From: Planctomycetota bacterium | Lineage (GTDB): Bacteria > Planctomycetota > JAJSAM01 > JAJVHW01 | Length of the DNA stretch: 59,659 bases | Assembly (NCBI GenBank): GCA_022072415.1 | Contig: JAJVHW010000003.1 | Location: 1-59,659 of the forward strand | Direction of reading: 5' to 3' | Part shown: positions 1 through 59,659 of the stretch, in pieces | Layout: every line of letters begins with the position of its first letter | How positions within the stretch are numbered: position 1 is the stretch's first letter | The notes under the pieces: model-generated | What the model saw: only the letters and a program-made list of their open reading frames with translations | Told to the model about the DNA's origin: nothing | The model's database searches: none | Position numbers and translations under genes: made by a program

Positions 1-17
1 CGGCGGCCGACGAGGCC

Positions 18-398
18 GTGGCGGACTCGGAGCGCGGGGGGAACCCGGCCTCGCAGGTGGCCGCGAAGGCGGCGCGCGCCGCCTTGCCTGGCGGCGATCC
101 CGACGGAGCGCGCGCAGCCCTCGACGCGTGGGGCGCCCGCGGCGCCCTCTCCACGCGCGTGACATCGCGCCTCGACATCTGGCGCGGCTCGGGCGACGCG
201 AAGGATGCCGCCGAGGCGCGGAGCATCCTGGCGGGTGCGCTCGCCCGCATCCCCCCCGACCGCCTCGACGGCGTCCGGCGCACGCTCCTCTTCCGTCAGG
301 TCGAGGCGGCGTGCGCCGCGGCGGGGCTGCCTCCGCTCCGAGGCCTCGTCAGACGACGACGAGAGCGCCCTCGAGCAGGATCGGACGGGACAGGTTGA
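18..398 (+). CDS. C-terminal end of an Ala/Arg-rich helical (TPR-like?) protein, probably continuing upstream of the window
   Basis: ORF-track frame 18..398 (GTG at 18). The frame stays open back to the window start. No diagnostic motif. The 3' end overlaps the convergent OsmC-like gene by 50 nt. Confidence 0.3.
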   Translation: MADSERGGNPASQVAAKAARAALPGGDPDGARAALDAWGARGALSTRVTSRLDIWRGSGDAKDAAEARSILAGALARIPPDRLDGVRRTLLFRQVEAACAAAGLPPLRGLVRRRRERPRAGSDGTG

Positions 399-909
399 AG
401 TAGTTCGGCGACGTGCGCTTCACCACCTCGTGGATCTCCTCGAACACCGACTGCGGCGCGTCGCCGCGCACCCGCACGCGGTAGCGGATCGACTCGTAGC
501 CCGGAGCCACCTGCGGGTCGATCCCGAGGAATCCGCGGAGATCGAGGGAGCCCTCGGTCTCGATGGAGAGCTCGTGGATGCGGATGCCACGGAGCGCCGC
601 GACCGCCGCCCAGCCGACCGTCATGCACGCGTTGAGCGCGCCCATGAGGAGTTCCTGCGGGTTCGGCGCCCCGTTGGTGCCGAACAGTTCCGCCGGCTCG
701 TCGGACGCGAACCGGAACGACCGCGCGACCTGCGCGCCGCCGATCGCGCAGCCGTCCACCACCGTCTCCGTACGCGTGCCGCCGCGCCACTCCGTGCGGA
801 CGCGGAAGTCCACCGCGCCCTTCGCGGGGTCCGCCGCGATCTCCGCCGCGGCGGCGCGGAGGCCCTCCGCGTCGATGCCGTTGATGCGTCCGTCGACCGT
901 GCCTTGCAT
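349..909 (-). CDS. OsmC/Ohr-family peroxiredoxin-like protein
   Basis: ORF 349..1068 trimmed to the internal ATG ('cat' at 907-909). 186 aa. 'FGTNGAPNPQELLMGALNACMTVGW' with a conserved Cys is typical of the OsmC fold. Confidence 0.85.
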   Translation of the reverse strand: MQGTVDGRINGIDAEGLRAAAAEIAADPAKGAVDFRVRTEWRGGTRTETVVDGCAIGGAQVARSFRFASDEPAELFGTNGAPNPQELLMGALNACMTVGWAAVAALRGIRIHELSIETEGSLDLRGFLGIDPQVAPGYESIRYRVRVRGDAPQSVFEEIHEVVKRTSPNYFNLSRPILLEGALVVV

Positions 910-1066
910 GTGCCTGTCTCCTTCTGCGGGACGCGCCCGCAAGAGGAGGAACACGGAGCGCCGCGCCGCCCCGCAACGGGAGATCCGCTGCGGGGTCCGC
1001 CGCGGTCCCGTGTTCCTCCATGCGGACACGCGCCGCCGCCCCGGCGGACGCACCACGGAGGCCACC

Positions 1067-2005
1067 ATGAAGACCTATGCATACGACGCCGTGCTCGCCG
1101 CCTCGGAGAAGGTGGACTGGCGCGTCGAGGACCTGATCGGAGGCGCGCGGCGCCTCGACTTCACCCGCCCGTTCCTTCCGGAGTCCCTCGCGCGGACCGC
1201 GGACGCGCCGGGACTCGCCCCGGCGGAGCGGCTCCGCATGAACCAGATCCGCGCCCACGACTACCTCGCGACCTTCGGACTCGTGGAGGAGTTCATCCTG
1301 CCGTTCGTGATCGACCACGTGCGCCCGCATCTCTCAGGCGACGACCACCGCGTCCGCGCGTTCCTCGCGTTCGCGGCCGAGGAGGCGAAGCACATCCACC
1401 TCTTCAAGCGCTTCCGCGAGGAGTTCCGCGCGGGGTTCGGGTCGGAGTGCGCGGTGATCGGGCCCGCCGGGGACGTGGCGAAGGCCGTGCTGTCGCACGA
1501 CTCGCTCGCGGTCGCCCTCGTGATCCTGCACATCGAGTGGATGACGCAGCGTCACTACACCGAGAGCGTGCGCGACGAAGCGGGGATCGATCCCCTGTTC
1601 GAGAGCCTCCTCCGGCACCACTGGATGGAGGAGGCGCAGCACGCGCGCCTCGACACGCTCATGGTGCGGTCGCTCGCGGACGGACGCACCGAGGCGCGCA
1701 TCCTCTCCGACGTGCGGGAGTACCTCTCGATCGTGGAGACGTTCGACGGCGCGTTCCGCATGCAGGCCGAGATGAACCTCCACGCCCTCGAGCGCTCGAC
1801 CGGCATCCGCGTGCGCGAGTCCGACCGCGCGGCGCTCCTCGCGCAGCAGCACCAGGCGCTCCGCTGGACCTTCCTCGGTTCCGGCATGACCCACGACGAG
1901 TTCCGCGCGACGCTCGGCGCGCTCTCGCCCGCGGCCCTGGCGCGCGTGGACGCGGCGGCGAAGTCGTACCTGCCGCCGGCCCGCCCCGCCTCCGCGGCCG
2001 CCTGA
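1067..2005 (+). CDS. AurF-like (ferritin-like) diiron oxygenase
   Basis: ATG at 1067 in the frame of ORF 563..2005. Repeated ExxH motifs ('EEAKHIHLF', 'MEEAQHARL') and 'HIEWMTQRHY' fit diiron-carboxylate oxygenases. Confidence 0.75.
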   Translation: MKTYAYDAVLAASEKVDWRVEDLIGGARRLDFTRPFLPESLARTADAPGLAPAERLRMNQIRAHDYLATFGLVEEFILPFVIDHVRPHLSGDDHRVRAFLAFAAEEAKHIHLFKRFREEFRAGFGSECAVIGPAGDVAKAVLSHDSLAVALVILHIEWMTQRHYTESVRDEAGIDPLFESLLRHHWMEEAQHARLDTLMVRSLADGRTEARILSDVREYLSIVETFDGAFRMQAEMNLHALERSTGIRVRESDRAALLAQQHQALRWTFLGSGMTHDEFRATLGALSPAALARVDAAAKSYLPPARPASAAA

Positions 2006-2009
2006 CGGT

Positions 2010-3500
2010 CTACCTGCCCGCCGACGTCCGGAACACGGCCGGCGTCTCCGCGGGCAGCACGTCGTTCCCGTACACGAGCGTCGTGCGCGCACCGGGCGGG
2101 CCTGCGTTGGCAGGCTCGCCGGGGTCGTCGGGGTTGACGACGCGGAGCCACGCTCCGCGGCCGGTCAGCGACGACCACGCGCGCACGCTGTACGGCGCGA
2201 GCACGAGCACCATGCGGCGTCCGGACCGGACCGCCGCCGGCGACGGACCGACGGCGAGGCGCTCCGGCACGGGGTCCGACGAGAGCGCCTTTTCCAGTTC
2301 ATCCAGGTAACCGCGTCCCGCGGCCGCGGCGCTCCGCACCATCGCGCGGTCGCTTCCGTCGGCGAGCGCAGCGATCCACGTCAGCACGAACATCGCCGAC
2401 GCGGCGGCGGCGACGCCGCCGACCCACCGCGCGGCCCCGCTCTCGCGCAGGCCCCGGATCGCGGCGGTCCCGGCCCAGCCGAGCCCGCCGCAGAGGAACG
2501 CCGCGGGCACGTACGCGTACCGCGCCGCCCCTTCGAGTCCGAAGAGAGTGTGGAACGCGAGGAACGTAGCCAACCCCGCCGCGACGGCGGCACCGCCCCC
2601 CGCGAGGCGTCCGGGCCCACGCAACGGTCCGCTGCGCTGCGCCATCCAGACGCACGCGATGCACACGACCGCCGCGGCCAGCGGCAGGACGCGCGCGAGC
2701 GCCTCCGCGCGCGGCGCGGACGAGCCTCCGTCGAGCACGGCGGCCGCGATCTGCCGTCCCGAGTCGGACATGGCGATCTTCCGGTCCACGGTCAGGTATC
2801 CGCCCCACCCGCCGAGGACGTGGAGACGCATGAAGAGGTACGCGCCGATCCCTGCGCCGAGCCACGCCGCCATGCGGCCGGGCGCGATCCCGCGGGCCGA
2901 CGCGCGGAGCATCACCAGCGGCGCGAAGACGACGCCCGCCTCCTGCGACGCAGCGGCGAGCACGCAGAACACCGCAGCGCGCCGCGCGCCGCGCCGCTCC
3001 GCCGCGACGAGCGCGGCCAGCCCGAAGAGGAGGCAGAGGACCGACCCGCGACGCGCGAGATAGGGAAGCGTCTCCGCGTGGACGGGATGGAGCGCGAAGA
3101 GCGCCGCGCCGGCGACGGCCGCGACACGGCTCCCCGACACCGACGCGAGCCAGGCGCCGAGCAGCAGCGCGGCGCACGCGTGCCAGACGAGCGTCATCGC
3201 TCCCGACGCCGCGGCGTCGAGTCCGAACAGCGCGTGGTCGAGCGCGATCGAGAGCGACGTGACGGGACGGAAGAACGACGCGTACGGATGATGCGATCCC
3301 ATGAACGGCCGCGAGAGCGCGCCGAGGAACCCGTCGCCGCCCGCGCGTGCGCCGTCGATCGCGGGGTACGCGTCCCATCCCACGAAGCCCGGGAGCTGCG
3401 CGACATGCCACGACGTCGCCGCGACGACCGCGACGACGACGACCGCGCCGGCCGCGCGCGCGGCCCACGAGCTTCCGCGGCGCCCGGACGCGCCGCTCAT
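2010..3500 (-). CDS. polytopic membrane protein, GT-C/PMT_2-like (ArnT-like) glycosyltransferase
   Basis: ORF 2010..3617 trimmed to 'MSGASG'. Many hydrophobic helices and an 'ALFALHPVHAETLPYLARR' motif. ATGA overlap (3497-3500) with the upstream SGNH gene. Confidence 0.65.
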   Translation of the reverse strand: MSGASGRRGSSWAARAAGAVVVVAVVAATSWHVAQLPGFVGWDAYPAIDGARAGGDGFLGALSRPFMGSHHPYASFFRPVTSLSIALDHALFGLDAAASGAMTLVWHACAALLLGAWLASVSGSRVAAVAGAALFALHPVHAETLPYLARRGSVLCLLFGLAALVAAERRGARRAAVFCVLAAASQEAGVVFAPLVMLRASARGIAPGRMAAWLGAGIGAYLFMRLHVLGGWGGYLTVDRKIAMSDSGRQIAAAVLDGGSSAPRAEALARVLPLAAAVVCIACVWMAQRSGPLRGPGRLAGGGAAVAAGLATFLAFHTLFGLEGAARYAYVPAAFLCGGLGWAGTAAIRGLRESGAARWVGGVAAAASAMFVLTWIAALADGSDRAMVRSAAAAGRGYLDELEKALSSDPVPERLAVGPSPAAVRSGRRMVLVLAPYSVRAWSSLTGRGAWLRVVNPDDPGEPANAGPPGARTTLVYGNDVLPAETPAVFRTSAGR

Positions 3501-4639
3501 CGCGGGATCGCCTCGAGCACGGCCGCCGCGAGCAGGTCCTGCCCGAACGGCGACGGATGGCAGAAGTCGCGGAACAGCGCGTCGTCGCTGCGCGCGCTGG
3601 CGGCGAAGGCTCTCCACCCGTCCGCGAGCGGGACGCCGAGCTCCGACGCGACGCGGCGCGTGATGTCGGCGTACTCAAGCGCCGCCGGGTTGCGACGGAC
3701 CGTCTCGGCCGGAAGCGGGCACGCGAGGAGGACGGGCGCCGCGCCGGCGGCGCGGGCGGCGGCCACGATCGCGCGCAGATTCGACTCGAAGTCCGCGGGC
3801 GGCGTGCGCCGCTTCCCCGTGAAGTCCCGCGTGTCGAGTTCGCGCAGGATGCGCCGCTCGTCCGGCGCCGCGCGCGCGTCCGTCCGCCCGGCGACCGTCG
3901 CGGCGAGTTCCACGATGCGGAGCGTCCGCCAGAAGGCGGGCGGCCGCTGCTCGGCGTCGGTCCGCCCCACGGCGGGCACGAAGTCGTTGAAGTGGCCGAA
4001 CGCCGCGACGACGACGTCCGGCGCGTACGCCGGCGCGTCGATCTCCGCCACGCGGAGCCCCTGGAGCGACGCATATCCGGGCACGCCGAAGTTCACGCAC
4101 TCGGCGCGCGCCTCGCCGCGGCCGCGCATCAGCCGCTCGAGCCGCGCGGGCCACGCCTCGTGCATCTCGAGCGGGAGCCCGAACGTCACCGAGTCGCCGA
4201 TGCAGGCGACGCGGCGCACGCCGGCCGGCTTCGGAATCGCGACCTCCGGCGTCCGGTACCCGCGTGCGTTCACGGGCGCGCCGCCGTCGGTCCATCCCGG
4301 CTTCAGACGCCAGAAGAGATGCGGATCGCGGCGCATCGGACTCGCCTCGCCGTCGAGCCACTCCCCGCCGACGGGCCCGGAGAACCGGTAGAGCGGCGGA
4401 TCGACGGGCCGCGTCCAGCCCGCGGCGCGGAGTCCGAGTTCGAGGAGCGCCACGCCCGCGAGCGGCAGCGCCGCGGCCGCGATGCGGAATCCGCGCCGAC
4501 GGCCGCTGGACGGCACGGTCGCGCTCGACGCCGACTCACACGACGTCCCGCCGCCCGTCTCCGCCGCCAAGCGACTCCTTCCACGCGGCACGCGCCGCGG
4601 CGACGGCATCGTAGCCACGTCCGGCGGCGCGATCCACAC
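3497..4639 (-). CDS. SGNH/GDSL-family hydrolase
   Basis: 'VACIGDSVTFG' GDS block, 'NFGVPGY' block and C-terminal 'DFCHPS' (DxxH) block. The start could also be the second Met, at 4609. Confidence 0.8.
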   Translation of the reverse strand: MWIAPPDVATMPSPRRVPRGRSRLAAETGGGTSCESASSATVPSSGRRRGFRIAAAALPLAGVALLELGLRAAGWTRPVDPPLYRFSGPVGGEWLDGEASPMRRDPHLFWRLKPGWTDGGAPVNARGYRTPEVAIPKPAGVRRVACIGDSVTFGLPLEMHEAWPARLERLMRGRGEARAECVNFGVPGYASLQGLRVAEIDAPAYAPDVVVAAFGHFNDFVPAVGRTDAEQRPPAFWRTLRIVELAATVAGRTDARAAPDERRILRELDTRDFTGKRRTPPADFESNLRAIVAAARAAGAAPVLLACPLPAETVRRNPAALEYADITRRVASELGVPLADGWRAFAASARSDDALFRDFCHPSPFGQDLLAAAVLEAIPR

Positions 4640-4645
4640 CCCGCC

Positions 4646-5413
4646 TCATCCGCGCCGCGGCGCACTCTCGCCGAGCCACGGGAGCGGAGGGAGCGGCGGC
4701 GGGAGTTCGACGCCGAAGCGGGCGCGGGCCGCGTCCTCGACGATGCGGGCGGCCTCGTCGGGCGAATCGGTCATCGTGAACCGCTCGACGTCGTCGGCGT
4801 CGATCGTCCCCGCGGCGACGAACGTCTCGCGCAGCATGGCGAGGAGCCCGCGCCAGTAGTCGGAGCCCACGAGCACGAGCGGGAAGCCCGCGATCTTCCC
4901 CGTCTGCACGAGCGTCGCGCACTCGAAGACCTCGTCGAGCGTCCCGAACCCGCCGGGCAGCGCCACGAAGCCGTACGAGTACTTCACGAGCATCACCTTC
5001 CGCACGTAGAAGTGCCGGAAGGACACGCAGCGGTCGAGGTACGGGTTCGGCCGCTGCTCGTGCGGCAGTTCGATGTTGCAGCCGACGGAGCGCCCGCCGG
5101 CCTCGCGCGCGCCGCGGTTCGCCGCCTCCATGATCCCCGGCCCGCCGCCCGTCATCACGGTGAACCCCCGCCGCGCGAGCGCCGCGCCGGTCTCGCGGCC
5201 GAGCTCGTACCAGCGGCTCCCCTCGGGGAAGCGCGCGGAGCCGAAGACCGTCACGCACGGTCCGACGAAGTGCAGCCCGCGGAACCCGCGGACGAACTCC
5301 GCGCCGATCCGCACCACGCTCGCGAGCTCCCCGAGCCGGGAGAGGCGGCCCGAGAGGAACCGCCGTTCGTGACGGGGAGCATCCCCGCCCGCCGACGGCC
5401 CGGAGTCGTTCAT
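4646..5413 (-). CDS. LOG-family (TIGR00730-type) nucleotide phosphoribohydrolase
   Basis: 'TGGGPGIMEAANRGA' and 'PGGFGTLDEVFE' signature motifs in a 255-aa ORF. Confidence 0.9.
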   Translation of the reverse strand: MNDSGPSAGGDAPRHERRFLSGRLSRLGELASVVRIGAEFVRGFRGLHFVGPCVTVFGSARFPEGSRWYELGRETGAALARRGFTVMTGGGPGIMEAANRGAREAGGRSVGCNIELPHEQRPNPYLDRCVSFRHFYVRKVMLVKYSYGFVALPGGFGTLDEVFECATLVQTGKIAGFPLVLVGSDYWRGLLAMLRETFVAAGTIDADDVERFTMTDSPDEAARIVEDAARARFGVELPPPLPPLPWLGESAPRRG

Positions 5414-5499
5414 CGCTGCTCCTCCCGGCGCGTCGCGCCGCGCACGGAACCTACAAGGCAGGGTTGCGTCGCGCCGTGACCGGCGTCACCCGGGGTCCG

Positions 5500-5994
5500 T
5501 CAGCCGAGCCGCTTCACGAAATGGAAGCCGGTGATCTCCATCCGCTCCCGGAGGTAGAAGGCATGCGCGCGCGTCCGGTGCGATCCCGAGTCCAGCTCGA
5601 GCTTCCGGCATCCGAGCGCGCGTGCCGTCGCCTCGAGCGAGCGCAGGAGCGCGGCGCCGACTCCCGACGACCGGGCCGCCGCTCGGGTGACGAGGTCGTC
5701 CACGTACAGGTGGCGTCCGGACACGGTCTTCTCGAACGACCGCCACACGGCGACCGCGAGAACATCGGACCCGCGCACCGCGATCCGCATGCGCCCGCCG
5801 CCCGCGAAGATCCGCCGCATCACCGTCTCGTACGGCTCCGCGAACTCGCGGAGCTCCCTGTGCGCCGCCTCCGCGCGTGCGAGCCACGCCGCCTCCGTGA
5901 CCCGGCCGTCGTCGCCGGTCACGTCGATCAACTCGATCGGATTCACCCGGGCCTCCGCCTGCGCCCGCCGTGGTGGAGCGGGCGCATCCGGCAT
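5500..5994 (-). CDS. GNAT-family N-acetyltransferase
   Basis: C-terminal part of ORF 5500..7413 from the ATG at 5992-5994. 'LYVDDLVTRAAARSSGVGAALLRSLEATARALGCRKLELDS' is an acetyl-CoA-binding motif A. Confidence 0.8.
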   Translation of the reverse strand: MPDAPAPPRRAQAEARVNPIELIDVTGDDGRVTEAAWLARAEAAHRELREFAEPYETVMRRIFAGGGRMRIAVRGSDVLAVAVWRSFEKTVSGRHLYVDDLVTRAAARSSGVGAALLRSLEATARALGCRKLELDSGSHRTRAHAFYLRERMEITGFHFVKRLG

Positions 5995-6203
5995 GGTACG
6001 ACGAGTCCGGATGCGCGACCCGCACGAGTTCCTGCGGTCGCTCGCGATGGCGCCCGGCGTCGCCGCGGTCACGACCGTCGTCTGCCGGAGTTCCGGCCGG
6101 GCCGTCGTCCTGCTCATGTGTTCGATCGGCATCGAGTCCAGCTTCGCGAGGCTGTCGGCGCGACGGCAGCAGTGACTGCCCGGGTGCGCCATGACGCGGC
6201 GCG

Positions 6204-7991
6204 TCACTTCGGCGGGCCTTCGCGGCGCGCGGGGACCGGTCCCGCCACGACCCACACCCGCCCCGTGCGCGGACCGTGGATCTCGCTCCACGCCGCGCTC
6301 AGCAGGAAGTCGGTGCCGCCGTCGCCGTCCACGTCGCCGAGGCCGACCGCGTCGAAGCCGAGCGTGTCCTGGTCCATGCGCGAGGTCCACGTCGCGATCG
6401 TCCGGCCGTCGCGGAGCGAGACGAGGGAGCAGAGTCCGCCGGACGGCGCGCCGTCGGCGCACTGCCACGCGCCGATGATCGCGTCGGGCGAACCGTCGCC
6501 GTCGGCGTCGCCGCAGACCGACCGCGACGTTCCGAACGCATCGCCGGCGCGCGCGCCCGGGATGTCGGCGATTCGCTTCCCGTCCTTCCCCGAGATCACG
6601 ACGCACCGCCCCGTCGCGGGGCCGTTCGCCGCGTCGGCGAAGTCCGACGCGAGGACGTCGGGCACGCCGTCGCCGTCGCAGTCGCCCGCGAACGCCACGA
6701 AGTACTGGCCGAAGTCCGCGCCCGTCGGCGCTGCGTCGGCGGTGAAGACCGTCTCGGCGCCGCCCCTCGAGAGGCGCAGCACGCGCACCTGGCCGCGCCG
6801 CCCGGGCCCTGCGTCCATCGCGCCGACCGCGAGGAGCCGCACGGTGCCCGCCGGGCCCGCGTGAGACGCGGAGTCGACCGCCGACCCGAAGCGATCGCCC
6901 GCGCGATCGCCGCGGATCCGCGTGATGACGGCGCCGGTCGCGCCGGAATGGATGGTGACGCAGCCGGCATCGGCGCCTCCCGTCTCCGGCGCATCGGCCA
7001 GCCACGCGGACACCGCGACGTCGGCGCGCCCGTCTCCGTCCACGTCGCCGACCCCGCACGCCTTCAGCCCGAACTGGTCTCCGGGCGCCTCGCCTTCGAT
7101 CCGCCGCAGGACGGCTCCGGTCTTCCCCGAGAGGAGCACGACATACCCGGCGCGCGGCGCGGCCTGACCGGGCGCCTGCGGAACCGGCGCGCCGGCGATC
7201 AGATCGCCGGTCCCGTCGCCGTCCACGTCGCCCGCCGGCGCCACGATGTTCCCGAGGCCGTCGCCCCGCGCGCCCTCGACGGAGAAGAGGAGCTTTCCGG
7301 CTCTCGACGACCAGACGGAGACGCGTCCCGAGCGTCCCCTCGCGCCCGGCGCGGTCACGGCGAAGTCGAGCGCGCCGTCGCCGTCGAGATCGCCCACCTC
7401 GCGGGCCACCCATCCGAACTCGTCGCCCGCCGCATCGCCGTGGAGTTCGCGGATCACCCGCACGGGTTCGACGAATGCCGCCGCACCGCGGAGGAGCGGA
7501 CGCAGGACGGCCGCGAACCGCGGGTCCTTCCGGAGCTCAGTGAAGTCCCCGTCGTCGGCGAGGAGCGCGCGCCCGCGGAAGCCGGCCGCCACGGCGCCGC
7601 GGAGCGCCTCGAGCGCCGCGTCCGTCTCACCGAGCTTCGCGCGGGAGCAGGCCGCGTTGTAGAGGGCCCGCGCGCGCAGACCCGGGAACTCCGCGGCCTT
7701 CGCGTGCGCCTCGAGGGCGGAGCGGTACGCCCCGCGCGCATGCCGCGCGTAGCCGAGGTGGAACCACGAGGGCCCGTCCGCGGGGTTCCCCGCGACCAGG
7801 GCCGCGAACACCTTCTCGGCGCCCTCGAAGTCCGACGCGTCGATCAGCGCGCGTCCGCGCTCCGGTGTCGGCGCGGGGTCCTCGGCGGCGGCGCGGTCGC
7901 CCTCGTCGTCGAGGGCCCACGCGCCCGGACCCATGAACACGACGCACAGCGCGGCGCGTGCGGCAGCCATCCTGCATGCGGAACGGAACAT
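6204..7991 (-). CDS. secreted TPR + FG-GAP/VCBS-repeat protein
   Basis: Signal peptide 'MFRSACRMAAARAALCVVFMGPGAWA', an N-terminal TPR-like region, then at least 7 'GDVDGDG..D' FG-GAP calcium-binding repeats. Confidence 0.85.
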   Translation of the reverse strand: MFRSACRMAAARAALCVVFMGPGAWALDDEGDRAAAEDPAPTPERGRALIDASDFEGAEKVFAALVAGNPADGPSWFHLGYARHARGAYRSALEAHAKAAEFPGLRARALYNAACSRAKLGETDAALEALRGAVAAGFRGRALLADDGDFTELRKDPRFAAVLRPLLRGAAAFVEPVRVIRELHGDAAGDEFGWVAREVGDLDGDGALDFAVTAPGARGRSGRVSVWSSRAGKLLFSVEGARGDGLGNIVAPAGDVDGDGTGDLIAGAPVPQAPGQAAPRAGYVVLLSGKTGAVLRRIEGEAPGDQFGLKACGVGDVDGDGRADVAVSAWLADAPETGGADAGCVTIHSGATGAVITRIRGDRAGDRFGSAVDSASHAGPAGTVRLLAVGAMDAGPGRRGQVRVLRLSRGGAETVFTADAAPTGADFGQYFVAFAGDCDGDGVPDVLASDFADAANGPATGRCVVISGKDGKRIADIPGARAGDAFGTSRSVCGDADGDGSPDAIIGAWQCADGAPSGGLCSLVSLRDGRTIATWTSRMDQDTLGFDAVGLGDVDGDGGTDFLLSAAWSEIHGPRTGRVWVVAGPVPARREGPPK

Positions 7992-8110
7992 CGGCACCTC
8001 CCCGGCGCGCGCGACGCCGTACACCCAAAGGGATGCCGCGGTGCGGCCGCGCGCGACGGGATTCCCGCATTCCGTTGCGGGCCTCCCGGACGGACCGTGT
8101 TCCTCGATGC

Positions 8111-9877
8111 ATGCAGACCCCCGTGACGCCGTTCAAACCTCCACACGCTCCCCGACGCGGTCGTGCGGTGCTGCCTGCCGCGATGCGAGCCGCGATGCGA
8201 ACCGTGACGCGCAGCGTGACGCTGGCCGCGACGCTCGCCGCGGCGCTCTCCGCCTCGTGCAGGGGCTCCCCCGGCGCCGATCCTGCCGCTCCGTCGGCGC
8301 CCGGCGGTCCGGCGGTCCTCGACGTCGTCTACGACATCGGCGACGTCGGACGCCGCGTGACCACGCGCTCCGGCGCGGCGCAGATGTGGTTCGACCGCGG
8401 GATCGCGCTCGCGTTCGGCTTCAACCACGAGGAGGCGGAACGGTGCTTCCTCCTGGCGGCGGAGTCCGACCCGACGTGCGCGATGGCGCACTGGGGGCGA
8501 GCGTGGGTGCTCGGGCCGAACTACAACGACCCGGCGCCGGACGGTGCGCGGCATCGCGCCGCCGCCGACGCGGTGCGCGCGGCGAAGGCCGCGTGCGACG
8601 ACGAGACGGACGTGGAACGCGCCCTGATCGACGCTCTCGCGCTGCGGTCGCCGGAGTCGGCCTCCGGACGCGCCGAAGCGGATCGCGCGTTCGCCGACGC
8701 GATGCGCTCCGTCCGCGCGCGCTTCCCCGACGACGCGGACGTCTGCGCGCTCGCCGCGGAGGCCGTCATGCAGCTCCGCCCGTGGAAGCTCTGGGCGCAC
8801 GACGGGACGCCCGCACCGGAGACCGCGGAGATCCGCGCGCTCCTCGAGGCCGGACTCGCGCGCTGGCCGTCGCACCCGGCGCTCTGCCACCTCTACATCC
8901 ACGCGATGGAAGCCGGCCCTCACTTCCGCGCCGCGCTCCCGGCCGCGCGGCGTCTCGAGTCCGTCTCGCCCGGCCTCGGGCACCTCGTCCACATGCCGAG
9001 CCACATCTACGTGTGGGCGGGGATGTACGACGACGTGATCCGAACGAACCTCCGCGCGGTCGAGGCCGACGGGGCGTTCGTGCAACTCCGCGGCCGCGAG
9101 AACTTCTTCACCGCGTACCGCATCCACAACCTCCACTTCGTCGCCTACGGGGCCATGTGGCAGGGCCGCCGCGCGCTTGCCCTGGAGCACGCCCGCGCCA
9201 TCGCGGCGGAGATCCCCGCGTCGCTGGTCGAGGCCCACGGCGACGTCTTCGAGGTGTTCCTCGCCACGCCGCTGCACGTGATGGTGCGCTTCGGGATGTG
9301 GGACGAGATCCTCGACGAGCCGGAGCCGGCGGAGACTCACGTGGCGATGCGCGCCGTGTGGCGCTACGCCCGCGGCGTGGCGGCGGCGTCCCTCGGCCGC
9401 GTCGAGCACGCCGAGCGCGAGCAGCGCTTCTTCCGCGAGGCCGCGGCCGCCGTGCCCGCGTCGCGCACGCTCTTCCAGAATCCGGTGCGCGACATCCTGG
9501 GCGTCGCCGAGAAGGTGCTCGACGGCGAGATCGCCTACCGGCGCGGCGACCACGACGTCGCGTTCGCGCGGCTCCGCGAGGCGGTCGCCGTCGACGCGCG
9601 GCTCGCATACGACGAGCCGTGGGGATGGATGGAGCCCGCCCGCCACGCGCTGGGCGCGCTGCTCACCGAGCAGCGCCGCTACGACGAGGCCCGCGCCGTC
9701 TACGAGGAGGACCTCCGCCGTCATCCGGAGAACGGCTGGGCGCTGCACGGACTCGCCGAGTGCCTCGACGGTCTCGGCATGCCCGCCGAGGCCGCCGACG
9801 TGCGCCGCCGCTTCGACTCCGCGTGGACCCGGGCCGACGTCGCGATCCCCGGCTCGTGCTTCTGCAAGGGGCGTTGA
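8111..9877 (+). CDS. TPR-containing lipoprotein (unknown function)
   Basis: ORF 7958..9877 trimmed to the ATG at 8111. Lipobox-like 'LSASC'. Helical-repeat body ('AHWGRAWVLGPNYN', C-terminal TPR 'YDEARAVYEEDLRRHPENGWALHGLAECL'). Confidence 0.75.
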   Translation: MQTPVTPFKPPHAPRRGRAVLPAAMRAAMRTVTRSVTLAATLAAALSASCRGSPGADPAAPSAPGGPAVLDVVYDIGDVGRRVTTRSGAAQMWFDRGIALAFGFNHEEAERCFLLAAESDPTCAMAHWGRAWVLGPNYNDPAPDGARHRAAADAVRAAKAACDDETDVERALIDALALRSPESASGRAEADRAFADAMRSVRARFPDDADVCALAAEAVMQLRPWKLWAHDGTPAPETAEIRALLEAGLARWPSHPALCHLYIHAMEAGPHFRAALPAARRLESVSPGLGHLVHMPSHIYVWAGMYDDVIRTNLRAVEADGAFVQLRGRENFFTAYRIHNLHFVAYGAMWQGRRALALEHARAIAAEIPASLVEAHGDVFEVFLATPLHVMVRFGMWDEILDEPEPAETHVAMRAVWRYARGVAAASLGRVEHAEREQRFFREAAAAVPASRTLFQNPVRDILGVAEKVLDGEIAYRRGDHDVAFARLREAVAVDARLAYDEPWGWMEPARHALGALLTEQRRYDEARAVYEEDLRRHPENGWALHGLAECLDGLGMPAEAADVRRRFDSAWTRADVAIPGSCFCKGR

Positions 9878-10233
9878 CGCGGGTCCGTTTCGATCACGTC
9901 GGCGGTCACGTCGCGGGACGGCGCCGCGGGTGGGCCCGCGCTCCAGCCGGGACTCAAACCCCTTGAGCGTGTCGCTCCATCCGGTCGCGGGTTCGGTTAC
10001 GTGCGGGATCGCGTCCCGCGTCGCGAGACGGGCCGACGCTCTCCGGCTCGGCTCCGGGGCTCGGAGCGGGGAGTGGGTCGCTTCCCCCGTCGGCGAACAC
10101 TCCGTGCGGAGGTATGGCGCTGCGACGGCGCCGCCGTGTACGCTCTCCTCTGACACGACAAGGGTGCGCGGCGTCCGCCGCGCAGGCATCGCGACGGTCG
10201 GGCCGCCGTCCACATCCCGCAAGGAGGTGGACC

Positions 10234-10470
10234 GTGCGTCCCCGCTCTTCGTCCGACTCGTGGATCCGGTTGATGTTCTTCGGCGGCACCGCGCTGATGA
10301 TCGCGGGCGTCCTGCTCGTGAAGTCGAACGCCCTGCTCGGCGGCCTGCTCATCGCGGTCGGCTTCGTCGGCTCCGTCGCGTGGAACATGCTCCCCGCGGT
10401 CAGGCAGGGCGAGCTGGACGCCCGCGCGGACGCCGCCCCGCCGAAGGCTCCGGAGCCGCCGCGCGGCTAG
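10234..10470 (+). CDS. small two-helix membrane protein
   Basis: GTG at 10234 preceded by AAGGAGG (10221-10227). 'LMFFGGTALMIAGVLLV' and 'LLGGLLIAVGFVGSVAW' are hydrophobic helices. Confidence 0.5.
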   Translation: MRPRSSSDSWIRLMFFGGTALMIAGVLLVKSNALLGGLLIAVGFVGSVAWNMLPAVRQGELDARADAAPPKAPEPPRG

Positions 10471-10575
10471 CCGGACATCCATCGTCCGCCGTCGCCCGAG
10501 CGGAGGCCCGACAGGGACGGACGACGCAGCGAAGCCGCATCCCGCGTCCCTCGGCGAAGGGAGCACGATGTCCGA

Positions 10576-10821
10576 GCCCGGATCATTCACGAGGGTTCGC
10601 GCGAGAACGGCATTCAACTCGCGGACTGCCTGCGTTGTACGTCGATACTGTACGTCGATTCCGCCGACGGCCGCCCGGCGACAGACTGTCCTGGCCGAGA
10701 TCCGCGGGATGCGATGCAAGGAGGAGACCGCAGAGCGACTTCGGCAAGTCGGTCAAGGGCTCCGACGCAGCAGCGCGCCCGCGGGCTCGGCCAGGCGCGA
10801 ACCTTCGTGAATGATCCGGGC
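10576..10821. repeat. MITE-like / long-hairpin element with 27-bp terminal inverted repeats
   Basis: 10576-10602 GCCCGGATCATTCACGAGGGTTCGCGC is the reverse complement of 10795-10821 at 26/27 positions. The mismatch is a G:U pair on the + strand. The interior is lower in GC and has a tandem TGTACGTCGAT x2 (10636-10659). Confidence 0.6.
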
Positions 10822-10842
10822 CAGCACTGGATGCGAGCGGGT

Positions 10843-11703
10843 TCACGCCAGCGGAGTGCCGCGGACGAGGAGCACCGACGTCGGACTCGCCGAGGCCACG
10901 GCGCGGGCCACGCTGCCGAGCACCGCGCGCGACGCGCGCGACCGCTCGCTGGTCCCGACGATCACCAGGTCGGCCCCGATCCGCTGCGCCTCCTCCACGA
11001 CCATCGCCGCAGGACTCCCCTCGAGGACGCGCACGGCCACGGGCTTTCCGCCGGTCGGGACCGCGGCCACCCGCCGCTCGACGTCCTTCGTGATCTTCGC
11101 GAGCAGCCGCTCACCGACGTGATGCGTCCCCGCCCCGGGCGTGACCAGCGGGAGCAGATATCGGGCGGGGCTCGCGACGTGGGCGACCTCCACGTCGGCG
11201 CCGAGCGCGCGCGCCAGCGACACCGCGGTGCGGAGCGCCGGTCCGGCTCCCGCTCCGCGGTCGATCGCGACGAGGATGCGCTTCAGCTCGCCGGTCCCGC
11301 CCGGTCGCGCGACGAGAACCGCGCCTTTCGCGCGGCGGATGACCTGCTCCGTGACGCTTCCGAGAAGCACCTTCTTCCATCCCGTGACGCCGTGCGGAGC
11401 GACGACGAGCAGCGACGCCCCCGTCTCGCGCACGTGATCGAGGATCCCGCCGGGCACGTCGTCCACGACGGAAGCGGAGACCGTCGTCCCGGGCGCGCCG
11501 TCCGCGTGGCGCCGCGCCACGGCGTCGGCGCCCGCGCGCGCCCGTTCCAGCGCGACGCCCGCATCGTCGGCCGCCGCCGAGTGCACGGCGCAGAAGACGT
11601 CGAGCTTCGCGCCCGTCGCGGACGCGATCCGCGCCGCGACCTCCGCGGCCTTCCCGCTGTCCGACGAGAGATCGGTCGCGACGACGTACACGTTCCCGGC
11701 CAT
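10843..11703 (-). CDS. tandem-domain universal stress protein (UspA family)
   Basis: ORF 10843..12021 trimmed to the ATG at 11701-11703, which has a GAGGAGG RBS. Two Usp domains ('ASLLVVAPHGVTGWKKVLLGSVTEQVIRRAKGAVLVAR', 'ADLVIVGTSERSRASRAVLGSVARAVASASPTSVLLVR'). Confidence 0.85.
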   Translation of the reverse strand: MAGNVYVVATDLSSDSGKAAEVAARIASATGAKLDVFCAVHSAAADDAGVALERARAGADAVARRHADGAPGTTVSASVVDDVPGGILDHVRETGASLLVVAPHGVTGWKKVLLGSVTEQVIRRAKGAVLVARPGGTGELKRILVAIDRGAGAGPALRTAVSLARALGADVEVAHVASPARYLLPLVTPGAGTHHVGERLLAKITKDVERRVAAVPTGGKPVAVRVLEGSPAAMVVEEAQRIGADLVIVGTSERSRASRAVLGSVARAVASASPTSVLLVRGTPLA

Positions 11704-12168
11704 CGATGCCTCCTCGCTCGGGAGGACGGTCCGCGGGATGTCGGCGCGGCCGACCTCGTCCTGCACGCACAACGCTAGCTCCGCGGCCGCCCGATCCGGG
11801 GTGACCGAGGTCATGCTCCGCGCAGCCCCCGTGGCGGGCGCGGCGGAGGTGGCGGCGGAAGCGTGACGGTCGTCACCGGCACCGGACGGGCGACGGGCTG
11901 CTTCCCGTGGAGTCGAGGCGGCGCATGCCGTCTTCGTCGCAATGCGACTCAGCCACCCCTCGTGACGGACGACGACAGGCTCGTCGGCCTCGTCACGGGT
12001 GCCGGGCTGCTCGCGCCCCATCCGACCTGCATACAGCGGTTCGGCACGCGCCTGACCGAGCCCATCACGGGCTCTCCCGCGGACCCCGCCGCCTCGATGC
12101 CGCCCCTCACCGTCGCGCTCGCGAACTCCTCCGCGGGCGCCGCGGAACGTCGTGGGTCGGGACGATGC

Positions 12169-13368
12169 CTACCGGCCGCCGCCGCTCCCGACGGCCTCGA
12201 CCCGCACATCGGCGTGGAGCTTGAGCTCCCCGACGACCCGAAGCGTCTCGACGCCGGGCGGCAGGTGGGAGAGCGCGCAGCGTCCGTGCTCGTCGGTCCG
12301 GCCGACCACGATCGGGCCGCGCTCCGCGTCCTCGGCGAGCGCCGAGATCGCGTCCGGTCCGCCGTCGCTCTCGTGCGGAAGACCGAGGAGGACGCCGGCG
12401 ACGGGGCTGCCGTCGCTCTTCATCGTGCAGACGGCGACCGCCGGCCGCGGAGCCGCGAGCTGGAGCCGGACCGGTCCCTTCCCCGCCGTCACCTTCTTCG
12501 ACGCCGGCGCGCAGCCGGTCGCGTACGCGGTCGCCACCGTCGCGTCGTCGGGGTCACCCCATGCGATCCGCGCGACCCCCTTCTCGTCGGTCCAGCCGCC
12601 GACCAGCCGCGGGCGCGGCGGGAACAGCGCCGAGAAACCGGTCGTGGACAGGACCGCGTCCGGGTCGCCGAGCGTGACCCACGCGCCGGCCAGCGGCTTC
12701 CCGGACGCATCGTCCACGTGGACGAGCGTCGGCTCGGCGGCCTCGAGCTTGAGCGACATCCGCTTCTTGTCGAGCTTCACCCTGCCGACGAAGTCGCGGA
12801 ACCCGTTCGCGCGGACCACGATCCCGTCGTCGTCCTCGGCTCCCGCGATCGCGAACTCACCCTTCGCGTTCGTCAGAACCCACGTCGAGTCGTCGCCCCG
12901 GAGCCCCGCCGCCGCGCGGGCGACCGGCTTGCCCTGACCGTCGGTGACGACTCCGGTCACGGTGCCACCGCCCTCTGCGCCGAATCCCCGCATCCCGCCG
13001 CGACCCTTCGGCCGCGCATCGACCGCGAGGTCGTTCACGCCCGGGTGCCACATCCGCGTCGAGAACACCCACGCGCCGCCCGTCGGCCGCACCCACACGT
13101 CGATCGGTCCGAGAGGCGCGCGCGGGAGCGAGAAGCGACCGTCCGCGTCGGTCGTCGCGGTCACGACATGGTCGCCCGCCGCCGGCGCCCAGCCGATGAT
13201 CCCGGCCGCCACCTCGGCCCTCGCCGCCCCGTCTGCGTCGGTCACGACGCCGCGGAGCGTCGTCGCATCCTCCGCCGCCTCCGCACCGGCGCGCGACTGC
13301 ATCACCGACCCGGCAGCCACCACCCCGGCAAGGACCGCCGGCCCGACGAAACGGAACGCACCGCGCAT
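12169..13368 (-). CDS. secreted carboxypeptidase-regulatory-like domain protein
   Basis: Signal peptide, then repeated 'L.G.V.D..G.P...A' beta-sandwich motifs ('LRGVVTDADGAARAEV', 'VTGVVTDGQGKPVARA'). Confidence 0.7.
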   Translation of the reverse strand: MRGAFRFVGPAVLAGVVAAGSVMQSRAGAEAAEDATTLRGVVTDADGAARAEVAAGIIGWAPAAGDHVVTATTDADGRFSLPRAPLGPIDVWVRPTGGAWVFSTRMWHPGVNDLAVDARPKGRGGMRGFGAEGGGTVTGVVTDGQGKPVARAAAGLRGDDSTWVLTNAKGEFAIAGAEDDDGIVVRANGFRDFVGRVKLDKKRMSLKLEAAEPTLVHVDDASGKPLAGAWVTLGDPDAVLSTTGFSALFPPRPRLVGGWTDEKGVARIAWGDPDDATVATAYATGCAPASKKVTAGKGPVRLQLAAPRPAVAVCTMKSDGSPVAGVLLGLPHESDGGPDAISALAEDAERGPIVVGRTDEHGRCALSHLPPGVETLRVVGELKLHADVRVEAVGSGGGR

Positions 13369-13570
13369 CCGCGGATTGTGCCCGGACCGGCGCCGGGCCG
13401 TCTCGCGGATCCCGGATTTCGGACCGCCCCGCCATCCTCCACACGCGTTCGCGACGCGGACGGGCCAGCCGGGTCGCCCGTGGATCCATGCGCTCTCCGC
13501 CCCCGCGAACCGGCGCCCTTGACTCGGCCGCGGAGCGCGGTGAGTGAAGTGCGTCCCCGCCGAAACGCGT

Positions 13571-14521
13571 TCAGCAGCGGCGTCGCATCGAGCCGAGCGA
13601 CCGCTCGTGCGCGGCGGGCGACCCGAACTTCTGCCCCGAGCGCGCCCACATCTTGTCGATCGTGGTGACGGCTTCCGGTGTCTTGCACGCGGTGTCGCCG
13701 TGGTCGACCGTGACCTCGCCGATCCGTCTCGCGGCCGCGGTCGCGGCCTTTCTCATGGCCGCGCTGCGCCCGCCCATCGCGATCAGCGCGCGGTTCATGG
13801 CGGCGCGCACCTCGTTCGGCGCGGCGTGGATCGATGTCTCGATCGCCGCGACGTGCCGCAGGAGCTCGGCCTCCGGGAACGACTCGTCGAGGTCGGACAG
13901 CCGTGCGAGCAGCGTCCATCCCGTCGCACGGAGCACCTCGTCGGAGGAGCCGAGCCACTCGCGCAGCTTGGCGCGCGCGTGCGGGCCTTCCGCCGCGAGA
14001 GTCGCGATGTAGAGGACGCACATGCGCATCGGATTCTCGACCGCCCATCGGTCGAGCTCGGCCGGCGTGAACGCAGCGGGATCGGCGATCTTCATCGCCA
14101 GGTTCCGCGCGTCCACGTTCCCCGTCGCCCACAGCTCGCGGGCGAGCGCGTGATCGACGTCGATGCGCTTCATCAGCTTGAAGAGGTCGCCGAAGCGGAC
14201 GCCGTACATCGGCCCCGCGGCGCCGTGACGCTGGTAGGTCTTCCGGGTCGGCTCCGACCCGAGACTCTCGAGCGTGCGCATGACCTCGGCAAGCGCCATG
14301 CGCGGCGCGGTCGGCCGCGCCGCCGCGGTCGCACTTGCCGCACGCGCCGGGGACTTCGTCTTCGACTTCGCCGTCGACTTCACGGCCGACGTCGCAGCCG
14401 CCCCCGCCTTGGACGGCGCCGTGCGCCCGCCCTTCTGACCTCGCGCCGGCCGCGCCGCCTTCACAGGCGACACCCTCCCGGGCTTCCCCGTCGACTTCCG
14501 CTCCGTTCGCTTCGCTGGCAT
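13571..14521 (-). CDS. AlkD-like DNA alkylation repair protein with a Lys/Ala/Ser-rich basic N-terminal tail
   Basis: 'TYQRHGAAGPMYGVRFGDLFKLMKRI...ARELWATGNVDARNLAMKI' resembles the DNA_alkylation HEAT-like family. The first ~75 aa are low-complexity and basic. Confidence 0.75.
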   Translation of the reverse strand: MPAKRTERKSTGKPGRVSPVKAARPARGQKGGRTAPSKAGAAATSAVKSTAKSKTKSPARAASATAAARPTAPRMALAEVMRTLESLGSEPTRKTYQRHGAAGPMYGVRFGDLFKLMKRIDVDHALARELWATGNVDARNLAMKIADPAAFTPAELDRWAVENPMRMCVLYIATLAAEGPHARAKLREWLGSSDEVLRATGWTLLARLSDLDESFPEAELLRHVAAIETSIHAAPNEVRAAMNRALIAMGGRSAAMRKAATAAARRIGEVTVDHGDTACKTPEAVTTIDKMWARSGQKFGSPAAHERSLGSMRRRC

Positions 14522-14802
14522 GGCAGCAGCCTACACGGACGACCGCGTCCGCGAACCACCGGTTCCGTCGAACAGGAGCCCGGCGTCGAGGACGGTCACC
14601 CGGCTCCGCTGACCCATGCAGGTCCGGGCGAAGGTCTCGCGCGGTCGAGGCTGAGCATCCACGCCGCAAGGGGCGGCTGGGTGCCGCCGTCGCGCTCTCG
14701 TGCGGCGCCTGCACCCGAAGCGTGCGTGACGGAGGTCACCGTCGAGCGGGGAGAGTCAAGCGACCGCGACATCTCGTGTCGCGACGGAGGTCGGTTGGGT
14801 AG

Positions 14803-17535
<2,733 letters not shown>

Positions 17536-17550
17536 GCGCGGGGCGCGTCC

Positions 17551-17800
17551 CGGCATGGGACGCCGTACAAGGAGGTCCGCCGCTCGTGGGTGCTTGCGCC
17601 GCAGGCGGCAGGGCTCGACGGACGCGACGGCCGGACGCCGCACGCGCGTCGCCACGCCGTCGCGACGCACTTCGTCCAGGGCTGCGGTTCCGTCGCCGAC
17701 CTACAGCGGCAGCTCCGGCACGCCGAACTCGCGACCACGCAGATCTGCGCCAGCGCGCTGTCGGGGAGGCGGCGCGCGACGGTGATGTCGCCGGACTTCG
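17551..17800 (+). pseudogene. 3' remnant of a tyrosine integrase gene (paralogous to 36921-37170)
   Basis: In-frame 'RHGTPYKEVRRSW...TPHARRHAVATHFVQGCGSVADLQRQLRHAELATTQICASA..RRRATVM' aligns with the last ~85 aa of the 35856..37205 integrase. There is no N-terminal part, and the catalytic Tyr position reads Cys. Confidence 0.7.
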
Positions 17801-17808
17801 CAAGCGCG

Positions 17809-20800
17809 TCAGGGAATGCGCAGAGTCACCTCCTCTCCCGTCGAGGGGATGACGTCGCCCGTCGCGACGTTCTCTCGCGGTGACACGCGGACGATCGTCT
17901 CGAACACTCCTTCGGCGAACCCGGTCGACCGGAAGCGACCGTCCGCGTCGGTCGAGACGCTGCGCGTCAGCCACGTCGTCGTGCGGTGGCGGAACAGGAT
18001 CGCCGCGCGTACGCCGCTGCCGTCGGCGCGCAGCACGCGGCCGGCGACCGTGTGCCCGCGGACGAGCGACACGCGGAGCGGCTCGGGACCGGCGCGCGAC
18101 GCGTCGATCTGCTGCGGGACGAACCCCTGCGCGTCGATGTACACGACACCGGTCGCAGGATCGAGGTCACGGACCTCGAACGAGCCGTCGCGGGCCGTCG
18201 CTCCGTCCGAGCCCGGGAAGGGCCCGCGCCGCTCCTTCACCGCCGACGGCACGACGAGGAGCGCGTCCCGGACGGGCTCCTGTCGCTCGTCGACCACCAC
18301 TCCGCGCAGGACGACGCTCCTGACACCGACGAGCCGCACGTCGCGGGCGCCGCCCGGGACCGCGTCGCCGCCGCGCACCGCGGAGAGCCCTCCGCCCCGC
18401 GCGGGAGCGATGAGGTACTCCGCCGCGTGGAGTCCCGACAACTGGAAGCGGCCCGAGGCGCCGGTCGTCGCCGTGCGCTCCGGTCCGCCGGGAACGGGCG
18501 CAGCCTGGAGAGTCACCCCCGCGATGGGCGCGCCCGCCTCGTCCGCGAGAGTTCCGATGATCGTCTCCCCCTCGTCGAGCCGAAGGTCCACGGGCCCGCC
18601 GCCGGCTCGCAGCCCCCACGCCGTCGTCCGCCGGTAGCGCCCGGTGTCCGGGACCTCGTCCGTCGGCCGCGCGGGGGGGACGAGATTCGCGACGAACGCG
18701 ACGCCTGCTCCGGCACCCGACAAGACGAAACCCCCATCTGCCCCCGTGACGGTTCGGAGCACGGGACTCCCGCGATCCTCCGGTCTTGCGATGATCCAGA
18801 CTCCGGGCACGCCCGCGCCATCGGCTCCGAGGACCCGACCCAGGATCGGTGAACCGCGCCGCAGGACGATCCGCAGGTCGCTCCGATCTGCCTCCACATC
18901 GGCGATCTCCTCACGCGCAGCGTCCGGGTGTTCGACCGCGACCACGTGCTTGCGCGCATCAAGTCTCGTCACGACGAACCGGCCCTCGGCCGACGTCGGC
19001 GTGCTGCCGCTCTCCGGAATCGTGCGCACGATGGCGTCCGCAACGGGCGTCCCGTCATCCCACGTGACGGTCCCGGAGATCGATCGCGCCGGGTCCAGTC
19101 GCACCTCGATGAAGTCACCCGGCGACCAGATCTCGACCATGCTTGCGTGCCACCGCACGTGGGACCGCGTGTCTACCGACGCGCCGCGCACCGTCCCCCC
19201 CGGACCTCCGCCGACGAAGGCGAACGAGCCGTCCGTGCCGGTCGTCGCCGAGACGACGTTGCCGTCGAGGATCCACGCCCCGGCGACGGGTCCGCCTGTC
19301 GTCGCGTCCACGACGCGCCCGCGAATCGGTTCGGCGGCGGCCAGCACGAGGTCGGTCCGGTACTCCGAGACGGCGGGGTCCAGGTCCACGAGGTCCGAGA
19401 TCGCGGGCAGCAGGCCGGGCGCGGAGGCGGTGGCCCGGTAGCGCGCCGGTCCGGCCCACGGAAGCTCGCACTCCCACGTCCCATCCGCCTGCACGGGGGC
19501 CTCCGCCCAGAGGAATCTCCTCAGCTCAGCGCTCGCACGTCCCGAGCGCTCGACAAGCACCTGGATGCGAACCGAGCACCCCTCGGGGATCGGCGCGCCC
19601 GAAGCGGTCGTGACGGTCCCTCGCGCCCGCGGCGCCGGTGCCAGGCGGACGTCCCTGCGGATCACCTCGCCCCTCGCGGGCGGCGTCGCGATCAACTCCG
19701 TCTGCGCGAAGCCCGCGGCCGCGACGTCCCAGATCTGCTCGACGCCGCTCGGCGCGCCGTCGATGCGGAACGCACCGTCGGCGCCCGAGGATGTCGGTCC
19801 CACGCGGGCACCCGCGATCGGCGCGTCGCCCGCACCGAGGACGCGCCCCTCGATCGTCCCGCCCGCGGCCGCGCCGGCGGCGCGCGGCTCGAGAGCCAGG
19901 TCGAGTGTCAACGCACCGCCGTCGCGGATCAGGAACGGGAACTGTCGCGTGGGTCCGGTGATCGTCGGCGCAGTTGCGTAACCACCCATCCGCACGACGG
20001 CGCTGTCCACGATCGCGTCGCAGGGACCGGGGAGGAGGTAGCGGCCGAGCGAGTCAGTGACCGCGGGGCCGCACGAGCGCTGCGTCGCGCTCGCCAGCAG
20101 CGTCACCGCGGCGCCGGCGAGCGGCGTCCCGGTCGCGGCGTCGCGCACGACGCCCGAGATGCGCGCGGATCGGCACAGCACGAGGTCGATATCCCCGGCG
20201 GAAGGCAACCTGACGGATGTCGCGGCCGCCCGCGCCTCGATGGACGTGGAGGCGAACACGGCCCCTTCGCGACCGGCGTAGAGCGCGACTGTTCCGTAGG
20301 GCAGACCGCCCATCGTGTAGCGCCCGTCGTCGCCCGAGACCGAGCGCCCTGCGATCAGATCTCCACCGGTACTCGCGAGCACCACTGCGCCTGTCACCGG
20401 CGCGCCCGCCGCGTCCAGAACGCGTCCGCTGACACGGCACTCGCCGACGAGGACGATGTCGATGCGCAGAGGCGCGGACGCACTCGCGAGTCGGAAGTCC
20501 CGCGCCGCGCATCCGCGCCGGTCCGACCGCACGACGATCCGGTAGTCGCGCGCGACCTCGAGGTGTTCGATGCGCGCGAGGCCCAGCGCATCGGTCGTTG
20601 CCTCCGCCGCGGCTCGTGACGCAGGGATGTCCGCAACCCGAGACCCTTCCGCCGCCTCGACGGCCCGGATCGCGGCGGTCGCACCTGCCACCGGCTGCCC
20701 GTTCCAACTGCGGACGGTCAGCTCGACCGCCCCGGGCGCCCCCCGAACGGGCGCGCTTTCGTCCACCGTCGTCGGATCCGCCGTCGCCCGACGCTTCGGC

Positions 20801-21543
20801 GAGGGCACGTCGCCGGCGGCGGACGAGCTCTCGGTGCGCGGTTCCGCGGCGCCCGGGTCCTCGCCTGCGACGTGCAGCGCCGCGCCGACGAACAGAATCA
20901 CCGCGAGCAGCGCGGCGGCCGCCTTGACTTTCGTCCCCATGAGCAGCGCTCCCGCCGCGATCGCCGCGGCCGTTCCGACCGCCGTCGCCGGCGCCCGCGG
21001 CCGCCGGACGAGGGGTGCCAGTGCAAGACACCACGCGCGGCCGTCGCCGCCCGCTTCCGCATCGAGCCGCGCGCGGAGTTGTGCGACGGCTCGCTTCAGC
21101 CGCGTCCGCACGGTCTCGACCGGGACGCCCTCGCGTTCGGCGATCCCGGACGGCGGCAGGTCCTCGAAGAACCGGTAGAGGACCGTGGAGCGGTAGGGCT
21201 CGTCGAGGTCCATGACCGCGTCGACGACGCGCTTGTGGGCGTCGGCGTTCGCGACGAGTTCTTCAGCCGACGGGACCGCTTCGGCGCGTGCCGTCGCCTC
21301 CTGGCGCGCGACCCGGCTCGCCTCAGAGCAACGCGCGTTGGCCCGGTCCCGACGGAGCGCCGTGAAGAGCCATCCTCGCAAGGACCGACCTGAGCGGGGC
21401 GGATGCTGCAGCGCATCCAGCCACAGGCCCTGCTCGAGGTCGTCCGCGTCGTTCTCGTCCCGGACCATCGCGCGGGCCACACGACGAACCCACTCGCGGT
21501 GGGCGAGGAGCTGCTCGATCGGGACGGGGTGGTGCGAACTCAT
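17809..21543 (-). CDS. ECF sigma-70 domain fused to a TM segment and a ~1000-aa extracytoplasmic array of CarboxypepD_reg-like repeats
   Basis: One uninterrupted 1244-aa ORF. N-terminus has sigma region 2 ('DADDLEQGLWLDAL') and region 4 ('PSGIAEREGVPVETVRTRLKRAVAQLR'). A hydrophobic helix lies near aa 190-225. At least 9 '(I/V)xG(R/V)VxDxxGxPVxGAxV' repeats follow. Confidence 0.85.
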   Translation of the reverse strand: MSSHHPVPIEQLLAHREWVRRVARAMVRDENDADDLEQGLWLDALQHPPRSGRSLRGWLFTALRRDRANARCSEASRVARQEATARAEAVPSAEELVANADAHKRVVDAVMDLDEPYRSTVLYRFFEDLPPSGIAEREGVPVETVRTRLKRAVAQLRARLDAEAGGDGRAWCLALAPLVRRPRAPATAVGTAAAIAAGALLMGTKVKAAAALLAVILFVGAALHVAGEDPGAAEPRTESSSAAGDVPSPKRRATADPTTVDESAPVRGAPGAVELTVRSWNGQPVAGATAAIRAVEAAEGSRVADIPASRAAAEATTDALGLARIEHLEVARDYRIVVRSDRRGCAARDFRLASASAPLRIDIVLVGECRVSGRVLDAAGAPVTGAVVLASTGGDLIAGRSVSGDDGRYTMGGLPYGTVALYAGREGAVFASTSIEARAAATSVRLPSAGDIDLVLCRSARISGVVRDAATGTPLAGAAVTLLASATQRSCGPAVTDSLGRYLLPGPCDAIVDSAVVRMGGYATAPTITGPTRQFPFLIRDGGALTLDLALEPRAAGAAAGGTIEGRVLGAGDAPIAGARVGPTSSGADGAFRIDGAPSGVEQIWDVAAAGFAQTELIATPPARGEVIRRDVRLAPAPRARGTVTTASGAPIPEGCSVRIQVLVERSGRASAELRRFLWAEAPVQADGTWECELPWAGPARYRATASAPGLLPAISDLVDLDPAVSEYRTDLVLAAAEPIRGRVVDATTGGPVAGAWILDGNVVSATTGTDGSFAFVGGGPGGTVRGASVDTRSHVRWHASMVEIWSPGDFIEVRLDPARSISGTVTWDDGTPVADAIVRTIPESGSTPTSAEGRFVVTRLDARKHVVAVEHPDAAREEIADVEADRSDLRIVLRRGSPILGRVLGADGAGVPGVWIIARPEDRGSPVLRTVTGADGGFVLSGAGAGVAFVANLVPPARPTDEVPDTGRYRRTTAWGLRAGGGPVDLRLDEGETIIGTLADEAGAPIAGVTLQAAPVPGGPERTATTGASGRFQLSGLHAAEYLIAPARGGGLSAVRGGDAVPGGARDVRLVGVRSVVLRGVVVDERQEPVRDALLVVPSAVKERRGPFPGSDGATARDGSFEVRDLDPATGVVYIDAQGFVPQQIDASRAGPEPLRVSLVRGHTVAGRVLRADGSGVRAAILFRHRTTTWLTRSVSTDADGRFRSTGFAEGVFETIVRVSPRENVATGDVIPSTGEEVTLRIP

Positions 21544-21836
21544 GCCTCAGTGAAGGAGCCGAGACGGCGGGGGCTGGTGGTTCAGGCCAAGGCGGGATTC
21601 TCGCCGCGCACCACGATGCGCATGCGGCGTGAATCGCCGGGCGACCGCGACCGCGATCCGGGAAACCTGCATGACGGGGACGAGCGGACGGCAGCGGGTG
21701 GGCATTCGCGGGACCGGGCAGCCAGCCTGGCAGCAGGCGCCCTGCGGTCGGTCGAGTGCGCGTGTCGTCGGGCCTGACGTCGCGGACAAGTGCTCGCGCG
21801 CCATCGACGAGGTAGGTCTCCTCCTCGGGGGAAGCG

Positions 21837-24800
21837 TCATGACCTCACCGCCTGCTCGGCCCCCTGCTCGGCCCCCTGCTCGGCCCCCTGCTCGGCCGCC
21901 GGAACGGGCGCCGCGACCGCGGGTGCTGGAACCGTGGGTGCTGCGACCGAAGGCGCGGCCGACTCCGGAGCGGGATCCGACGCCGCGGGCGAGGACTTCG
22001 CCTCCCATCGCACGAGGTGCAGATCCTCCACGAAGATCACGTAGAGGACCGGCACCAGCACCAGCGTGACCACCGTGGCGACGAGCATCCCCGCGATCTG
22101 GACGTAGCACATCGGCTCCCAGAGGGGGCCGCCTTCGAGCGCCAGCGGGATGAGGCCGCCGACGGTCGCCAGCACGGTGACCAGGACGGGGCGCAGCCGC
22201 ACGAGACCGGCATCGACGACGGCCCGGCGCAGCGGCTCCCCGGCGTGTCGCGCCTCGTCGATGAAGTCGAAGAGCACGATCACGTGCGAGATGATCAGCC
22301 CCGCCAGCGACGCGACGCCGAGGAACGCCATGAACCCGAACGACGCGCCGAAGACGACCAGACCGAGCAGCCCGCCGACGATGCCGAAGGGCACCGCGGC
22401 ATACACGAGCAGCGGCTGCGTCGCGGAGTTGAACTGGAGCACGAGCGCGAGGTAGATCGCCGCGAATGACACGATCAGGGCGATCGCGAGCGAGCCGAAG
22501 CCCTTGTCCTGCTCGAACTTCTCGCCGCCGAACTCCCACCGGTACCCCGGAGGGAACGCGATCACGTCCGCGCCTGCGGTCCGCCCCGGTTGCGCGGCGG
22601 GCAGCAGCTTCTCCAGTTCCGCGGTCACCTGGCTCGGGAGCACGCCGGGCGTCACGTCGCACCGCACGGTGAGGCAGCGCTCGTGATCGCGCCGACGGAT
22701 CTTCGGGGTGACCATCTCGGGCCTGAAGGACGCGACCTGTCGGAGCGGGACGCCCGACCCCGACGCGGCCGCGGCCACGTTCAGGCTGAACAGGTCGTCG
22801 AGCCGGCTCCGCTCCGACGGCCGCAGGCGCAGCGCGATGTCGATGAGCTTGTCCCGCTCGCGGAGCTGGCTCACGGGAAGGCCCGAGAGACCGGTTCCGA
22901 CGACCGTGGCGACGTCCTGGTTCGTGACGCCGCTCATCGCCGCGCGCTCGGCGTCCACTTCCAGCGTCATCTGGAACGCCGGGTCGCCCCAGTCGTCGTG
23001 GATGTCGGTCGTCCCCGGCATCGACCGGAGGCGGGCCTTCACCTGCTCGCCGAGAGCGCGGAGCGTCCCGATGTCCGCGCCGTAGAGCCGCAACTGGACC
23101 GGCACGCCGATCGGCGGCCCGGTCTCGAGCTGCTGGATGCGGACGCGCGCCTGCGCGATCTCGAACGGCAGCTTCCGCTTCAGCCGACCGACGATCGCCG
23201 CGGTCTCCTCCTTCGACGTGGTGTGGACGAGGATCTGCGCGTAGTTGTCGGCGCGCTGCTCCGGCTCGATCGAGAGCCAGAACCTCGGGCCGCCGGCGCC
23301 GACGAACGTGGAGTAGCCGTCGACGTGCGCACCCTCCAGGGCGTCGATGCGGCGGATGGCGTCCAGCGCCACGTCGCGGGTCTCCCGGATCGGAGAGCCT
23401 TCGGGAAGGTCCAGGTTGACGACGAACACGTCGTGGCGGTCCGTGGGGAAGAACGACGTGCCGATCGAACGGACGGCGAGCACGCCTGCGCCGAGGACGA
23501 CGAGGGCCGCGCCCATCGTGAGGAAGCGGCGGTCGATGCATCCCTCGACGAACGACTTGTAGAGGCGCGGGAACCCGCGGGCGGGCCCGCCCTGCGAGCT
23601 CTCGAGCCCCTTCTGTCCCCTGAGCATGTAGTAGCCGAGCAGCGGAACGAACGTCATCGAGGCGATCCGGGAGGCGACGAGCGACGTCGCGACGACGACC
23701 GGCAGCGACCAGATGAAGTCGCCGGTCCGGCCCTCGACCAGGAGCAGGGGGAGGAACGCGACGATGTTGGTGATCGTCGCGTACAGGATGGCGCGCGCGA
23801 GCTTCGTGGGCCCGAGCCACGCGGCGACGCCCCTCGGACTGCCGTGCGCCAACTCCCGGTTGATCGCGTCGGCCGCGACGACCGGATCGTCCACGAGGAG
23901 TCCCAGCGCGATGATCAGCGCGGCGATGGACACCTGCTGCAGGTCCACGCCGAGCAGGTTGCACATGCCGAGCGTCATCGCCACGGTGACCGGGATCGAG
24001 ATCGCGACCACGAGCGCGCTGCGCCACTCCATGAAGAGGAGCGCCGTCAGGATCACGATCACGACGGCCTCGAGGAAGTTGCGGTCGAAGCCCTCGACCT
24101 TCTCGCGCACCTCCTCGGGCTCGTTGCTGGTGCGCTCGACGCGCAGGTCCGGGGGCAGCGCCTCCTTCAGGTCCGCCAGCGCGGCCGTCACGCCGCGGTC
24201 GAACTCGGCGACGTGCGTTCCCTTGACCTGCCGGACGGAGATCGTGACGGCGCGCCCGGTTTCGAGCGCGTGGTCCGACCGCGCCTCGTGTCCCGCTTCC
24301 GTCGGAGCGCCCGGCGCGCGCGGCACACGGACGGTGCGGAAGTTGAGCACGCCCGAAGGGTCTTCGTAGCCGCGCGTCACCTCGACGAGGTCCCGGAGGT
24401 AGACCGGATAGCCGTCCGACGAGACGCCCATGACGGTCTGCCCGATCTCGTCCGTCGAGGCGTAATCGCCGGTCGGACGGACGACGACGTTTCGACGGGG
24501 CAGCTCCATGGTGCCTCCGGGGATGTTGATGTTCCGCTGCTGGATGCGGTCGACCAACGCCACCGGCGGGATCCCGAACTGCTGCAACCGCTGCCCGGAG
24601 TACGTGAGCCAGACGCGCTCGTCCTGCACGCCGACCTCGTCCACCTGGGCGACGAAGGGCGACTGCTTGAGTCGGTCGCGGATCCGGTCGGCGAAGTCGC
24701 GGAGTTCGCCACAGGAGTACTTGTCCCGCGCGCTCCGGCGGAGCTGCGCCTCCAGATCCGAGAGATCCTGCGTCCAGAAGCCCCGCCAGACGTCCGGGTG

Positions 24801-25589
24801 GAACTCGGCGGTGCCCGCGGACTCCCACCACTCGTCGGTGGCGCGGAGCAGGTCGTCCCCGGTCCTGCCCTCGTTCAGCGCGACGTCGAGCAGGCCGGCG
24901 GTCGGCGTGTCGACGATCGCCAGGTCGTGCGCGATGCCCTTCTCGGTCAGGTACCGGCCCAGCGTGCGGCCGATGCGCAGGACGTGAGGACGGGCGACCG
25001 TCGAGGGACAGACGAGCACGCCGGTCCACCGGCCGCCCGGCGCCTTGTCCGGTCCGGCGCTGCGATGCGCGGTGACCGCCTGCCGTATGCTCCTCGCGCG
25101 CAGCTCGATCTCCAGGTCGGGCACGGGCGGCGAGCTGATCGTGAGCATGACCGCGACCGTGTCGCCGAAGTCCTTGTTGAGGAACGGCGTCGTCGGCCTG
25201 CCGGCCGCCCGCGGCAGGTCGGGGATCTCGCCGAGCTTGCCCCGGATGTCCTGCCACACGAGTTCCGCGTTCTTCACGGACTCGAACAGATCCACGTAGC
25301 AGACCGAGAGCCCGGGTCGGCTGATCGACCGGACGTGCTCGACCGACGCGTTCTCGGCGATCTTCCGTTCGATCTTCCGCGTGACCTCCTGCTCGACCTT
25401 CTCGGCTTCCGCGCCCGGGTAGGGAGTCACGACGACGCCGGTGCTCACCGGGATGATCGGGTCCTGGCGCTGCGGCATCCGGCAGTACGCGTAGACGCCC
25501 CAGATCAGCACCGTGAGGAGCGCGATCCACGCGATCGGCCGCTTCGCCACGAAGAACTGCGACGTGTTCATCTTCGGTTCGTGGGACAT
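21837..25589 (-). CDS. RND-family efflux transporter, inner-membrane subunit (AcrB/HAE-type)
   Basis: ORF 21837..26081 trimmed to 'MSHEPKMNTSQFFVAKRPIAW'. 1250 aa with the typical 12-TM / two-large-loop layout ('FFPTDRHDVFVVNLDLPEGS', 'GLLVDDPVVAADAI'). Confidence 0.93.
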   Translation of the reverse strand: MSHEPKMNTSQFFVAKRPIAWIALLTVLIWGVYAYCRMPQRQDPIIPVSTGVVVTPYPGAEAEKVEQEVTRKIERKIAENASVEHVRSISRPGLSVCYVDLFESVKNAELVWQDIRGKLGEIPDLPRAAGRPTTPFLNKDFGDTVAVMLTISSPPVPDLEIELRARSIRQAVTAHRSAGPDKAPGGRWTGVLVCPSTVARPHVLRIGRTLGRYLTEKGIAHDLAIVDTPTAGLLDVALNEGRTGDDLLRATDEWWESAGTAEFHPDVWRGFWTQDLSDLEAQLRRSARDKYSCGELRDFADRIRDRLKQSPFVAQVDEVGVQDERVWLTYSGQRLQQFGIPPVALVDRIQQRNINIPGGTMELPRRNVVVRPTGDYASTDEIGQTVMGVSSDGYPVYLRDLVEVTRGYEDPSGVLNFRTVRVPRAPGAPTEAGHEARSDHALETGRAVTISVRQVKGTHVAEFDRGVTAALADLKEALPPDLRVERTSNEPEEVREKVEGFDRNFLEAVVIVILTALLFMEWRSALVVAISIPVTVAMTLGMCNLLGVDLQQVSIAALIIALGLLVDDPVVAADAINRELAHGSPRGVAAWLGPTKLARAILYATITNIVAFLPLLLVEGRTGDFIWSLPVVVATSLVASRIASMTFVPLLGYYMLRGQKGLESSQGGPARGFPRLYKSFVEGCIDRRFLTMGAALVVLGAGVLAVRSIGTSFFPTDRHDVFVVNLDLPEGSPIRETRDVALDAIRRIDALEGAHVDGYSTFVGAGGPRFWLSIEPEQRADNYAQILVHTTSKEETAAIVGRLKRKLPFEIAQARVRIQQLETGPPIGVPVQLRLYGADIGTLRALGEQVKARLRSMPGTTDIHDDWGDPAFQMTLEVDAERAAMSGVTNQDVATVVGTGLSGLPVSQLRERDKLIDIALRLRPSERSRLDDLFSLNVAAAASGSGVPLRQVASFRPEMVTPKIRRRDHERCLTVRCDVTPGVLPSQVTAELEKLLPAAQPGRTAGADVIAFPPGYRWEFGGEKFEQDKGFGSLAIALIVSFAAIYLALVLQFNSATQPLLVYAAVPFGIVGGLLGLVVFGASFGFMAFLGVASLAGLIISHVIVLFDFIDEARHAGEPLRRAVVDAGLVRLRPVLVTVLATVGGLIPLALEGGPLWEPMCYVQIAGMLVATVVTLVLVPVLYVIFVEDLHLVRWEAKSSPAASDPAPESAAPSVAAPTVPAPAVAAPVPAAEQGAEQGAEQGAEQAVRS
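21852..21897. repeat. 12-bp tandem repeat (~3.8 copies) inside the 3' end of the RND gene
   Basis: CTGCTCGGCCCC repeated head-to-tail. It encodes (AEQG)n at the extreme C-terminus of the RND pump. Confidence 0.9.
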
Positions 25590-25594
25590 GGCGC

Positions 25595-26872
25595 TCACCG
25601 CTCCTCCCGCCTGGACTTCACGACCACGCCGGCGGCAAGCCGCTCCGCCGTGCTGATGACCACCCTCGCGCCGCGGGCGACCTCGCTCCCGGCAGCGAGC
25701 ACCTCGACCTGGTTGTCGAGGACGTCGCCCACGGCGACGGTCCGCGTGCGCACGACCTCGCGGTCCTCCTCGGCGACCGCCTCGTAGACGACGAACTCGC
25801 CGGCGGACGCGCCGCGATGGATGGCGGACATCGGCAGGAGCAGGACCTGGCGGTCCTTCTGCGCGCCGACGCGCACGGTCACGATCATCCCCGGCCGCAG
25901 CAGGCGTTGCCCGTCGGGGAGCCGCGGGTTCGAGAGGGTCAGCTCCGTCCGGAACGTGCGCGTCCGCGGATCCGCCTGGGGCGCGATCTTCGTGACCGTC
26001 CCCGTGAGCGTGCGTCCCTCGAACGCGTCGGCGGTGACCTGCAGCTCCTGGCCGGGCGCGACGCGGTCGCCCGGCGCGCACGCGGCCTGCTCGCCGATCA
26101 TCGTGTCGGGGACGCCGAAGACGACGTGCACCGTGGAGATGTCGATGAGGCGGAACGCCACCTCGTGCGCCTGCTTGCGCTCGCCGGGTTCGATCCGCTT
26201 CTCGGCCACCGTGGCGTTGTCGAAGGGCACGACGAGCCGGCGGTTGGCGTAGTCGTCGTTCGCCTGGTCGAGCTTCACTCGCGCGTCAGCCAGCGCCTGC
26301 TCTGCGGAGGCCAGTTCGCCGTCGGCGGTCACGCGTCGCGCGTCCGCGTCGTCGCGTGCGGACTCCGACACCGAGCCCGACGAGCGCGCGTAGCGCTCGA
26401 ACGCCCGGGTGGCGATCGCGAGGTTGTCGCGGGCCGTCGCCACGCGCGCCTCGAGTTGCGCCACGCGCGCCTCGGCGCTCGCCTTCGCCCGGCGCAGGTC
26501 GCCTTCGTCGAGTTCCGCGAGGACGGTCCCCTTGCTCAGCGTGTCGCCGACCTGCACGTCGCGGTCGCGCCCGACGGGGCGGTGCACGCTCGCGACGGTG
26601 CCGGCCAGCTTGAAGGCGAGCGACGTCGTCTGGATCGGCTCGACGGAGCCGCCGAAGCTGCGCGAGACGACGACGTCCTTCGGCTCGAGCACGCGCACGA
26701 CGACCGGAACCGGGGGAGGCGGCGCTGCCGCCGCCTCGCGCTCCCTGCAACCCGCGCCCGCGAGGATCGCGGCCGGGATCATGAGTGCGCCCGCGAGAGC
26801 CGACGCGCGAAGTCTCGTCGTCCCGTTCGCGGTCGCCGCCGTGTCCTGACTCATCGTTCTTCTCCTCTGCAT
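25595..26872 (-). CDS. RND efflux periplasmic adaptor (MFP/HlyD family)
   Basis: Lipobox 'LAGAGC', a coiled-coil hairpin region and C-terminal beta-barrel motifs. The stop lies 6 nt before the RND start. Confidence 0.9.
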   Translation of the reverse strand: MQRRRTMSQDTAATANGTTRLRASALAGALMIPAAILAGAGCREREAAAAPPPPVPVVVRVLEPKDVVVSRSFGGSVEPIQTTSLAFKLAGTVASVHRPVGRDRDVQVGDTLSKGTVLAELDEGDLRRAKASAEARVAQLEARVATARDNLAIATRAFERYARSSGSVSESARDDADARRVTADGELASAEQALADARVKLDQANDDYANRRLVVPFDNATVAEKRIEPGERKQAHEVAFRLIDISTVHVVFGVPDTMIGEQAACAPGDRVAPGQELQVTADAFEGRTLTGTVTKIAPQADPRTRTFRTELTLSNPRLPDGQRLLRPGMIVTVRVGAQKDRQVLLLPMSAIHRGASAGEFVVYEAVAEEDREVVRTRTVAVGDVLDNQVEVLAAGSEVARGARVVISTAERLAAGVVVKSRREER

Positions 26873-26873
26873 G

Positions 26874-28352
26874 TCACCGATCGACCTTCACGACGGGCGG
26901 TTCGGCGACTTCCCATCCGCCCCCGAGCGCCTTGTAGAGAGCCACCATGTGCACTCCGAGCGCTGCGCGCGCATCCGCCAGGAGCATGTCGGCGCGGTTC
27001 GCCTGACGCTGCGCGTCGAGGACGACCAGCTGATCGAGGATCCCCCGCTCGTAGTCGCGAAGGGCGATCCCCGCGGCCGCGCGTGCGCTCTCGGACAGAC
27101 GGACCAGGACGTCGATCCGCGCGCGGCCGCGGTCGATCGCGACCAGAGCGCTCTCGACCTCCCGGAAGGCCGTGAGCACGGTGTCCTCGTAGGCCGCCTT
27201 CGCGGCGGCGACGTGCGCTTCCGACAGTTCGACGCCGGCGCGGCGACGGCCGCCGTCGAAGAGCGTCCAGTTGATGAAGGGTCCGGCCAGTCCCCAGGAA
27301 CTGCCGTTCTTGCCCGTCCCGTTGAGCAGGTCGCTCGCGACCCGGCTCTGGAGCCCGCCGGCCGCGCCCAGCGTCAACCGAGGGAAGAACTGCGCGGTCG
27401 CCACGCCGACCTGCGCCGTCGCCGCGGCGAGGCGCCGCTCCGCCGCCTGGATGTCCGGCCGCCGCAGCAGGAGGTCCGACGGGACGCCGACCGCGAGGCG
27501 GAGCGGGGACTCGGGGATCGGCGCGGGCTCCTCGAGCTGGGCGCGGAGCGTCGTGGGCTCGAGGGCGATCAGCGTCGAGAGCGCGTGGATGTACTGCCGG
27601 ATCGCCTGCTCGAGGGGCGGGACCTCGGCGGCGGCGGACTCCACTTCGGTCCGAGCTCGGACGACCTCCAGTTCGGACGCGAGTCCGTTGCGCCGCTTCT
27701 CCTCGGTGAGCGCCAGCGTCCGGCGCTGCTCGTCGAGGGTCGCGTGGGCGACCTGCAGCTCGCGCTGCACGCCGCGCAGCTCGAAGTACGCTCGTGCGGT
27801 CTCCGCGGCGACCATAAGGACGACGCCGCGGCGCACGGACGCCGTCGCCTGCTCGGCGGCCTCGGCGGACTCCACCTGCCTGTGCACGCCGCCGAACACG
27901 TCGAGCGTCCATGAAGCGTCGAAGCCGATCTGGAAGAGGTTGCGCTCCACGTCGAGGAGCCCCGCCGGGATCCCGAGCCCCGCCTCGCTGGTCCGCGCTC
28001 GGAGGACCGACGCTCCGATCCCGAGCTGCGGCGAGAGCTGCGACTGCACGATCTGCCGCGCCGCGCGGGCCTCGCGCAGGCGCGCCGCCGCGACCTCGAC
28101 GCCGTTGTTCGCGACGATCGCCTTCTCGACCAGGTCGCCGAGGCGCGGATCGTTGAACCGCCGCCACCAGCGCAGGTCCTCGGCTGCGGCGCAGTCGCTC
28201 GCGGACTCCGGGCGCAGTTCGCCGAAGGCGGCGGGCATCCTTGTGTCGGGACGCACGTAGTCGGGGCCGACGACGCAGCCGGTGAGGAGAAGGACGGCGC
28301 CCACCGCCGGCCACTTGATCGTCGCGAGGGTCGTCTTCATCGATGTCCCCAC
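26874..28352 (-). CDS. efflux outer-membrane factor lipoprotein (NodT family)
   Basis: 'LLLTGCVVGPDYVRP' lipobox and the NodT signature 'WWRRFNDPRL'. The alternative ATG start is at 28340. Confidence 0.9.
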   Translation of the reverse strand: MGTSMKTTLATIKWPAVGAVLLLTGCVVGPDYVRPDTRMPAAFGELRPESASDCAAAEDLRWWRRFNDPRLGDLVEKAIVANNGVEVAAARLREARAARQIVQSQLSPQLGIGASVLRARTSEAGLGIPAGLLDVERNLFQIGFDASWTLDVFGGVHRQVESAEAAEQATASVRRGVVLMVAAETARAYFELRGVQRELQVAHATLDEQRRTLALTEEKRRNGLASELEVVRARTEVESAAAEVPPLEQAIRQYIHALSTLIALEPTTLRAQLEEPAPIPESPLRLAVGVPSDLLLRRPDIQAAERRLAAATAQVGVATAQFFPRLTLGAAGGLQSRVASDLLNGTGKNGSSWGLAGPFINWTLFDGGRRRAGVELSEAHVAAAKAAYEDTVLTAFREVESALVAIDRGRARIDVLVRLSESARAAAGIALRDYERGILDQLVVLDAQRQANRADMLLADARAALGVHMVALYKALGGGWEVAEPPVVKVDR

Positions 28353-28555
28353 TCTCTGATGGCCTTCAGTTGCTCGGCGCGCAGCAGCGCGCGCACGGCC
28401 GGCGATTCGGCGGCCCCCGGGAACTCCACCTCACACAGGAGCCCGACGTCGGAGAGGCAGACGCCCGTCACGACGCCTTCCGCGCCGCGCCGAAGGCCGG
28501 ACTCGGGATCGTCCGCGAGGAGGCGGACCACTGCGTCGACATGTACCGGGGACAT
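28337..28555 (-). CDS. small DUF4926-like protein
   Basis: The last 72 codons of ORF 28337..29461 ('MSPVHVDAVVRLLADDPESGLRRGAEGVVTGV...CEVEF') resemble DUF4926. The stop overlaps the OMF start region. Confidence 0.5.
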   Translation of the reverse strand: MSPVHVDAVVRLLADDPESGLRRGAEGVVTGVCLSDVGLLCEVEFPGAAESPAVRALLRAEQLKAIREWGHR

Positions 28556-29223
28556 GGACGGCACGGAACACAAGCGCCGTGCCGGAGCGGCCGGTTCTTC
28601 CCAACGCATGTCGGCGCAGATGTTTACGTGGATGACGGTCGACTCGTCGGGCGGAACGAGATCTCGTGCGTCCGAGAAGTCGTCCGCCGGGCGGTCCGAG
28701 GAGTCGTCCCATCGCGGCGGACGTCGGCATCTCGACCTCGCGCGCGTCGCCGCATGCACCGCCGATCGCACGGTTCGCGGCACGCGTCGTTCGGCGGGAT
28801 CCCGTGCGTCATACGTCGCCCTCGGTCGCGACGGGCGCCGCGGGCCGGCGTTCATGGTGCAAGGAGCCGAGACTGCGCGCGCCGACGCTCGATGCGGAAG
28901 ACCGTCGCGCGGCCCTCCGCGCGGCGGCCTCGATGGTGCGGACGGTGGATCGAGGAGGGCTGGAAGCGGGCGCCGATCTCCACGACGTCGATCCGCATGT
29001 GGTTGTCGAACACAATCCCCATGGACATCTGCCCGCCGACGTCCGCACCGTGTGCGGGATCGGACGTGACGACCGAGGCGAGGAGACCGTACGGAGAGTC
29101 GGTGGCGTCCGCACCACGTCGGCCCGTTCTCCGCGCGGATCGCGGGTCGCACGAAGGCGCCGCGCGTCGGCACGGGCGGACCGACCTCTTCGGCCTTCGG
29201 GCCACGCCCGGCCGCCCGACGAA

Positions 29224-31704
29224 CTACGTCTGCGGATCGGGCGCGAGCGACCGCGCGGGGCGGAAGCCGAAGTTCGGGAGCCGGGACGTCGGATCGAGGT
29301 CGAACCGGCTCGCGCAGCGCAGGAACGCGACGGGCACCAGCCAGCTCCCGCCGCGCAGGATCCGCGTCGAGGCGTGGCCGTCCGACCACGAATCGGTCCA
29401 CTGCCACACGTTCCCCGCGGCGTCTTCCATCCCGTACACGGAGGTCGCAGCCGGGAAGCACCCGACGGGCTCCGGCTGGGCGTTCCAGGCCCGCGAGTCA
29501 TGGCATTTGCCGAGCGACGCGTCCTCGAGTTCGCCCCACGGGAAGCGTCTCCCGTCGACGCCGCGGGCGGCCTTCTCGTACTCCTGCTCGGTCGGCAGCC
29601 GCCACGGACGTCCCGTGGTCCTGCTCCTCCACTCGCAGTACGCGACCGCGTCGGCCCAGGACACGCCCGTCACGGGCACCCGCATCTCGAAGCCCTCGCC
29701 GTGCTGCGCGAGGCACCGCTCCCGGGCCTCTCCCACGACAACGGTCGCGCCGGGTCTCCACGTCCCGTCGGTCCCGCGGACCAGGAACGGCAGGTCGCCG
29801 CGCGCCTGCGGGACGAGCTTCGACGCCGCTTCGGCGCCCGACTCCCGTTCCGTGGCCACGAGGAACTCCGCCCAGTCGGCGAACGTCACCGGAGTCCGCG
29901 CGATGGCGAAGTCCGGGAGTTCGAGCACCCGCGTGTCGCGACCTTCACCGCACACGAACGGCCCGCCGGGCACGCAGACGAAGCCCTCGCCGACCTCCTC
30001 CCGCGTCCGCAGCTTCACGCGGCCCTGCCACGCACGGCTCCGTGAGATGTGGACGGGATAGCGCACCTCGGGGAACCGCGGATGGCGCAGGAACGCGAGG
30101 TAGCTCCCCATCGGAAGCTCCGTCCGGCAAAGCGGCGTCCTTCCCATCGAGCGCTCTGCCCCGGGAACCAGGATGCCATTCCTGTCCTCGTAGCGCGCGA
30201 GAACCACCTCCGCCCCCGGCGGGTCGGTCTCGATCTCGATCGACCCGTCGCCCGCGAGGTACGCGGCGAGCCGCCCGTCGTCGTAACGCCGCACCATCGT
30301 CACCGCGAAGTCGCGGTCCGCCGCGTCGCCGCTGCGCTCGGCCTCGTCGAGGCGGCACCGCCACAGGTCGGCGAACGCGCCGCGCGCGCTCGCGCTGCCC
30401 GGCTCCGCGAGCAGCGCCGCGTCGAGGAAGCTCGTCGTTTCGGCGAAGGCCAGCGCCGCGGCACGGTTCGCGCGGACCACGGCCTCCTTCGCCGCGAAGA
30501 GCGCGGACTTCCCGGTCACCGGCTGCCAGGGGCGGACGTTCGCCTCCTGCTGCTTCGCCGCCTGCTCCGCGCCGGCGATCGCGTCCAGCGCCCGCATGTA
30601 CGCCTTCATCGCCTCGCGTCCGCGCGCGGCGAGCTCCTCGGCGTCCCGGTGCCGACGCTCCTGCTCCGCGCGGCCGTCGAGATACCGCCGCAGTTCCTCC
30701 CCGAACTCCCGCGCGGTGGCCGGCCGCCTGGACGGCGCGACCGCCATCGCGCGGCGGCAGAGGTCCGCGAGCGCCTCCGGAGCCGGTCGCGCCGGATTGC
30801 GCGTCGCGACGTCGGGGCAGTCGCCCCGGGTGATCCTGGCCAGCATCTGCAGGCCGCCGCTGAACGGCGGCTGGAGCGTCAGGATCTCGTAGAGGATCGC
30901 CCCGAGCGAGTACACGTCGCTGCGCCGGTCGAGCGGCCTTGCGGAAGCCTGCTCGGGGCTCATGTACGGGATCGTGCCCTTCAGGGTGCCGGGCAGCGTC
31001 ATCGGGGCGTCTACCTCGAGCGGATGGGCGCCCTGCGGGACTTCGTCGGGGCGATCCACGCCGTTCGGGGCTGCGAACTTCGCGATGCCCCAGTCCATCA
31101 CGTGGACTTCGCCGTACTCGCCGAGCATCACGTTCTCGGGCTTCAGGTCGCGGTGGAGAACGCCCTTCTCGTGCGCGAAGTGGACGGCTTGGCACACCTG
31201 CTCGAGCACCGACGCCAGCTTCTGCAGCGTCCACTCGCGGCGGGCGACGGCCGAGTCGAGGAGGAGGTCCTTCAGGACTGCGGCGAGCGTCTTGCCGCGC
31301 ACGACCTTCATCGTGAAGTAGAGCCGACGATCCGGCGTGATGCCGATCTCGTGCACCGGAGGGATCCCGGGGTGCTCGAGCCGGCTGGTGGTCTGCGCCT
31401 CGAGGACGAACCGCCGCCGCAGCGCCTCGTCGTCCGCGAGGTTCCCGCGGATCAGCTTCATCGCGACCTCGCGACGAAGGTCCCTGTCGTGGACGAGGAC
31501 GACCTCGCCCATGCCGCCCGCGCCGATGCGTCCGAGCAGCCGGTACTTCTGCTCCGGGAGCAGGGGCTCCGCCGCGCCCGGAGACGGCGCCGCGACGGTC
31601 GCCGCGTCGGCGTCGACGAGGTCGCCGCCCGTGTCGAGTTTCCAGACGACCGCGCGATCCGCGTTGGGTTCACCCATGGTGCGCGACGAATACGCACCGC
31701 GCAT
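29224..31704 (-). CDS. Ser/Thr protein kinase fused to an FGE-sulfatase (SUMF1-like) domain
   Basis: 'GAGGMGEV', 'HRDLKPENVML', 'DWGIAK' and 'GTIPYMSPEQ' are kinase motifs. C-terminal 'PVTGVSWADAVAYCEWR', 'GNVWQWT' and 'RGGSW' are FGE motifs. GGAGGA RBS before the ATG at 31704. Confidence 0.9.
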   Translation of the reverse strand: MRGAYSSRTMGEPNADRAVVWKLDTGGDLVDADAATVAAPSPGAAEPLLPEQKYRLLGRIGAGGMGEVVLVHDRDLRREVAMKLIRGNLADDEALRRRFVLEAQTTSRLEHPGIPPVHEIGITPDRRLYFTMKVVRGKTLAAVLKDLLLDSAVARREWTLQKLASVLEQVCQAVHFAHEKGVLHRDLKPENVMLGEYGEVHVMDWGIAKFAAPNGVDRPDEVPQGAHPLEVDAPMTLPGTLKGTIPYMSPEQASARPLDRRSDVYSLGAILYEILTLQPPFSGGLQMLARITRGDCPDVATRNPARPAPEALADLCRRAMAVAPSRRPATAREFGEELRRYLDGRAEQERRHRDAEELAARGREAMKAYMRALDAIAGAEQAAKQQEANVRPWQPVTGKSALFAAKEAVVRANRAAALAFAETTSFLDAALLAEPGSASARGAFADLWRCRLDEAERSGDAADRDFAVTMVRRYDDGRLAAYLAGDGSIEIETDPPGAEVVLARYEDRNGILVPGAERSMGRTPLCRTELPMGSYLAFLRHPRFPEVRYPVHISRSRAWQGRVKLRTREEVGEGFVCVPGGPFVCGEGRDTRVLELPDFAIARTPVTFADWAEFLVATERESGAEAASKLVPQARGDLPFLVRGTDGTWRPGATVVVGEARERCLAQHGEGFEMRVPVTGVSWADAVAYCEWRSRTTGRPWRLPTEQEYEKAARGVDGRRFPWGELEDASLGKCHDSRAWNAQPEPVGCFPAATSVYGMEDAAGNVWQWTDSWSDGHASTRILRGGSWLVPVAFLRCASRFDLDPTSRLPNFGFRPARSLAPDPQT

Positions 31705-31838
31705 GCCGCAGTCCTCCGGACATCACAACCCGCGGCGCGGTCTGCGGTTGAGGCGACCGCACCGGGGGCCGCCGCCGCGTACGGAATCTCGTGCGTCCGA
31801 GAACTCGTCCCGCCCGTATCCTGAGAACTCGTCCCCAC

Positions 31839-32318
31839 ATGGAACCCAACGCGCCGTTCGCACTCGACTACAGGTTCCTGGCGACGCTCCTCCTGGAGAT
31901 CGCGCAGGAGCGCTCGCTGGACAGTCTGCTCCAACGCGTGGCGCGCCGCGCGCTCGACGCGCCGGTCGCCCCGATGTCGCTGGTCGTCGTGTGGTTGATC
32001 GAGAACGTCGAGACGTCGGCCGGCGCTCCGCAGAGTGCCGACGCCGGCGACCGACGCCTCTACGCGGTCGCCGGCGGAACGAGGGCCTCCGACGCGCCGC
32101 CTCACGTCTCGCGGCTGCCGGATCAGCTCGCGCGGGTGCGGATCGGCGACGGCGGGCCGTTGCGGCGTTGGCGGCGGCGGTGTTGGCAGCAGCGGTGGCG
32201 ATGCGCGTTCCGACGGCGGGCTCGCCGGAACGTAGGAGCGCGGGCCACGGCGCGGCTTCCCTGCGACGGCGCGGCCGCGGCGGCTCGCGGACGGCGGGGT
32301 TGCGGCGGTGTGTGGTGA
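31839..32318 (+). pseudogene. possible N-terminal GAF-like fragment (truncated or frameshifted gene)
   Basis: 'FLATLLLEIAQERSLDSLLQRVARRALDAPVAPMSLVVVWLIE...RLYAVAG' looks like the start of a GAF domain. The ORF then degenerates into an Arg/Trp-rich tail just left of the mobile mosaic. Confidence 0.3.
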
Positions 32319-32611
32319 GAGCAGCGAGCGTGAGCGTCAGGGGCCGAGCCTGGTCAGGACTGTTGCTCCCGAAGTAAGGGGGGATGACGCCCGCCGAGCC
32401 TGACCGGGCTCCCGCGTCTGTCGCAGGAGCCGCATGTGTCGCATCTGTCGCAGCAGATACAGGAGTGGACGAACTCCCGCGGCCAGCCGGGAGCGGAACA
32501 GCGGGGGACACGAGCCGCGCGACGGCCCGCGACGCCGCGGGTTCACGGCAGCGAGCCTCGGGACCGCGATTCCCGGTCGGCTCAACGGGCGCGTGCGCGT
32601 ATCCTCAGGCC

Positions 32612-32833
32612 ATGCGCATCGTGTCCGGACGGGTGATCGACGGGAAGGTCGTCGTCGAGGGCGCCACCCTTGATGAGGGCACGACCGTCACGATCATGAC
32701 CCCCGAGGACGACGAGACGTTCGAACTCGGCGCGGAGGACGAAGCGGCGCTCCTGGCATCGATCGCCGAGGCAGAGCGCGGACAGGTCGTGCCCGCCCAG
32801 ACCGTCCTCGACCGGCTCCGCCGACTCGGGTGA
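32612..32833 (+). CDS. type II antitoxin (addiction-module component / ParD-like)
   Basis: ATG at 32612 in the frame of ORF 32384..32833. 'EDEAALLASIAEAERGQVVPAQTVLDRLRR' is a typical antitoxin C-terminus. GTGA overlap with the toxin gene. Confidence 0.7.
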   Translation: MRIVSGRVIDGKVVVEGATLDEGTTVTIMTPEDDETFELGAEDEAALLASIAEAERGQVVPAQTVLDRLRRLG

Positions 32834-33132
32834 GCGCGCGCCTTGTCGTCGTCACCGCCAAGGCGGCGGCGGAGATCGAGCAGGTCGCCGAGTGGTGGAA
32901 CACGAACCGACCGGCGGCCCCCGACGCGGTTCGAGAGGAACTCGCGCGGGCCTTCGCGCTCGTCGCCTCGCAACCGCGGATCGGCGCCGTCGCGCGCAAC
33001 GCGCGCCTCGGAGGCGTCCGCCGCGTGCACCTCGGCCGCATCCGCTACCACATGTACTATCGCGTGACCGGCCGATCCGTCGAGGTGCTGGCGCTTTGGC
33101 ACGCAAGTCGCGGCAGCGGGCCGGACCTGTAG
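32830..33132 (+). CDS. ParE/RelE-family toxin
   Basis: 100 aa. 'AAAEIEQVAEWW', 'YHMYYRVTGRSVEVLALWHASR' is the characteristic ParE/RelE C-terminal pattern. Confidence 0.8.
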   Translation: MSARLVVVTAKAAAEIEQVAEWWNTNRPAAPDAVREELARAFALVASQPRIGAVARNARLGGVRRVHLGRIRYHMYYRVTGRSVEVLALWHASRGSGPDL

Positions 33133-33136
33133 CTGC

Positions 33137-34656
33137 GCCCGATCACGCGGCGGCACCCTTGACCGGATGCAGACCCGCCGCGCCCGGAAGTCCTACGATC
33201 CACGCTTGGTCACGTTGGTCCGGGACTCCGGCGACGCGGCGCTCGCGATGCGTCTCGGCGTGCCGCGGACGACGGCCGCCGGATGGCTCCGACGCGCGCC
33301 GTCATCGATCGTCACAGCCCCTGACCTCGTCGCGACCAACACCGCGCTGCTCGCGCGGGTCGCGCACCTCGAGAAGCGCGTCCGCCGGATGGCCGCGTTC
33401 CTGCGCATCCTCCTCGTGATCCTGCGCATCGTCCAGCCCGACCTCCGGCGTCTGCGTATCCCGCGTGCGGAGGACAAGGCGCGACTGCTCCGCGCCGTCG
33501 AGCGTTCGCGCGATGTGCTCGGACTCCGCCGCGTGCTCAGGATCACAGGGCTCTCCCCGTCGCGGCTCGCCGCGTGGCGGCGGGCGGAGCGGGGGTGCGC
33601 CCTCGCCGACGCGCTGTCCTGCCCCCGATCGTCTCCCCAGCGGCTGACGCACGCCGAGGTCTCCGAGATCCGCTCGATGACGACCGCCGCGGAGTACCGG
33701 CACGTCTCGACGGGCAAACTCGCGCTCCTCGCGCAGCGGCTCGGCCGCGTGGTCGCCGCTCCGGCGACGTGGTGCCGCCTCGTCCGGGAACGCGGCTGGC
33801 GCCGGCCGCGTCAACGGGTCCATCCCAGGCCGCCGCGCGTGGGCATCCGCGCCGCGCGCCCGAACGAGATCTGGCACATCGACACGACGGTCGTGCGGCT
33901 CCTCGACGGTTCCCGCGTGTACGTCCATGCCGTGATCGACAATCTCTCGCGACGCATCCTGGCATGGCGCGTGGCCGACCGCTTCGACCCGGGAGTCACG
34001 GCTTCGCTGCTCGTGGACGCCGGACGGCACCTCGGCGCCGAACACAGTCCGCCCATGCTCCTCGCAGATTCCGGCGTCGAGAACCTCAACGGCGCTGTCG
34101 ACGCGCTCGTGAACGACGGACGCCTCCGGCGCGTCCTCGCTGGGACCGAGATCGACTCCTCCAACTCGATGATCGAAGCGTTCTGGCGCGTGCTCAAGCA
34201 CCAGTGGCTCTTCCTGAACCGCCTCGACACGGCCGACGCCGTCAGGCGCCTCGTGGCGTTCTACGTCGAGGAGCACAACCGTCGCCTGCCCCACTCCGCC
34301 TTCGACGGGCAGACGCCCGACGAGATGTACTTCGGCACCGGCGGACACGTCCCGGCCGTACTCGAAGTAGCGAAGTCGGCGGCCCGACGCCGCAGACTGG
34401 AGGTGCATCGCGCCGCGCGCTGCGCGGTCTGCGTCTGACCGAGTTGGTCCCCATGTCGTGCTCGACGGGTCGCGGCCCTGCCGCCGACTTGCCCGTCACG
34501 CTGCGACGTCACGGCGTTGTCGGCCGGTTCCTCGAACCAGGACGGCCCTCCGCGACCGGCCGAACACACGGCGAGGCCCGGCCCGACCGGATCGGCCGCT
34601 CCCGGATGCCCGAGGTGACGATCATCCGTCAGAAAACAACCGAATGTCGTGATCGG
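33137..34656. mobile_element. IS element (IS3/IS481-type); ends tentative
   Basis: Carries the rve transposase. A short inverted 9-mer CCGATCACG/CGTGATCGG sits near 33138-33148 and 34646-34656. The right end coincides with the point where a minus-strand ORF loses protein-like character. Confidence 0.4.
33167..34438 (+). CDS. DDE (rve, integrase-core) transposase
   Basis: 423 aa. N-terminal HTH ('LGVPRTTAAGWLRR'). DDE triad context 'IWHIDTT', 'AVIDNLSRRILAW', 'NSMIEAFWRVLK'. Confidence 0.85.
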   Translation: MQTRRARKSYDPRLVTLVRDSGDAALAMRLGVPRTTAAGWLRRAPSSIVTAPDLVATNTALLARVAHLEKRVRRMAAFLRILLVILRIVQPDLRRLRIPRAEDKARLLRAVERSRDVLGLRRVLRITGLSPSRLAAWRRAERGCALADALSCPRSSPQRLTHAEVSEIRSMTTAAEYRHVSTGKLALLAQRLGRVVAAPATWCRLVRERGWRRPRQRVHPRPPRVGIRAARPNEIWHIDTTVVRLLDGSRVYVHAVIDNLSRRILAWRVADRFDPGVTASLLVDAGRHLGAEHSPPMLLADSGVENLNGAVDALVNDGRLRRVLAGTEIDSSNSMIEAFWRVLKHQWLFLNRLDTADAVRRLVAFYVEEHNRRLPHSAFDGQTPDEMYFGTGGHVPAVLEVAKSAARRRRLEVHRAARCAVCV

Positions 34657-34760
34657 TAGCTGGGCGAGGAGCGACGCCCGGAGGAGCTCGCGCTCCTCCC
34701 GGTCCACGACCGGGCAGAGGGTCGAGAACTCCTCGTCGAGCCGGAACTCCGGGGTGGCCG

Positions 34761-35003
34761 TCATCGCGCGGCCTCGCCGTCCGGTCCGAAGAAGGTGTCG
34801 ACCGAGGGGGCGCCGAGGAGGTCACGGAGCCGGGGCAGGAGGGACGCGCGGGGCGCGTGGGAGCGGAGCGCGACCCGACCCTCCCACCGCATGACCGAGT
34901 AGGAGTGGACGCCGAGCGCCGCGCCGACCTCGGTCGTGGTGAACCCGGCTCGCTCGCGCAGACGCCGGAGCGTCGCGCCGTTCCAGTCGTCCTTCCCGAC
35001 TAC
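34761..35003 (-). CDS. XRE-family HTH protein (start codon unresolved)
   Basis: 'WNGATLRRLRERAGFTTTEVGAALGVHSYSVMRWEGR' is an HTH_3 motif in the frame of ORF 34761..35330. There is no ATG/GTG/TTG near the domain start. It abuts the stop of the upstream XRE gene. Confidence 0.45.
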   Translation of the reverse strand, partial: VVGKDDWNGATLRRLRERAGFTTTEVGAALGVHSYSVMRWEGRVALRSHAPRASLLPRLRDLLGAPSVDTFFGPDGEAAR

Positions 35004-35233
35004 TCGGGGAGGATGTCGTCCGTCGAGCAGTGCAGCAGACGGGCGAGCGGCCGGATCTTGGTGATCTTCACCTCGGCCCGTCCGGCGATCCACCGGCTGA
35101 CCGTGTACGCGCGGACGTCGAGCGCCGAGGCGATGTCCTCGTTCGTGAGTCCGCTCGCCTCGAACCGGCGGCGGAGTCTCCGCGCGTCCCAACGCGTGTC
35201 CAGAGCTGCGGTTCGAGTTCCTCGCTTCGGCAT
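35000..35233 (-). CDS. XRE-family HTH regulator (cI/Cro-like)
   Basis: 77 aa. 'LRRRFEASGLTNEDIASALDVRAYTVSRWIAGR...LARLLHCSTDDIL' is a complete HTH_3 domain. Confidence 0.75.
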   Translation of the reverse strand: MPKRGTRTAALDTRWDARRLRRRFEASGLTNEDIASALDVRAYTVSRWIAGRAEVKITKIRPLARLLHCSTDDILPE

Positions 35234-35509
35234 CCCGCGTCACGTTAGCGACTCCTTTGGTACTCGCCAAGGTAGGTCGCCCCGTCTTGCTTGTCAACTT
35301 TCCGTTCCACGTTTGCTTGCTATTGGCCACGGACCTGCCCTATGGTTGCGATCTGTCTCTCGCGTCAGGACCGCCACGCGCGGCCCTCGCGCTGGGTTCG
35401 TCGGCGGTTCCCCTGGCCTGCCCCTGGCCGGGTCCGGCGCGGCCCCGGCGGCGGGGTCGCGGTTGTCCTGTCCTGCACCGAACAGCATACGAACACCGGG
35501 GACAGGCCG

Positions 35510-35863
35510 ATGCGCCCAAGTGCTTGTGAAACGCGGGGTTCTACGCGCCATGGTGGTCCTGGCGCGAATGGGCACGAGCCCTTGAGCGAATCGGATTCCG
35601 GGACCACGCCAGATCGCGCCGCGGCGCCCTCCGACCCCTTCGGCGAGCCCCTCGTGAACGCCGCGTCGGTCGCCCAGTTCCTCGCCGTCGACACTTCGAC
35701 GGTCTACCGCCTGGCGCAGACCGGCGCGATACCGGCGATCAAGATCGCGCACCGGGTGCTCCGCTTCCGCGCCACGGACGTCCGCGAGTTCCTCGAGGCC
35801 CGCATGCGCAAGGCCGCCACCCCCGGACGAGTCAAGTCCCTCCTCGGGAAGGCCCGTGAGTAG
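35510..35863 (+). CDS. excisionase-family (MerR-like HTH) DNA-binding protein
   Basis: 'VAQFLAVDTSTVYRLAQTGAIPAIKIAHRVLRFRATDVREFL' is the excisionase HTH. Its stop overlaps the integrase GTG start. The N-terminal extent is uncertain. Confidence 0.7.
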   Translation: MRPSACETRGSTRHGGPGANGHEPLSESDSGTTPDRAAAPSDPFGEPLVNAASVAQFLAVDTSTVYRLAQTGAIPAIKIAHRVLRFRATDVREFLEARMRKAATPGRVKSLLGKARE

Positions 35864-37205
35864 CCGTCTCAAACGAACTGGAGGTGTCCCCGGGGGAGAG
35901 CGTCCATCCGGACCGCCCGCGCTCCGCATCGTGCGGGGCCCGGCGACCGGAGACGCCACCGTGACAGCCGAGACCGAGGAGCGACCCCGCCGCCGCAGCA
36001 AGCGCAGGCGCCGCTTTGGGAACATCTACTCCCGCAAGTGGGGCTCGGGCCGGCGGACCTGGTCCGCGAAGTACTTCTGCCGCGCGGAGCGCCGCTGGCT
36101 CACGCGCGCGTTCGAGACCGAGTCCGAGGCGAAGCAGTTCCTCGACGAGGTCGAGCGCCGGATCCTCGCCGAGCACTACGAGGTCCCGCCGACGATCGTC
36201 GAGGCGCAGGAGAAGGCCGTCGCCGCGTCCGTCGCGAACGCGCCGAAGGTCGTCCCGACGCTCGTCGCGTACGCCGAGGACGTGATCGAGCGCCGGTTCG
36301 ACGCGGTCCTCTCCGACGGCGCCATGGGCGTCTTCCGCGCGGCGCTCCGGGCGTGGAAGGTGTTCTTCGGGAAGCGCGCGGGGCGCCCGGCCCTCCGCCT
36401 CGACGAGATCACGCCCGCCCTCTGGCTCGACTACCGCGCGTGGCGCACCACGGCGCGGAACTCCCTCGGCGGTCCCGCGAAGCCGATCAGCCCGACGACG
36501 ATCAACGCCGACCACCGCGCGATCGTCCGCATCCTCAACGAGGCCGTCCTCGACGCGCACCTCGCGAAGAACCCGCTCGCCGGGCTGAAGAAGCTCCGCT
36601 CGCCCCAGCGCCCGCGGCGCTACCTGACGAAGGAGGAACTCGGCGCGCTGATCGCGAACTGCCCCGCGCACTTCAAGCCCTTCCTTGTGACCGCCATCTA
36701 CACGGGCGCGCGCAAGGGCGAGCTCACGCGGCTACGCTGGTCGGACCTCAACTTCGAGGGGAAGAAGATCGCGCTGTTCCGGCCGAAGGTCGGGAACGCG
36801 GACTGGATCGACATGCACCCGGCGGTGGACGCGGAGCTGACGCGGCTCAAGGAGACGCGCGACGCCGCGCTCCGGGAGGAGGGGAAGCGCGTCCTCCCCG
36901 AGGACCACGTCTTCCTCTCTTGGCACGGGACGCCCTACAAGGAGATCCGACGCTCCTGGCAGCTCGCGCTCAAGGCCGCGGGGCTCGACGGGCGACCTGG
37001 ACTGACGCCGCACACCACACGCCACTCGTTTGCGACGCACTACCTCCAGGGCGGCGGCGCGGTTACCGACCTGCAGCAGCAGCTCGGGCACGCCGAGCTC
37101 GCGACGACGCAGATCTACGCAGCGGCCGTGTCCGCGCGGAGACGCGCGACGGTGATGGCGCTGGACTTCGGCGACGGAGCATCGCGACCGATCCGCGAGT
37201 CCTAG
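35856..37205 (+). CDS. tyrosine recombinase / phage integrase
   Basis: 449 aa. 'ARKGELTRLRWSDL' (Arg I), 'HTTRHSFATHYL' (HxxR) and 'LGHAELATTQIYAAAV' (catalytic Tyr). N-terminal SAM-like domain. Confidence 0.93.
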   Translation: MSSRLKRTGGVPGGERPSGPPALRIVRGPATGDATVTAETEERPRRRSKRRRRFGNIYSRKWGSGRRTWSAKYFCRAERRWLTRAFETESEAKQFLDEVERRILAEHYEVPPTIVEAQEKAVAASVANAPKVVPTLVAYAEDVIERRFDAVLSDGAMGVFRAALRAWKVFFGKRAGRPALRLDEITPALWLDYRAWRTTARNSLGGPAKPISPTTINADHRAIVRILNEAVLDAHLAKNPLAGLKKLRSPQRPRRYLTKEELGALIANCPAHFKPFLVTAIYTGARKGELTRLRWSDLNFEGKKIALFRPKVGNADWIDMHPAVDAELTRLKETRDAALREEGKRVLPEDHVFLSWHGTPYKEIRRSWQLALKAAGLDGRPGLTPHTTRHSFATHYLQGGGAVTDLQQQLGHAELATTQIYAAAVSARRRATVMALDFGDGASRPIRES

Positions 37206-38101
37206 GAGTCGACGGGACGCATTGTCGAGAGGTCCGGGAAGGCGCGAAGAGCCGCGTCTCGCGCTCCGGGGCACAGATAGATGCACGGTGCGAGCGAGTC
37301 CGCGCGCGTGACGACGAGCGCTCGGTCAGAGTGGTGCCACTCCTGAATGACGCCAATGAGGCGCGGCGTCCCCAGCGGCGTCCAGAGTCCGGATGTGGGG
37401 TCAGTTCGCCCCAAGAGCCACGCACCGCAGCCGCTGAGCCCGCGCGGCCGCGGCGCCTTGCCGACCAACCCGACGCGCATCGGCGGATCACGATCAAAGC
37501 GGACACTGAACGACGGCGCCTTCGCCCCGTTCTTCGGCCGGACCTTGCGGGGGAGATCCGCGCTCGCCGACGTGTAGAAGTACGTACTCTCGACTCGCAC
37601 CCCAGGCAGGCCACCAGCGTCGTACTGTCGGCCGTGCTCGACCGGGAACCCCTGGACTCCAACGACGTCGCCTGGCGCGGGCTCGTACTGAACATCGATG
37701 TCACTCAGGTCGGTCACCGCGTGGCCGCTGTCCTCCACGTTCACGTCCTCCGGCACTGGGATGGCGGCGACATCGACGCGGTCTCGAAGTCGGTCGCCGC
37801 GCGGAGCAACGCTCTCGGCGAACTCGAAGGGGAGCACAGTGACGGCCGCGGGCGCATCACCAGCCGCGGCAAGAGCTGGAACGGCATGCAGCCGACGAAT
37901 CACATCGACCGCGTGCGCCGCCGTGACCGCAAGGGTTCGTAGACCGGCTCGCACCAGCACGCACGATCCGATGTGCTCGAGCTTCCCCGGCGAGCTGGCC
38001 AGCAGCGGGCAGGTCCGCCGGTACGTGTGCATCTTCGCCCGCTCCGCGGCGGCGGCGAACTCCGCCTCGTCGGCGACGATGGTCATGTAGGGGCCCCACA
38101 T
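37202..38101 (-). CDS. trypsin-like (chymotrypsin-fold) serine peptidase
   Basis: H-D-S order: 'VTAAHAV', 'RVDVAAIPV', 'GLSGCGAW'. Its stop shares the CTAG tetranucleotide with the integrase stop. The alternative start is at 38086. Confidence 0.7.
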   Translation of the reverse strand: MWGPYMTIVADEAEFAAAAERAKMHTYRRTCPLLASSPGKLEHIGSCVLVRAGLRTLAVTAAHAVDVIRRLHAVPALAAAGDAPAAVTVLPFEFAESVAPRGDRLRDRVDVAAIPVPEDVNVEDSGHAVTDLSDIDVQYEPAPGDVVGVQGFPVEHGRQYDAGGLPGVRVESTYFYTSASADLPRKVRPKNGAKAPSFSVRFDRDPPMRVGLVGKAPRPRGLSGCGAWLLGRTDPTSGLWTPLGTPRLIGVIQEWHHSDRALVVTRADSLAPCIYLCPGARDAALRAFPDLSTMRPVDS

Positions 38102-38205
38102 AAGAGGGCAGTATCGCCGGAACCGCGCGGAACGACGGCCCTGTGCGAGGGCGTCGCGATGCGGTCGCGGCGACCGACGTCCACTCGTGAACGTAGACTC
38201 CGTCG

Positions 38206-39087
38206 ATGCGCCGCACCGCCAGACACGAACCGCCTGACGAAGAAGGGCTCCCGCGCCTCCGCCGTTCTCGCGAAGAGGTTCGGAAGCTGATCGACGATCG
38301 ACTGTCGGCCGCTAACGATGCGAGCACCGCCATCGCGGCCACGCGTAGTGACGAGGAAGGCTTGGAGGCGTTCGAGAAGTGGCGCGACCTGACGTGCAAC
38401 ATGCTGAAGGCCGTCTTCGATCGCGCCGACGTGGGCGACGACTTCTCTGGACGGGTGTCGCCGAGACATGTCGTCATGAGCGAGTACAGCCAGGTCGAGC
38501 AGATCGCGATCCCCGGCCTGAAGGGCGGCGTCGCGTTCCTCGAGACGCTGCGAGAGTCGCTCGACTTCCACGAGCTCGCGCCGGGTGTCACTGGTTCGCC
38601 GACGCCGTTGGGCAGAACCGATGCGAGCGACCACGGAGCGCGCGTGTTCGTCGTGCACGGTCGCGACTCCGCGTCGCGCCTGCAGGTCCAGCAGGTCCTC
38701 GGGGCGCTCGGACTCGAGCCGATCGTGCTGATGGACGAACCGGCGATGGGCCGGACGATCATCGAGAAGTTCGAGCAGGAGTCGAGAGCCGGATTCGCCG
38801 TGGTGGTCCTGACTGGAGATGACGAGGGCGGACCGTTCGGAAGCTCCGAGCCGCCACGTCGTCGCGCGCGCCAGAACGTGATCCTGGAGCTGGGGTACTT
38901 CCTCGGGAAGCTAGGTCGCCCGCGGGTCTGCGCGCTGCTCCAAGACGGTGTCGAGGTCCCATCCGACATCCACGGCGTGGAGTACGTCCCACTCGACAGT
39001 GCGGGCGCGTGGAAGTACGCGCTGGCCGACGAGCTCGACGCTGCCGGCTACCAGATCGACCGGAACCGCCTGAAGCGCGGGCGGTAG
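38206..39087 (+). CDS. TIR-like (COG4271, Cap12/PycTIR-type) domain protein with a helical N-terminal domain
   Basis: C-terminal 'VFVVHGRD...IIEKFE...FAVVVLTGDDEG...ARQNVILELGYFLGKLGRPRVCALLQDGVEVPSDIHGVEY' matches the TIR-like nucleotide-binding family seen in CBASS/Pycsar effectors. Confidence 0.8.
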   Translation: MRRTARHEPPDEEGLPRLRRSREEVRKLIDDRLSAANDASTAIAATRSDEEGLEAFEKWRDLTCNMLKAVFDRADVGDDFSGRVSPRHVVMSEYSQVEQIAIPGLKGGVAFLETLRESLDFHELAPGVTGSPTPLGRTDASDHGARVFVVHGRDSASRLQVQQVLGALGLEPIVLMDEPAMGRTIIEKFEQESRAGFAVVVLTGDDEGGPFGSSEPPRRRARQNVILELGYFLGKLGRPRVCALLQDGVEVPSDIHGVEYVPLDSAGAWKYALADELDAAGYQIDRNRLKRGR

Positions 39088-39240
39088 ACGCCCGCGTCGT
39101 CGCGCGTTTCGCTGCAACGCCACCGAACCGTGTCGATCCGCAGCGGTAGTGCAGCGGTAGCTCGATTCGAGCGTTTCCGGCGCTCCCTTGGCGCCCGCGG
39201 CGTCTCGTCGTAACTCGCGCTCCGCGCGTTAGTTACGTGT

Positions 39241-39287
39241 TGGTCGGGGCGAGAGGATTTGAACCTCCGGCCTCTTGCTCCCGAACG
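39241..39287 (-). other. tRNA-Pro(CGG)-like 3' half (att-type scar), not an intact tRNA
   Basis: The minus strand reads TTCGGGA GCAAG AGGCC GGAGG-TTCAAAT-CCTCT CGCCCCG A CCA. That gives a T arm, an acceptor 3' strand, a discriminator and CCA. There is no D arm and no complementary CGGGGCG upstream. Confidence 0.6.
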
Positions 39288-39578
39288 AAGCCGAGGTCGT
39301 TTCCCCACAAGGACTTACGCGCGCGGCTTGCCGCAATAGCCGCACAAGCCGCAGGAAGCGACTGACGTAGCGCTCCGGTTGGCACCTCCCGTGTAGGCGT
39401 CCTCGGGGCGGACCGGGACCACACCGAGCGCGCCTCCCGGCCACGCCGGAGGGCGCGGATCTGCCTCGATGCGTCGGGACCAGCCCTCCTCGGGTCGGAC
39501 GACACGCCCGCCGCTCCCAGCGCGCGAACGTACGTGGCACCGGGGCACGTCGGAGCCACCGTGTACAAGGACCCTGCG

Positions 39579-40832
39579 ATGTTGCCCCCTCCCACTACTG
39601 TCGATCTCTTCTGCGGTGCCGGCGGCCTGTCCCTGGGCCTGAAGCAGGCGGGCTACGACGTGCTGCTGGCGTCGGACTTCAACGCTGTCGCTGGCGAGAC
39701 GTACGCGCACAACCTCGGGACCGAGCGGTTCCGGCTCGCGGACATCCACGCGCTCGACCCGCGCGAGGTTCTGGACCGCATCGGACTTGGCACTGGCGAG
39801 CTCGATCTCCTCGCAGGAGGTCCTCCGTGCCAGGGCTTCTCCATCATCGGTGCCCGACACGAGCAGGACCCTCGGAACAGCCTCTTCCGAGAGTACCTCC
39901 GCATCGCGAAGGCGCTCAGGCCGCGCGCGATCGTCATGGAGAACGTGCCTGGTCTGCGGACGCTCGTCGGCGGTGCGGTTCTACGCGACATGTTCGACGG
40001 CTTCGACGCCGCGGGCTACCGCGTCGCGTGCGCCGAGCTCGTTGCCGCGCAGTACGGAGTGCCGCAACTACGCTGGCGGCTGGTGTTCGTTGCGTTCCGG
40101 AAGGACATCGACGTCCCGCCGGGATACGGCTTTCCCCGTCCCACGCATGGAAGCACGGCCATCGGGGAGCTCGTTCCCAATCGGACGCTGCTGCCCCACG
40201 AGCTGGAGGGCTTCCTCACGGTGCGGGACGCGATCGGTGACCTTCCCCGGGTCGCTTCGGGCGACTCGAACAACAGCTACGACGGAAAGCCGATACGTCC
40301 CTACCACGTGACCATGAGGAAGGGGCTCAAGGCGGAACTCTACAACCACTACGCCCCGAAGCTCTCCGAACAGAACCTCGCCAGGATCCGACATCTCCGT
40401 GCCGGACAGGACTGGCGCGACTTGCCGACCGAGCTGCTGCCGCTCGGAATGCGCCGCGCGCTCCGGAAGGATCACACCCGGCGGTTCAGCCGGATGACCT
40501 GGAACGGTGTGCCTCGCTCGATCATCACGCGGTTCCGCGATCCGAAGAGCGGCGAGTACACGCACCCGACGCAGCACCGGACGATCACCCTCCGAGAAGC
40601 GGCGCGCATCCAGTCGTTCCCGGACTGGTTCGAGTTCCGCGGGGCCGTCAGCGACATCTATGACCAGATCGGCAACGCGGTGCCGCCGCTGCTGGGGCAG
40701 GCCGTCGGGACGGAGATCGCCGCCTGCCTGAACGGCAAGCCGCGCGCGGAGCGACTAGACGTCTCCCAGAAGGGGCGTCTCGGGCGCCGCACCGCTCTTG
40801 CGCGATCGAGCCTTCTGTTCGACGCGCTCTAG
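39579..40832 (+). CDS. DNA (cytosine-5)-methyltransferase
   Basis: Motifs I 'DLFCGAGG', IV 'GGPPCQGFS', VI 'ENVPGL', VIII 'QLRWRLVFV', X 'GNAVPP'. Start taken at the second Met (39579). Confidence 0.92.
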   Translation: MLPPPTTVDLFCGAGGLSLGLKQAGYDVLLASDFNAVAGETYAHNLGTERFRLADIHALDPREVLDRIGLGTGELDLLAGGPPCQGFSIIGARHEQDPRNSLFREYLRIAKALRPRAIVMENVPGLRTLVGGAVLRDMFDGFDAAGYRVACAELVAAQYGVPQLRWRLVFVAFRKDIDVPPGYGFPRPTHGSTAIGELVPNRTLLPHELEGFLTVRDAIGDLPRVASGDSNNSYDGKPIRPYHVTMRKGLKAELYNHYAPKLSEQNLARIRHLRAGQDWRDLPTELLPLGMRRALRKDHTRRFSRMTWNGVPRSIITRFRDPKSGEYTHPTQHRTITLREAARIQSFPDWFEFRGAVSDIYDQIGNAVPPLLGQAVGTEIAACLNGKPRAERLDVSQKGRLGRRTALARSSLLFDAL

Positions 40833-41678
40833 GAAGCGCGCCCTGGTGTGCATCTCCATCGACGCGTCGCCGGTGACCGCCTCCACGTAGTTCGCGACGG
40901 TCGTGCGGACGGTCGCGACGGGCTCGAACTCAAGAGCACCCGTGCCCTGGTCCTTCCCCGTGTAGTCGAAGGTCAGGAAGCTGATGTCCCACTGGTCGGT
41001 GGTCTCGGCAAACTGGATCCGGCTCCTCAGGTACTGGAACGGTCGGTCCTGCATCACCACGTAGAGCGGCACGCCGATCCGCTTCAGGAAGCGGGCCTTC
41101 ACGGCCACCTGCATGCCGAGCCGCTTGTAGATGTTCGCCATGTTCACGCCGTAGGCGACGGTGTCGCGTCGGCCCTTCCGCTTCGCCTCCTCGGTGAAGT
41201 ACTGCCGCCAGTCGGCGGCGCGCCCGTCCACCCACGCTCGCCATGCCGGGCCTACCCCTCCTCCTCGGATGTCGATCGCCTGGGTCTCGATGGCGATGGC
41301 GGAGACGTCCGCGCCGCGAAGGAGTGCGACGTAGTCGAACGACATGCGCGGCTTCGTGAGCACGACCTCGTCCACGAGCGTGACGTCCAGGGCCCGCTCC
41401 TTGAACCAGTCGACGATCGCCGAGTACACGGGCGCGCCGTCGAGACGGTGGTCGCAGACCGCGTAGACGTGCGCGTCGCCCTTGTCCCGCTCGGCTGCGT
41501 ACCGAACCGAGCAGTACCCGAACCCGTACTGCTGCTGCTTCTCGCAGAGCCGGTCCGAGAACGGGCACCACCGCCTTGCCCGCGCGGTGTGTGCCCCCTC
41601 CGACGCGCACGCGAGCGGGAATCCGTACCCCTCGACGATCGGGAAGTCCGGGTCAGGACGTGCTGGAGAGTTCGCCAC
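40755..41678 (-). CDS. type II restriction endonuclease, NotI-like (N-terminal Cys4 + PD-(D/E)xK core)
   Basis: ORF 40755..42026 trimmed to a GTG (41678; the alternative is 41696). 'WCPF..C..GYCSV..VYAVCDHRL' mirrors the NotI Cys4 pattern as I recall it. 'AIAIETQAIDIRGG' is a catalytic-core-like block. Convergent with the MTase. Confidence 0.6.
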   Translation of the reverse strand: MANSPARPDPDFPIVEGYGFPLACASEGAHTARARRWCPFSDRLCEKQQQYGFGYCSVRYAAERDKGDAHVYAVCDHRLDGAPVYSAIVDWFKERALDVTLVDEVVLTKPRMSFDYVALLRGADVSAIAIETQAIDIRGGGVGPAWRAWVDGRAADWRQYFTEEAKRKGRRDTVAYGVNMANIYKRLGMQVAVKARFLKRIGVPLYVVMQDRPFQYLRSRIQFAETTDQWDISFLTFDYTGKDQGTGALEFEPVATVRTTVANYVEAVTGDASMEMHTRARFLERVEQKARSRKSGAAPETPLLGDV

Positions 41679-41890
41679 GTGACAAGAAGATCTCACAGAG
41701 TAGGTGCTGTCAATCGCCGTCTCCGAGTCCAGCCCCGCATCCCCATCGCTCGGAAAGCCGGCTTCTGCACGCGACGGCCGGGGGATGCCAGGCTCGACCC
41801 GAGATTCCCTGGGCGGGGGTGTAACGCGATTCCCTCTACTGGAGTAGCAGGACCTCGCCGACGCGTCGTGAGGGCCGCAGCGCGGGAGAC

Positions 41891-42667
41891 GTGATGGGCA
41901 AGCCGAGCAGGGACCGAAGCGATGACGACGAACTGGCCAGCTCTCCGGCGGCGACCGACAGCGCGGCATCGCTGTTCGACCCCATGCGCCTGGCGAGCGC
42001 CGCGTCGCGTGCCGGTGACGCGGCATCGACGGCGAAGTACCTGTTCGAGTCCCGCTTCGTCGATGGCGCGGTCAGCCGAATCGGCCAGGAGTTCAACCAC
42101 GCCGACGCGGAGGACAGCGTCGCCGAAGCCGTGGCCGACGTCTGCCTCGCCATCCGGTCCGGGAAGAAGGTGCGGGAGCCCGCCGCGTACGTCTGGGTCG
42201 CCGCTCGGCGTCGAGCGATCGACAAGGCCATGGAGAACCGGCCGGTCCAGTTCGAGGAGGACGAGGAAGTCGATGGGACCGACGACGACGGTCCGGGGCG
42301 TGCCGCCGGGACCGACGGGCCCGCGCGCCGGTCATGGCGCGAGGCAGAGGAGGAGCGGCGGGACGATCTCAGGCGCAAGGGGATGGCGGTCGCCCGCACG
42401 CTCCTGCCTCAGCTCGGTCCCCGGGTGAAAGAAGTCATGACGTACATCCTGGACGCGATCGACGCCGGCTACGCGCACGTGCCTCACGAGCAGATCGCGG
42501 AGGACCTCGGCTTGACCGCGGACACGGTCCGCGTCGTCACGCACCGCGGGTTCGCCGCGCTCAAGCGACTCGCGCGGCAGCTCGGGCTCCACGACGAGGC
42601 GGGCGTGGGAGCCGTGATCGAAGACATCAGCCTGACGGCCGACGGCCCCGAAGACGACGAGGAGTGA
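41891..42667 (+). CDS. ECF-like sigma-70 family protein with acidic termini
   Basis: Region-2-like 'AEDSVAEAVADVCLAIRSGKKVREPAAYVWVAARRRAIDKAM'. Region-4-like 'HEQIAEDLGLTADTVRVVTHRGFAALKRLA'. Confidence 0.7.
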   Translation: MMGKPSRDRSDDDELASSPAATDSAASLFDPMRLASAASRAGDAASTAKYLFESRFVDGAVSRIGQEFNHADAEDSVAEAVADVCLAIRSGKKVREPAAYVWVAARRRAIDKAMENRPVQFEEDEEVDGTDDDGPGRAAGTDGPARRSWREAEEERRDDLRRKGMAVARTLLPQLGPRVKEVMTYILDAIDAGYAHVPHEQIAEDLGLTADTVRVVTHRGFAALKRLARQLGLHDEAGVGAVIEDISLTADGPEDDEE

Positions 42668-42671
42668 ACCG

Positions 42672-44180
42672 ATGAACAACGTGACACTGCGAAGCGCGCT
42701 GGAGTCGATCATCGAAACGGCGCGCGAGGTCTCGAGCGACCTCGGGGCCGAGGTGGAGGAGGTGGTCCGCGAAGGACTCGCTCGACCTCTCGACACGGCG
42801 CAGGCGCGTCGCCTGCTGGCGCGCATCGTCGAGGTGGTGGACGGGCGCGCCGCCGAGGTCATCAGCGACAGCGACACCGCGGCGCTCCGTCGCGACCTGC
42901 AGCGGCTCGATTCGGACGTGGGTGCGGGCAGGGACACGCCGCGGCCCCCGGCCGTGACGCTGGAGAGCCGTGAGGGGCTGGGCGGACCGGTCACGCCGAC
43001 GCCCGTGTTCCACGGTCGGAAGATCCCCATGAACGAGGGCATCGTGAAGACCCTCGACATTCCGCTCTGGGACCACAACGAGCGGTTGGAGATCCACCTC
43101 GAGCAGTTCCGGCAGGCGAATGGGCGCGGGCCGACGAGTGACGAGGTTCTCGACCTGATGCTCAGCCGGATGCAGCTGCCCGGCGCGCTCGACGACGAGT
43201 TCGAGATCCGGAAGCTGGCGAACAGCATCGCAGTCAGCGGTGTGCGCGTGGCCCCGATCCTCGCGCGCGACGGCACGCTGCTCGACGGCAACCGGCGCGT
43301 GGCGGCGTGCTGCTTGATCCTGTCAAGTGACGAGTTCACGCCGGAGCAGAAGTCCCGGGTCAGGGATCTCTACGTCTGGCAGCTCTCCGAACACGCGACC
43401 GCCGACGACGAGGAGGCCGTCGTCGTCTCCCTGAACTTCGAGCCCGACGGCAAGCTGCCGTGGCCCGAGTACGTGAAGGCCCGCAAGATCCACGAGGAGT
43501 GGCAGCGCGTGCTCGCCCTTGAGCCGCGGACGCCCGGATCGAAGCGGCTTGCCGAGCTGAAGCGCTCGCTCGCGGTGAAGTTCGCGTACGGCTCGGACAC
43601 CGGCGTGGTCAACCGCTACCTGAAGATGGTGGACCTCGCGACGGAGTTTGAGGACTACCACGTCAACTCGCGCGAGCGCGACATGTACGAAGTGCGTCAC
43701 CGCGCGGGCGAGTACTTCCAGTACTTCGACGAGCTCGCGAAGGGCGCGAGCCCCGGAGGCGTGGCGCACACGCTCGGGCAGAGCGAAGCACTGAAGCAGC
43801 TCGTGTTCGACCTGCTGTTCCAGGGCAAGTTCAAGAACTGGCGGTTGATCCGCTCTCTGAGGTACGTCCCGGAGAACCCCGAGTACCAGGCGAAGCTCGC
43901 CGAGATCCGCGACCGGAACACGACCACGCCCGACGACCTCGAGCAGGCCCAGGACGACGTCGAGGAGGTACTCGGCGCGTGCGTCGGGAAGCGCGCGGAG
44001 TCCCGGCAGCTCGGCGCCGACGCAAGGATCGCGAGCTTCGTGAGGTTTCTGGAGGGACTCCCTGTGGGCGCATTCCGCGACGAGCTCTCGGACAAGAGCT
44101 TGACGGACCTGCTCCGCGCCTTGGAGCTCGTCCGACCGGAAGTCGAGTCGATCCTGGCGCTGCGGTCGGAGCAGTCGTGA
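42672..44180 (+). CDS. ParB/Srx-fold N-terminal-domain protein (502 aa)
   Basis: 'IRKLANSIAVSGVRVAPILARDGTLLDGNRRVAACCLI' is ParB box-like. It starts 4 nt after the sigma-like stop. The large helical C-terminal part has no motif I recognise. Confidence 0.75.
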   Translation: MNNVTLRSALESIIETAREVSSDLGAEVEEVVREGLARPLDTAQARRLLARIVEVVDGRAAEVISDSDTAALRRDLQRLDSDVGAGRDTPRPPAVTLESREGLGGPVTPTPVFHGRKIPMNEGIVKTLDIPLWDHNERLEIHLEQFRQANGRGPTSDEVLDLMLSRMQLPGALDDEFEIRKLANSIAVSGVRVAPILARDGTLLDGNRRVAACCLILSSDEFTPEQKSRVRDLYVWQLSEHATADDEEAVVVSLNFEPDGKLPWPEYVKARKIHEEWQRVLALEPRTPGSKRLAELKRSLAVKFAYGSDTGVVNRYLKMVDLATEFEDYHVNSRERDMYEVRHRAGEYFQYFDELAKGASPGGVAHTLGQSEALKQLVFDLLFQGKFKNWRLIRSLRYVPENPEYQAKLAEIRDRNTTTPDDLEQAQDDVEEVLGACVGKRAESRQLGADARIASFVRFLEGLPVGAFRDELSDKSLTDLLRALELVRPEVESILALRSEQS

Positions 44181-45955
44181 ACGCACTCCGAGCCCCCGTG
44201 TGTGACGTCCGCCTCGGCGAGACGCCCGACCGGCTGGTCGTGACGCCGCGCGCACCTGACGACGTGCATCGCGTCGTCCGCGCGCTGCGGGCCGTGCCGG
44301 ATATCGGCCGCGTGCGCGTCGCCGCGGAGGGCCTGTCACTCGCCAGCACCGACGCGATCGCCATCCTCGAAGGAGTGCCGACGACGATCGACCTCAGGTG
44401 GTCCGAGGAGGCGCGTCGCGCGGTCGAGAACCGTCGTCAGGCAGTGGCTTCACACTCCCGCGTGCTGCGCGAGGCTCGAGCGATCGCGTCCGGGGGGCGG
44501 GTGACGGCCGAGGCCTACCTGGCGGACGTTGACGGCCTGGAGCCGCTGGACGACCACCAGTGGGCGAATGTAGCCGCGATGACGCTGCCCGGGTCGCCTG
44601 GGCTCTGCGTGTTCGACGAGCAGGGCGCCGGCAAGACGGTGACGACGATCTTCGGCTTCGACGTGCTCGCGTCGCGAGGCGAGACGGAGTTCCTGCTCAT
44701 CATCGCCCCGAAGAGCATGATCGCGGAGTGGCCGCGCGACTTCGAGCGATTCAAGGGGGACCTGTACCGCGTGGCCGTCGCGGCGGGCACCCGCACCGAG
44801 AAGCGCGCCGTCCTGCGGTCGGGCGCGAACGTGATTGTGACGAACTTCGAGACGGCCATCGCCGCTGAGCCGGAGCTCCGCGCGCTCCTCCGCCGCTACG
44901 GAGACCGCGCGATGCTCGTGGTGGACGAGTCGTTCTTCGTGAAGAACCTCGACGCAGCGCGCACGCGCGCGATTCGCAGGTTGCGTGAGTGGTGCGGTCG
45001 CGCCTACGTGCTGTGCGGGACGCCTGCTCCCAACGCGCCACAGGACCTCGTCGAGCAGTTCAACATCGTCGACTTTGGGATGACGTTCGACGGGCTCGAC
45101 GTCCCCGCGGACCGCTCTCTGGCGGCGCCCGTGGTGTCGCGGGCGATCGACGAGCGCGGCCTGTTCATCCGGCATCTCAAGGCCGACGTCCTCCCCGACC
45201 TTCCCGGGAAGCGCTTCCACCGCGTGTCCATTCCGATGTCCCCGCAACAGGCCACGGCGTACCGCGCCGCACTCCAGGACATGATCATCGACCTGCGGGG
45301 TACGAGCGACGCAGCGTTCCGGCGGCGCATCGCGTCGTTCCTCGCGCGGCGAAGCGCGCTGCTCCAGATCTGCTCGAACGCGGCGGCGCTGGTCCCGGGG
45401 TACACCGAGACGCCGCCGAAGCTCGAGGCGATGGACTCGCTGTTGGAGCGCCTCATCGGCCGCGAGGGCGAGAAGGTTGTCGTCTGGTCCTTCTACACAG
45501 CCTCGATCGACGCGCTGATCGCCCGCTACGCGCAGTACCGACCGGTACGGTACGACGGCACGGTCGCAGACGTGGCGGAGCGCCGCGAGTCGATCCGCCG
45601 GTTCCAGGAAGACGACTCGACGATGCTCTTCGTCGGCAACCCGGCAGCGGCGGGGGCTGGGATCACGCTCCACCGTGCCCGCATCGCGGTGTACGAGTCG
45701 TTGTCGAACCAGGCAGCTCACTACCTCCAGAGCCTCGACCGCATTCACCGGCGCGGCCAGACCCGGCCGGTCGAGTACGTCGTGCTGCTGACGGCGGACT
45801 CGATCGAACTCGCCGAGTACGACCGGCTGACGAGAAAGGAGATGGACGCGCGCGATCTCCTCGGGGACACGACCCAGCCGAACGTGACCCGCGAGGTTCT
45901 GCTCGACGAGGCGCTCGCCGCCGCCGAGCGGATCGGGCTCGGGCCGGTCGAGTGA
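44177..45955 (+). CDS. SNF2-family helicase/translocase
   Basis: GTG at 44177 overlaps the ParB-like stop (GTGA). Motifs I 'DEQGAGKT', II 'VVDESFFVKN', III 'LCGTPAPN', VI 'QSLDRIHRRGQTRPV'. Confidence 0.9.
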   Translation: MNALRAPVCDVRLGETPDRLVVTPRAPDDVHRVVRALRAVPDIGRVRVAAEGLSLASTDAIAILEGVPTTIDLRWSEEARRAVENRRQAVASHSRVLREARAIASGGRVTAEAYLADVDGLEPLDDHQWANVAAMTLPGSPGLCVFDEQGAGKTVTTIFGFDVLASRGETEFLLIIAPKSMIAEWPRDFERFKGDLYRVAVAAGTRTEKRAVLRSGANVIVTNFETAIAAEPELRALLRRYGDRAMLVVDESFFVKNLDAARTRAIRRLREWCGRAYVLCGTPAPNAPQDLVEQFNIVDFGMTFDGLDVPADRSLAAPVVSRAIDERGLFIRHLKADVLPDLPGKRFHRVSIPMSPQQATAYRAALQDMIIDLRGTSDAAFRRRIASFLARRSALLQICSNAAALVPGYTETPPKLEAMDSLLERLIGREGEKVVVWSFYTASIDALIARYAQYRPVRYDGTVADVAERRESIRRFQEDDSTMLFVGNPAAAGAGITLHRARIAVYESLSNQAAHYLQSLDRIHRRGQTRPVEYVVLLTADSIELAEYDRLTRKEMDARDLLGDTTQPNVTREVLLDEALAAAERIGLGPVE

Positions 45956-46548
45956 CCGCCCCCTCCGTCGCGCATGAGCAGCGCGCAGAGGTTCTCGACG
46001 CGCTTGCCGTGCTGGCGGGCTTCTCGGCCGAGCTGGCGTGCTGGCCGGACGGAACCAGGCCGGACGTGCTCCGTGCGGACGTTGCGCGACGCCGGTTGTT
46101 CGTCGGCGAGGCCAAGGCGACCGAGTCCCCCTGCAGGTCAGACACCGCGGAGCGCCTCGCGCGCTACCTGGCGTGGGTCGCCGCCGCGCGGGCCGACATG
46201 ACCTACGTCGCCATCTGCTTCGGCCGGCGCGACGACCGGCGCGGATGGATCCGGCTCCTTGAGCGCGTGTCCTCTCCGGCGGGAGTCGACCTCGCGAGCG
46301 TCGCGGGCTGGGCCATCGACTCGACCCACCACGTGGTCGTCGTGACGGTGCGTCCCGCCCGACGCACGCCGCCTCCTCCCGCCGAGTCGATCAGTTCGTG
46401 CGCGTCGCGACCGCACCGCGAGCGCGAACGAGCGCGCCTGACGCGTCTGGTGTCAGGATCGAGTCCACGTCGCGGCCTGAGCCGTGCTTGTGCATCCACG
46501 AACGCGCGGACGCGAGAGTCTGGTCGGAGCGCATCCGCGGCGGGTTGA
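45952..46548 (+). CDS. small PD-(D/E)xK (VRR-NUC-like) nuclease-fold protein
   Basis: GTG at 45952 overlaps the SNF2 stop (GTGA). 'RPDVLRAD...RRLFVGEAKATES' is a D...ExK motif. The Arg/Ser-rich tail overlaps the convergent MTase by 158 nt. Confidence 0.5.
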   Translation: MTAPSVAHEQRAEVLDALAVLAGFSAELACWPDGTRPDVLRADVARRRLFVGEAKATESPCRSDTAERLARYLAWVAAARADMTYVAICFGRRDDRRGWIRLLERVSSPAGVDLASVAGWAIDSTHHVVVVTVRPARRTPPPPAESISSCASRPHRERERARLTRLVSGSSPRRGLSRACASTNARTRESGRSASAAG

Positions 46549-47728
46549 GTACGGTCTTTGGTCGGCGGGACATGCGGTCGATCAAGTCGGGCTCGTGACA
46601 CACGACGGTGCCCAGTCGCGACGCCTTGCGCCGCGTGTCCGCCGCCGCGAGTAGCGCACGTCCGAGCGCCTCGCCCAGCCCGACCGGAACCGCGTTCCCG
46701 ATCTGGACGTACTGCTGAGGAACGCTGCCGACGAACTGCCAGTCGTCCGGGAACTGCTGAACCCGGGCATACTCGCGGATCGACAGCGGTCGCGTCTCCG
46801 TCGGGTGGCAGTGCATCGTCGCCTTGCTGTCCGGGCGCGTCGTCAGCGCCGGTGCCGGTCGGTCCCAAGCGAGCCGACGGAAGAACCCACTGCGGCCACC
46901 CCAGGACTCGTACGCGCCGCCGAGCGCCACCCGCTGGCTCCGAGTCGGCAGGTCCCGCCAGTTGCCGCCCTCCGGGATGCGCTCCATGTACTTGCGCTTG
47001 AACGGCGACAGGCGCGTGTAAGTGGGCTGCGCGTCGTGCAGGCCGACGAGTGCGTCGCGCAGCGTCCGCCACGGCAGGAGTCGGCCCTCGCCGTTGCGAG
47101 CGTGCGTCGGCGGGGGGATGCGTACGTCGCGACCGTCCCGCGATCCGAGGAAGACGACTCGCTCGCGCGTCTGCGGGACTCCGTAGTCCGCGGCGTTCAC
47201 CACGCCGAAGACGACGTAGTAGCCCGTCTCGCGCAGCTCCTTCACGATCAGGCGAAACGCCGAGCCGAGCTCCTCGTCGGGGTCGAGCGGGGAGCACCCA
47301 GGACCTCTTCGGTTCAGCGGACGGTGCCGCACCGCGGCCGACAGGACTCCGCGGACGTTCTCCATCACGAAGAACTGCGGCCTTGCCTCCGAGACGACCC
47401 TCAGGAACTCCCGGAACATGGTTCCCCTGGGATCCTCGAGTGACCCCCGCTGACCGGCGGTGCTGAACGCCTGACAACTCGGCCCACCGGAGATCGCGAA
47501 TGGCTCGTTGACCTTGAGTTGCGCGTGCTCCAGCAGCTCGGGCGTGGGCACCGTCTCGATGCGTCGTGCGACCGCGATCCCGGGTCGGTTCCGTTCAAGC
47601 GTCGCCACGGCGTTGTGCTGGCACTCAACGGCCGCGCGGACGTCGAGGCCCGCGCGCTCAAGTCCGAGGTCGAGTCCGAACGCTCCCGAGAAGAGCGAGA
47701 TGACGGGAGGGCGGGGTTCAGCGGGCAT
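46391..47728 (-). CDS. DNA (cytosine-5)-methyltransferase
   Basis: ORF 46391..47917 trimmed to 'MPAEPRPPVISLFSGAFG'. Motifs I, IV 'GGPSCQAFS', VI 'ENVRG', VIII 'QTRERVVFLG', X 'GNAVPV'. Confidence 0.92.
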   Translation of the reverse strand: MPAEPRPPVISLFSGAFGLDLGLERAGLDVRAAVECQHNAVATLERNRPGIAVARRIETVPTPELLEHAQLKVNEPFAISGGPSCQAFSTAGQRGSLEDPRGTMFREFLRVVSEARPQFFVMENVRGVLSAAVRHRPLNRRGPGCSPLDPDEELGSAFRLIVKELRETGYYVVFGVVNAADYGVPQTRERVVFLGSRDGRDVRIPPPTHARNGEGRLLPWRTLRDALVGLHDAQPTYTRLSPFKRKYMERIPEGGNWRDLPTRSQRVALGGAYESWGGRSGFFRRLAWDRPAPALTTRPDSKATMHCHPTETRPLSIREYARVQQFPDDWQFVGSVPQQYVQIGNAVPVGLGEALGRALLAAADTRRKASRLGTVVCHEPDLIDRMSRRPKTVLNPPRMRSDQTLASARSWMHKHGSGRDVDSILTPDASGALVRARGAVATRTN

Positions 47729-47978
47729 CGGCGGATCCTCCAGAGTCTCGCCGGGTGGCCCGACGTGCTTTCGAACGACGGCGCGACGTGCGGACGGGGT
47801 GCGAAAGCGCCTCGTGCAGGAGCGCGCGGATCCCGTCCGATCTGCTGAAGCGAACGCCCGGGGCCTCATCGCGTCGCGTTCGCGAGTAGTCGTCGACCTG
47901 CTCGAGCAGGCCGGCATCCAGGCGGAAGGAGATCAGCTTTCCGGCCTTCGTCACGCGCCTAGTATCCGGCTGTATCAC
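47718..47978 (-). CDS. ribbon-helix-helix (CopG/Arc-like) protein, candidate controller of the downstream MTase
   Basis: GTG at 47978 in the frame of ORF 47718..48185. 'KLISFRLDAGLLEQVDDYSR...SRSDGIRALLHEAL' fits a beta-alpha-alpha layout. It overlaps the MTase start by 11 nt. Confidence 0.55.
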   Translation of the reverse strand: MIQPDTRRVTKAGKLISFRLDAGLLEQVDDYSRTRRDEAPGVRFSRSDGIRALLHEALSHPVRTSRRRSKARRATRRDSGGSADAR

Positions 47979-48039
47979 AACGTTCGACAACGTATTCTCG
48001 GCACTTGTCTCGGTGTTTTTGCAGGACGACGCGGAGCGC

Positions 48040-48552
48040 CTACTTGGCCGGGGGCACGTCGGTCCCGGGCGAGGAGGGCCCAACCTCGGAACCCTGCGGT
48101 GTCGCCCCCACCTGCTTGCGATCGGCGGCGTGCGCGGCCTTCGCGCGGCGGATGAGCCGGTCAGCCGCCCTCGGATCGCCGCCAACTACCTCCGCCAGCG
48201 CTGCGTCCGCGAGCAGGGCTGCGGGGCTCCCGACCGGTGCGGTCTTGAGCAACTCAACCGCGCTCTGGGCGACGGCCTCGGGGTCGTTCGTCGTCGTCTG
48301 GGTCGCGGTCTGCCCCGCGGTCCCCGATCCCGATGCCCCGACGTCGCCGTTCGCCTCCTGGCCCGCGCGGCTGTCCACGTCGTCGATCGAGCCCGGGCCC
48401 CGGTTCGCGACCTGAGTGAAGTGCTGCTCGATCACGGGGGCTGTTGCGACCGGCTGGACGCCGAGCGCCTGGGCCAGCCCCTGACACCCGGCGCCGGCGA
48501 GGGCGGCGTGCGCGAGGACGAGGGCGGACGCGAAATTGCGGGCGCGGAACAT
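48040..48552 (-). CDS. lipoprotein (o-spanin-like?)
   Basis: Lipobox 'LAGAGC' after a signal peptide. Thr/Gly/Ala-rich, low-complexity body. Confidence 0.55.
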   Translation of the reverse strand: MFRARNFASALVLAHAALAGAGCQGLAQALGVQPVATAPVIEQHFTQVANRGPGSIDDVDSRAGQEANGDVGASGSGTAGQTATQTTTNDPEAVAQSAVELLKTAPVGSPAALLADAALAEVVGGDPRAADRLIRRAKAAHAADRKQVGATPQGSEVGPSSPGTDVPPAK

Positions 48553-48564
48553 GGCGGACTCCCT

Positions 48565-48843
48565 TCACGAGCGGTTGGCGAGCGCGGATCGGTCGATCCC
48601 GTCGCGGACTGCGTCTGCGACCAGTTGACGTTGCGCGTCGAGGGCCTCGCAGACTCGGCCCATGACGCGGCTGTTCTCGGAGATGGCCTCGCTGGCCTTC
48701 GCTTGCGTGGCGTGACAGGAGTCGGCGATCGCGCGGATCGTCTGATCCCGGCGGTCGAGCGCGCGGAGGAAGTAGACGACGAGCACGACCAGGACGGCGA
48801 GCGAGGGCACCTGCCGCGCGGCTTCCTTCAGCGCTTCGTCCAT
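48565..48843 (-). CDS. single-pass membrane protein with a helical tail (i-spanin/holin-like?)
   Basis: N-terminal TM 'PSLAVLVVLVVYFL', then a charged helix. It lies directly upstream of the lipoprotein gene. Confidence 0.5.
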   Translation of the reverse strand: MDEALKEAARQVPSLAVLVVLVVYFLRALDRRDQTIRAIADSCHATQAKASEAISENSRVMGRVCEALDAQRQLVADAVRDGIDRSALANRS

Positions 48844-48846
48844 GGT

Positions 48847-49839
48847 TCAGGCCCTCTCGTGGCGCGGACGCTGCGCGTAGGCGAGGTCCGCGCGGAAGAC
48901 CACCGTCCCGCCCGCCTTTCCCGCGCCGCCGACGGACTTCCGCCAGACGGTCGCGAGAACGAGGCAGCCCGCGGAGACGGGGTTCGCGGCGTCGTCGTGG
49001 TCGATGACGAGCTCGGTGACGTGCGGCCCGCCGCCGTCGTCGATCCCCTCGACGTCGGCTCCGATGTCCGTCACGGCGTCGGCGAGCGGCGTCGCCGCCT
49101 TCGCGACGCGGTCCTGGCCGGGCACGAGGGTCCGGACCTCGCCCGTCCACTCGACGTCGTCGCCCGCGAGTTGCGCCTGCCCGAGGACCTGGAAGAGGCG
49201 AAGCCGGAGGTCCGTCGCGCCCTGCCAGTTCCGGGGGACGATGAACCCGAGCGTGCGCTTCTCGGCGACGTCGGCGAAGAGCCAGCCCTCGAGCACGCCC
49301 TTCCGGATCTTGGTCGGCGGGTTCCCAGCGTCGTTCCCGAGGTCGCCCTCGAGCGCGAGCTCGACGGTGTCGTAGGACGCGGCGGGCGTTACGGAGAGGA
49401 GGCCCTTCCAGCCGCCGGAGACCGGGAGGTCGGCGATCCAGGCCTCGCCGTCGCCGAGCCGGTAGACGAGGAGTCCGGTGTTGAGCGGCGAGGCGGCCGG
49501 CAGCGCGGCGCGGTTCTCGACGCGGAGCGCCTTGAACTCGAACGGCGCGAGCCGGTCGTCCACGACGCTCGGGTCCGCGTTGATGCTCGCTGGGAGCCGC
49601 GAGAGCGGCCCGACCGGCTGCCAGCTCGCGTTCCCGGCATCGATCCGCAGGTACCGGAAGACGCGGTAGGGCGTCTGTGCGGTGTCCACCCAGACCTGCC
49701 CATCCTGCGGATTCGCGGGCGGTGCCGCCCCGGCGAAGCCCTTCCGGAGCTCGACCGTGCGCCCCTCCAGTTCGAGGAACGCCACCGGGATCGAGTCGCC
49801 GGTGACGGGGTCGTCGTTCAGGGGGGCCCACGTCGGCAC
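48847..49839 (-). CDS. phage structural (tail-fibre region) protein, unknown function
   Basis: 330-aa ORF with protein-like composition. It is tightly packed (a 3-nt gap) with the downstream gene in the late operon. Confidence 0.6.
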   Translation of the reverse strand: MPTWAPLNDDPVTGDSIPVAFLELEGRTVELRKGFAGAAPPANPQDGQVWVDTAQTPYRVFRYLRIDAGNASWQPVGPLSRLPASINADPSVVDDRLAPFEFKALRVENRAALPAASPLNTGLLVYRLGDGEAWIADLPVSGGWKGLLSVTPAASYDTVELALEGDLGNDAGNPPTKIRKGVLEGWLFADVAEKRTLGFIVPRNWQGATDLRLRLFQVLGQAQLAGDDVEWTGEVRTLVPGQDRVAKAATPLADAVTDIGADVEGIDDGGGPHVTELVIDHDDAANPVSAGCLVLATVWRKSVGGAGKAGGTVVFRADLAYAQRPRHERA

Positions 49840-49894
49840 GCACCGAGGATCGGTGCGCGTCAGAGTCCTTCAACCCGCCTGCGACGACCCGCCG

Positions 49895-50518
49895 CTACCG
49901 GGTGAGCGGAACGAGGACGTACCGGAACCGTTCGGTGCCGACGACCGAGTAGTCGGCCCAGCGAAGGGGCACCGGCTGCCGGATCGAGATCGTGCGCTCT
50001 CGACCCTTCCGGGTCCCCTCGCTCGCACGGGGGTCCCACGCGAGCTCGCCCCGCACCATCGACCCGTCCGCCATCCGGAACGCCCGATCCACGGTTCCGT
50101 CTCGTCCCGGAGTCCAGTAGCCCGGATCGTTGGTCAGGGCGAGAACGAACCCGACGTCGACGATGCCCGTGGACAGGAGCGTCTGAACTCGTTCGACGTC
50201 CTTCCAGAAGTCGTAGCGCCGCACGTCCTGGGCCGCGCCGCTCTTCAGCCGAAACGTCTCGCCGTCGATCTCCACCGCCAGGACTCTTGACCAGTACTTG
50301 AGCTCGATCGCAACGCGTGTGTCGCCCACGCGGGCGACCACGTCGACGTACAACCGATCAGCAGCATGGTCGAGGGGGCGCTCCAGCCGGATCTCGGTGG
50401 CGAGACCGCTCGCCGCAAGTTCCCACGCGAGTGCGTGCTGGAAGTCCGCCTCCGAGTGGAACAGCGGTCGGCGCGGCGCGAGCGCGGTGAGAGCGCGGGG
50501 CAGTTCGAGTGCGGCCAT
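49895..50518 (-). CDS. PD-(D/E)xK nuclease-fold protein embedded among tail-fibre genes
   Basis: 'SEADFQHALAWEL...RLYVDVVARVGDTRVAIELKYW' gives an E...D-x12-ExK arrangement. Confidence 0.55.
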   Translation of the reverse strand: MAALELPRALTALAPRRPLFHSEADFQHALAWELAASGLATEIRLERPLDHAADRLYVDVVARVGDTRVAIELKYWSRVLAVEIDGETFRLKSGAAQDVRRYDFWKDVERVQTLLSTGIVDVGFVLALTNDPGYWTPGRDGTVDRAFRMADGSMVRGELAWDPRASEGTRKGRERTISIRQPVPLRWADYSVVGTERFRYVLVPLTR

Positions 50519-50552
50519 CGCGCGATGATACGAACAAGACCGGACGTCCGAG

Positions 50553-51056
50553 CTACGGCGCGATCAGCCCGTGCCCGCGAAGCGCGTTGAGGATCTGGAT
50601 CACCGCCGCCCGGCACATCCCGTCGATGACCATCCCGCCCGCGGGGTCCGCGATCGCGCCGGCGCGATCGCCGACGACCTGGTTCCCGTCCACAACGAGT
50701 CCAGACCCGAGGACGAACTTCGAGCCGTCGAGGGCCGCGACGCCGTTCGGCTCACCCGCGGGGAGCCAGCCGACCGCGAGCCTGCCGTCCCCGAGAGCCT
50801 TCGGGATGGCGTCGGCGCCGGGCGCCGCCGTGGCGACCTCGTCGGCGCCACCGTGCTGGTGCGTCGTCGCGTGCGGGACCGTCGGGATCCACGCTGGCGC
50901 GAGCTTGCCGCTCGGCATTGCGATCGGGATCTTCCCGGCCGCAGCAGCCTCCTGCGCGTTCGCGGGGTCCTGGAGGACCTTCGCCGCGCCGTCGAGTGTC
51001 GCGAGGCCGTCCGGGACGCCGGCGTCGTCCTCCGTCCAGACGAGCTTCCACGCCAT
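50553..51056 (-). CDS. short tail-fibre-like protein (paralogous N-terminus to 51386..52354)
   Basis: 'MAWKLVWTEDD' shares its N-terminal motif with 'MAWKKLITEDD'. 'HATTHQHGGADEV' is a motif common in phage fibre proteins. Confidence 0.65.
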   Translation of the reverse strand: MAWKLVWTEDDAGVPDGLATLDGAAKVLQDPANAQEAAAAGKIPIAMPSGKLAPAWIPTVPHATTHQHGGADEVATAAPGADAIPKALGDGRLAVGWLPAGEPNGVAALDGSKFVLGSGLVVDGNQVVGDRAGAIADPAGGMVIDGMCRAAVIQILNALRGHGLIAP

Positions 51057-51059
51057 GGG

Positions 51060-51383
51060 CTACTCGAGCTCCATCTGCTGAAGCCGCGGCGCGAGCACCT
51101 GGTGCTTGAGCAGCTCGAGCGCCATGAGCACAGTCTCGGGGGAGGCGCCGTGGTGGTTCACGACCTCGGCGAGATCGTCGTGGAGCGCGCGTGTGCGCTC
51201 CTTCTGCGTGAGCCGCGGACCTGAGGCCACGGGCGGGCCGGGGTCGACCGGCGCGGGCTCGGGCGAGAGCATCTCGGGGACGGGCGGGCCGGGCGGCACG
51301 AGAATCTGCGGACGTCCCGCACGCCCCTCGGTCTCCCGGGCCGCGCGCGCGTGGACGCGAGCGAGGAAGCGCGGGTCGGCCAC
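51060..51383 (-). CDS. small Pro-rich/helical protein (fibre chaperone?); start uncertain
   Basis: Last 107 codons of ORF 51060..52667, from the GTG at 51383. The gene fills the gap between the two fibre genes. An alternative ATG lies at 51272. Confidence 0.4.
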   Translation of the reverse strand: MADPRFLARVHARAARETEGRAGRPQILVPPGPPVPEMLSPEPAPVDPGPPVASGPRLTQKERTRALHDDLAEVVNHHGASPETVLMALELLKHQVLAPRLQQMELE

Positions 51384-51385
51384 CG

Positions 51386-52354
51386 TCAGTACCACACCAT
51401 GGGCCGCGAGATCGTGGTGTCGAAGATGAGTCGCCCGACCGCGGGCGCCGCGGGGCGCGCGCCGGTCGTGTAGCCCTTCGGCCGGAGGCCCACGAGCTCG
51501 TTGTCGGCGAAGTCCCACGCGGTCCCGGCCTGCGCGGCCGCCGGGACGCGGGTGTCCGAGAGACGCCCGTCGTTGCCCGCGGTGGCCTGCTGCGACCCGG
51601 TGCCGAGGGTGCGGAGCGACGGCGTTCCGACCGCCCCGTCGTTGTTCGCGGCGGCGACGTGCGCGTCGGTGATCCCGAGGGCCTTCACGCGGAGTGCGTC
51701 GGCGTTGATCTCCAGCGTCGAGCCGTCCACGTTGACGTCGAGCGTGTTCCCGGTCTTCGTGAGGCCCGCACCTCCGACGATGTCCCCGGCGCCCGAGAAC
51801 TGCGTCCACGCGAGGGCGGTCGTCCCGACGACGATCGGCGCGTTCGTCGTGAGCACCCAGAGGGTGTCGGCGTTCGCCGTGCCCTCCTCGACGAAGGCGG
51901 ACGCGCTGCGCAGATCGCCCTCGCTGTCCGCGTCGGCCGCACGAGCCCACGCGCCCGCCGCGGCAACGTAGATGCCGTTCTCGGCGGCGGTCGCCTGGTC
52001 CTTCACCAGCACGCGGTCGCCGGCGACGACGTTCACGCCGTCGATCGTCTGCGCGTTCGCGAGCGCGATGTTCCCGGTCGTCGCCGCGCGTACGGAGTCC
52101 TTCGGAGCGAGGCCCTGCGCGACGGAGTCGACGTAGGCCTTCGTGGCGAGGTGCGCGGCGGCAGTCGGGTCGGCCGCGTTCACGCCCTTGAAGGCGCCGA
52201 AGTCGAGGTCGCGGGTCAGCGGTCCGAGCGCCGGCGCGGCGTCGCTGCGCATCGCGGTCGTCGCGGCGCCGTTGACGGCCGCGCCGCCGATCGTCGCGGA
52301 GGGGTTCGCGAACCCTCCGAAGTCGTCCTCGGTGATCAGCTTCTTCCACGCCAT
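51386..52354 (-). CDS. phage tail fibre protein
   Basis: 'ATKAYVDSV', 'VRAATTGNIALANAQTIDGVNVVAGDRVLVKDQATAAENGIY' and 'LWVLT' are characteristic fibre/collar motifs. Confidence 0.8.
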   Translation of the reverse strand: MAWKKLITEDDFGGFANPSATIGGAAVNGAATTAMRSDAAPALGPLTRDLDFGAFKGVNAADPTAAAHLATKAYVDSVAQGLAPKDSVRAATTGNIALANAQTIDGVNVVAGDRVLVKDQATAAENGIYVAAAGAWARAADADSEGDLRSASAFVEEGTANADTLWVLTTNAPIVVGTTALAWTQFSGAGDIVGGAGLTKTGNTLDVNVDGSTLEINADALRVKALGITDAHVAAANNDGAVGTPSLRTLGTGSQQATAGNDGRLSDTRVPAAAQAGTAWDFADNELVGLRPKGYTTGARPAAPAVGRLIFDTTISRPMVWY

Positions 52355-52549
52355 GGGGTCGGGCCTCCGGGTTCGGTGTCCAGCGTCGCCCCGGTGCAGA
52401 GTCCTTCAAGTCGGACGCCCCGGCGGAAGGTGCTTGCCACTCGCCCGACCCGCCGAACCGCCGCGGCACGACGCACCGGATCTCGGCTCGCGTGACCTTG
52501 ATCCGCCCCGCGTCAGAGCGAAGGTCGGGACATGCACAAGGAGGCCCCG

Positions 52550-52795
52550 ATGAACGAGCCACGCGCGAGCGGATACGTCCCCACGGAGGTCCCGGAGGGC
52601 TGGCGCGCCCCGGCGCACCCCTACCCGGACATGCGGTGCGCACGCTGCGGCGCGCAACTCGTCCCATGGGGGACGGTTCTCCGCGGCACGCGGGAGCTGG
52701 TCCAGATGCACTGCGGGGATCACCCAGTCGCGGACCGGCTGTGGGACGAGCGGACCGACGAGGACTGCGGGCCGCTCCACGAGACGAGGAGGTAG
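52550..52795 (+). CDS. small Cys/His-containing (zinc-ribbon-like) protein
   Basis: ATG at 52550 with an AAGGAGG RBS (52538-52544). 'CARCG...HCGDH'. It lies on the opposite strand to the surrounding tail genes. Confidence 0.45.
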   Translation: MNEPRASGYVPTEVPEGWRAPAHPYPDMRCARCGAQLVPWGTVLRGTRELVQMHCGDHPVADRLWDERTDEDCGPLHETRR

Positions 52796-52797
52796 CG

Positions 52798-53022
52798 ATG
52801 CGAGGACTCTGCGACGGCGGGATCGACGGCGGCGGGAGCTACGTCGAGTACGTGTTCGAAGGACGGCGCGAGCAGGGGTGGGTCTACCGGCTGCTGCGCG
52901 GCGACCTCGTCCAGATCGAGACGTTCTCCGGGGACTACGTGGTCATGCACCACGTCCGCCGCACCGACATCCGGCACCTCTTCACGGACGCCGAGATCCG
53001 TCGCGCAACGACACGGCGCTAG
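52798..53022 (+). CDS. small hypothetical protein
   Basis: ATG at 52798 with a GAGGAGG RBS overlapping the end of the previous gene. 74 aa. Confidence 0.5.
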   Translation: MRGLCDGGIDGGGSYVEYVFEGRREQGWVYRLLRGDLVQIETFSGDYVVMHHVRRTDIRHLFTDAEIRRATTRR

Positions 53023-53074
53023 GGCGACCCGGTCGCTGCGGTCGGTCGCCGCGCGTTGTAACCTCGCGCGGACC

Positions 53075-54040
53075 ATGCACGATCACTCCAATGACATAGC
53101 GCTCGCGGCTACGCAGATGATCTTCGGCGCGAGCGATTCCGTTCTCCTGCAGGCTCGCCTGATCGACGGTCGGGAGTTCGGGCTAGAGCTCGACGACCTC
53201 GCTGCATCCGTCGACAGCCGTCTCGACTTGCGGTGCCTCGTGCCGTTCCCAGGGATGCGGCGGGACCGAGCCGGTGAGGTCGACTTCGAGTCGCTGGGCG
53301 CAGCAGAAACGCTCGGGGAGCTGAAGCGGCAGATTCAGTTCCTAGAGGACGCTGGCTGGAGTGTTCGGATCACGCCGGACGCGCCACTCGGCAGCGCCCT
53401 CATCGTCGATGACAGCGAGGCGATCTACTACTCATACCTCGACCGCCCAGCGGGTCCGTTCGCGACGTCTGAACCCGCAGAAGTGATGCACCACCGCGAC
53501 CAGTTCGACGTGCAGTGGGCGCAGGCTCTCCTGCCGGAAGACGCGCACGAGCTGTACGAGCGAACGGCAGCGTTCGGAACAGCGGAGTCTACGAAACGCA
53601 TCGTGGTTGCGTCCGAGGGGTCTTGGCAGCGGGTGATCGAGGCGCTCGCCCGTTCCCCGGAGGAACTGCGCGGGCTAGCTCCACGACGGTTCGAAGAGCT
53701 CGTCGCAGAGCTACTCTCTAGGGATGGGCTCGACGTGCGACTCACGCCCGCTACGCGTGACGGCGGTCGCGACATCCTGGCGTTTGGCAGCACACCTGTC
53801 GGCAATCACCTCTATCTCGTGGAGTGTAAGCGCCACGCGCCGACCAATCCCGTCGGCATCGGCGTCGTGCGACAGCTCTACGGGGTGGTCACGCAAGAAC
53901 GCGCAACTGCTGGGCTCATCGTTGCCACGTCGCGTTTCTCGACGGATGCACACGAGTTCGCGGTGTCAGTCCGTCACCAGATGTCACTTCGCGACTACGA
54001 CGCACTCTGCGAATGGCTTCAGCGGCACGCGCGCGCGTGA
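53075..54040 (+). CDS. Mrr_cat-type (type IV restriction-like) endonuclease with an unknown N-terminal domain
   Basis: C-terminal 'FEELVAELLSRDGLDVRLTPATRDGGRDILAF...LYLVECKRHAPTNPVGIGVVRQLYG...GLIVATSRFSTDAHEFA' is the Mrr catalytic core (D...ExK). Confidence 0.8.
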   Translation: MHDHSNDIALAATQMIFGASDSVLLQARLIDGREFGLELDDLAASVDSRLDLRCLVPFPGMRRDRAGEVDFESLGAAETLGELKRQIQFLEDAGWSVRITPDAPLGSALIVDDSEAIYYSYLDRPAGPFATSEPAEVMHHRDQFDVQWAQALLPEDAHELYERTAAFGTAESTKRIVVASEGSWQRVIEALARSPEELRGLAPRRFEELVAELLSRDGLDVRLTPATRDGGRDILAFGSTPVGNHLYLVECKRHAPTNPVGIGVVRQLYGVVTQERATAGLIVATSRFSTDAHEFAVSVRHQMSLRDYDALCEWLQRHARA

Positions 54041-54049
54041 CTCTCTACG

Positions 54050-55411
54050 CTACGTCCCCATCGCCTGCCAGTGGACCGTGGGTGCGAACGTCGCCGGGTC
54101 GCCGGGGAAGACCGCCGCGCCGCCCGCGATCGTGAAGCCCGTCGCCGTCACGTTCGTGACGATCGGCGTGCCCGTGAAGCCGACGAGCGACGCGGTCACC
54201 TTCGGCGGGTTCTGGAAGGGGACCGGGAAGATGACGTTGACCGGCGAGCAGTTCACGACGACCTCGCCCTCGAGCTTCCGGTTGAACTTCCGACGCGTGA
54301 CGACGAGCCGCGGGACGCGGACGAAGCGAAGGCCGTCGCCAGTCACTGTGACGCGGAGCCGGGTCCGCCAGTATCGATATGTGCCGGGCGCGAAGGGACG
54401 CCACCCGTCCCAGGCTCCTGCCGCGGTCGGGCTCGTGTCGATCTCGACCGCGGCGTCCACGGGCACGAGCGGCGTCAGCCGCCACGAGTTCTGTGACGCG
54501 AAGGAGGGAGTCCCGAGGGGGACGATCTGTTCATCGCGTCCGGCGCGCGCGCCGAGGGCCGGGCGACGGACGGCACCGAAGGGGAGCCCCGCGTCCACGG
54601 GCTGCGCCGCGCCCATGTCCACCTCGACCCGCTGGTGCTCGATCAGCCCGGCGTCGAGCACGGGCGACTCGTAGACGCCCCGCGGCCAGTACTTCGCGAA
54701 GCACGGTACGCCCGCGAAGGTGCCGAAGGGAGCCGCTGCCGCGCCGAAGTGGAGGGGGAGCCGCTCCTGGCGCAGCGCGCCCCCGTCCACCTCGAGGTGT
54801 GTCTTCGTCCCCGGCCAGCCGAGCGCCCCCTGGTCCGCGGCGTCAGCCGTGACGTGGGAGTCGAGGGGCGCGATCGTCACGCTGACCGTCGCCGCCTCGC
54901 GCGACGTGCGCCCGAGGGAGTCCACGGCCTTCAGGTGGAGCGTCGTCGTACCGGACGCGGACCACGCCCACGCGAGGCTCGTCCCCGTCACGCCCGCGGC
55001 GATCCGCGTCCCGTCCTCCCACGAGTCCCCAGCGCGCGCCTCGTGGGCCACCGTGACCCCGTCCGTGGCGGCATCCCACCGGAGGTTGACGTTCGGGCCG
55101 TCCTGCGCGGCGGCGAAGCCCGCGGGCGCGGCGGGCAGCGCGGGCGTCCCCTCGTCCGCCGTCGGCGCGACGCGGAGCGTTTCCCACTCGTCCTCCGAGG
55201 CAAGGCTCCCGTCCGCCTCGACCGGGACGACCGCGAACGTGTAGCTCCGCTCCGGGTGGAGCCCCGACGCCGTGAACTCGCTCGCGTCCGTCCGGCCGAT
55301 CTCCGTCCAGCCGGAGTCGTCGGCCCCGCGCTTCAGCACCGCGACCGTCACGCTCTGCGCGCGGGTCCAGGAGAGCACCGCCGCGACGTACCGCTGCGTG
55401 TCCGCCATCAC
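54050..55411 (-). CDS. phage tail/host-recognition protein with FN3-like repeats
   Basis: N-terminal FN3-like modules ('YTFAVVPVEADGS', 'LRWDAATDG'). Its start overlaps the stop of the J-like gene. Confidence 0.7.
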   Translation of the reverse strand: MMADTQRYVAAVLSWTRAQSVTVAVLKRGADDSGWTEIGRTDASEFTASGLHPERSYTFAVVPVEADGSLASEDEWETLRVAPTADEGTPALPAAPAGFAAAQDGPNVNLRWDAATDGVTVAHEARAGDSWEDGTRIAAGVTGTSLAWAWSASGTTTLHLKAVDSLGRTSREAATVSVTIAPLDSHVTADAADQGALGWPGTKTHLEVDGGALRQERLPLHFGAAAAPFGTFAGVPCFAKYWPRGVYESPVLDAGLIEHQRVEVDMGAAQPVDAGLPFGAVRRPALGARAGRDEQIVPLGTPSFASQNSWRLTPLVPVDAAVEIDTSPTAAGAWDGWRPFAPGTYRYWRTRLRVTVTGDGLRFVRVPRLVVTRRKFNRKLEGEVVVNCSPVNVIFPVPFQNPPKVTASLVGFTGTPIVTNVTATGFTIAGGAAVFPGDPATFAPTVHWQAMGT

Positions 55412-58038
55412 CGCACCCTAGCCTGGAGGCCCGTCACGCGCCGCGACGCGCTCCGCGTCGTCGTCGTGTTCGCGGACGACGTGGCCGCAGTCGCCGGCGC
55501 GGTACTCACGGGCACCGTGACGCTCTTCAGCGCGTACACCGACGAGTCCATCACCCGCCCGGCGTACCGAACCGTCAGCTTCCCGTTCTCGTCGCGCCCG
55601 ACCGCGCCCGCGAGGACGCGGACCTTGAGCTCCGTCGCCTTCGCGCCCGTCGAGTACGGCACTCGCGTCCGCACGAGGACGATGTCGCCCGCCTCGACGT
55701 GCTGGACGCCCGGGTGCGCCTCCCACGTGCAGGGGAAGGGGAGCGCCCGCGCCTGCTCGGCGAGGTGACGGAGCATCCGCGCCGCCTCGGTTTCGCGCGT
55801 CACGCCGCGGAGGTCCACCTCGCGGACGTTGAGCGGCGTCGTCTCGGGGAGGCCGTCCACCGGGTAGAGGAGTTCGTCGCGCTCGTAGTTGAGGAACTCG
55901 CTCCAGAAGGAGCCCTTGACCCCGGTCGGCGACTTGCCCCACTCATCGAGCCGCAGCACGAACTTCGACATGTTCTGCGCGGCCGGGTCGATGTCGTCCA
56001 CGAACGTGAAGACGGGGTCGCCGTCCTGGTCGAGCGGAAACCGCCAGCGCGCGCCCTGGAGGGTCGCGAAGCAGTAGCCGAGGAACGCGAAGTCGCCGAC
56101 CGTCTCCATGAGCGACATCGGCGTGTCGAGGACGACGTTCAGGCGGCAGCGGCGCTCGCCGTTCGTCGAGGAGGCGGGCCGCGTCGCGTCGTCGCCCGGG
56201 CGGTGGACCCACGCATCGCAGAAGTCCGCGAAGGCGACGAGGCCGTTCAGCGATCCGTCCGTCCCGACGAGGAAGTCCGTCCCCGTGAAGAAGTAGCCCG
56301 CCCCGTACCGCTCGACGGCGGCACCCTCGGACGATGTCACGAGGTCGCGGATCGCGAGCGCGGCGTTCTGGCTGCTGCCGAGATCCCGCGCGCCGCCCTG
56401 CGCGTCCGTCCGCGGGTCGTATAGAGCGCCTCGCTTCGCGACGCAGGTGACGCGGAGGCTCCCGCCCTGGAGCGCCGCCCCGACGCTGCCGCGGAGACCG
56501 AGGAGCGCGGTCCCCGGGTACGTGAAGCCCTCGCGCGTCACCTCCGTGACGTACGTGAACTGGATCTCGTCCACAGCGAGCGCGTCCGTGGACTCGGCCG
56601 TCTGTCGCGTGACGCGGACCTCGTACGGCGCGCGGTCGAAGTTGGCGAGCGCGTCCGCGGCACCCGTGTCGCCCGAGATACTCCGCTTCTCCAGTTCGTC
56701 GCGGAGACCGATCTCCCAGCGCATCGTCGAGGCCCGCTCGCCGATCAGGTCGAAGGTGTTCCCGGAGTGCGCGGAAAGCACAGTCCACGTCGTCACGCCC
56801 TGCTTCCGGTACTCGACGCGCACGCGGACCGTGATCGCGTTCGTCCCGCCGTCGTCCTTGTACTGGATCATCCCGCGCGGCGCGGAGATGCCGACGCGCA
56901 GGTCGTCCACCTCGCGCCCGTCCGTCGAGTAGGTGTTCCCGACGTTCCGGGCGAGGACCTGCTCCTTCGGGTTTCGCGACTGCTCGAGGTCCGTGAAGCC
57001 CTCGATCGGCTGCTGGTCGAGCGTCCCCGGCCGCCAGGTGACGCGGAGGCCGTGGAAGGGCGTCGTCCGGTACTTCGCCGTGACCTTCTTGCCGTTCGCG
57101 GGGGCCGTGCCGAAGGCGACCTTCGTGATGCCGCCCGCCGCCAGCGTGATGGCGAGCGAGTCCGCCCCGAGGTAGTCGTACGTGACGCGGACCGTGTACC
57201 CGGTCGGAGGCCGCGTCACGAAGCGCAGCCGCATCTTCCACGCGGCGAGCTTCTGCGATCCCCACCTGAAGAGCCCCTCGCGACGCGGCTGCTCCAGCTC
57301 CGGGCGACCCGTGCCGCGGATGAAGACGCGGATCGTCTGCGAGAGGATGCGCTCCGTCTTGTCGTCGCGACGCAGGTCGAACGTCAGCTTCGGCGTCGGG
57401 AGCCGTACTCCGGTCAGCGGGTCGTAGCGCGCGGCGGGCGGAGCGGGAACCGTGAACTCGGTCGATGCCGACCGCTTCGTCCAGGCCTTCTGGACGCCGT
57501 CCACGAACACCTCGACGGCCGGGGCCTCGTCGTCTCCGAGGAAGACCGAGCGGTGCGGGAACACGAACTCCTTCTTCGAGCCGTTCCCCTTCCCGAGGCT
57601 CTCCTCACGGATGTTCGAGACGATCCGCCGGTCGTTGATCTCGATGTCCGTCACGTCCGCGACGACGCCCTCGCAGATCACGCCGAGCCACCGGAACTCC
57701 TGCCGCGCCGTGTTCCGCACGTCGCCGGGGGAGACGCCCTCGACAGCCTCCGTGACGGACTCCGCGATCACGACCGGCTTCACGCGGTGGACGCCGTAGA
57801 GGATCGGGACGTGCGCGTCGGACCCGCGGGGGTTCTCGAACTGGTCGATGCCGTAGGTCGGCGAGTCGCGGAGGTTCTTCTGGCGCGGCGGGGTCGGCGT
57901 GAGCGCCGTGCCCGCGATCGTCCCGGCGCCCGCGACCATGAGCGGGATGCCGATCTCGGCGAGGACACCCGTGAAGGTGAGGATCGCGCCGACGACGAGC
58001 TCCAGCCCGCCGATGATGTAGCCGAGTCCCTTGCCCAT
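55408..58038 (-). CDS. host-specificity (lambda gpJ / GTA g15-like, Phage-tail_3) protein
   Basis: 876 aa. N-terminal hydrophobic segment, then 'PILYGVHRVKPVVI'. Position downstream of the L-like and M-like genes. Confidence 0.8.
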   Translation of the reverse strand: MGKGLGYIIGGLELVVGAILTFTGVLAEIGIPLMVAGAGTIAGTALTPTPPRQKNLRDSPTYGIDQFENPRGSDAHVPILYGVHRVKPVVIAESVTEAVEGVSPGDVRNTARQEFRWLGVICEGVVADVTDIEINDRRIVSNIREESLGKGNGSKKEFVFPHRSVFLGDDEAPAVEVFVDGVQKAWTKRSASTEFTVPAPPAARYDPLTGVRLPTPKLTFDLRRDDKTERILSQTIRVFIRGTGRPELEQPRREGLFRWGSQKLAAWKMRLRFVTRPPTGYTVRVTYDYLGADSLAITLAAGGITKVAFGTAPANGKKVTAKYRTTPFHGLRVTWRPGTLDQQPIEGFTDLEQSRNPKEQVLARNVGNTYSTDGREVDDLRVGISAPRGMIQYKDDGGTNAITVRVRVEYRKQGVTTWTVLSAHSGNTFDLIGERASTMRWEIGLRDELEKRSISGDTGAADALANFDRAPYEVRVTRQTAESTDALAVDEIQFTYVTEVTREGFTYPGTALLGLRGSVGAALQGGSLRVTCVAKRGALYDPRTDAQGGARDLGSSQNAALAIRDLVTSSEGAAVERYGAGYFFTGTDFLVGTDGSLNGLVAFADFCDAWVHRPGDDATRPASSTNGERRCRLNVVLDTPMSLMETVGDFAFLGYCFATLQGARWRFPLDQDGDPVFTFVDDIDPAAQNMSKFVLRLDEWGKSPTGVKGSFWSEFLNYERDELLYPVDGLPETTPLNVREVDLRGVTRETEAARMLRHLAEQARALPFPCTWEAHPGVQHVEAGDIVLVRTRVPYSTGAKATELKVRVLAGAVGRDENGKLTVRYAGRVMDSSVYALKSVTVPVSTAPATAATSSANTTTTRSASRRVTGLQARVR

Positions 58039-58041
58039 GGC

Positions 58042-58674
58042 TCAGCCGACCCTCAGCGCGCGCGCGTCGGCCGCGGTCGGGAAGCCGCCGAAGCGGAGCG
58101 GCTCGTCCTCGAAGTGGCGTCGGCAAGCCTCGCGCGTCTTGTCGCACGTCGGGAGGTCGCCAACGTAGCCGCAGTGGGCGCCCTTGTAGAGCCAGCGGCA
58201 GCGGAGCCCCTGGAGCGTGCGGTCGGGGACGCGGATCGCCTCGGCCGGGAAGACGCCGAGGTCGAAGGCGACGGCGTCGCGGCCGACGAAGGAGTAGGCG
58301 TTCACGAAGAGCGTCCACTCGATCACGAGGTCCGCCGGCGTCGCCCCCGTGAGCATCGTGCGGGCAGCCTGCCGGATCGTGACGCGGCGGCCGCGGAGGT
58401 CCTCGCCGCCCGTGTCCGGGTGACAGAGGGGCCCGAGGACGCCGTCCGCGTTCTGGAGGACCATCTGGAGGGACGGCACCTCGCGCTCGGCGGACTCCTG
58501 GATCTCCCCGAACGTCCCGGCCGTCGGCTCGAAGGTGAGGCCGTTCCACACGCGCGCCTCGGTGTCGAGGGCGTAGCGGAGCGGCGTCGTCGCGCGCGCG
58601 ATCTCGACGAGCGCCACGAGGTCGAGCTGATCGCCCTGGAGGAACGCGAGCAATGCGGCGTTCTTGGCCCTCAT
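58042..58674 (-). CDS. minor tail protein L-like (DUF2163/BR0599-like) with a C-terminal Cys cluster
   Basis: ORF 58042..58893 trimmed to 'MRAKNAALLAF'. 'RCRWLYKGAHCGYVGDLPTCDKTREACRRHF' is a Cys cluster as in gpL-type proteins. ATGA overlap with the upstream gene. Confidence 0.7.
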   Translation of the reverse strand: MRAKNAALLAFLQGDQLDLVALVEIARATTPLRYALDTEARVWNGLTFEPTAGTFGEIQESAEREVPSLQMVLQNADGVLGPLCHPDTGGEDLRGRRVTIRQAARTMLTGATPADLVIEWTLFVNAYSFVGRDAVAFDLGVFPAEAIRVPDRTLQGLRCRWLYKGAHCGYVGDLPTCDKTREACRRHFEDEPLRFGGFPTAADARALRVG

Positions 58675-59330
58675 GACGCGTTCGGGACCGCGGCGTAGCT
58701 GAAGCCGGGTCCCGTCTCCCGCAGTTGGATGGCGACCGTGCGGTCGGCCACGGCGGCGGCACCGAGCCCGCCCGCCTCCATCTCCTGTTCGGAGGGGAGG
58801 TCGTCCCCCTCGAAGCGGACCATGTGGAGGAACTCGTACGCGAGGGCGACCGTCGCGCCGAGTCCCGGCGCGGTGCCGAACCGGACGACGCACTTCGCCG
58901 ACGTGCCGAGGTCGTACGCCGCGCCCGCCTCGTTGACGACCGAGTAGTGGACGCCCAGCGTCTGCACCGCGCCGTTCTTCCGGACGACCAGTGTCGCCGT
59001 GTCCACGTAGCGCCGCGTCGCCGCGAAGTCCTTCTGCGACGCCGACTCGACCGCCGGGGCGTCGTTCATCTGCGCGGCAGCGGGGTTCTGCGGACGGTAG
59101 AGGAACGGCTCAAACCCGCCGAAGCGCGCGTTCCAGAATGTCTCGAAGTCCCGGTACGTGCCGCCGGGGTTCGGGAAAAGGAGCGTGCCGCGGACGACGA
59201 GTTCGCCCGCGGCGTGGAGCTTCTGGAGCGTGCGCCGCCCGCCGCCCTGCTCGTGGACGGTGTTCCCGAACGCGAGGTACTCGCGGAACCCGCGCCGGAG
59301 GAAGACGAACGGGAAGATCGGCGTGGCCAC
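58671..59330 (-). CDS. distal tail protein (gpM / DUF2460-like)
   Basis: GTG at 59330, 2 nt after the upstream stop. 'PIFPFVFLRRGFREYLAFGNTVHEQGGGRRTLQK' and 'FWNARFGGFEPFLYRP' resemble the DUF2460 pattern. Confidence 0.65.
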   Translation of the reverse strand: MATPIFPFVFLRRGFREYLAFGNTVHEQGGGRRTLQKLHAAGELVVRGTLLFPNPGGTYRDFETFWNARFGGFEPFLYRPQNPAAAQMNDAPAVESASQKDFAATRRYVDTATLVVRKNGAVQTLGVHYSVVNEAGAAYDLGTSAKCVVRFGTAPGLGATVALAYEFLHMVRFEGDDLPSEQEMEAGGLGAAAVADRTVAIQLRETGPGFSYAAVPNAS

Positions 59331-59332
59331 GG

Positions 59333-59659
59333 TCAGTCCCTCGGCCTCATTCCGCGCCGGCCGCTGCGCCGGAGCGCCGAGCCGACGATCGCGGCGCGCG
59401 CCTCGGGAGACGAGCGCGCCATCACCTCGTCGGCGATGACGGCGGGCGGGCGGACGGTGAGCGCCACGTGGACGTCCCCCTCGCCGTCCGCATTCGCGCC
59501 GTTCGTGACGCGGACGAGTTCGCCGGGCGAGAGCTTCATCGAGACGAGCTGGCTGTCGAGCCCGCCGAAGCCGCCGACGCGCCACGTTCCGCCGTGGGCG
59601 CCCGTGGCGGCCGGTGCGGCGGACGCGGCGGCTGCACCCGCCCCCGCGCCCGCAGCGCC
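59333..59659 (-). CDS. C-terminal end of a tape-measure-like protein (partial, continues beyond the window)
   Basis: The frame of ORF 59333..59539 stays open to the window edge (Ala/Gly-rich). It sits immediately upstream of the M/L/J-like genes. Confidence 0.45.
   Translation of the reverse strand, partial: GAAGAGAGAAAASAAPAATGAHGGTWRVGGFGGLDSQLVSMKLSPGELVRVTNGANADGEGDVHVALTVRPPAVIADEVMARSSPEARAAIVGSALRRSGRRGMRPRD

Follow-up and report, generated by a model that had tools for sequence, protein, structure and literature searches.

A sigma-like, ParB-like and SNF2 gene cassette with a linked cytosine methylase: a candidate methylation-linked DNA-targeting system in a Planctomycetota bacterium

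Organisation of the locus

The window analysed here is a stretch of 59,659 nucleotides from a Planctomycetota bacterium (contig JAJVHW010000003.1). Its plus strand carries an operon of four genes at positions 41891–46548, encoding in order an ECF-sigma-like protein, a ParB/Srx-fold protein, a SNF2 ATPase and a small predicted PD-(D/E)xK protein. A preliminary description of this DNA proposed that these genes, lying between two m5C methylases, form an uncharacterised DNA-targeting system, and noted that they are very tightly packed. The packing is confirmed by reading the sequence. The sigma-like gene starts at GTG 41891 (with an ATG at 41894), preceded by a GGGAGA motif resembling a Shine-Dalgarno sequence, and ends with TGA at 42665–42667, leaving a gap of 4 nt before the ATG of the ParB-like gene at 42672. 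The ParB-like stop and the SNF2 start overlap in the GTGA at 44177–44180, and the SNF2 stop and the start of the small gene overlap in the GTGA at 45952–45955. Facing the operon on the minus strand is a m5C methylase gene, with a putative ribbon-helix-helix (RHH)-like gene just upstream of it. The cassette is arranged as two convergent operons: sigma-like, ParB-like, SNF2 and small nuclease on the plus strand, and (RHH-like) and methylase on the minus strand.

Other neighbours in the window are a TIR gene (PDC-S35), a Type II restriction-modification (R-M) pair and a tRNA-fragment att site. A blastn comparison with the closest relative, locus L005, gives a single unbroken block of DNA homology, in which positions 41751–47996 of the window correspond to 9044–15328 of L005 with 82.7% identity over 6.3 kb. 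This defines the extent of the conserved cassette. The R-M pair on the left and the TIR gene are not part of the common block. Of the two methylase flanks in the preliminary description, the right-hand one is thus an integral and co-evolving part of the unit (see below), while the left-hand R-M pair falls outside it. From this comparison and the linkage of the methylase, the functional unit is the four-gene operon together with the convergent methylase at 46391–47728, without the left-hand pair.

Proteins encoded by the cassette

The sigma-like protein (41891–42667, plus strand) has 258 residues when read from the GTG and 257 from the ATG, and consists of an N-terminal extension followed by sigma-2-like and sigma-4-like regions. 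As a single sequence it falls under every curated cut-off, with Pfam E-values of 4.8e-5 for Sigma70_r4 and 5.4e-3 for the region 2 model, and 2.9e-8 for the NCBIfam model TIGR02937 (sigma70-ECF); it has no PADLOC match. The family as a whole gives a clearer answer. A profile of 26 members (A2) matches the ECF sigma factor SigH (5zx2) with E = 1.5e-9 in an alignment spanning both sigma-2 and sigma-4, half of the members (13/26) have a Sigma70_r4 match, and the alignment to ECF sigmas includes the conserved region 2 stretch W/L-x-x-x-A-x-x-x-x-D. The earlier assignment as an ECF-like sigma therefore holds at the level of the profile. The gene is found upstream of the ParB-like gene in all loci of the closer clade (L001–L064) that have upstream sequence. 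Given its fairly canonical sigma-2 motif, the protein may be a true sigma factor, that is, a regulator and not a structural subunit.

The signature gene of the cassette encodes the ParB-like protein (42672–44180, plus strand; 502 residues). It is predicted to have an N-terminal helical hairpin, a ParB NTPase-like domain at approximately residues 120–260 and a large C-terminal helical region. Sequence searches found nothing for it in Pfam (including ParBc), NCBIfam or PADLOC, nor in the PDB or among solved ParBs. It does contain a Box I-like motif, SIAVxGVRxPPI, and a Box II-like motif, DGNRRVAAC, of which DGNRR..AC is unchanged across 30 homologues, with G206-N-R208-R209-x-A212 invariant. An AlphaFold (AF2) model has a pLDDT of 86.7, and when it was searched against the PDB with Foldseek the top eight matches were all ParB N-domains (probability 0.75–0.99, E from 0.025). 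A search of the viral library BFVD returned predominantly ParB, DdrB-like and Srx proteins, with a best E of 8.7e-6. The ParB/Srx domain noticed earlier from its motif is thus recovered from the predicted structure, and the model places the protein in the ParB/Srx fold superfamily. NTP binding is putative and follows from the ParB fold. Its homologues, all of them unnamed, number over 500 and are spread over different phyla at identities of about 50%; the family is small and discrete, with approximately 318 clusters at 50% identity among 1.84 billion representatives.

The third gene (44177–45955, plus strand) encodes a SNF2-family ATPase of 592 residues, of which the N-terminal domain of around 130 residues has no recognised fold. 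Both lobes of the motor score above their Pfam cut-offs (SNF2-rel_dom 5.3e-20, 72.1 bits, cut-off 24.9; Helicase_C 7.8e-9, 36.2 bits, cut-off 23.5), and motifs I (GxGKT), II (DES), III and VI are invariant across 14 homologues. These observations bear out the earlier reading of a complete SNF2 motor, and support placing the protein in the SNF2 family; its sequence matches in the PDB are the motors of SMARCA5, ISWI, LSH and DDM1. In all 77 of the 77 non-redundant loci the SNF2 gene comes immediately after the ParB-like gene, and the recurrence of this gene order implies a linkage beyond chance.

The small protein (45952–46548, plus strand) is encoded by an ORF of 198 codons, with a core at approximately residues 1–140 (45952–46371). 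Its final 55 or so residues (approximately 46372–46548) run across the 3' end of the convergent methylase gene, overlapping it by 158 nt, and this tail is common to the closest relatives (L005) only. Among 25 homologues the invariant positions are H8, P37-D38-V39, G52-[DE]53-A54-K55, E58, P60, R68, Y72 and W99. The AF2 model (pLDDT 86.9) has the element order α-β-β-β-α-β, which fits a PD-(D/E)xK core. The proposal of a D..ExK nuclease thus stands as far as the invariant motif and the predicted topology are concerned; the fold search did not bear it out, since Foldseek returned Rossmann, IF3-C and Alba-type folds, with the restriction-endonuclease fold not among the matches. The one HMM match is weak (PADLOC REase_II, E = 0.006). 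We describe the protein as a predicted PD-(D/E)xK nuclease, from its motif and topology. It is an optional component, present in 36 related loci and in around half of the closer ones. The automatic gene caller omitted this gene on a Logan contig.

The methylase (46391–47728, minus strand; 445 residues as called, with the longest ORF reaching 47917) contains the sequences FSGAFG, GGPSCQAFS, MENV and GNAVP. It matches Pfam DNA_methylase at 2.3e-56 (192 bits, cut-off 22) and PADLOC MTase_II at 8.6e-93, and can be assigned with these matches to the C5-cytosine DNA methyltransferases. It is the predicted self-marking component. Of the 58 loci whose flanks are complete, 51 have a m5C methylase at most 4 kb away. 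Its position or orientation takes three forms, and despite these changes the methylases of the window's clade are 49–63% identical to that of the window. Comparison of identity matrices gives a Mantel r of 0.92 for the ParB-like protein and the methylase (59 loci; 0.86 within the window clade) and 0.91 for the ParB-like and SNF2 proteins, a correlation that could partly reflect shared host phylogeny. The RHH-like gene (47718–48185, minus strand), whose stop overlaps the methylase start, could also be described as repressor-like; its matches are all weak (NCBIfam aCcr1, 5.4e-4; PHROG transcriptional repressor, 1e-3). Its C-terminal part is kept in L005 (68%), inside the 6.3-kb common block, and it possibly controls expression of the methylase.

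Distribution and genomic context

Related loci are scattered over more than 20 phyla; CPR bacteria are among them, as is a single archaeon (DPANN). Identity is about 50% in comparisons among Cyanobacteria, Planctomycetota, Actinomycetota, Proteobacteria, Acidobacteriota and other groups, a pattern indicating horizontal spread.

The main alternative raised in the preliminary description was that the block is an ordinary early module of a temperate phage; such a module would serve prophage replication or partition. The setting in the window agrees with this, being a prophage-like region in which the block lies downstream of an integrase (35658–37205), with minus-strand tail genes on its other side (GpJ FNIII-A, 55408–58041; DUF2460, 58671–59657), and the SNF2 protein matches PHROG 62 'DNA helicase' at 1.2e-81. 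However, a tblastn search of 50,697 phage genomes found no relative of the ParB-like protein. Among 143 neighbours, genes for primases, replicative helicases, origin-binding proteins or ParA do not recur, and the homologues are not placed beside origin or replication genes as this alternative would have it. Most related loci are outside prophages, where the four-gene block is conserved as a unit, and the discrete 6.3-kb block shared with L005 sits there in a different, non-phage context. The absence from phages, the neighbours and the L005 context together largely refute this alternative, which we now consider very improbable.

The neighbours are in fact heterogeneous, and include recombinases, other defence genes and housekeeping genes; the contexts vary, and many are mobile or rich in defence genes. 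Among the adjoining genes are integrases, resolvases, transposases, Vsr, Type IIG and Type I R-M systems, AbiEii, Olokun OloA, PDC-M07A and PDC-S28; defence-gene neighbours were counted roughly, from tables of the top 25 neighbour families. A second alternative is that the cassette serves mobile elements in counter-defence or establishment, in effect as a 'split' polyvalent protein that guards the incoming DNA of the element or attacks its rivals, to the advantage of the prophage or island. Polyvalent proteins that combine ParB-like, SWI2/SNF2 and DNA methylase domains are known from phages and conjugative elements (PMC5512222), and in the viral library the ParB-like model has its best structural matches among DdrB-like proteins. 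The cassettes of the window and of L005 both ride on integrative elements, with a tRNA-fragment repeat that bounds the L005 element and adjoins that of the window, and the conjugation genes TrwC, TrbI and CagX are found near some loci. Against this, there are no tblastn relatives in 72,556 plasmids any more than in the phage genomes, and among 2.9 million IMG/VR contigs a relative is present in only 5. Several loci are flanked by housekeeping genes with no mobile-element genes near, for example beside valS in Calothrix, and the proteins are separate, of constant size, and have none of the peptidase or packaging domains by which polyvalent proteins are defined. We therefore regard a role in counter-defence as quite unlikely.

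In a sister clade this layout recurs, but the partner proteins are not homologous; the order there is methylase, X, ParB-like, SNF2, Y. The Y protein has an invariant D...ExK motif and weak matches to Cas4 and XisH. Because the layout is kept while the accessory proteins are not homologous, this suggests that the trio of methylase, ParB-like and SNF2 proteins is an ancient modular chassis.

Comparison with known systems

Ten proteins in and around the block were scanned with PADLOC. Neither PADLOC 2.0, NCBIfam 20.0 nor Pfam assigns the cassette to any system, in agreement with the earlier statement that the gene set differs from those of DISARM, Dpd, BREX, Dnd/Ssp and Zorya; in the literature, too, no matching named system was found. 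The generic SNF2 motor alone gives matches to the DpdE, ZorD and DrmD models, all of them partial.

DISARM class 2 consists of the m5C methylase DrmMII with DrmA, DrmB, DrmC and DrmE, while class 1 has the SNF2 protein DrmD. DISARM resembles the cassette in being multi-gene and methylase-linked, with SF2 motors and, as predicted for the cassette, a nuclease-type effector, and the methylase matches DrmMII at 1.4e-91 and the SNF2 protein matches part of DrmD at 2.6e-19. However, DISARM has no sigma-like or ParB-like component, and the DrmD match is to the generic motor only. The assignment was rejected: PADLOC found no DrmA, DrmB (DUF1998) or DrmC (PLD), and NCBIfam DISARM_DrmD scores 14.6 bits against a cut-off of 610.

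Dpd is a 7-deazaguanine DNA modification and restriction system, in which DpdB is a ParB-like ATPase and DpdE a SNF2-type helicase. To our knowledge it is the only named system that pairs a ParB-fold NTPase with a SNF2-type protein in a modification/restriction context, and DpdE is the top PADLOC match of the cassette SNF2 protein (5.9e-26, over part of the DpdE length). The modification enzyme of the cassette, unlike that of Dpd, is a predicted C5-cytosine methylase. Dpd was rejected, because apart from the DpdE match PADLOC gave no hit to DpdA (TGT), DpdB, DpdC or any further Dpd component, and a TGT domain was likewise absent from the Pfam results for the region. The ParB-like protein of Dpd acts in the modification step (PMC10164549; PMC12839542).

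In Zorya type I (ZorD) and in Hna-type SNF2-nuclease fusions, a SNF2 motor is coupled to a PD-(D/E)xK-type nuclease as a DNA-degrading effector, and ZorD models match the cassette SNF2 protein at 2.1e-25. The predicted nuclease of the cassette is in contrast separate, small and optional, and Zorya and Hna have no methylase. Zorya was rejected, as the PADLOC scan found no ZorA, ZorB or ZorC and NCBIfam ZorD gives 32.5 bits (cut-off 1500). Also rejected were BREX/Pgl, with no PglZ, BrxC or PglX and only weak helicase-domain matches to BrxHI and BrxHII (E of about 1e-6 to 1e-7), and Hma (helicase-methylase-ATPase), for which HmaA covers only 93 residues of the SNF2 C-lobe (1.4e-8) and HmaC was not found. 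ParABS was rejected since ParA/CbiA-type genes are found neither next to the block in the window nor in the 25 neighbour families that occur most often, and since the ParB-like protein has neither a Pfam ParBc match nor a sequence match to solved ParBs.

Classical Type II R-M systems share with the cassette a m5C methylase, a small protein with a PD-(D/E)xK motif and a repressor-like gene upstream of the methylase, and Vsr is sometimes found near them as it is near some relatives of the cassette. The cassette differs in that its core has three extra, strictly conserved proteins (sigma-like, ParB-like and SNF2), and in that the nuclease is dispensable. The combination of a sigma-factor-like protein, a ParB-fold NTPase and a SNF2 motor is not known from any named system.

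The ParB/Srx fold is found outside segregation in a range of ParB-CTPase-fold proteins (ParB-Sigma70, ParB-methyltransferase, GmrSD, DndB, Osa and DdrB-like), and in conflict systems it functions as a NTP-binding switch or a NTP-regulated DNase (bioRxiv 10.1101/2025.10.10.680097; PMC5512222). The fold is known to be fused to Sigma70 domains in some proteins and to methyltransferases in others (bioRxiv 10.1101/2025.10.10.680097; PMC5512222), and the Sigma70 fusions bind ATP (bioRxiv 10.1101/2025.10.10.680097). They mirror the linkage of sigma-like, ParB-like and methylase genes in the cassette, whose ParB-like family differs in having its own N- and C-terminal helical domains and in being always paired with a SNF2 gene.

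Proposed function

We hypothesise that the cassette is a self-contained, horizontally mobile and methylation-linked DNA-targeting system, similar in principle to restriction-modification, and we give this a probability of roughly 0.55. The conservation of the unit and the lack of any named counterpart support the original suggestion of an uncharacterised DNA-targeting system; its role in defence is inferred. The m5C methylase would mark the host's own recognition sites, and unmarked DNA would be recognised by the HTH of sigma-like region 4, by the helical domains of the ParB-like protein, or by both. The NTP-binding fold of the latter could act as a nucleotide-gated switch or clamp, or as a NTP-regulated nickase, like other ParB/Srx proteins of conflict systems. 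The SNF2 ATPase would then translocate along double-stranded DNA, which would be cut by the PD-(D/E)xK protein or, in loci lacking this, by the ParB/Srx domain itself or by another nuclease.

A more specific form of this proposal is speculative and rather unlikely to be correct in full. It is that the cassette represents a new class of innate immunity, with a nucleotide-gated clamp of the ParB type as its sensor or spreader. DNA without the cognate m5C mark would be loaded with the clamp, which would bring in the SNF2 translocase and the nuclease, while the subunit derived from an ECF sigma would provide either sequence recognition or a link to RNA polymerase, the latter leading to transcription-coupled surveillance of unmethylated DNA. 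If true, no earlier defence system would have used the ParB CTPase/NTPase clamp principle, and none would have had a core subunit resembling a sigma factor.

A third alternative is that the cassette is not concerned with immunity, and is instead an epigenetic or transcriptional control module regulating genes of the host or of the carrier element. The sigma-like protein would then be a true alternative sigma factor, and the SNF2 protein would resemble RapA in acting on RNA polymerase or on proteins bound to DNA. The ParB-like protein would have the role of a DNA-binding regulator gated by NTP, similar to KorB, and the methylase would set the epigenetic state that they read. The alignment of the family profile to ECF sigmas over both sigma-2 and sigma-4 fits this, and bacterial SNF2 proteins such as RapA are known to associate with RNA polymerase. 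In addition, in five cyanobacterial loci the sigma/ParB/SNF2 trio stands alone, the methylase and the small nuclease both being absent from the surrounding 8–10 kb. A linked methylase thus cannot be essential to the trio, and many loci also do without the nuclease; both observations weigh against the restriction-like reading as well. However, no anti-sigma factor or regulated target genes accompany the cassette, 36 loci have the predicted nuclease, whose putative catalytic residues are invariant, and the sister clade has a different D..ExK protein. The patchy horizontal distribution and tight co-evolution with the methylase are moreover typical of R-M-like systems. A control function is thus possible, but we think it unlikely.

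Since none of Pfam, NCBIfam and PADLOC contains a model for the ParB-like protein, current annotation pipelines overlook these loci entirely. If the cassette is a working defence system, it would be a widely dispersed yet rare addition to methylation-linked immune systems, and would provide a tractable case for studying ParB-fold nucleotide switches beyond chromosome segregation, the targeting of bacterial SNF2 motors, and the recurrence of sigma-like HTH modules in defence proteins.

Gene organisation of the cassette

This locus exemplifies a conserved, unnamed cassette that moves horizontally, in which an m5C methylase accompanies a sigma-like, a ParB-like and an SNF2 protein, with or without a small putative nuclease. 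The preliminary description had proposed an uncharacterised DNA-targeting system at this position. That proposal is supported and is here sharpened to a conserved cassette that matches no named system and has a candidate function.

The four genes of the operon lie on the plus strand, in a window with a GC content of about 70–75%. The sigma-like ORF starts at GTG 41891 (or ATG 41894), preceded by a GGGAGA motif, and its stop codon is at 42665–42667. After a 4-nt gap the ParB-like gene starts at ATG 42672; GTGA stop/start overlaps then join it to the SNF2 gene (44177–44180) and the SNF2 gene to the small fourth gene (45952–45955). The gap and both overlaps, as originally reported, were seen again when the junctions were read directly. 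GC3 is 0.87–0.91 in the first two ORFs (sigma-like and ParB-like), which supports their being coding. An independent gene caller gives the same genes on a public contig identical to the window over the operon stretch: a left methylase of 417 aa, a minus-strand gene of 307 aa, then genes of 257, 502 and 592 aa, and a convergent methylase of 445 aa. The small fourth gene, which overlaps the methylase, was skipped altogether by the automatic caller on this contig (L084).

The overlap in question is between the 3' ends of the small gene (45952–46548) and the convergent methylase (46391–47728, minus strand), and is 158 nt long. The last 55 or so residues of the 198-aa small ORF cover the 3' end of the methylase. 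This tail is Arg/Ser/Pro-rich and is common to the closest relatives only. An Rfam scan of the region from 34 to 49 kb gave no relevant match.

Analysis of the encoded proteins

The preliminary description had recognised an ECF-like sigma factor, a ParB/Srx domain and a complete SNF2 motor, and the sequence and fold comparisons agree with all three. As a single sequence the sigma-like protein matches Sigma70_r4 (4.8e-5) and TIGR02937 (2.9e-8) under every curated cut-off, and it is at the profile level that the assignment is supported. A profile of the 26-member family matches SigH (5zx2) at E = 1.5e-9, covering both sigma-2 and sigma-4, and also matches the solved ECF sigma factors SigW, CnrH and RpoE. 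Thirteen of the 26 members have a Sigma70_r4 match.

The ParB-like protein has no match in Pfam, NCBIfam or PADLOC, nor among PDB sequences. A search of its profile against the PDB returned designed helical bundles only, and a fold-level search was therefore needed. The AlphaFold model (pLDDT 86.7) has ParB N-domains as its best eight PDB fold matches (pNOB8 ParB-N, Spo0J, PadC), and its matches in a viral library are mostly ParB, DdrB-like and sulfiredoxin-type, with E values down to 8.7e-6. The sequence SIAVxGVRxPPI...DGNRRVAAC is near-invariant across 30 homologues, and is similar to two motifs of ParB, Box I and the Arg-rich Box II. In ParB the arginine-rich Box II (GERRxRA) is nucleotide-binding.

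The SNF2 protein is a complete motor, as judged from its domain match and from motifs I, II (DES), III and VI, which are invariant across 14 homologues.

The small protein has a conserved core of around 140 residues, in which H8, P37-D38, [D/E]53-A-K55 and E58 are invariant. A structure prediction built with six database homologues gives the order α-β-β-β-α-β, with these residues placed as in a PD-(D/E)xK nuclease. The invariant motif and the predicted order of elements fit the D..ExK nuclease first suggested; the fold search returned generic α/β folds alone and not the nuclease fold. For this reason the protein is described as a likely PD-(D/E)xK nuclease, and no more firmly than that.

Distribution and architecture of related loci

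More than 500 full-length homologues of the ParB-like protein, at about 50% identity, are present in Cyanobacteria, Planctomycetota and many other groups, and all of them are unnamed. At E ≤ 0.001 a library of 1.84 billion representatives yields just 318 matching clusters; the family is therefore small and discrete, without grading into canonical ParB. A scan with one genome per species gave 78 loci; these cover more than 20 phyla, with CPR lineages and one Woesearchaeota MAG among them.

Linkage was counted from tblastn and HMM matches; automatic gene calls were excluded because they are noisy in high-GC loci. The SNF2 gene is directly 3' of the ParB-like gene in 77/77 non-redundant loci. Iterative HMM searches of the locus ORFs place the sigma-like gene immediately upstream in every closer-clade locus that has upstream sequence; 36 loci also have the small protein, downstream of the SNF2 gene. 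Of the 58 loci whose flanks reach 4 kb or more on each side, 51 have an m5C methylase within 4 kb. Its placement varies: where upstream it is co-directional, and where downstream it is either convergent or co-directional. Correlation of the pairwise-identity matrix of the methylase with that of the ParB-like protein gives r = 0.92 (59 loci; 0.86 within the window's clade), part of which may reflect host relatedness; for the ParB-like and SNF2 proteins r = 0.91.

The related loci fall into three architectural clades. That of the window has a methylase of variable position, the sigma-like protein, a ParB-like protein of about 510 aa and an SNF2 protein of about 590 aa, plus the small protein in some loci. 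An actinobacterial clade has a co-directional five-gene operon in the order sigma, ParB-like, SNF2, small protein, methylase. The third, distant clade (L066–L082; for example L068, 7752–13937) consists of an m5C methylase, a protein X of about 280 aa, a ParB-like protein of about 375 aa, an SNF2 protein of about 560 aa and a protein Y of about 400 aa, and occurs in Bacteroidota, Chlamydiae, CPR, Spirochaetes, a Woesearchaeota MAG and others. Protein X is without database matches. Protein Y contains a D...E-x-K motif that is invariant, and it weakly matches Cas4 and XisH. Profile-profile comparison detected no similarity between X and the sigma-like family, or between Y and the small nuclease family.

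The main alternative originally considered was an ordinary phage module, whose homologues would always be found beside phage replication genes. The phage and plasmid searches and the neighbouring genes argue against this. Neither the 50,697 phage genomes nor the 72,556 plasmids searched by tblastn gave a match to the ParB-like protein, and a relative is present on only 5 of 2.9 million IMG/VR contigs. The 143 immediate neighbours, drawn from about 45 loci, include no recurrent replication or ParA family. Some loci are set between housekeeping genes, for example adjoining valS in Calothrix. The commonest Pfam families among the same neighbours are resolvases, integrases, Vsr and HTH regulators, and the singletons include many housekeeping, transposase and conjugation families. 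PADLOC matches among them comprise Vsr, Type IIG and Type I R-M components, HNH, AbiEii, Olokun OloA, PDC-M07A, PDC-S28 and others.

Comparison with known systems

Scans of all the proteins with Pfam, NCBIfam, PHROGs and PADLOC found no named system, and the PADLOC and Pfam results for the four operon proteins likewise assign none. This agrees with the initial view that the gene set does not match DISARM, Dpd, BREX or Zorya. The systems most alike in working are DISARM class 2 and Dpd, which combine a modification enzyme, SF2 motors and accessory DNA-binding proteins. However, the cassette lacks DrmA and DrmB, the defining features of DISARM. Dpd is the sole named system to share the pairing of a ParB fold with SNF2, but its defining DpdA is also missing. 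The defining features of Zorya, BREX, Hma and ParABS are each absent as well, and the cassette is therefore outside every named system in PADLOC 2.0 and NCBIfam 20.0, the releases used for the comparison. One ParB-like protein of the distant clade weakly matches PD-Lambda-5_A; the PD-Lambda-5 system as described is a compact R-M and Abi prophage system, and is different.

No description of the gene set was found in the full-text literature, a scope that leaves out most subscription journals, and a prior description is possible. The comparative literature on Dnd, BREX, polyvalent proteins, Asgard MGEs and ParB-CTPases does not describe it. It is striking that such a combination of genes is conserved, in a family invisible to current annotation. 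Against this, there are many candidate defence systems, and the present family is a rare one whose function is putative.

Proposed function

The best-supported reading is that the cassette is a methylation-linked, restriction-like system, and it is here classified with the multi-gene R-M-like systems. Gene content, motifs and linkage are as observed; by analogy with the behaviour of these families elsewhere, the m5C methylase would mark self DNA, and unmarked DNA would be recognised and engaged by the sigma-like and ParB-like proteins. The SNF2 protein would provide translocation; in ZorD, an SNF2 motor is coupled to a nuclease. Cutting would be carried out by the small PD-(D/E)xK protein or, where this is absent, by the ParB/Srx domain or another nuclease. 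A nucleotide-gated switch or clamp is one possible role of the ParB fold, and an NTP-regulated nickase another. ParB/Srx domains in GmrSD, Osa and DdrB-like proteins are NTP-regulated DNases (PMC5512222), and ParB-fold proteins bind CTP, ATP or GTP and exist as fusions to Sigma70 and methyltransferase domains (bioRxiv 10.1101/2025.10.10.680097).

The main weakness of the restriction-like reading is a group of cyanobacterial loci (L001, L008, L009, L011 and L013, from Calothrix, Nostoc, Scytonema and Iningainema) that keep only the sigma-like, ParB-like and SNF2 genes. Unlike almost all others, they have neither an m5C methylase nor the small nuclease within 8–10 kb. They may use an unlinked methylase, or may have a function that needs none. 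Because these three genes are retained there with no linked methylase or nuclease, some weight is given to a regulatory or epigenetic module, which we nevertheless consider unlikely.

Extent of the unit and its surroundings

In the closest relative, L005, the ParB-like protein is 87% identical to that of the window. The two have in common one continuous 6.3-kb block of DNA (41751–47996, 82.7% identity), which begins about 140 bp before the sigma-like gene and ends within a repressor-like gene. The block spans the operon and the convergent methylase, and leaves outside both a TIR-domain gene and an R-M pair on the left. From this, the functional unit comprises the four-gene operon and the convergent methylase, probably together with the small gene upstream of the methylase, and it travels on integrative elements.

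The preliminary description placed a type II R-M system on the left and an RHH gene with an m5C methylase on the right. An m5C methylase gene is present on either side, and the left pair is not common to L005. This pair comprises a second m5C methylase (39579–40832, plus strand; PADLOC MTase_II, 3e-109) and a convergent 307-aa putative restriction gene (40755–41678, minus strand; weak REase_II match, 7.5e-5) that overlaps the 3' end of the methylase by 78 nt, and is probably a Type II R-M system. To the right of the operon come the convergent methylase and the small repressor-like gene, the stop of which overlaps the start of the methylase; beyond these lie minus-strand tail genes (GpJ FNIII-A, DUF2460).

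Further left are an IS (rve, 33068–34438) and a tyrosine integrase (35658–37205). The integrase gene is convergent with a 299-aa gene (37202–38101, minus strand), with a 4-nt overlap of their 3' ends; for the 299-aa gene Pfam and PADLOC give no match, and PHROGs a weak one only (phrog_36721, 1.1e-4). The TIR-domain gene (38206–39087, plus strand) matches the Pfam CAP12/Pycsar effector TIR family at 3.5e-32 and the PADLOC candidate family PDC-S35 at 3.6e-64, and its presence makes this region itself a small defence island. The gene sits between the integrase and a tRNA fragment at 39240–39291, where the 3' end of a tRNA (T-arm, acceptor stem and CCA) is present in reverse complement on the plus strand. 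ARAGORN found no complete tRNA in the window. In L005 the same fragment occurs twice (290–404 and 16574–16624), flanking an island of about 16 kb that bears the cassette and a degraded integrase. The fragment at 39240–39291 is probably the attachment-site junction of an integrative element.

Elsewhere in the window there is an RND efflux operon (AcrB, HlyD, OEP; 21837–28430), adjoined by a Ser/Thr kinase-FGE-sulfatase fusion (29224–31722, minus strand; Pkinase 2.1e-38, FGE-sulfatase 4e-41). The RND genes, with their outer-membrane factor, indicate that the host is of Gram-negative type, with high GC, and is not an actinomycete. An ORF of about 1245 aa at 17809–21546 (minus strand) carries ECF sigma regions 2 and 4 at its N-terminus and, beyond them, seven CarboxypepD_reg repeats. 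It may represent a fusion of a sigma factor with surface repeats, or else a pair of genes that stop-to-stop ORF calling has joined.
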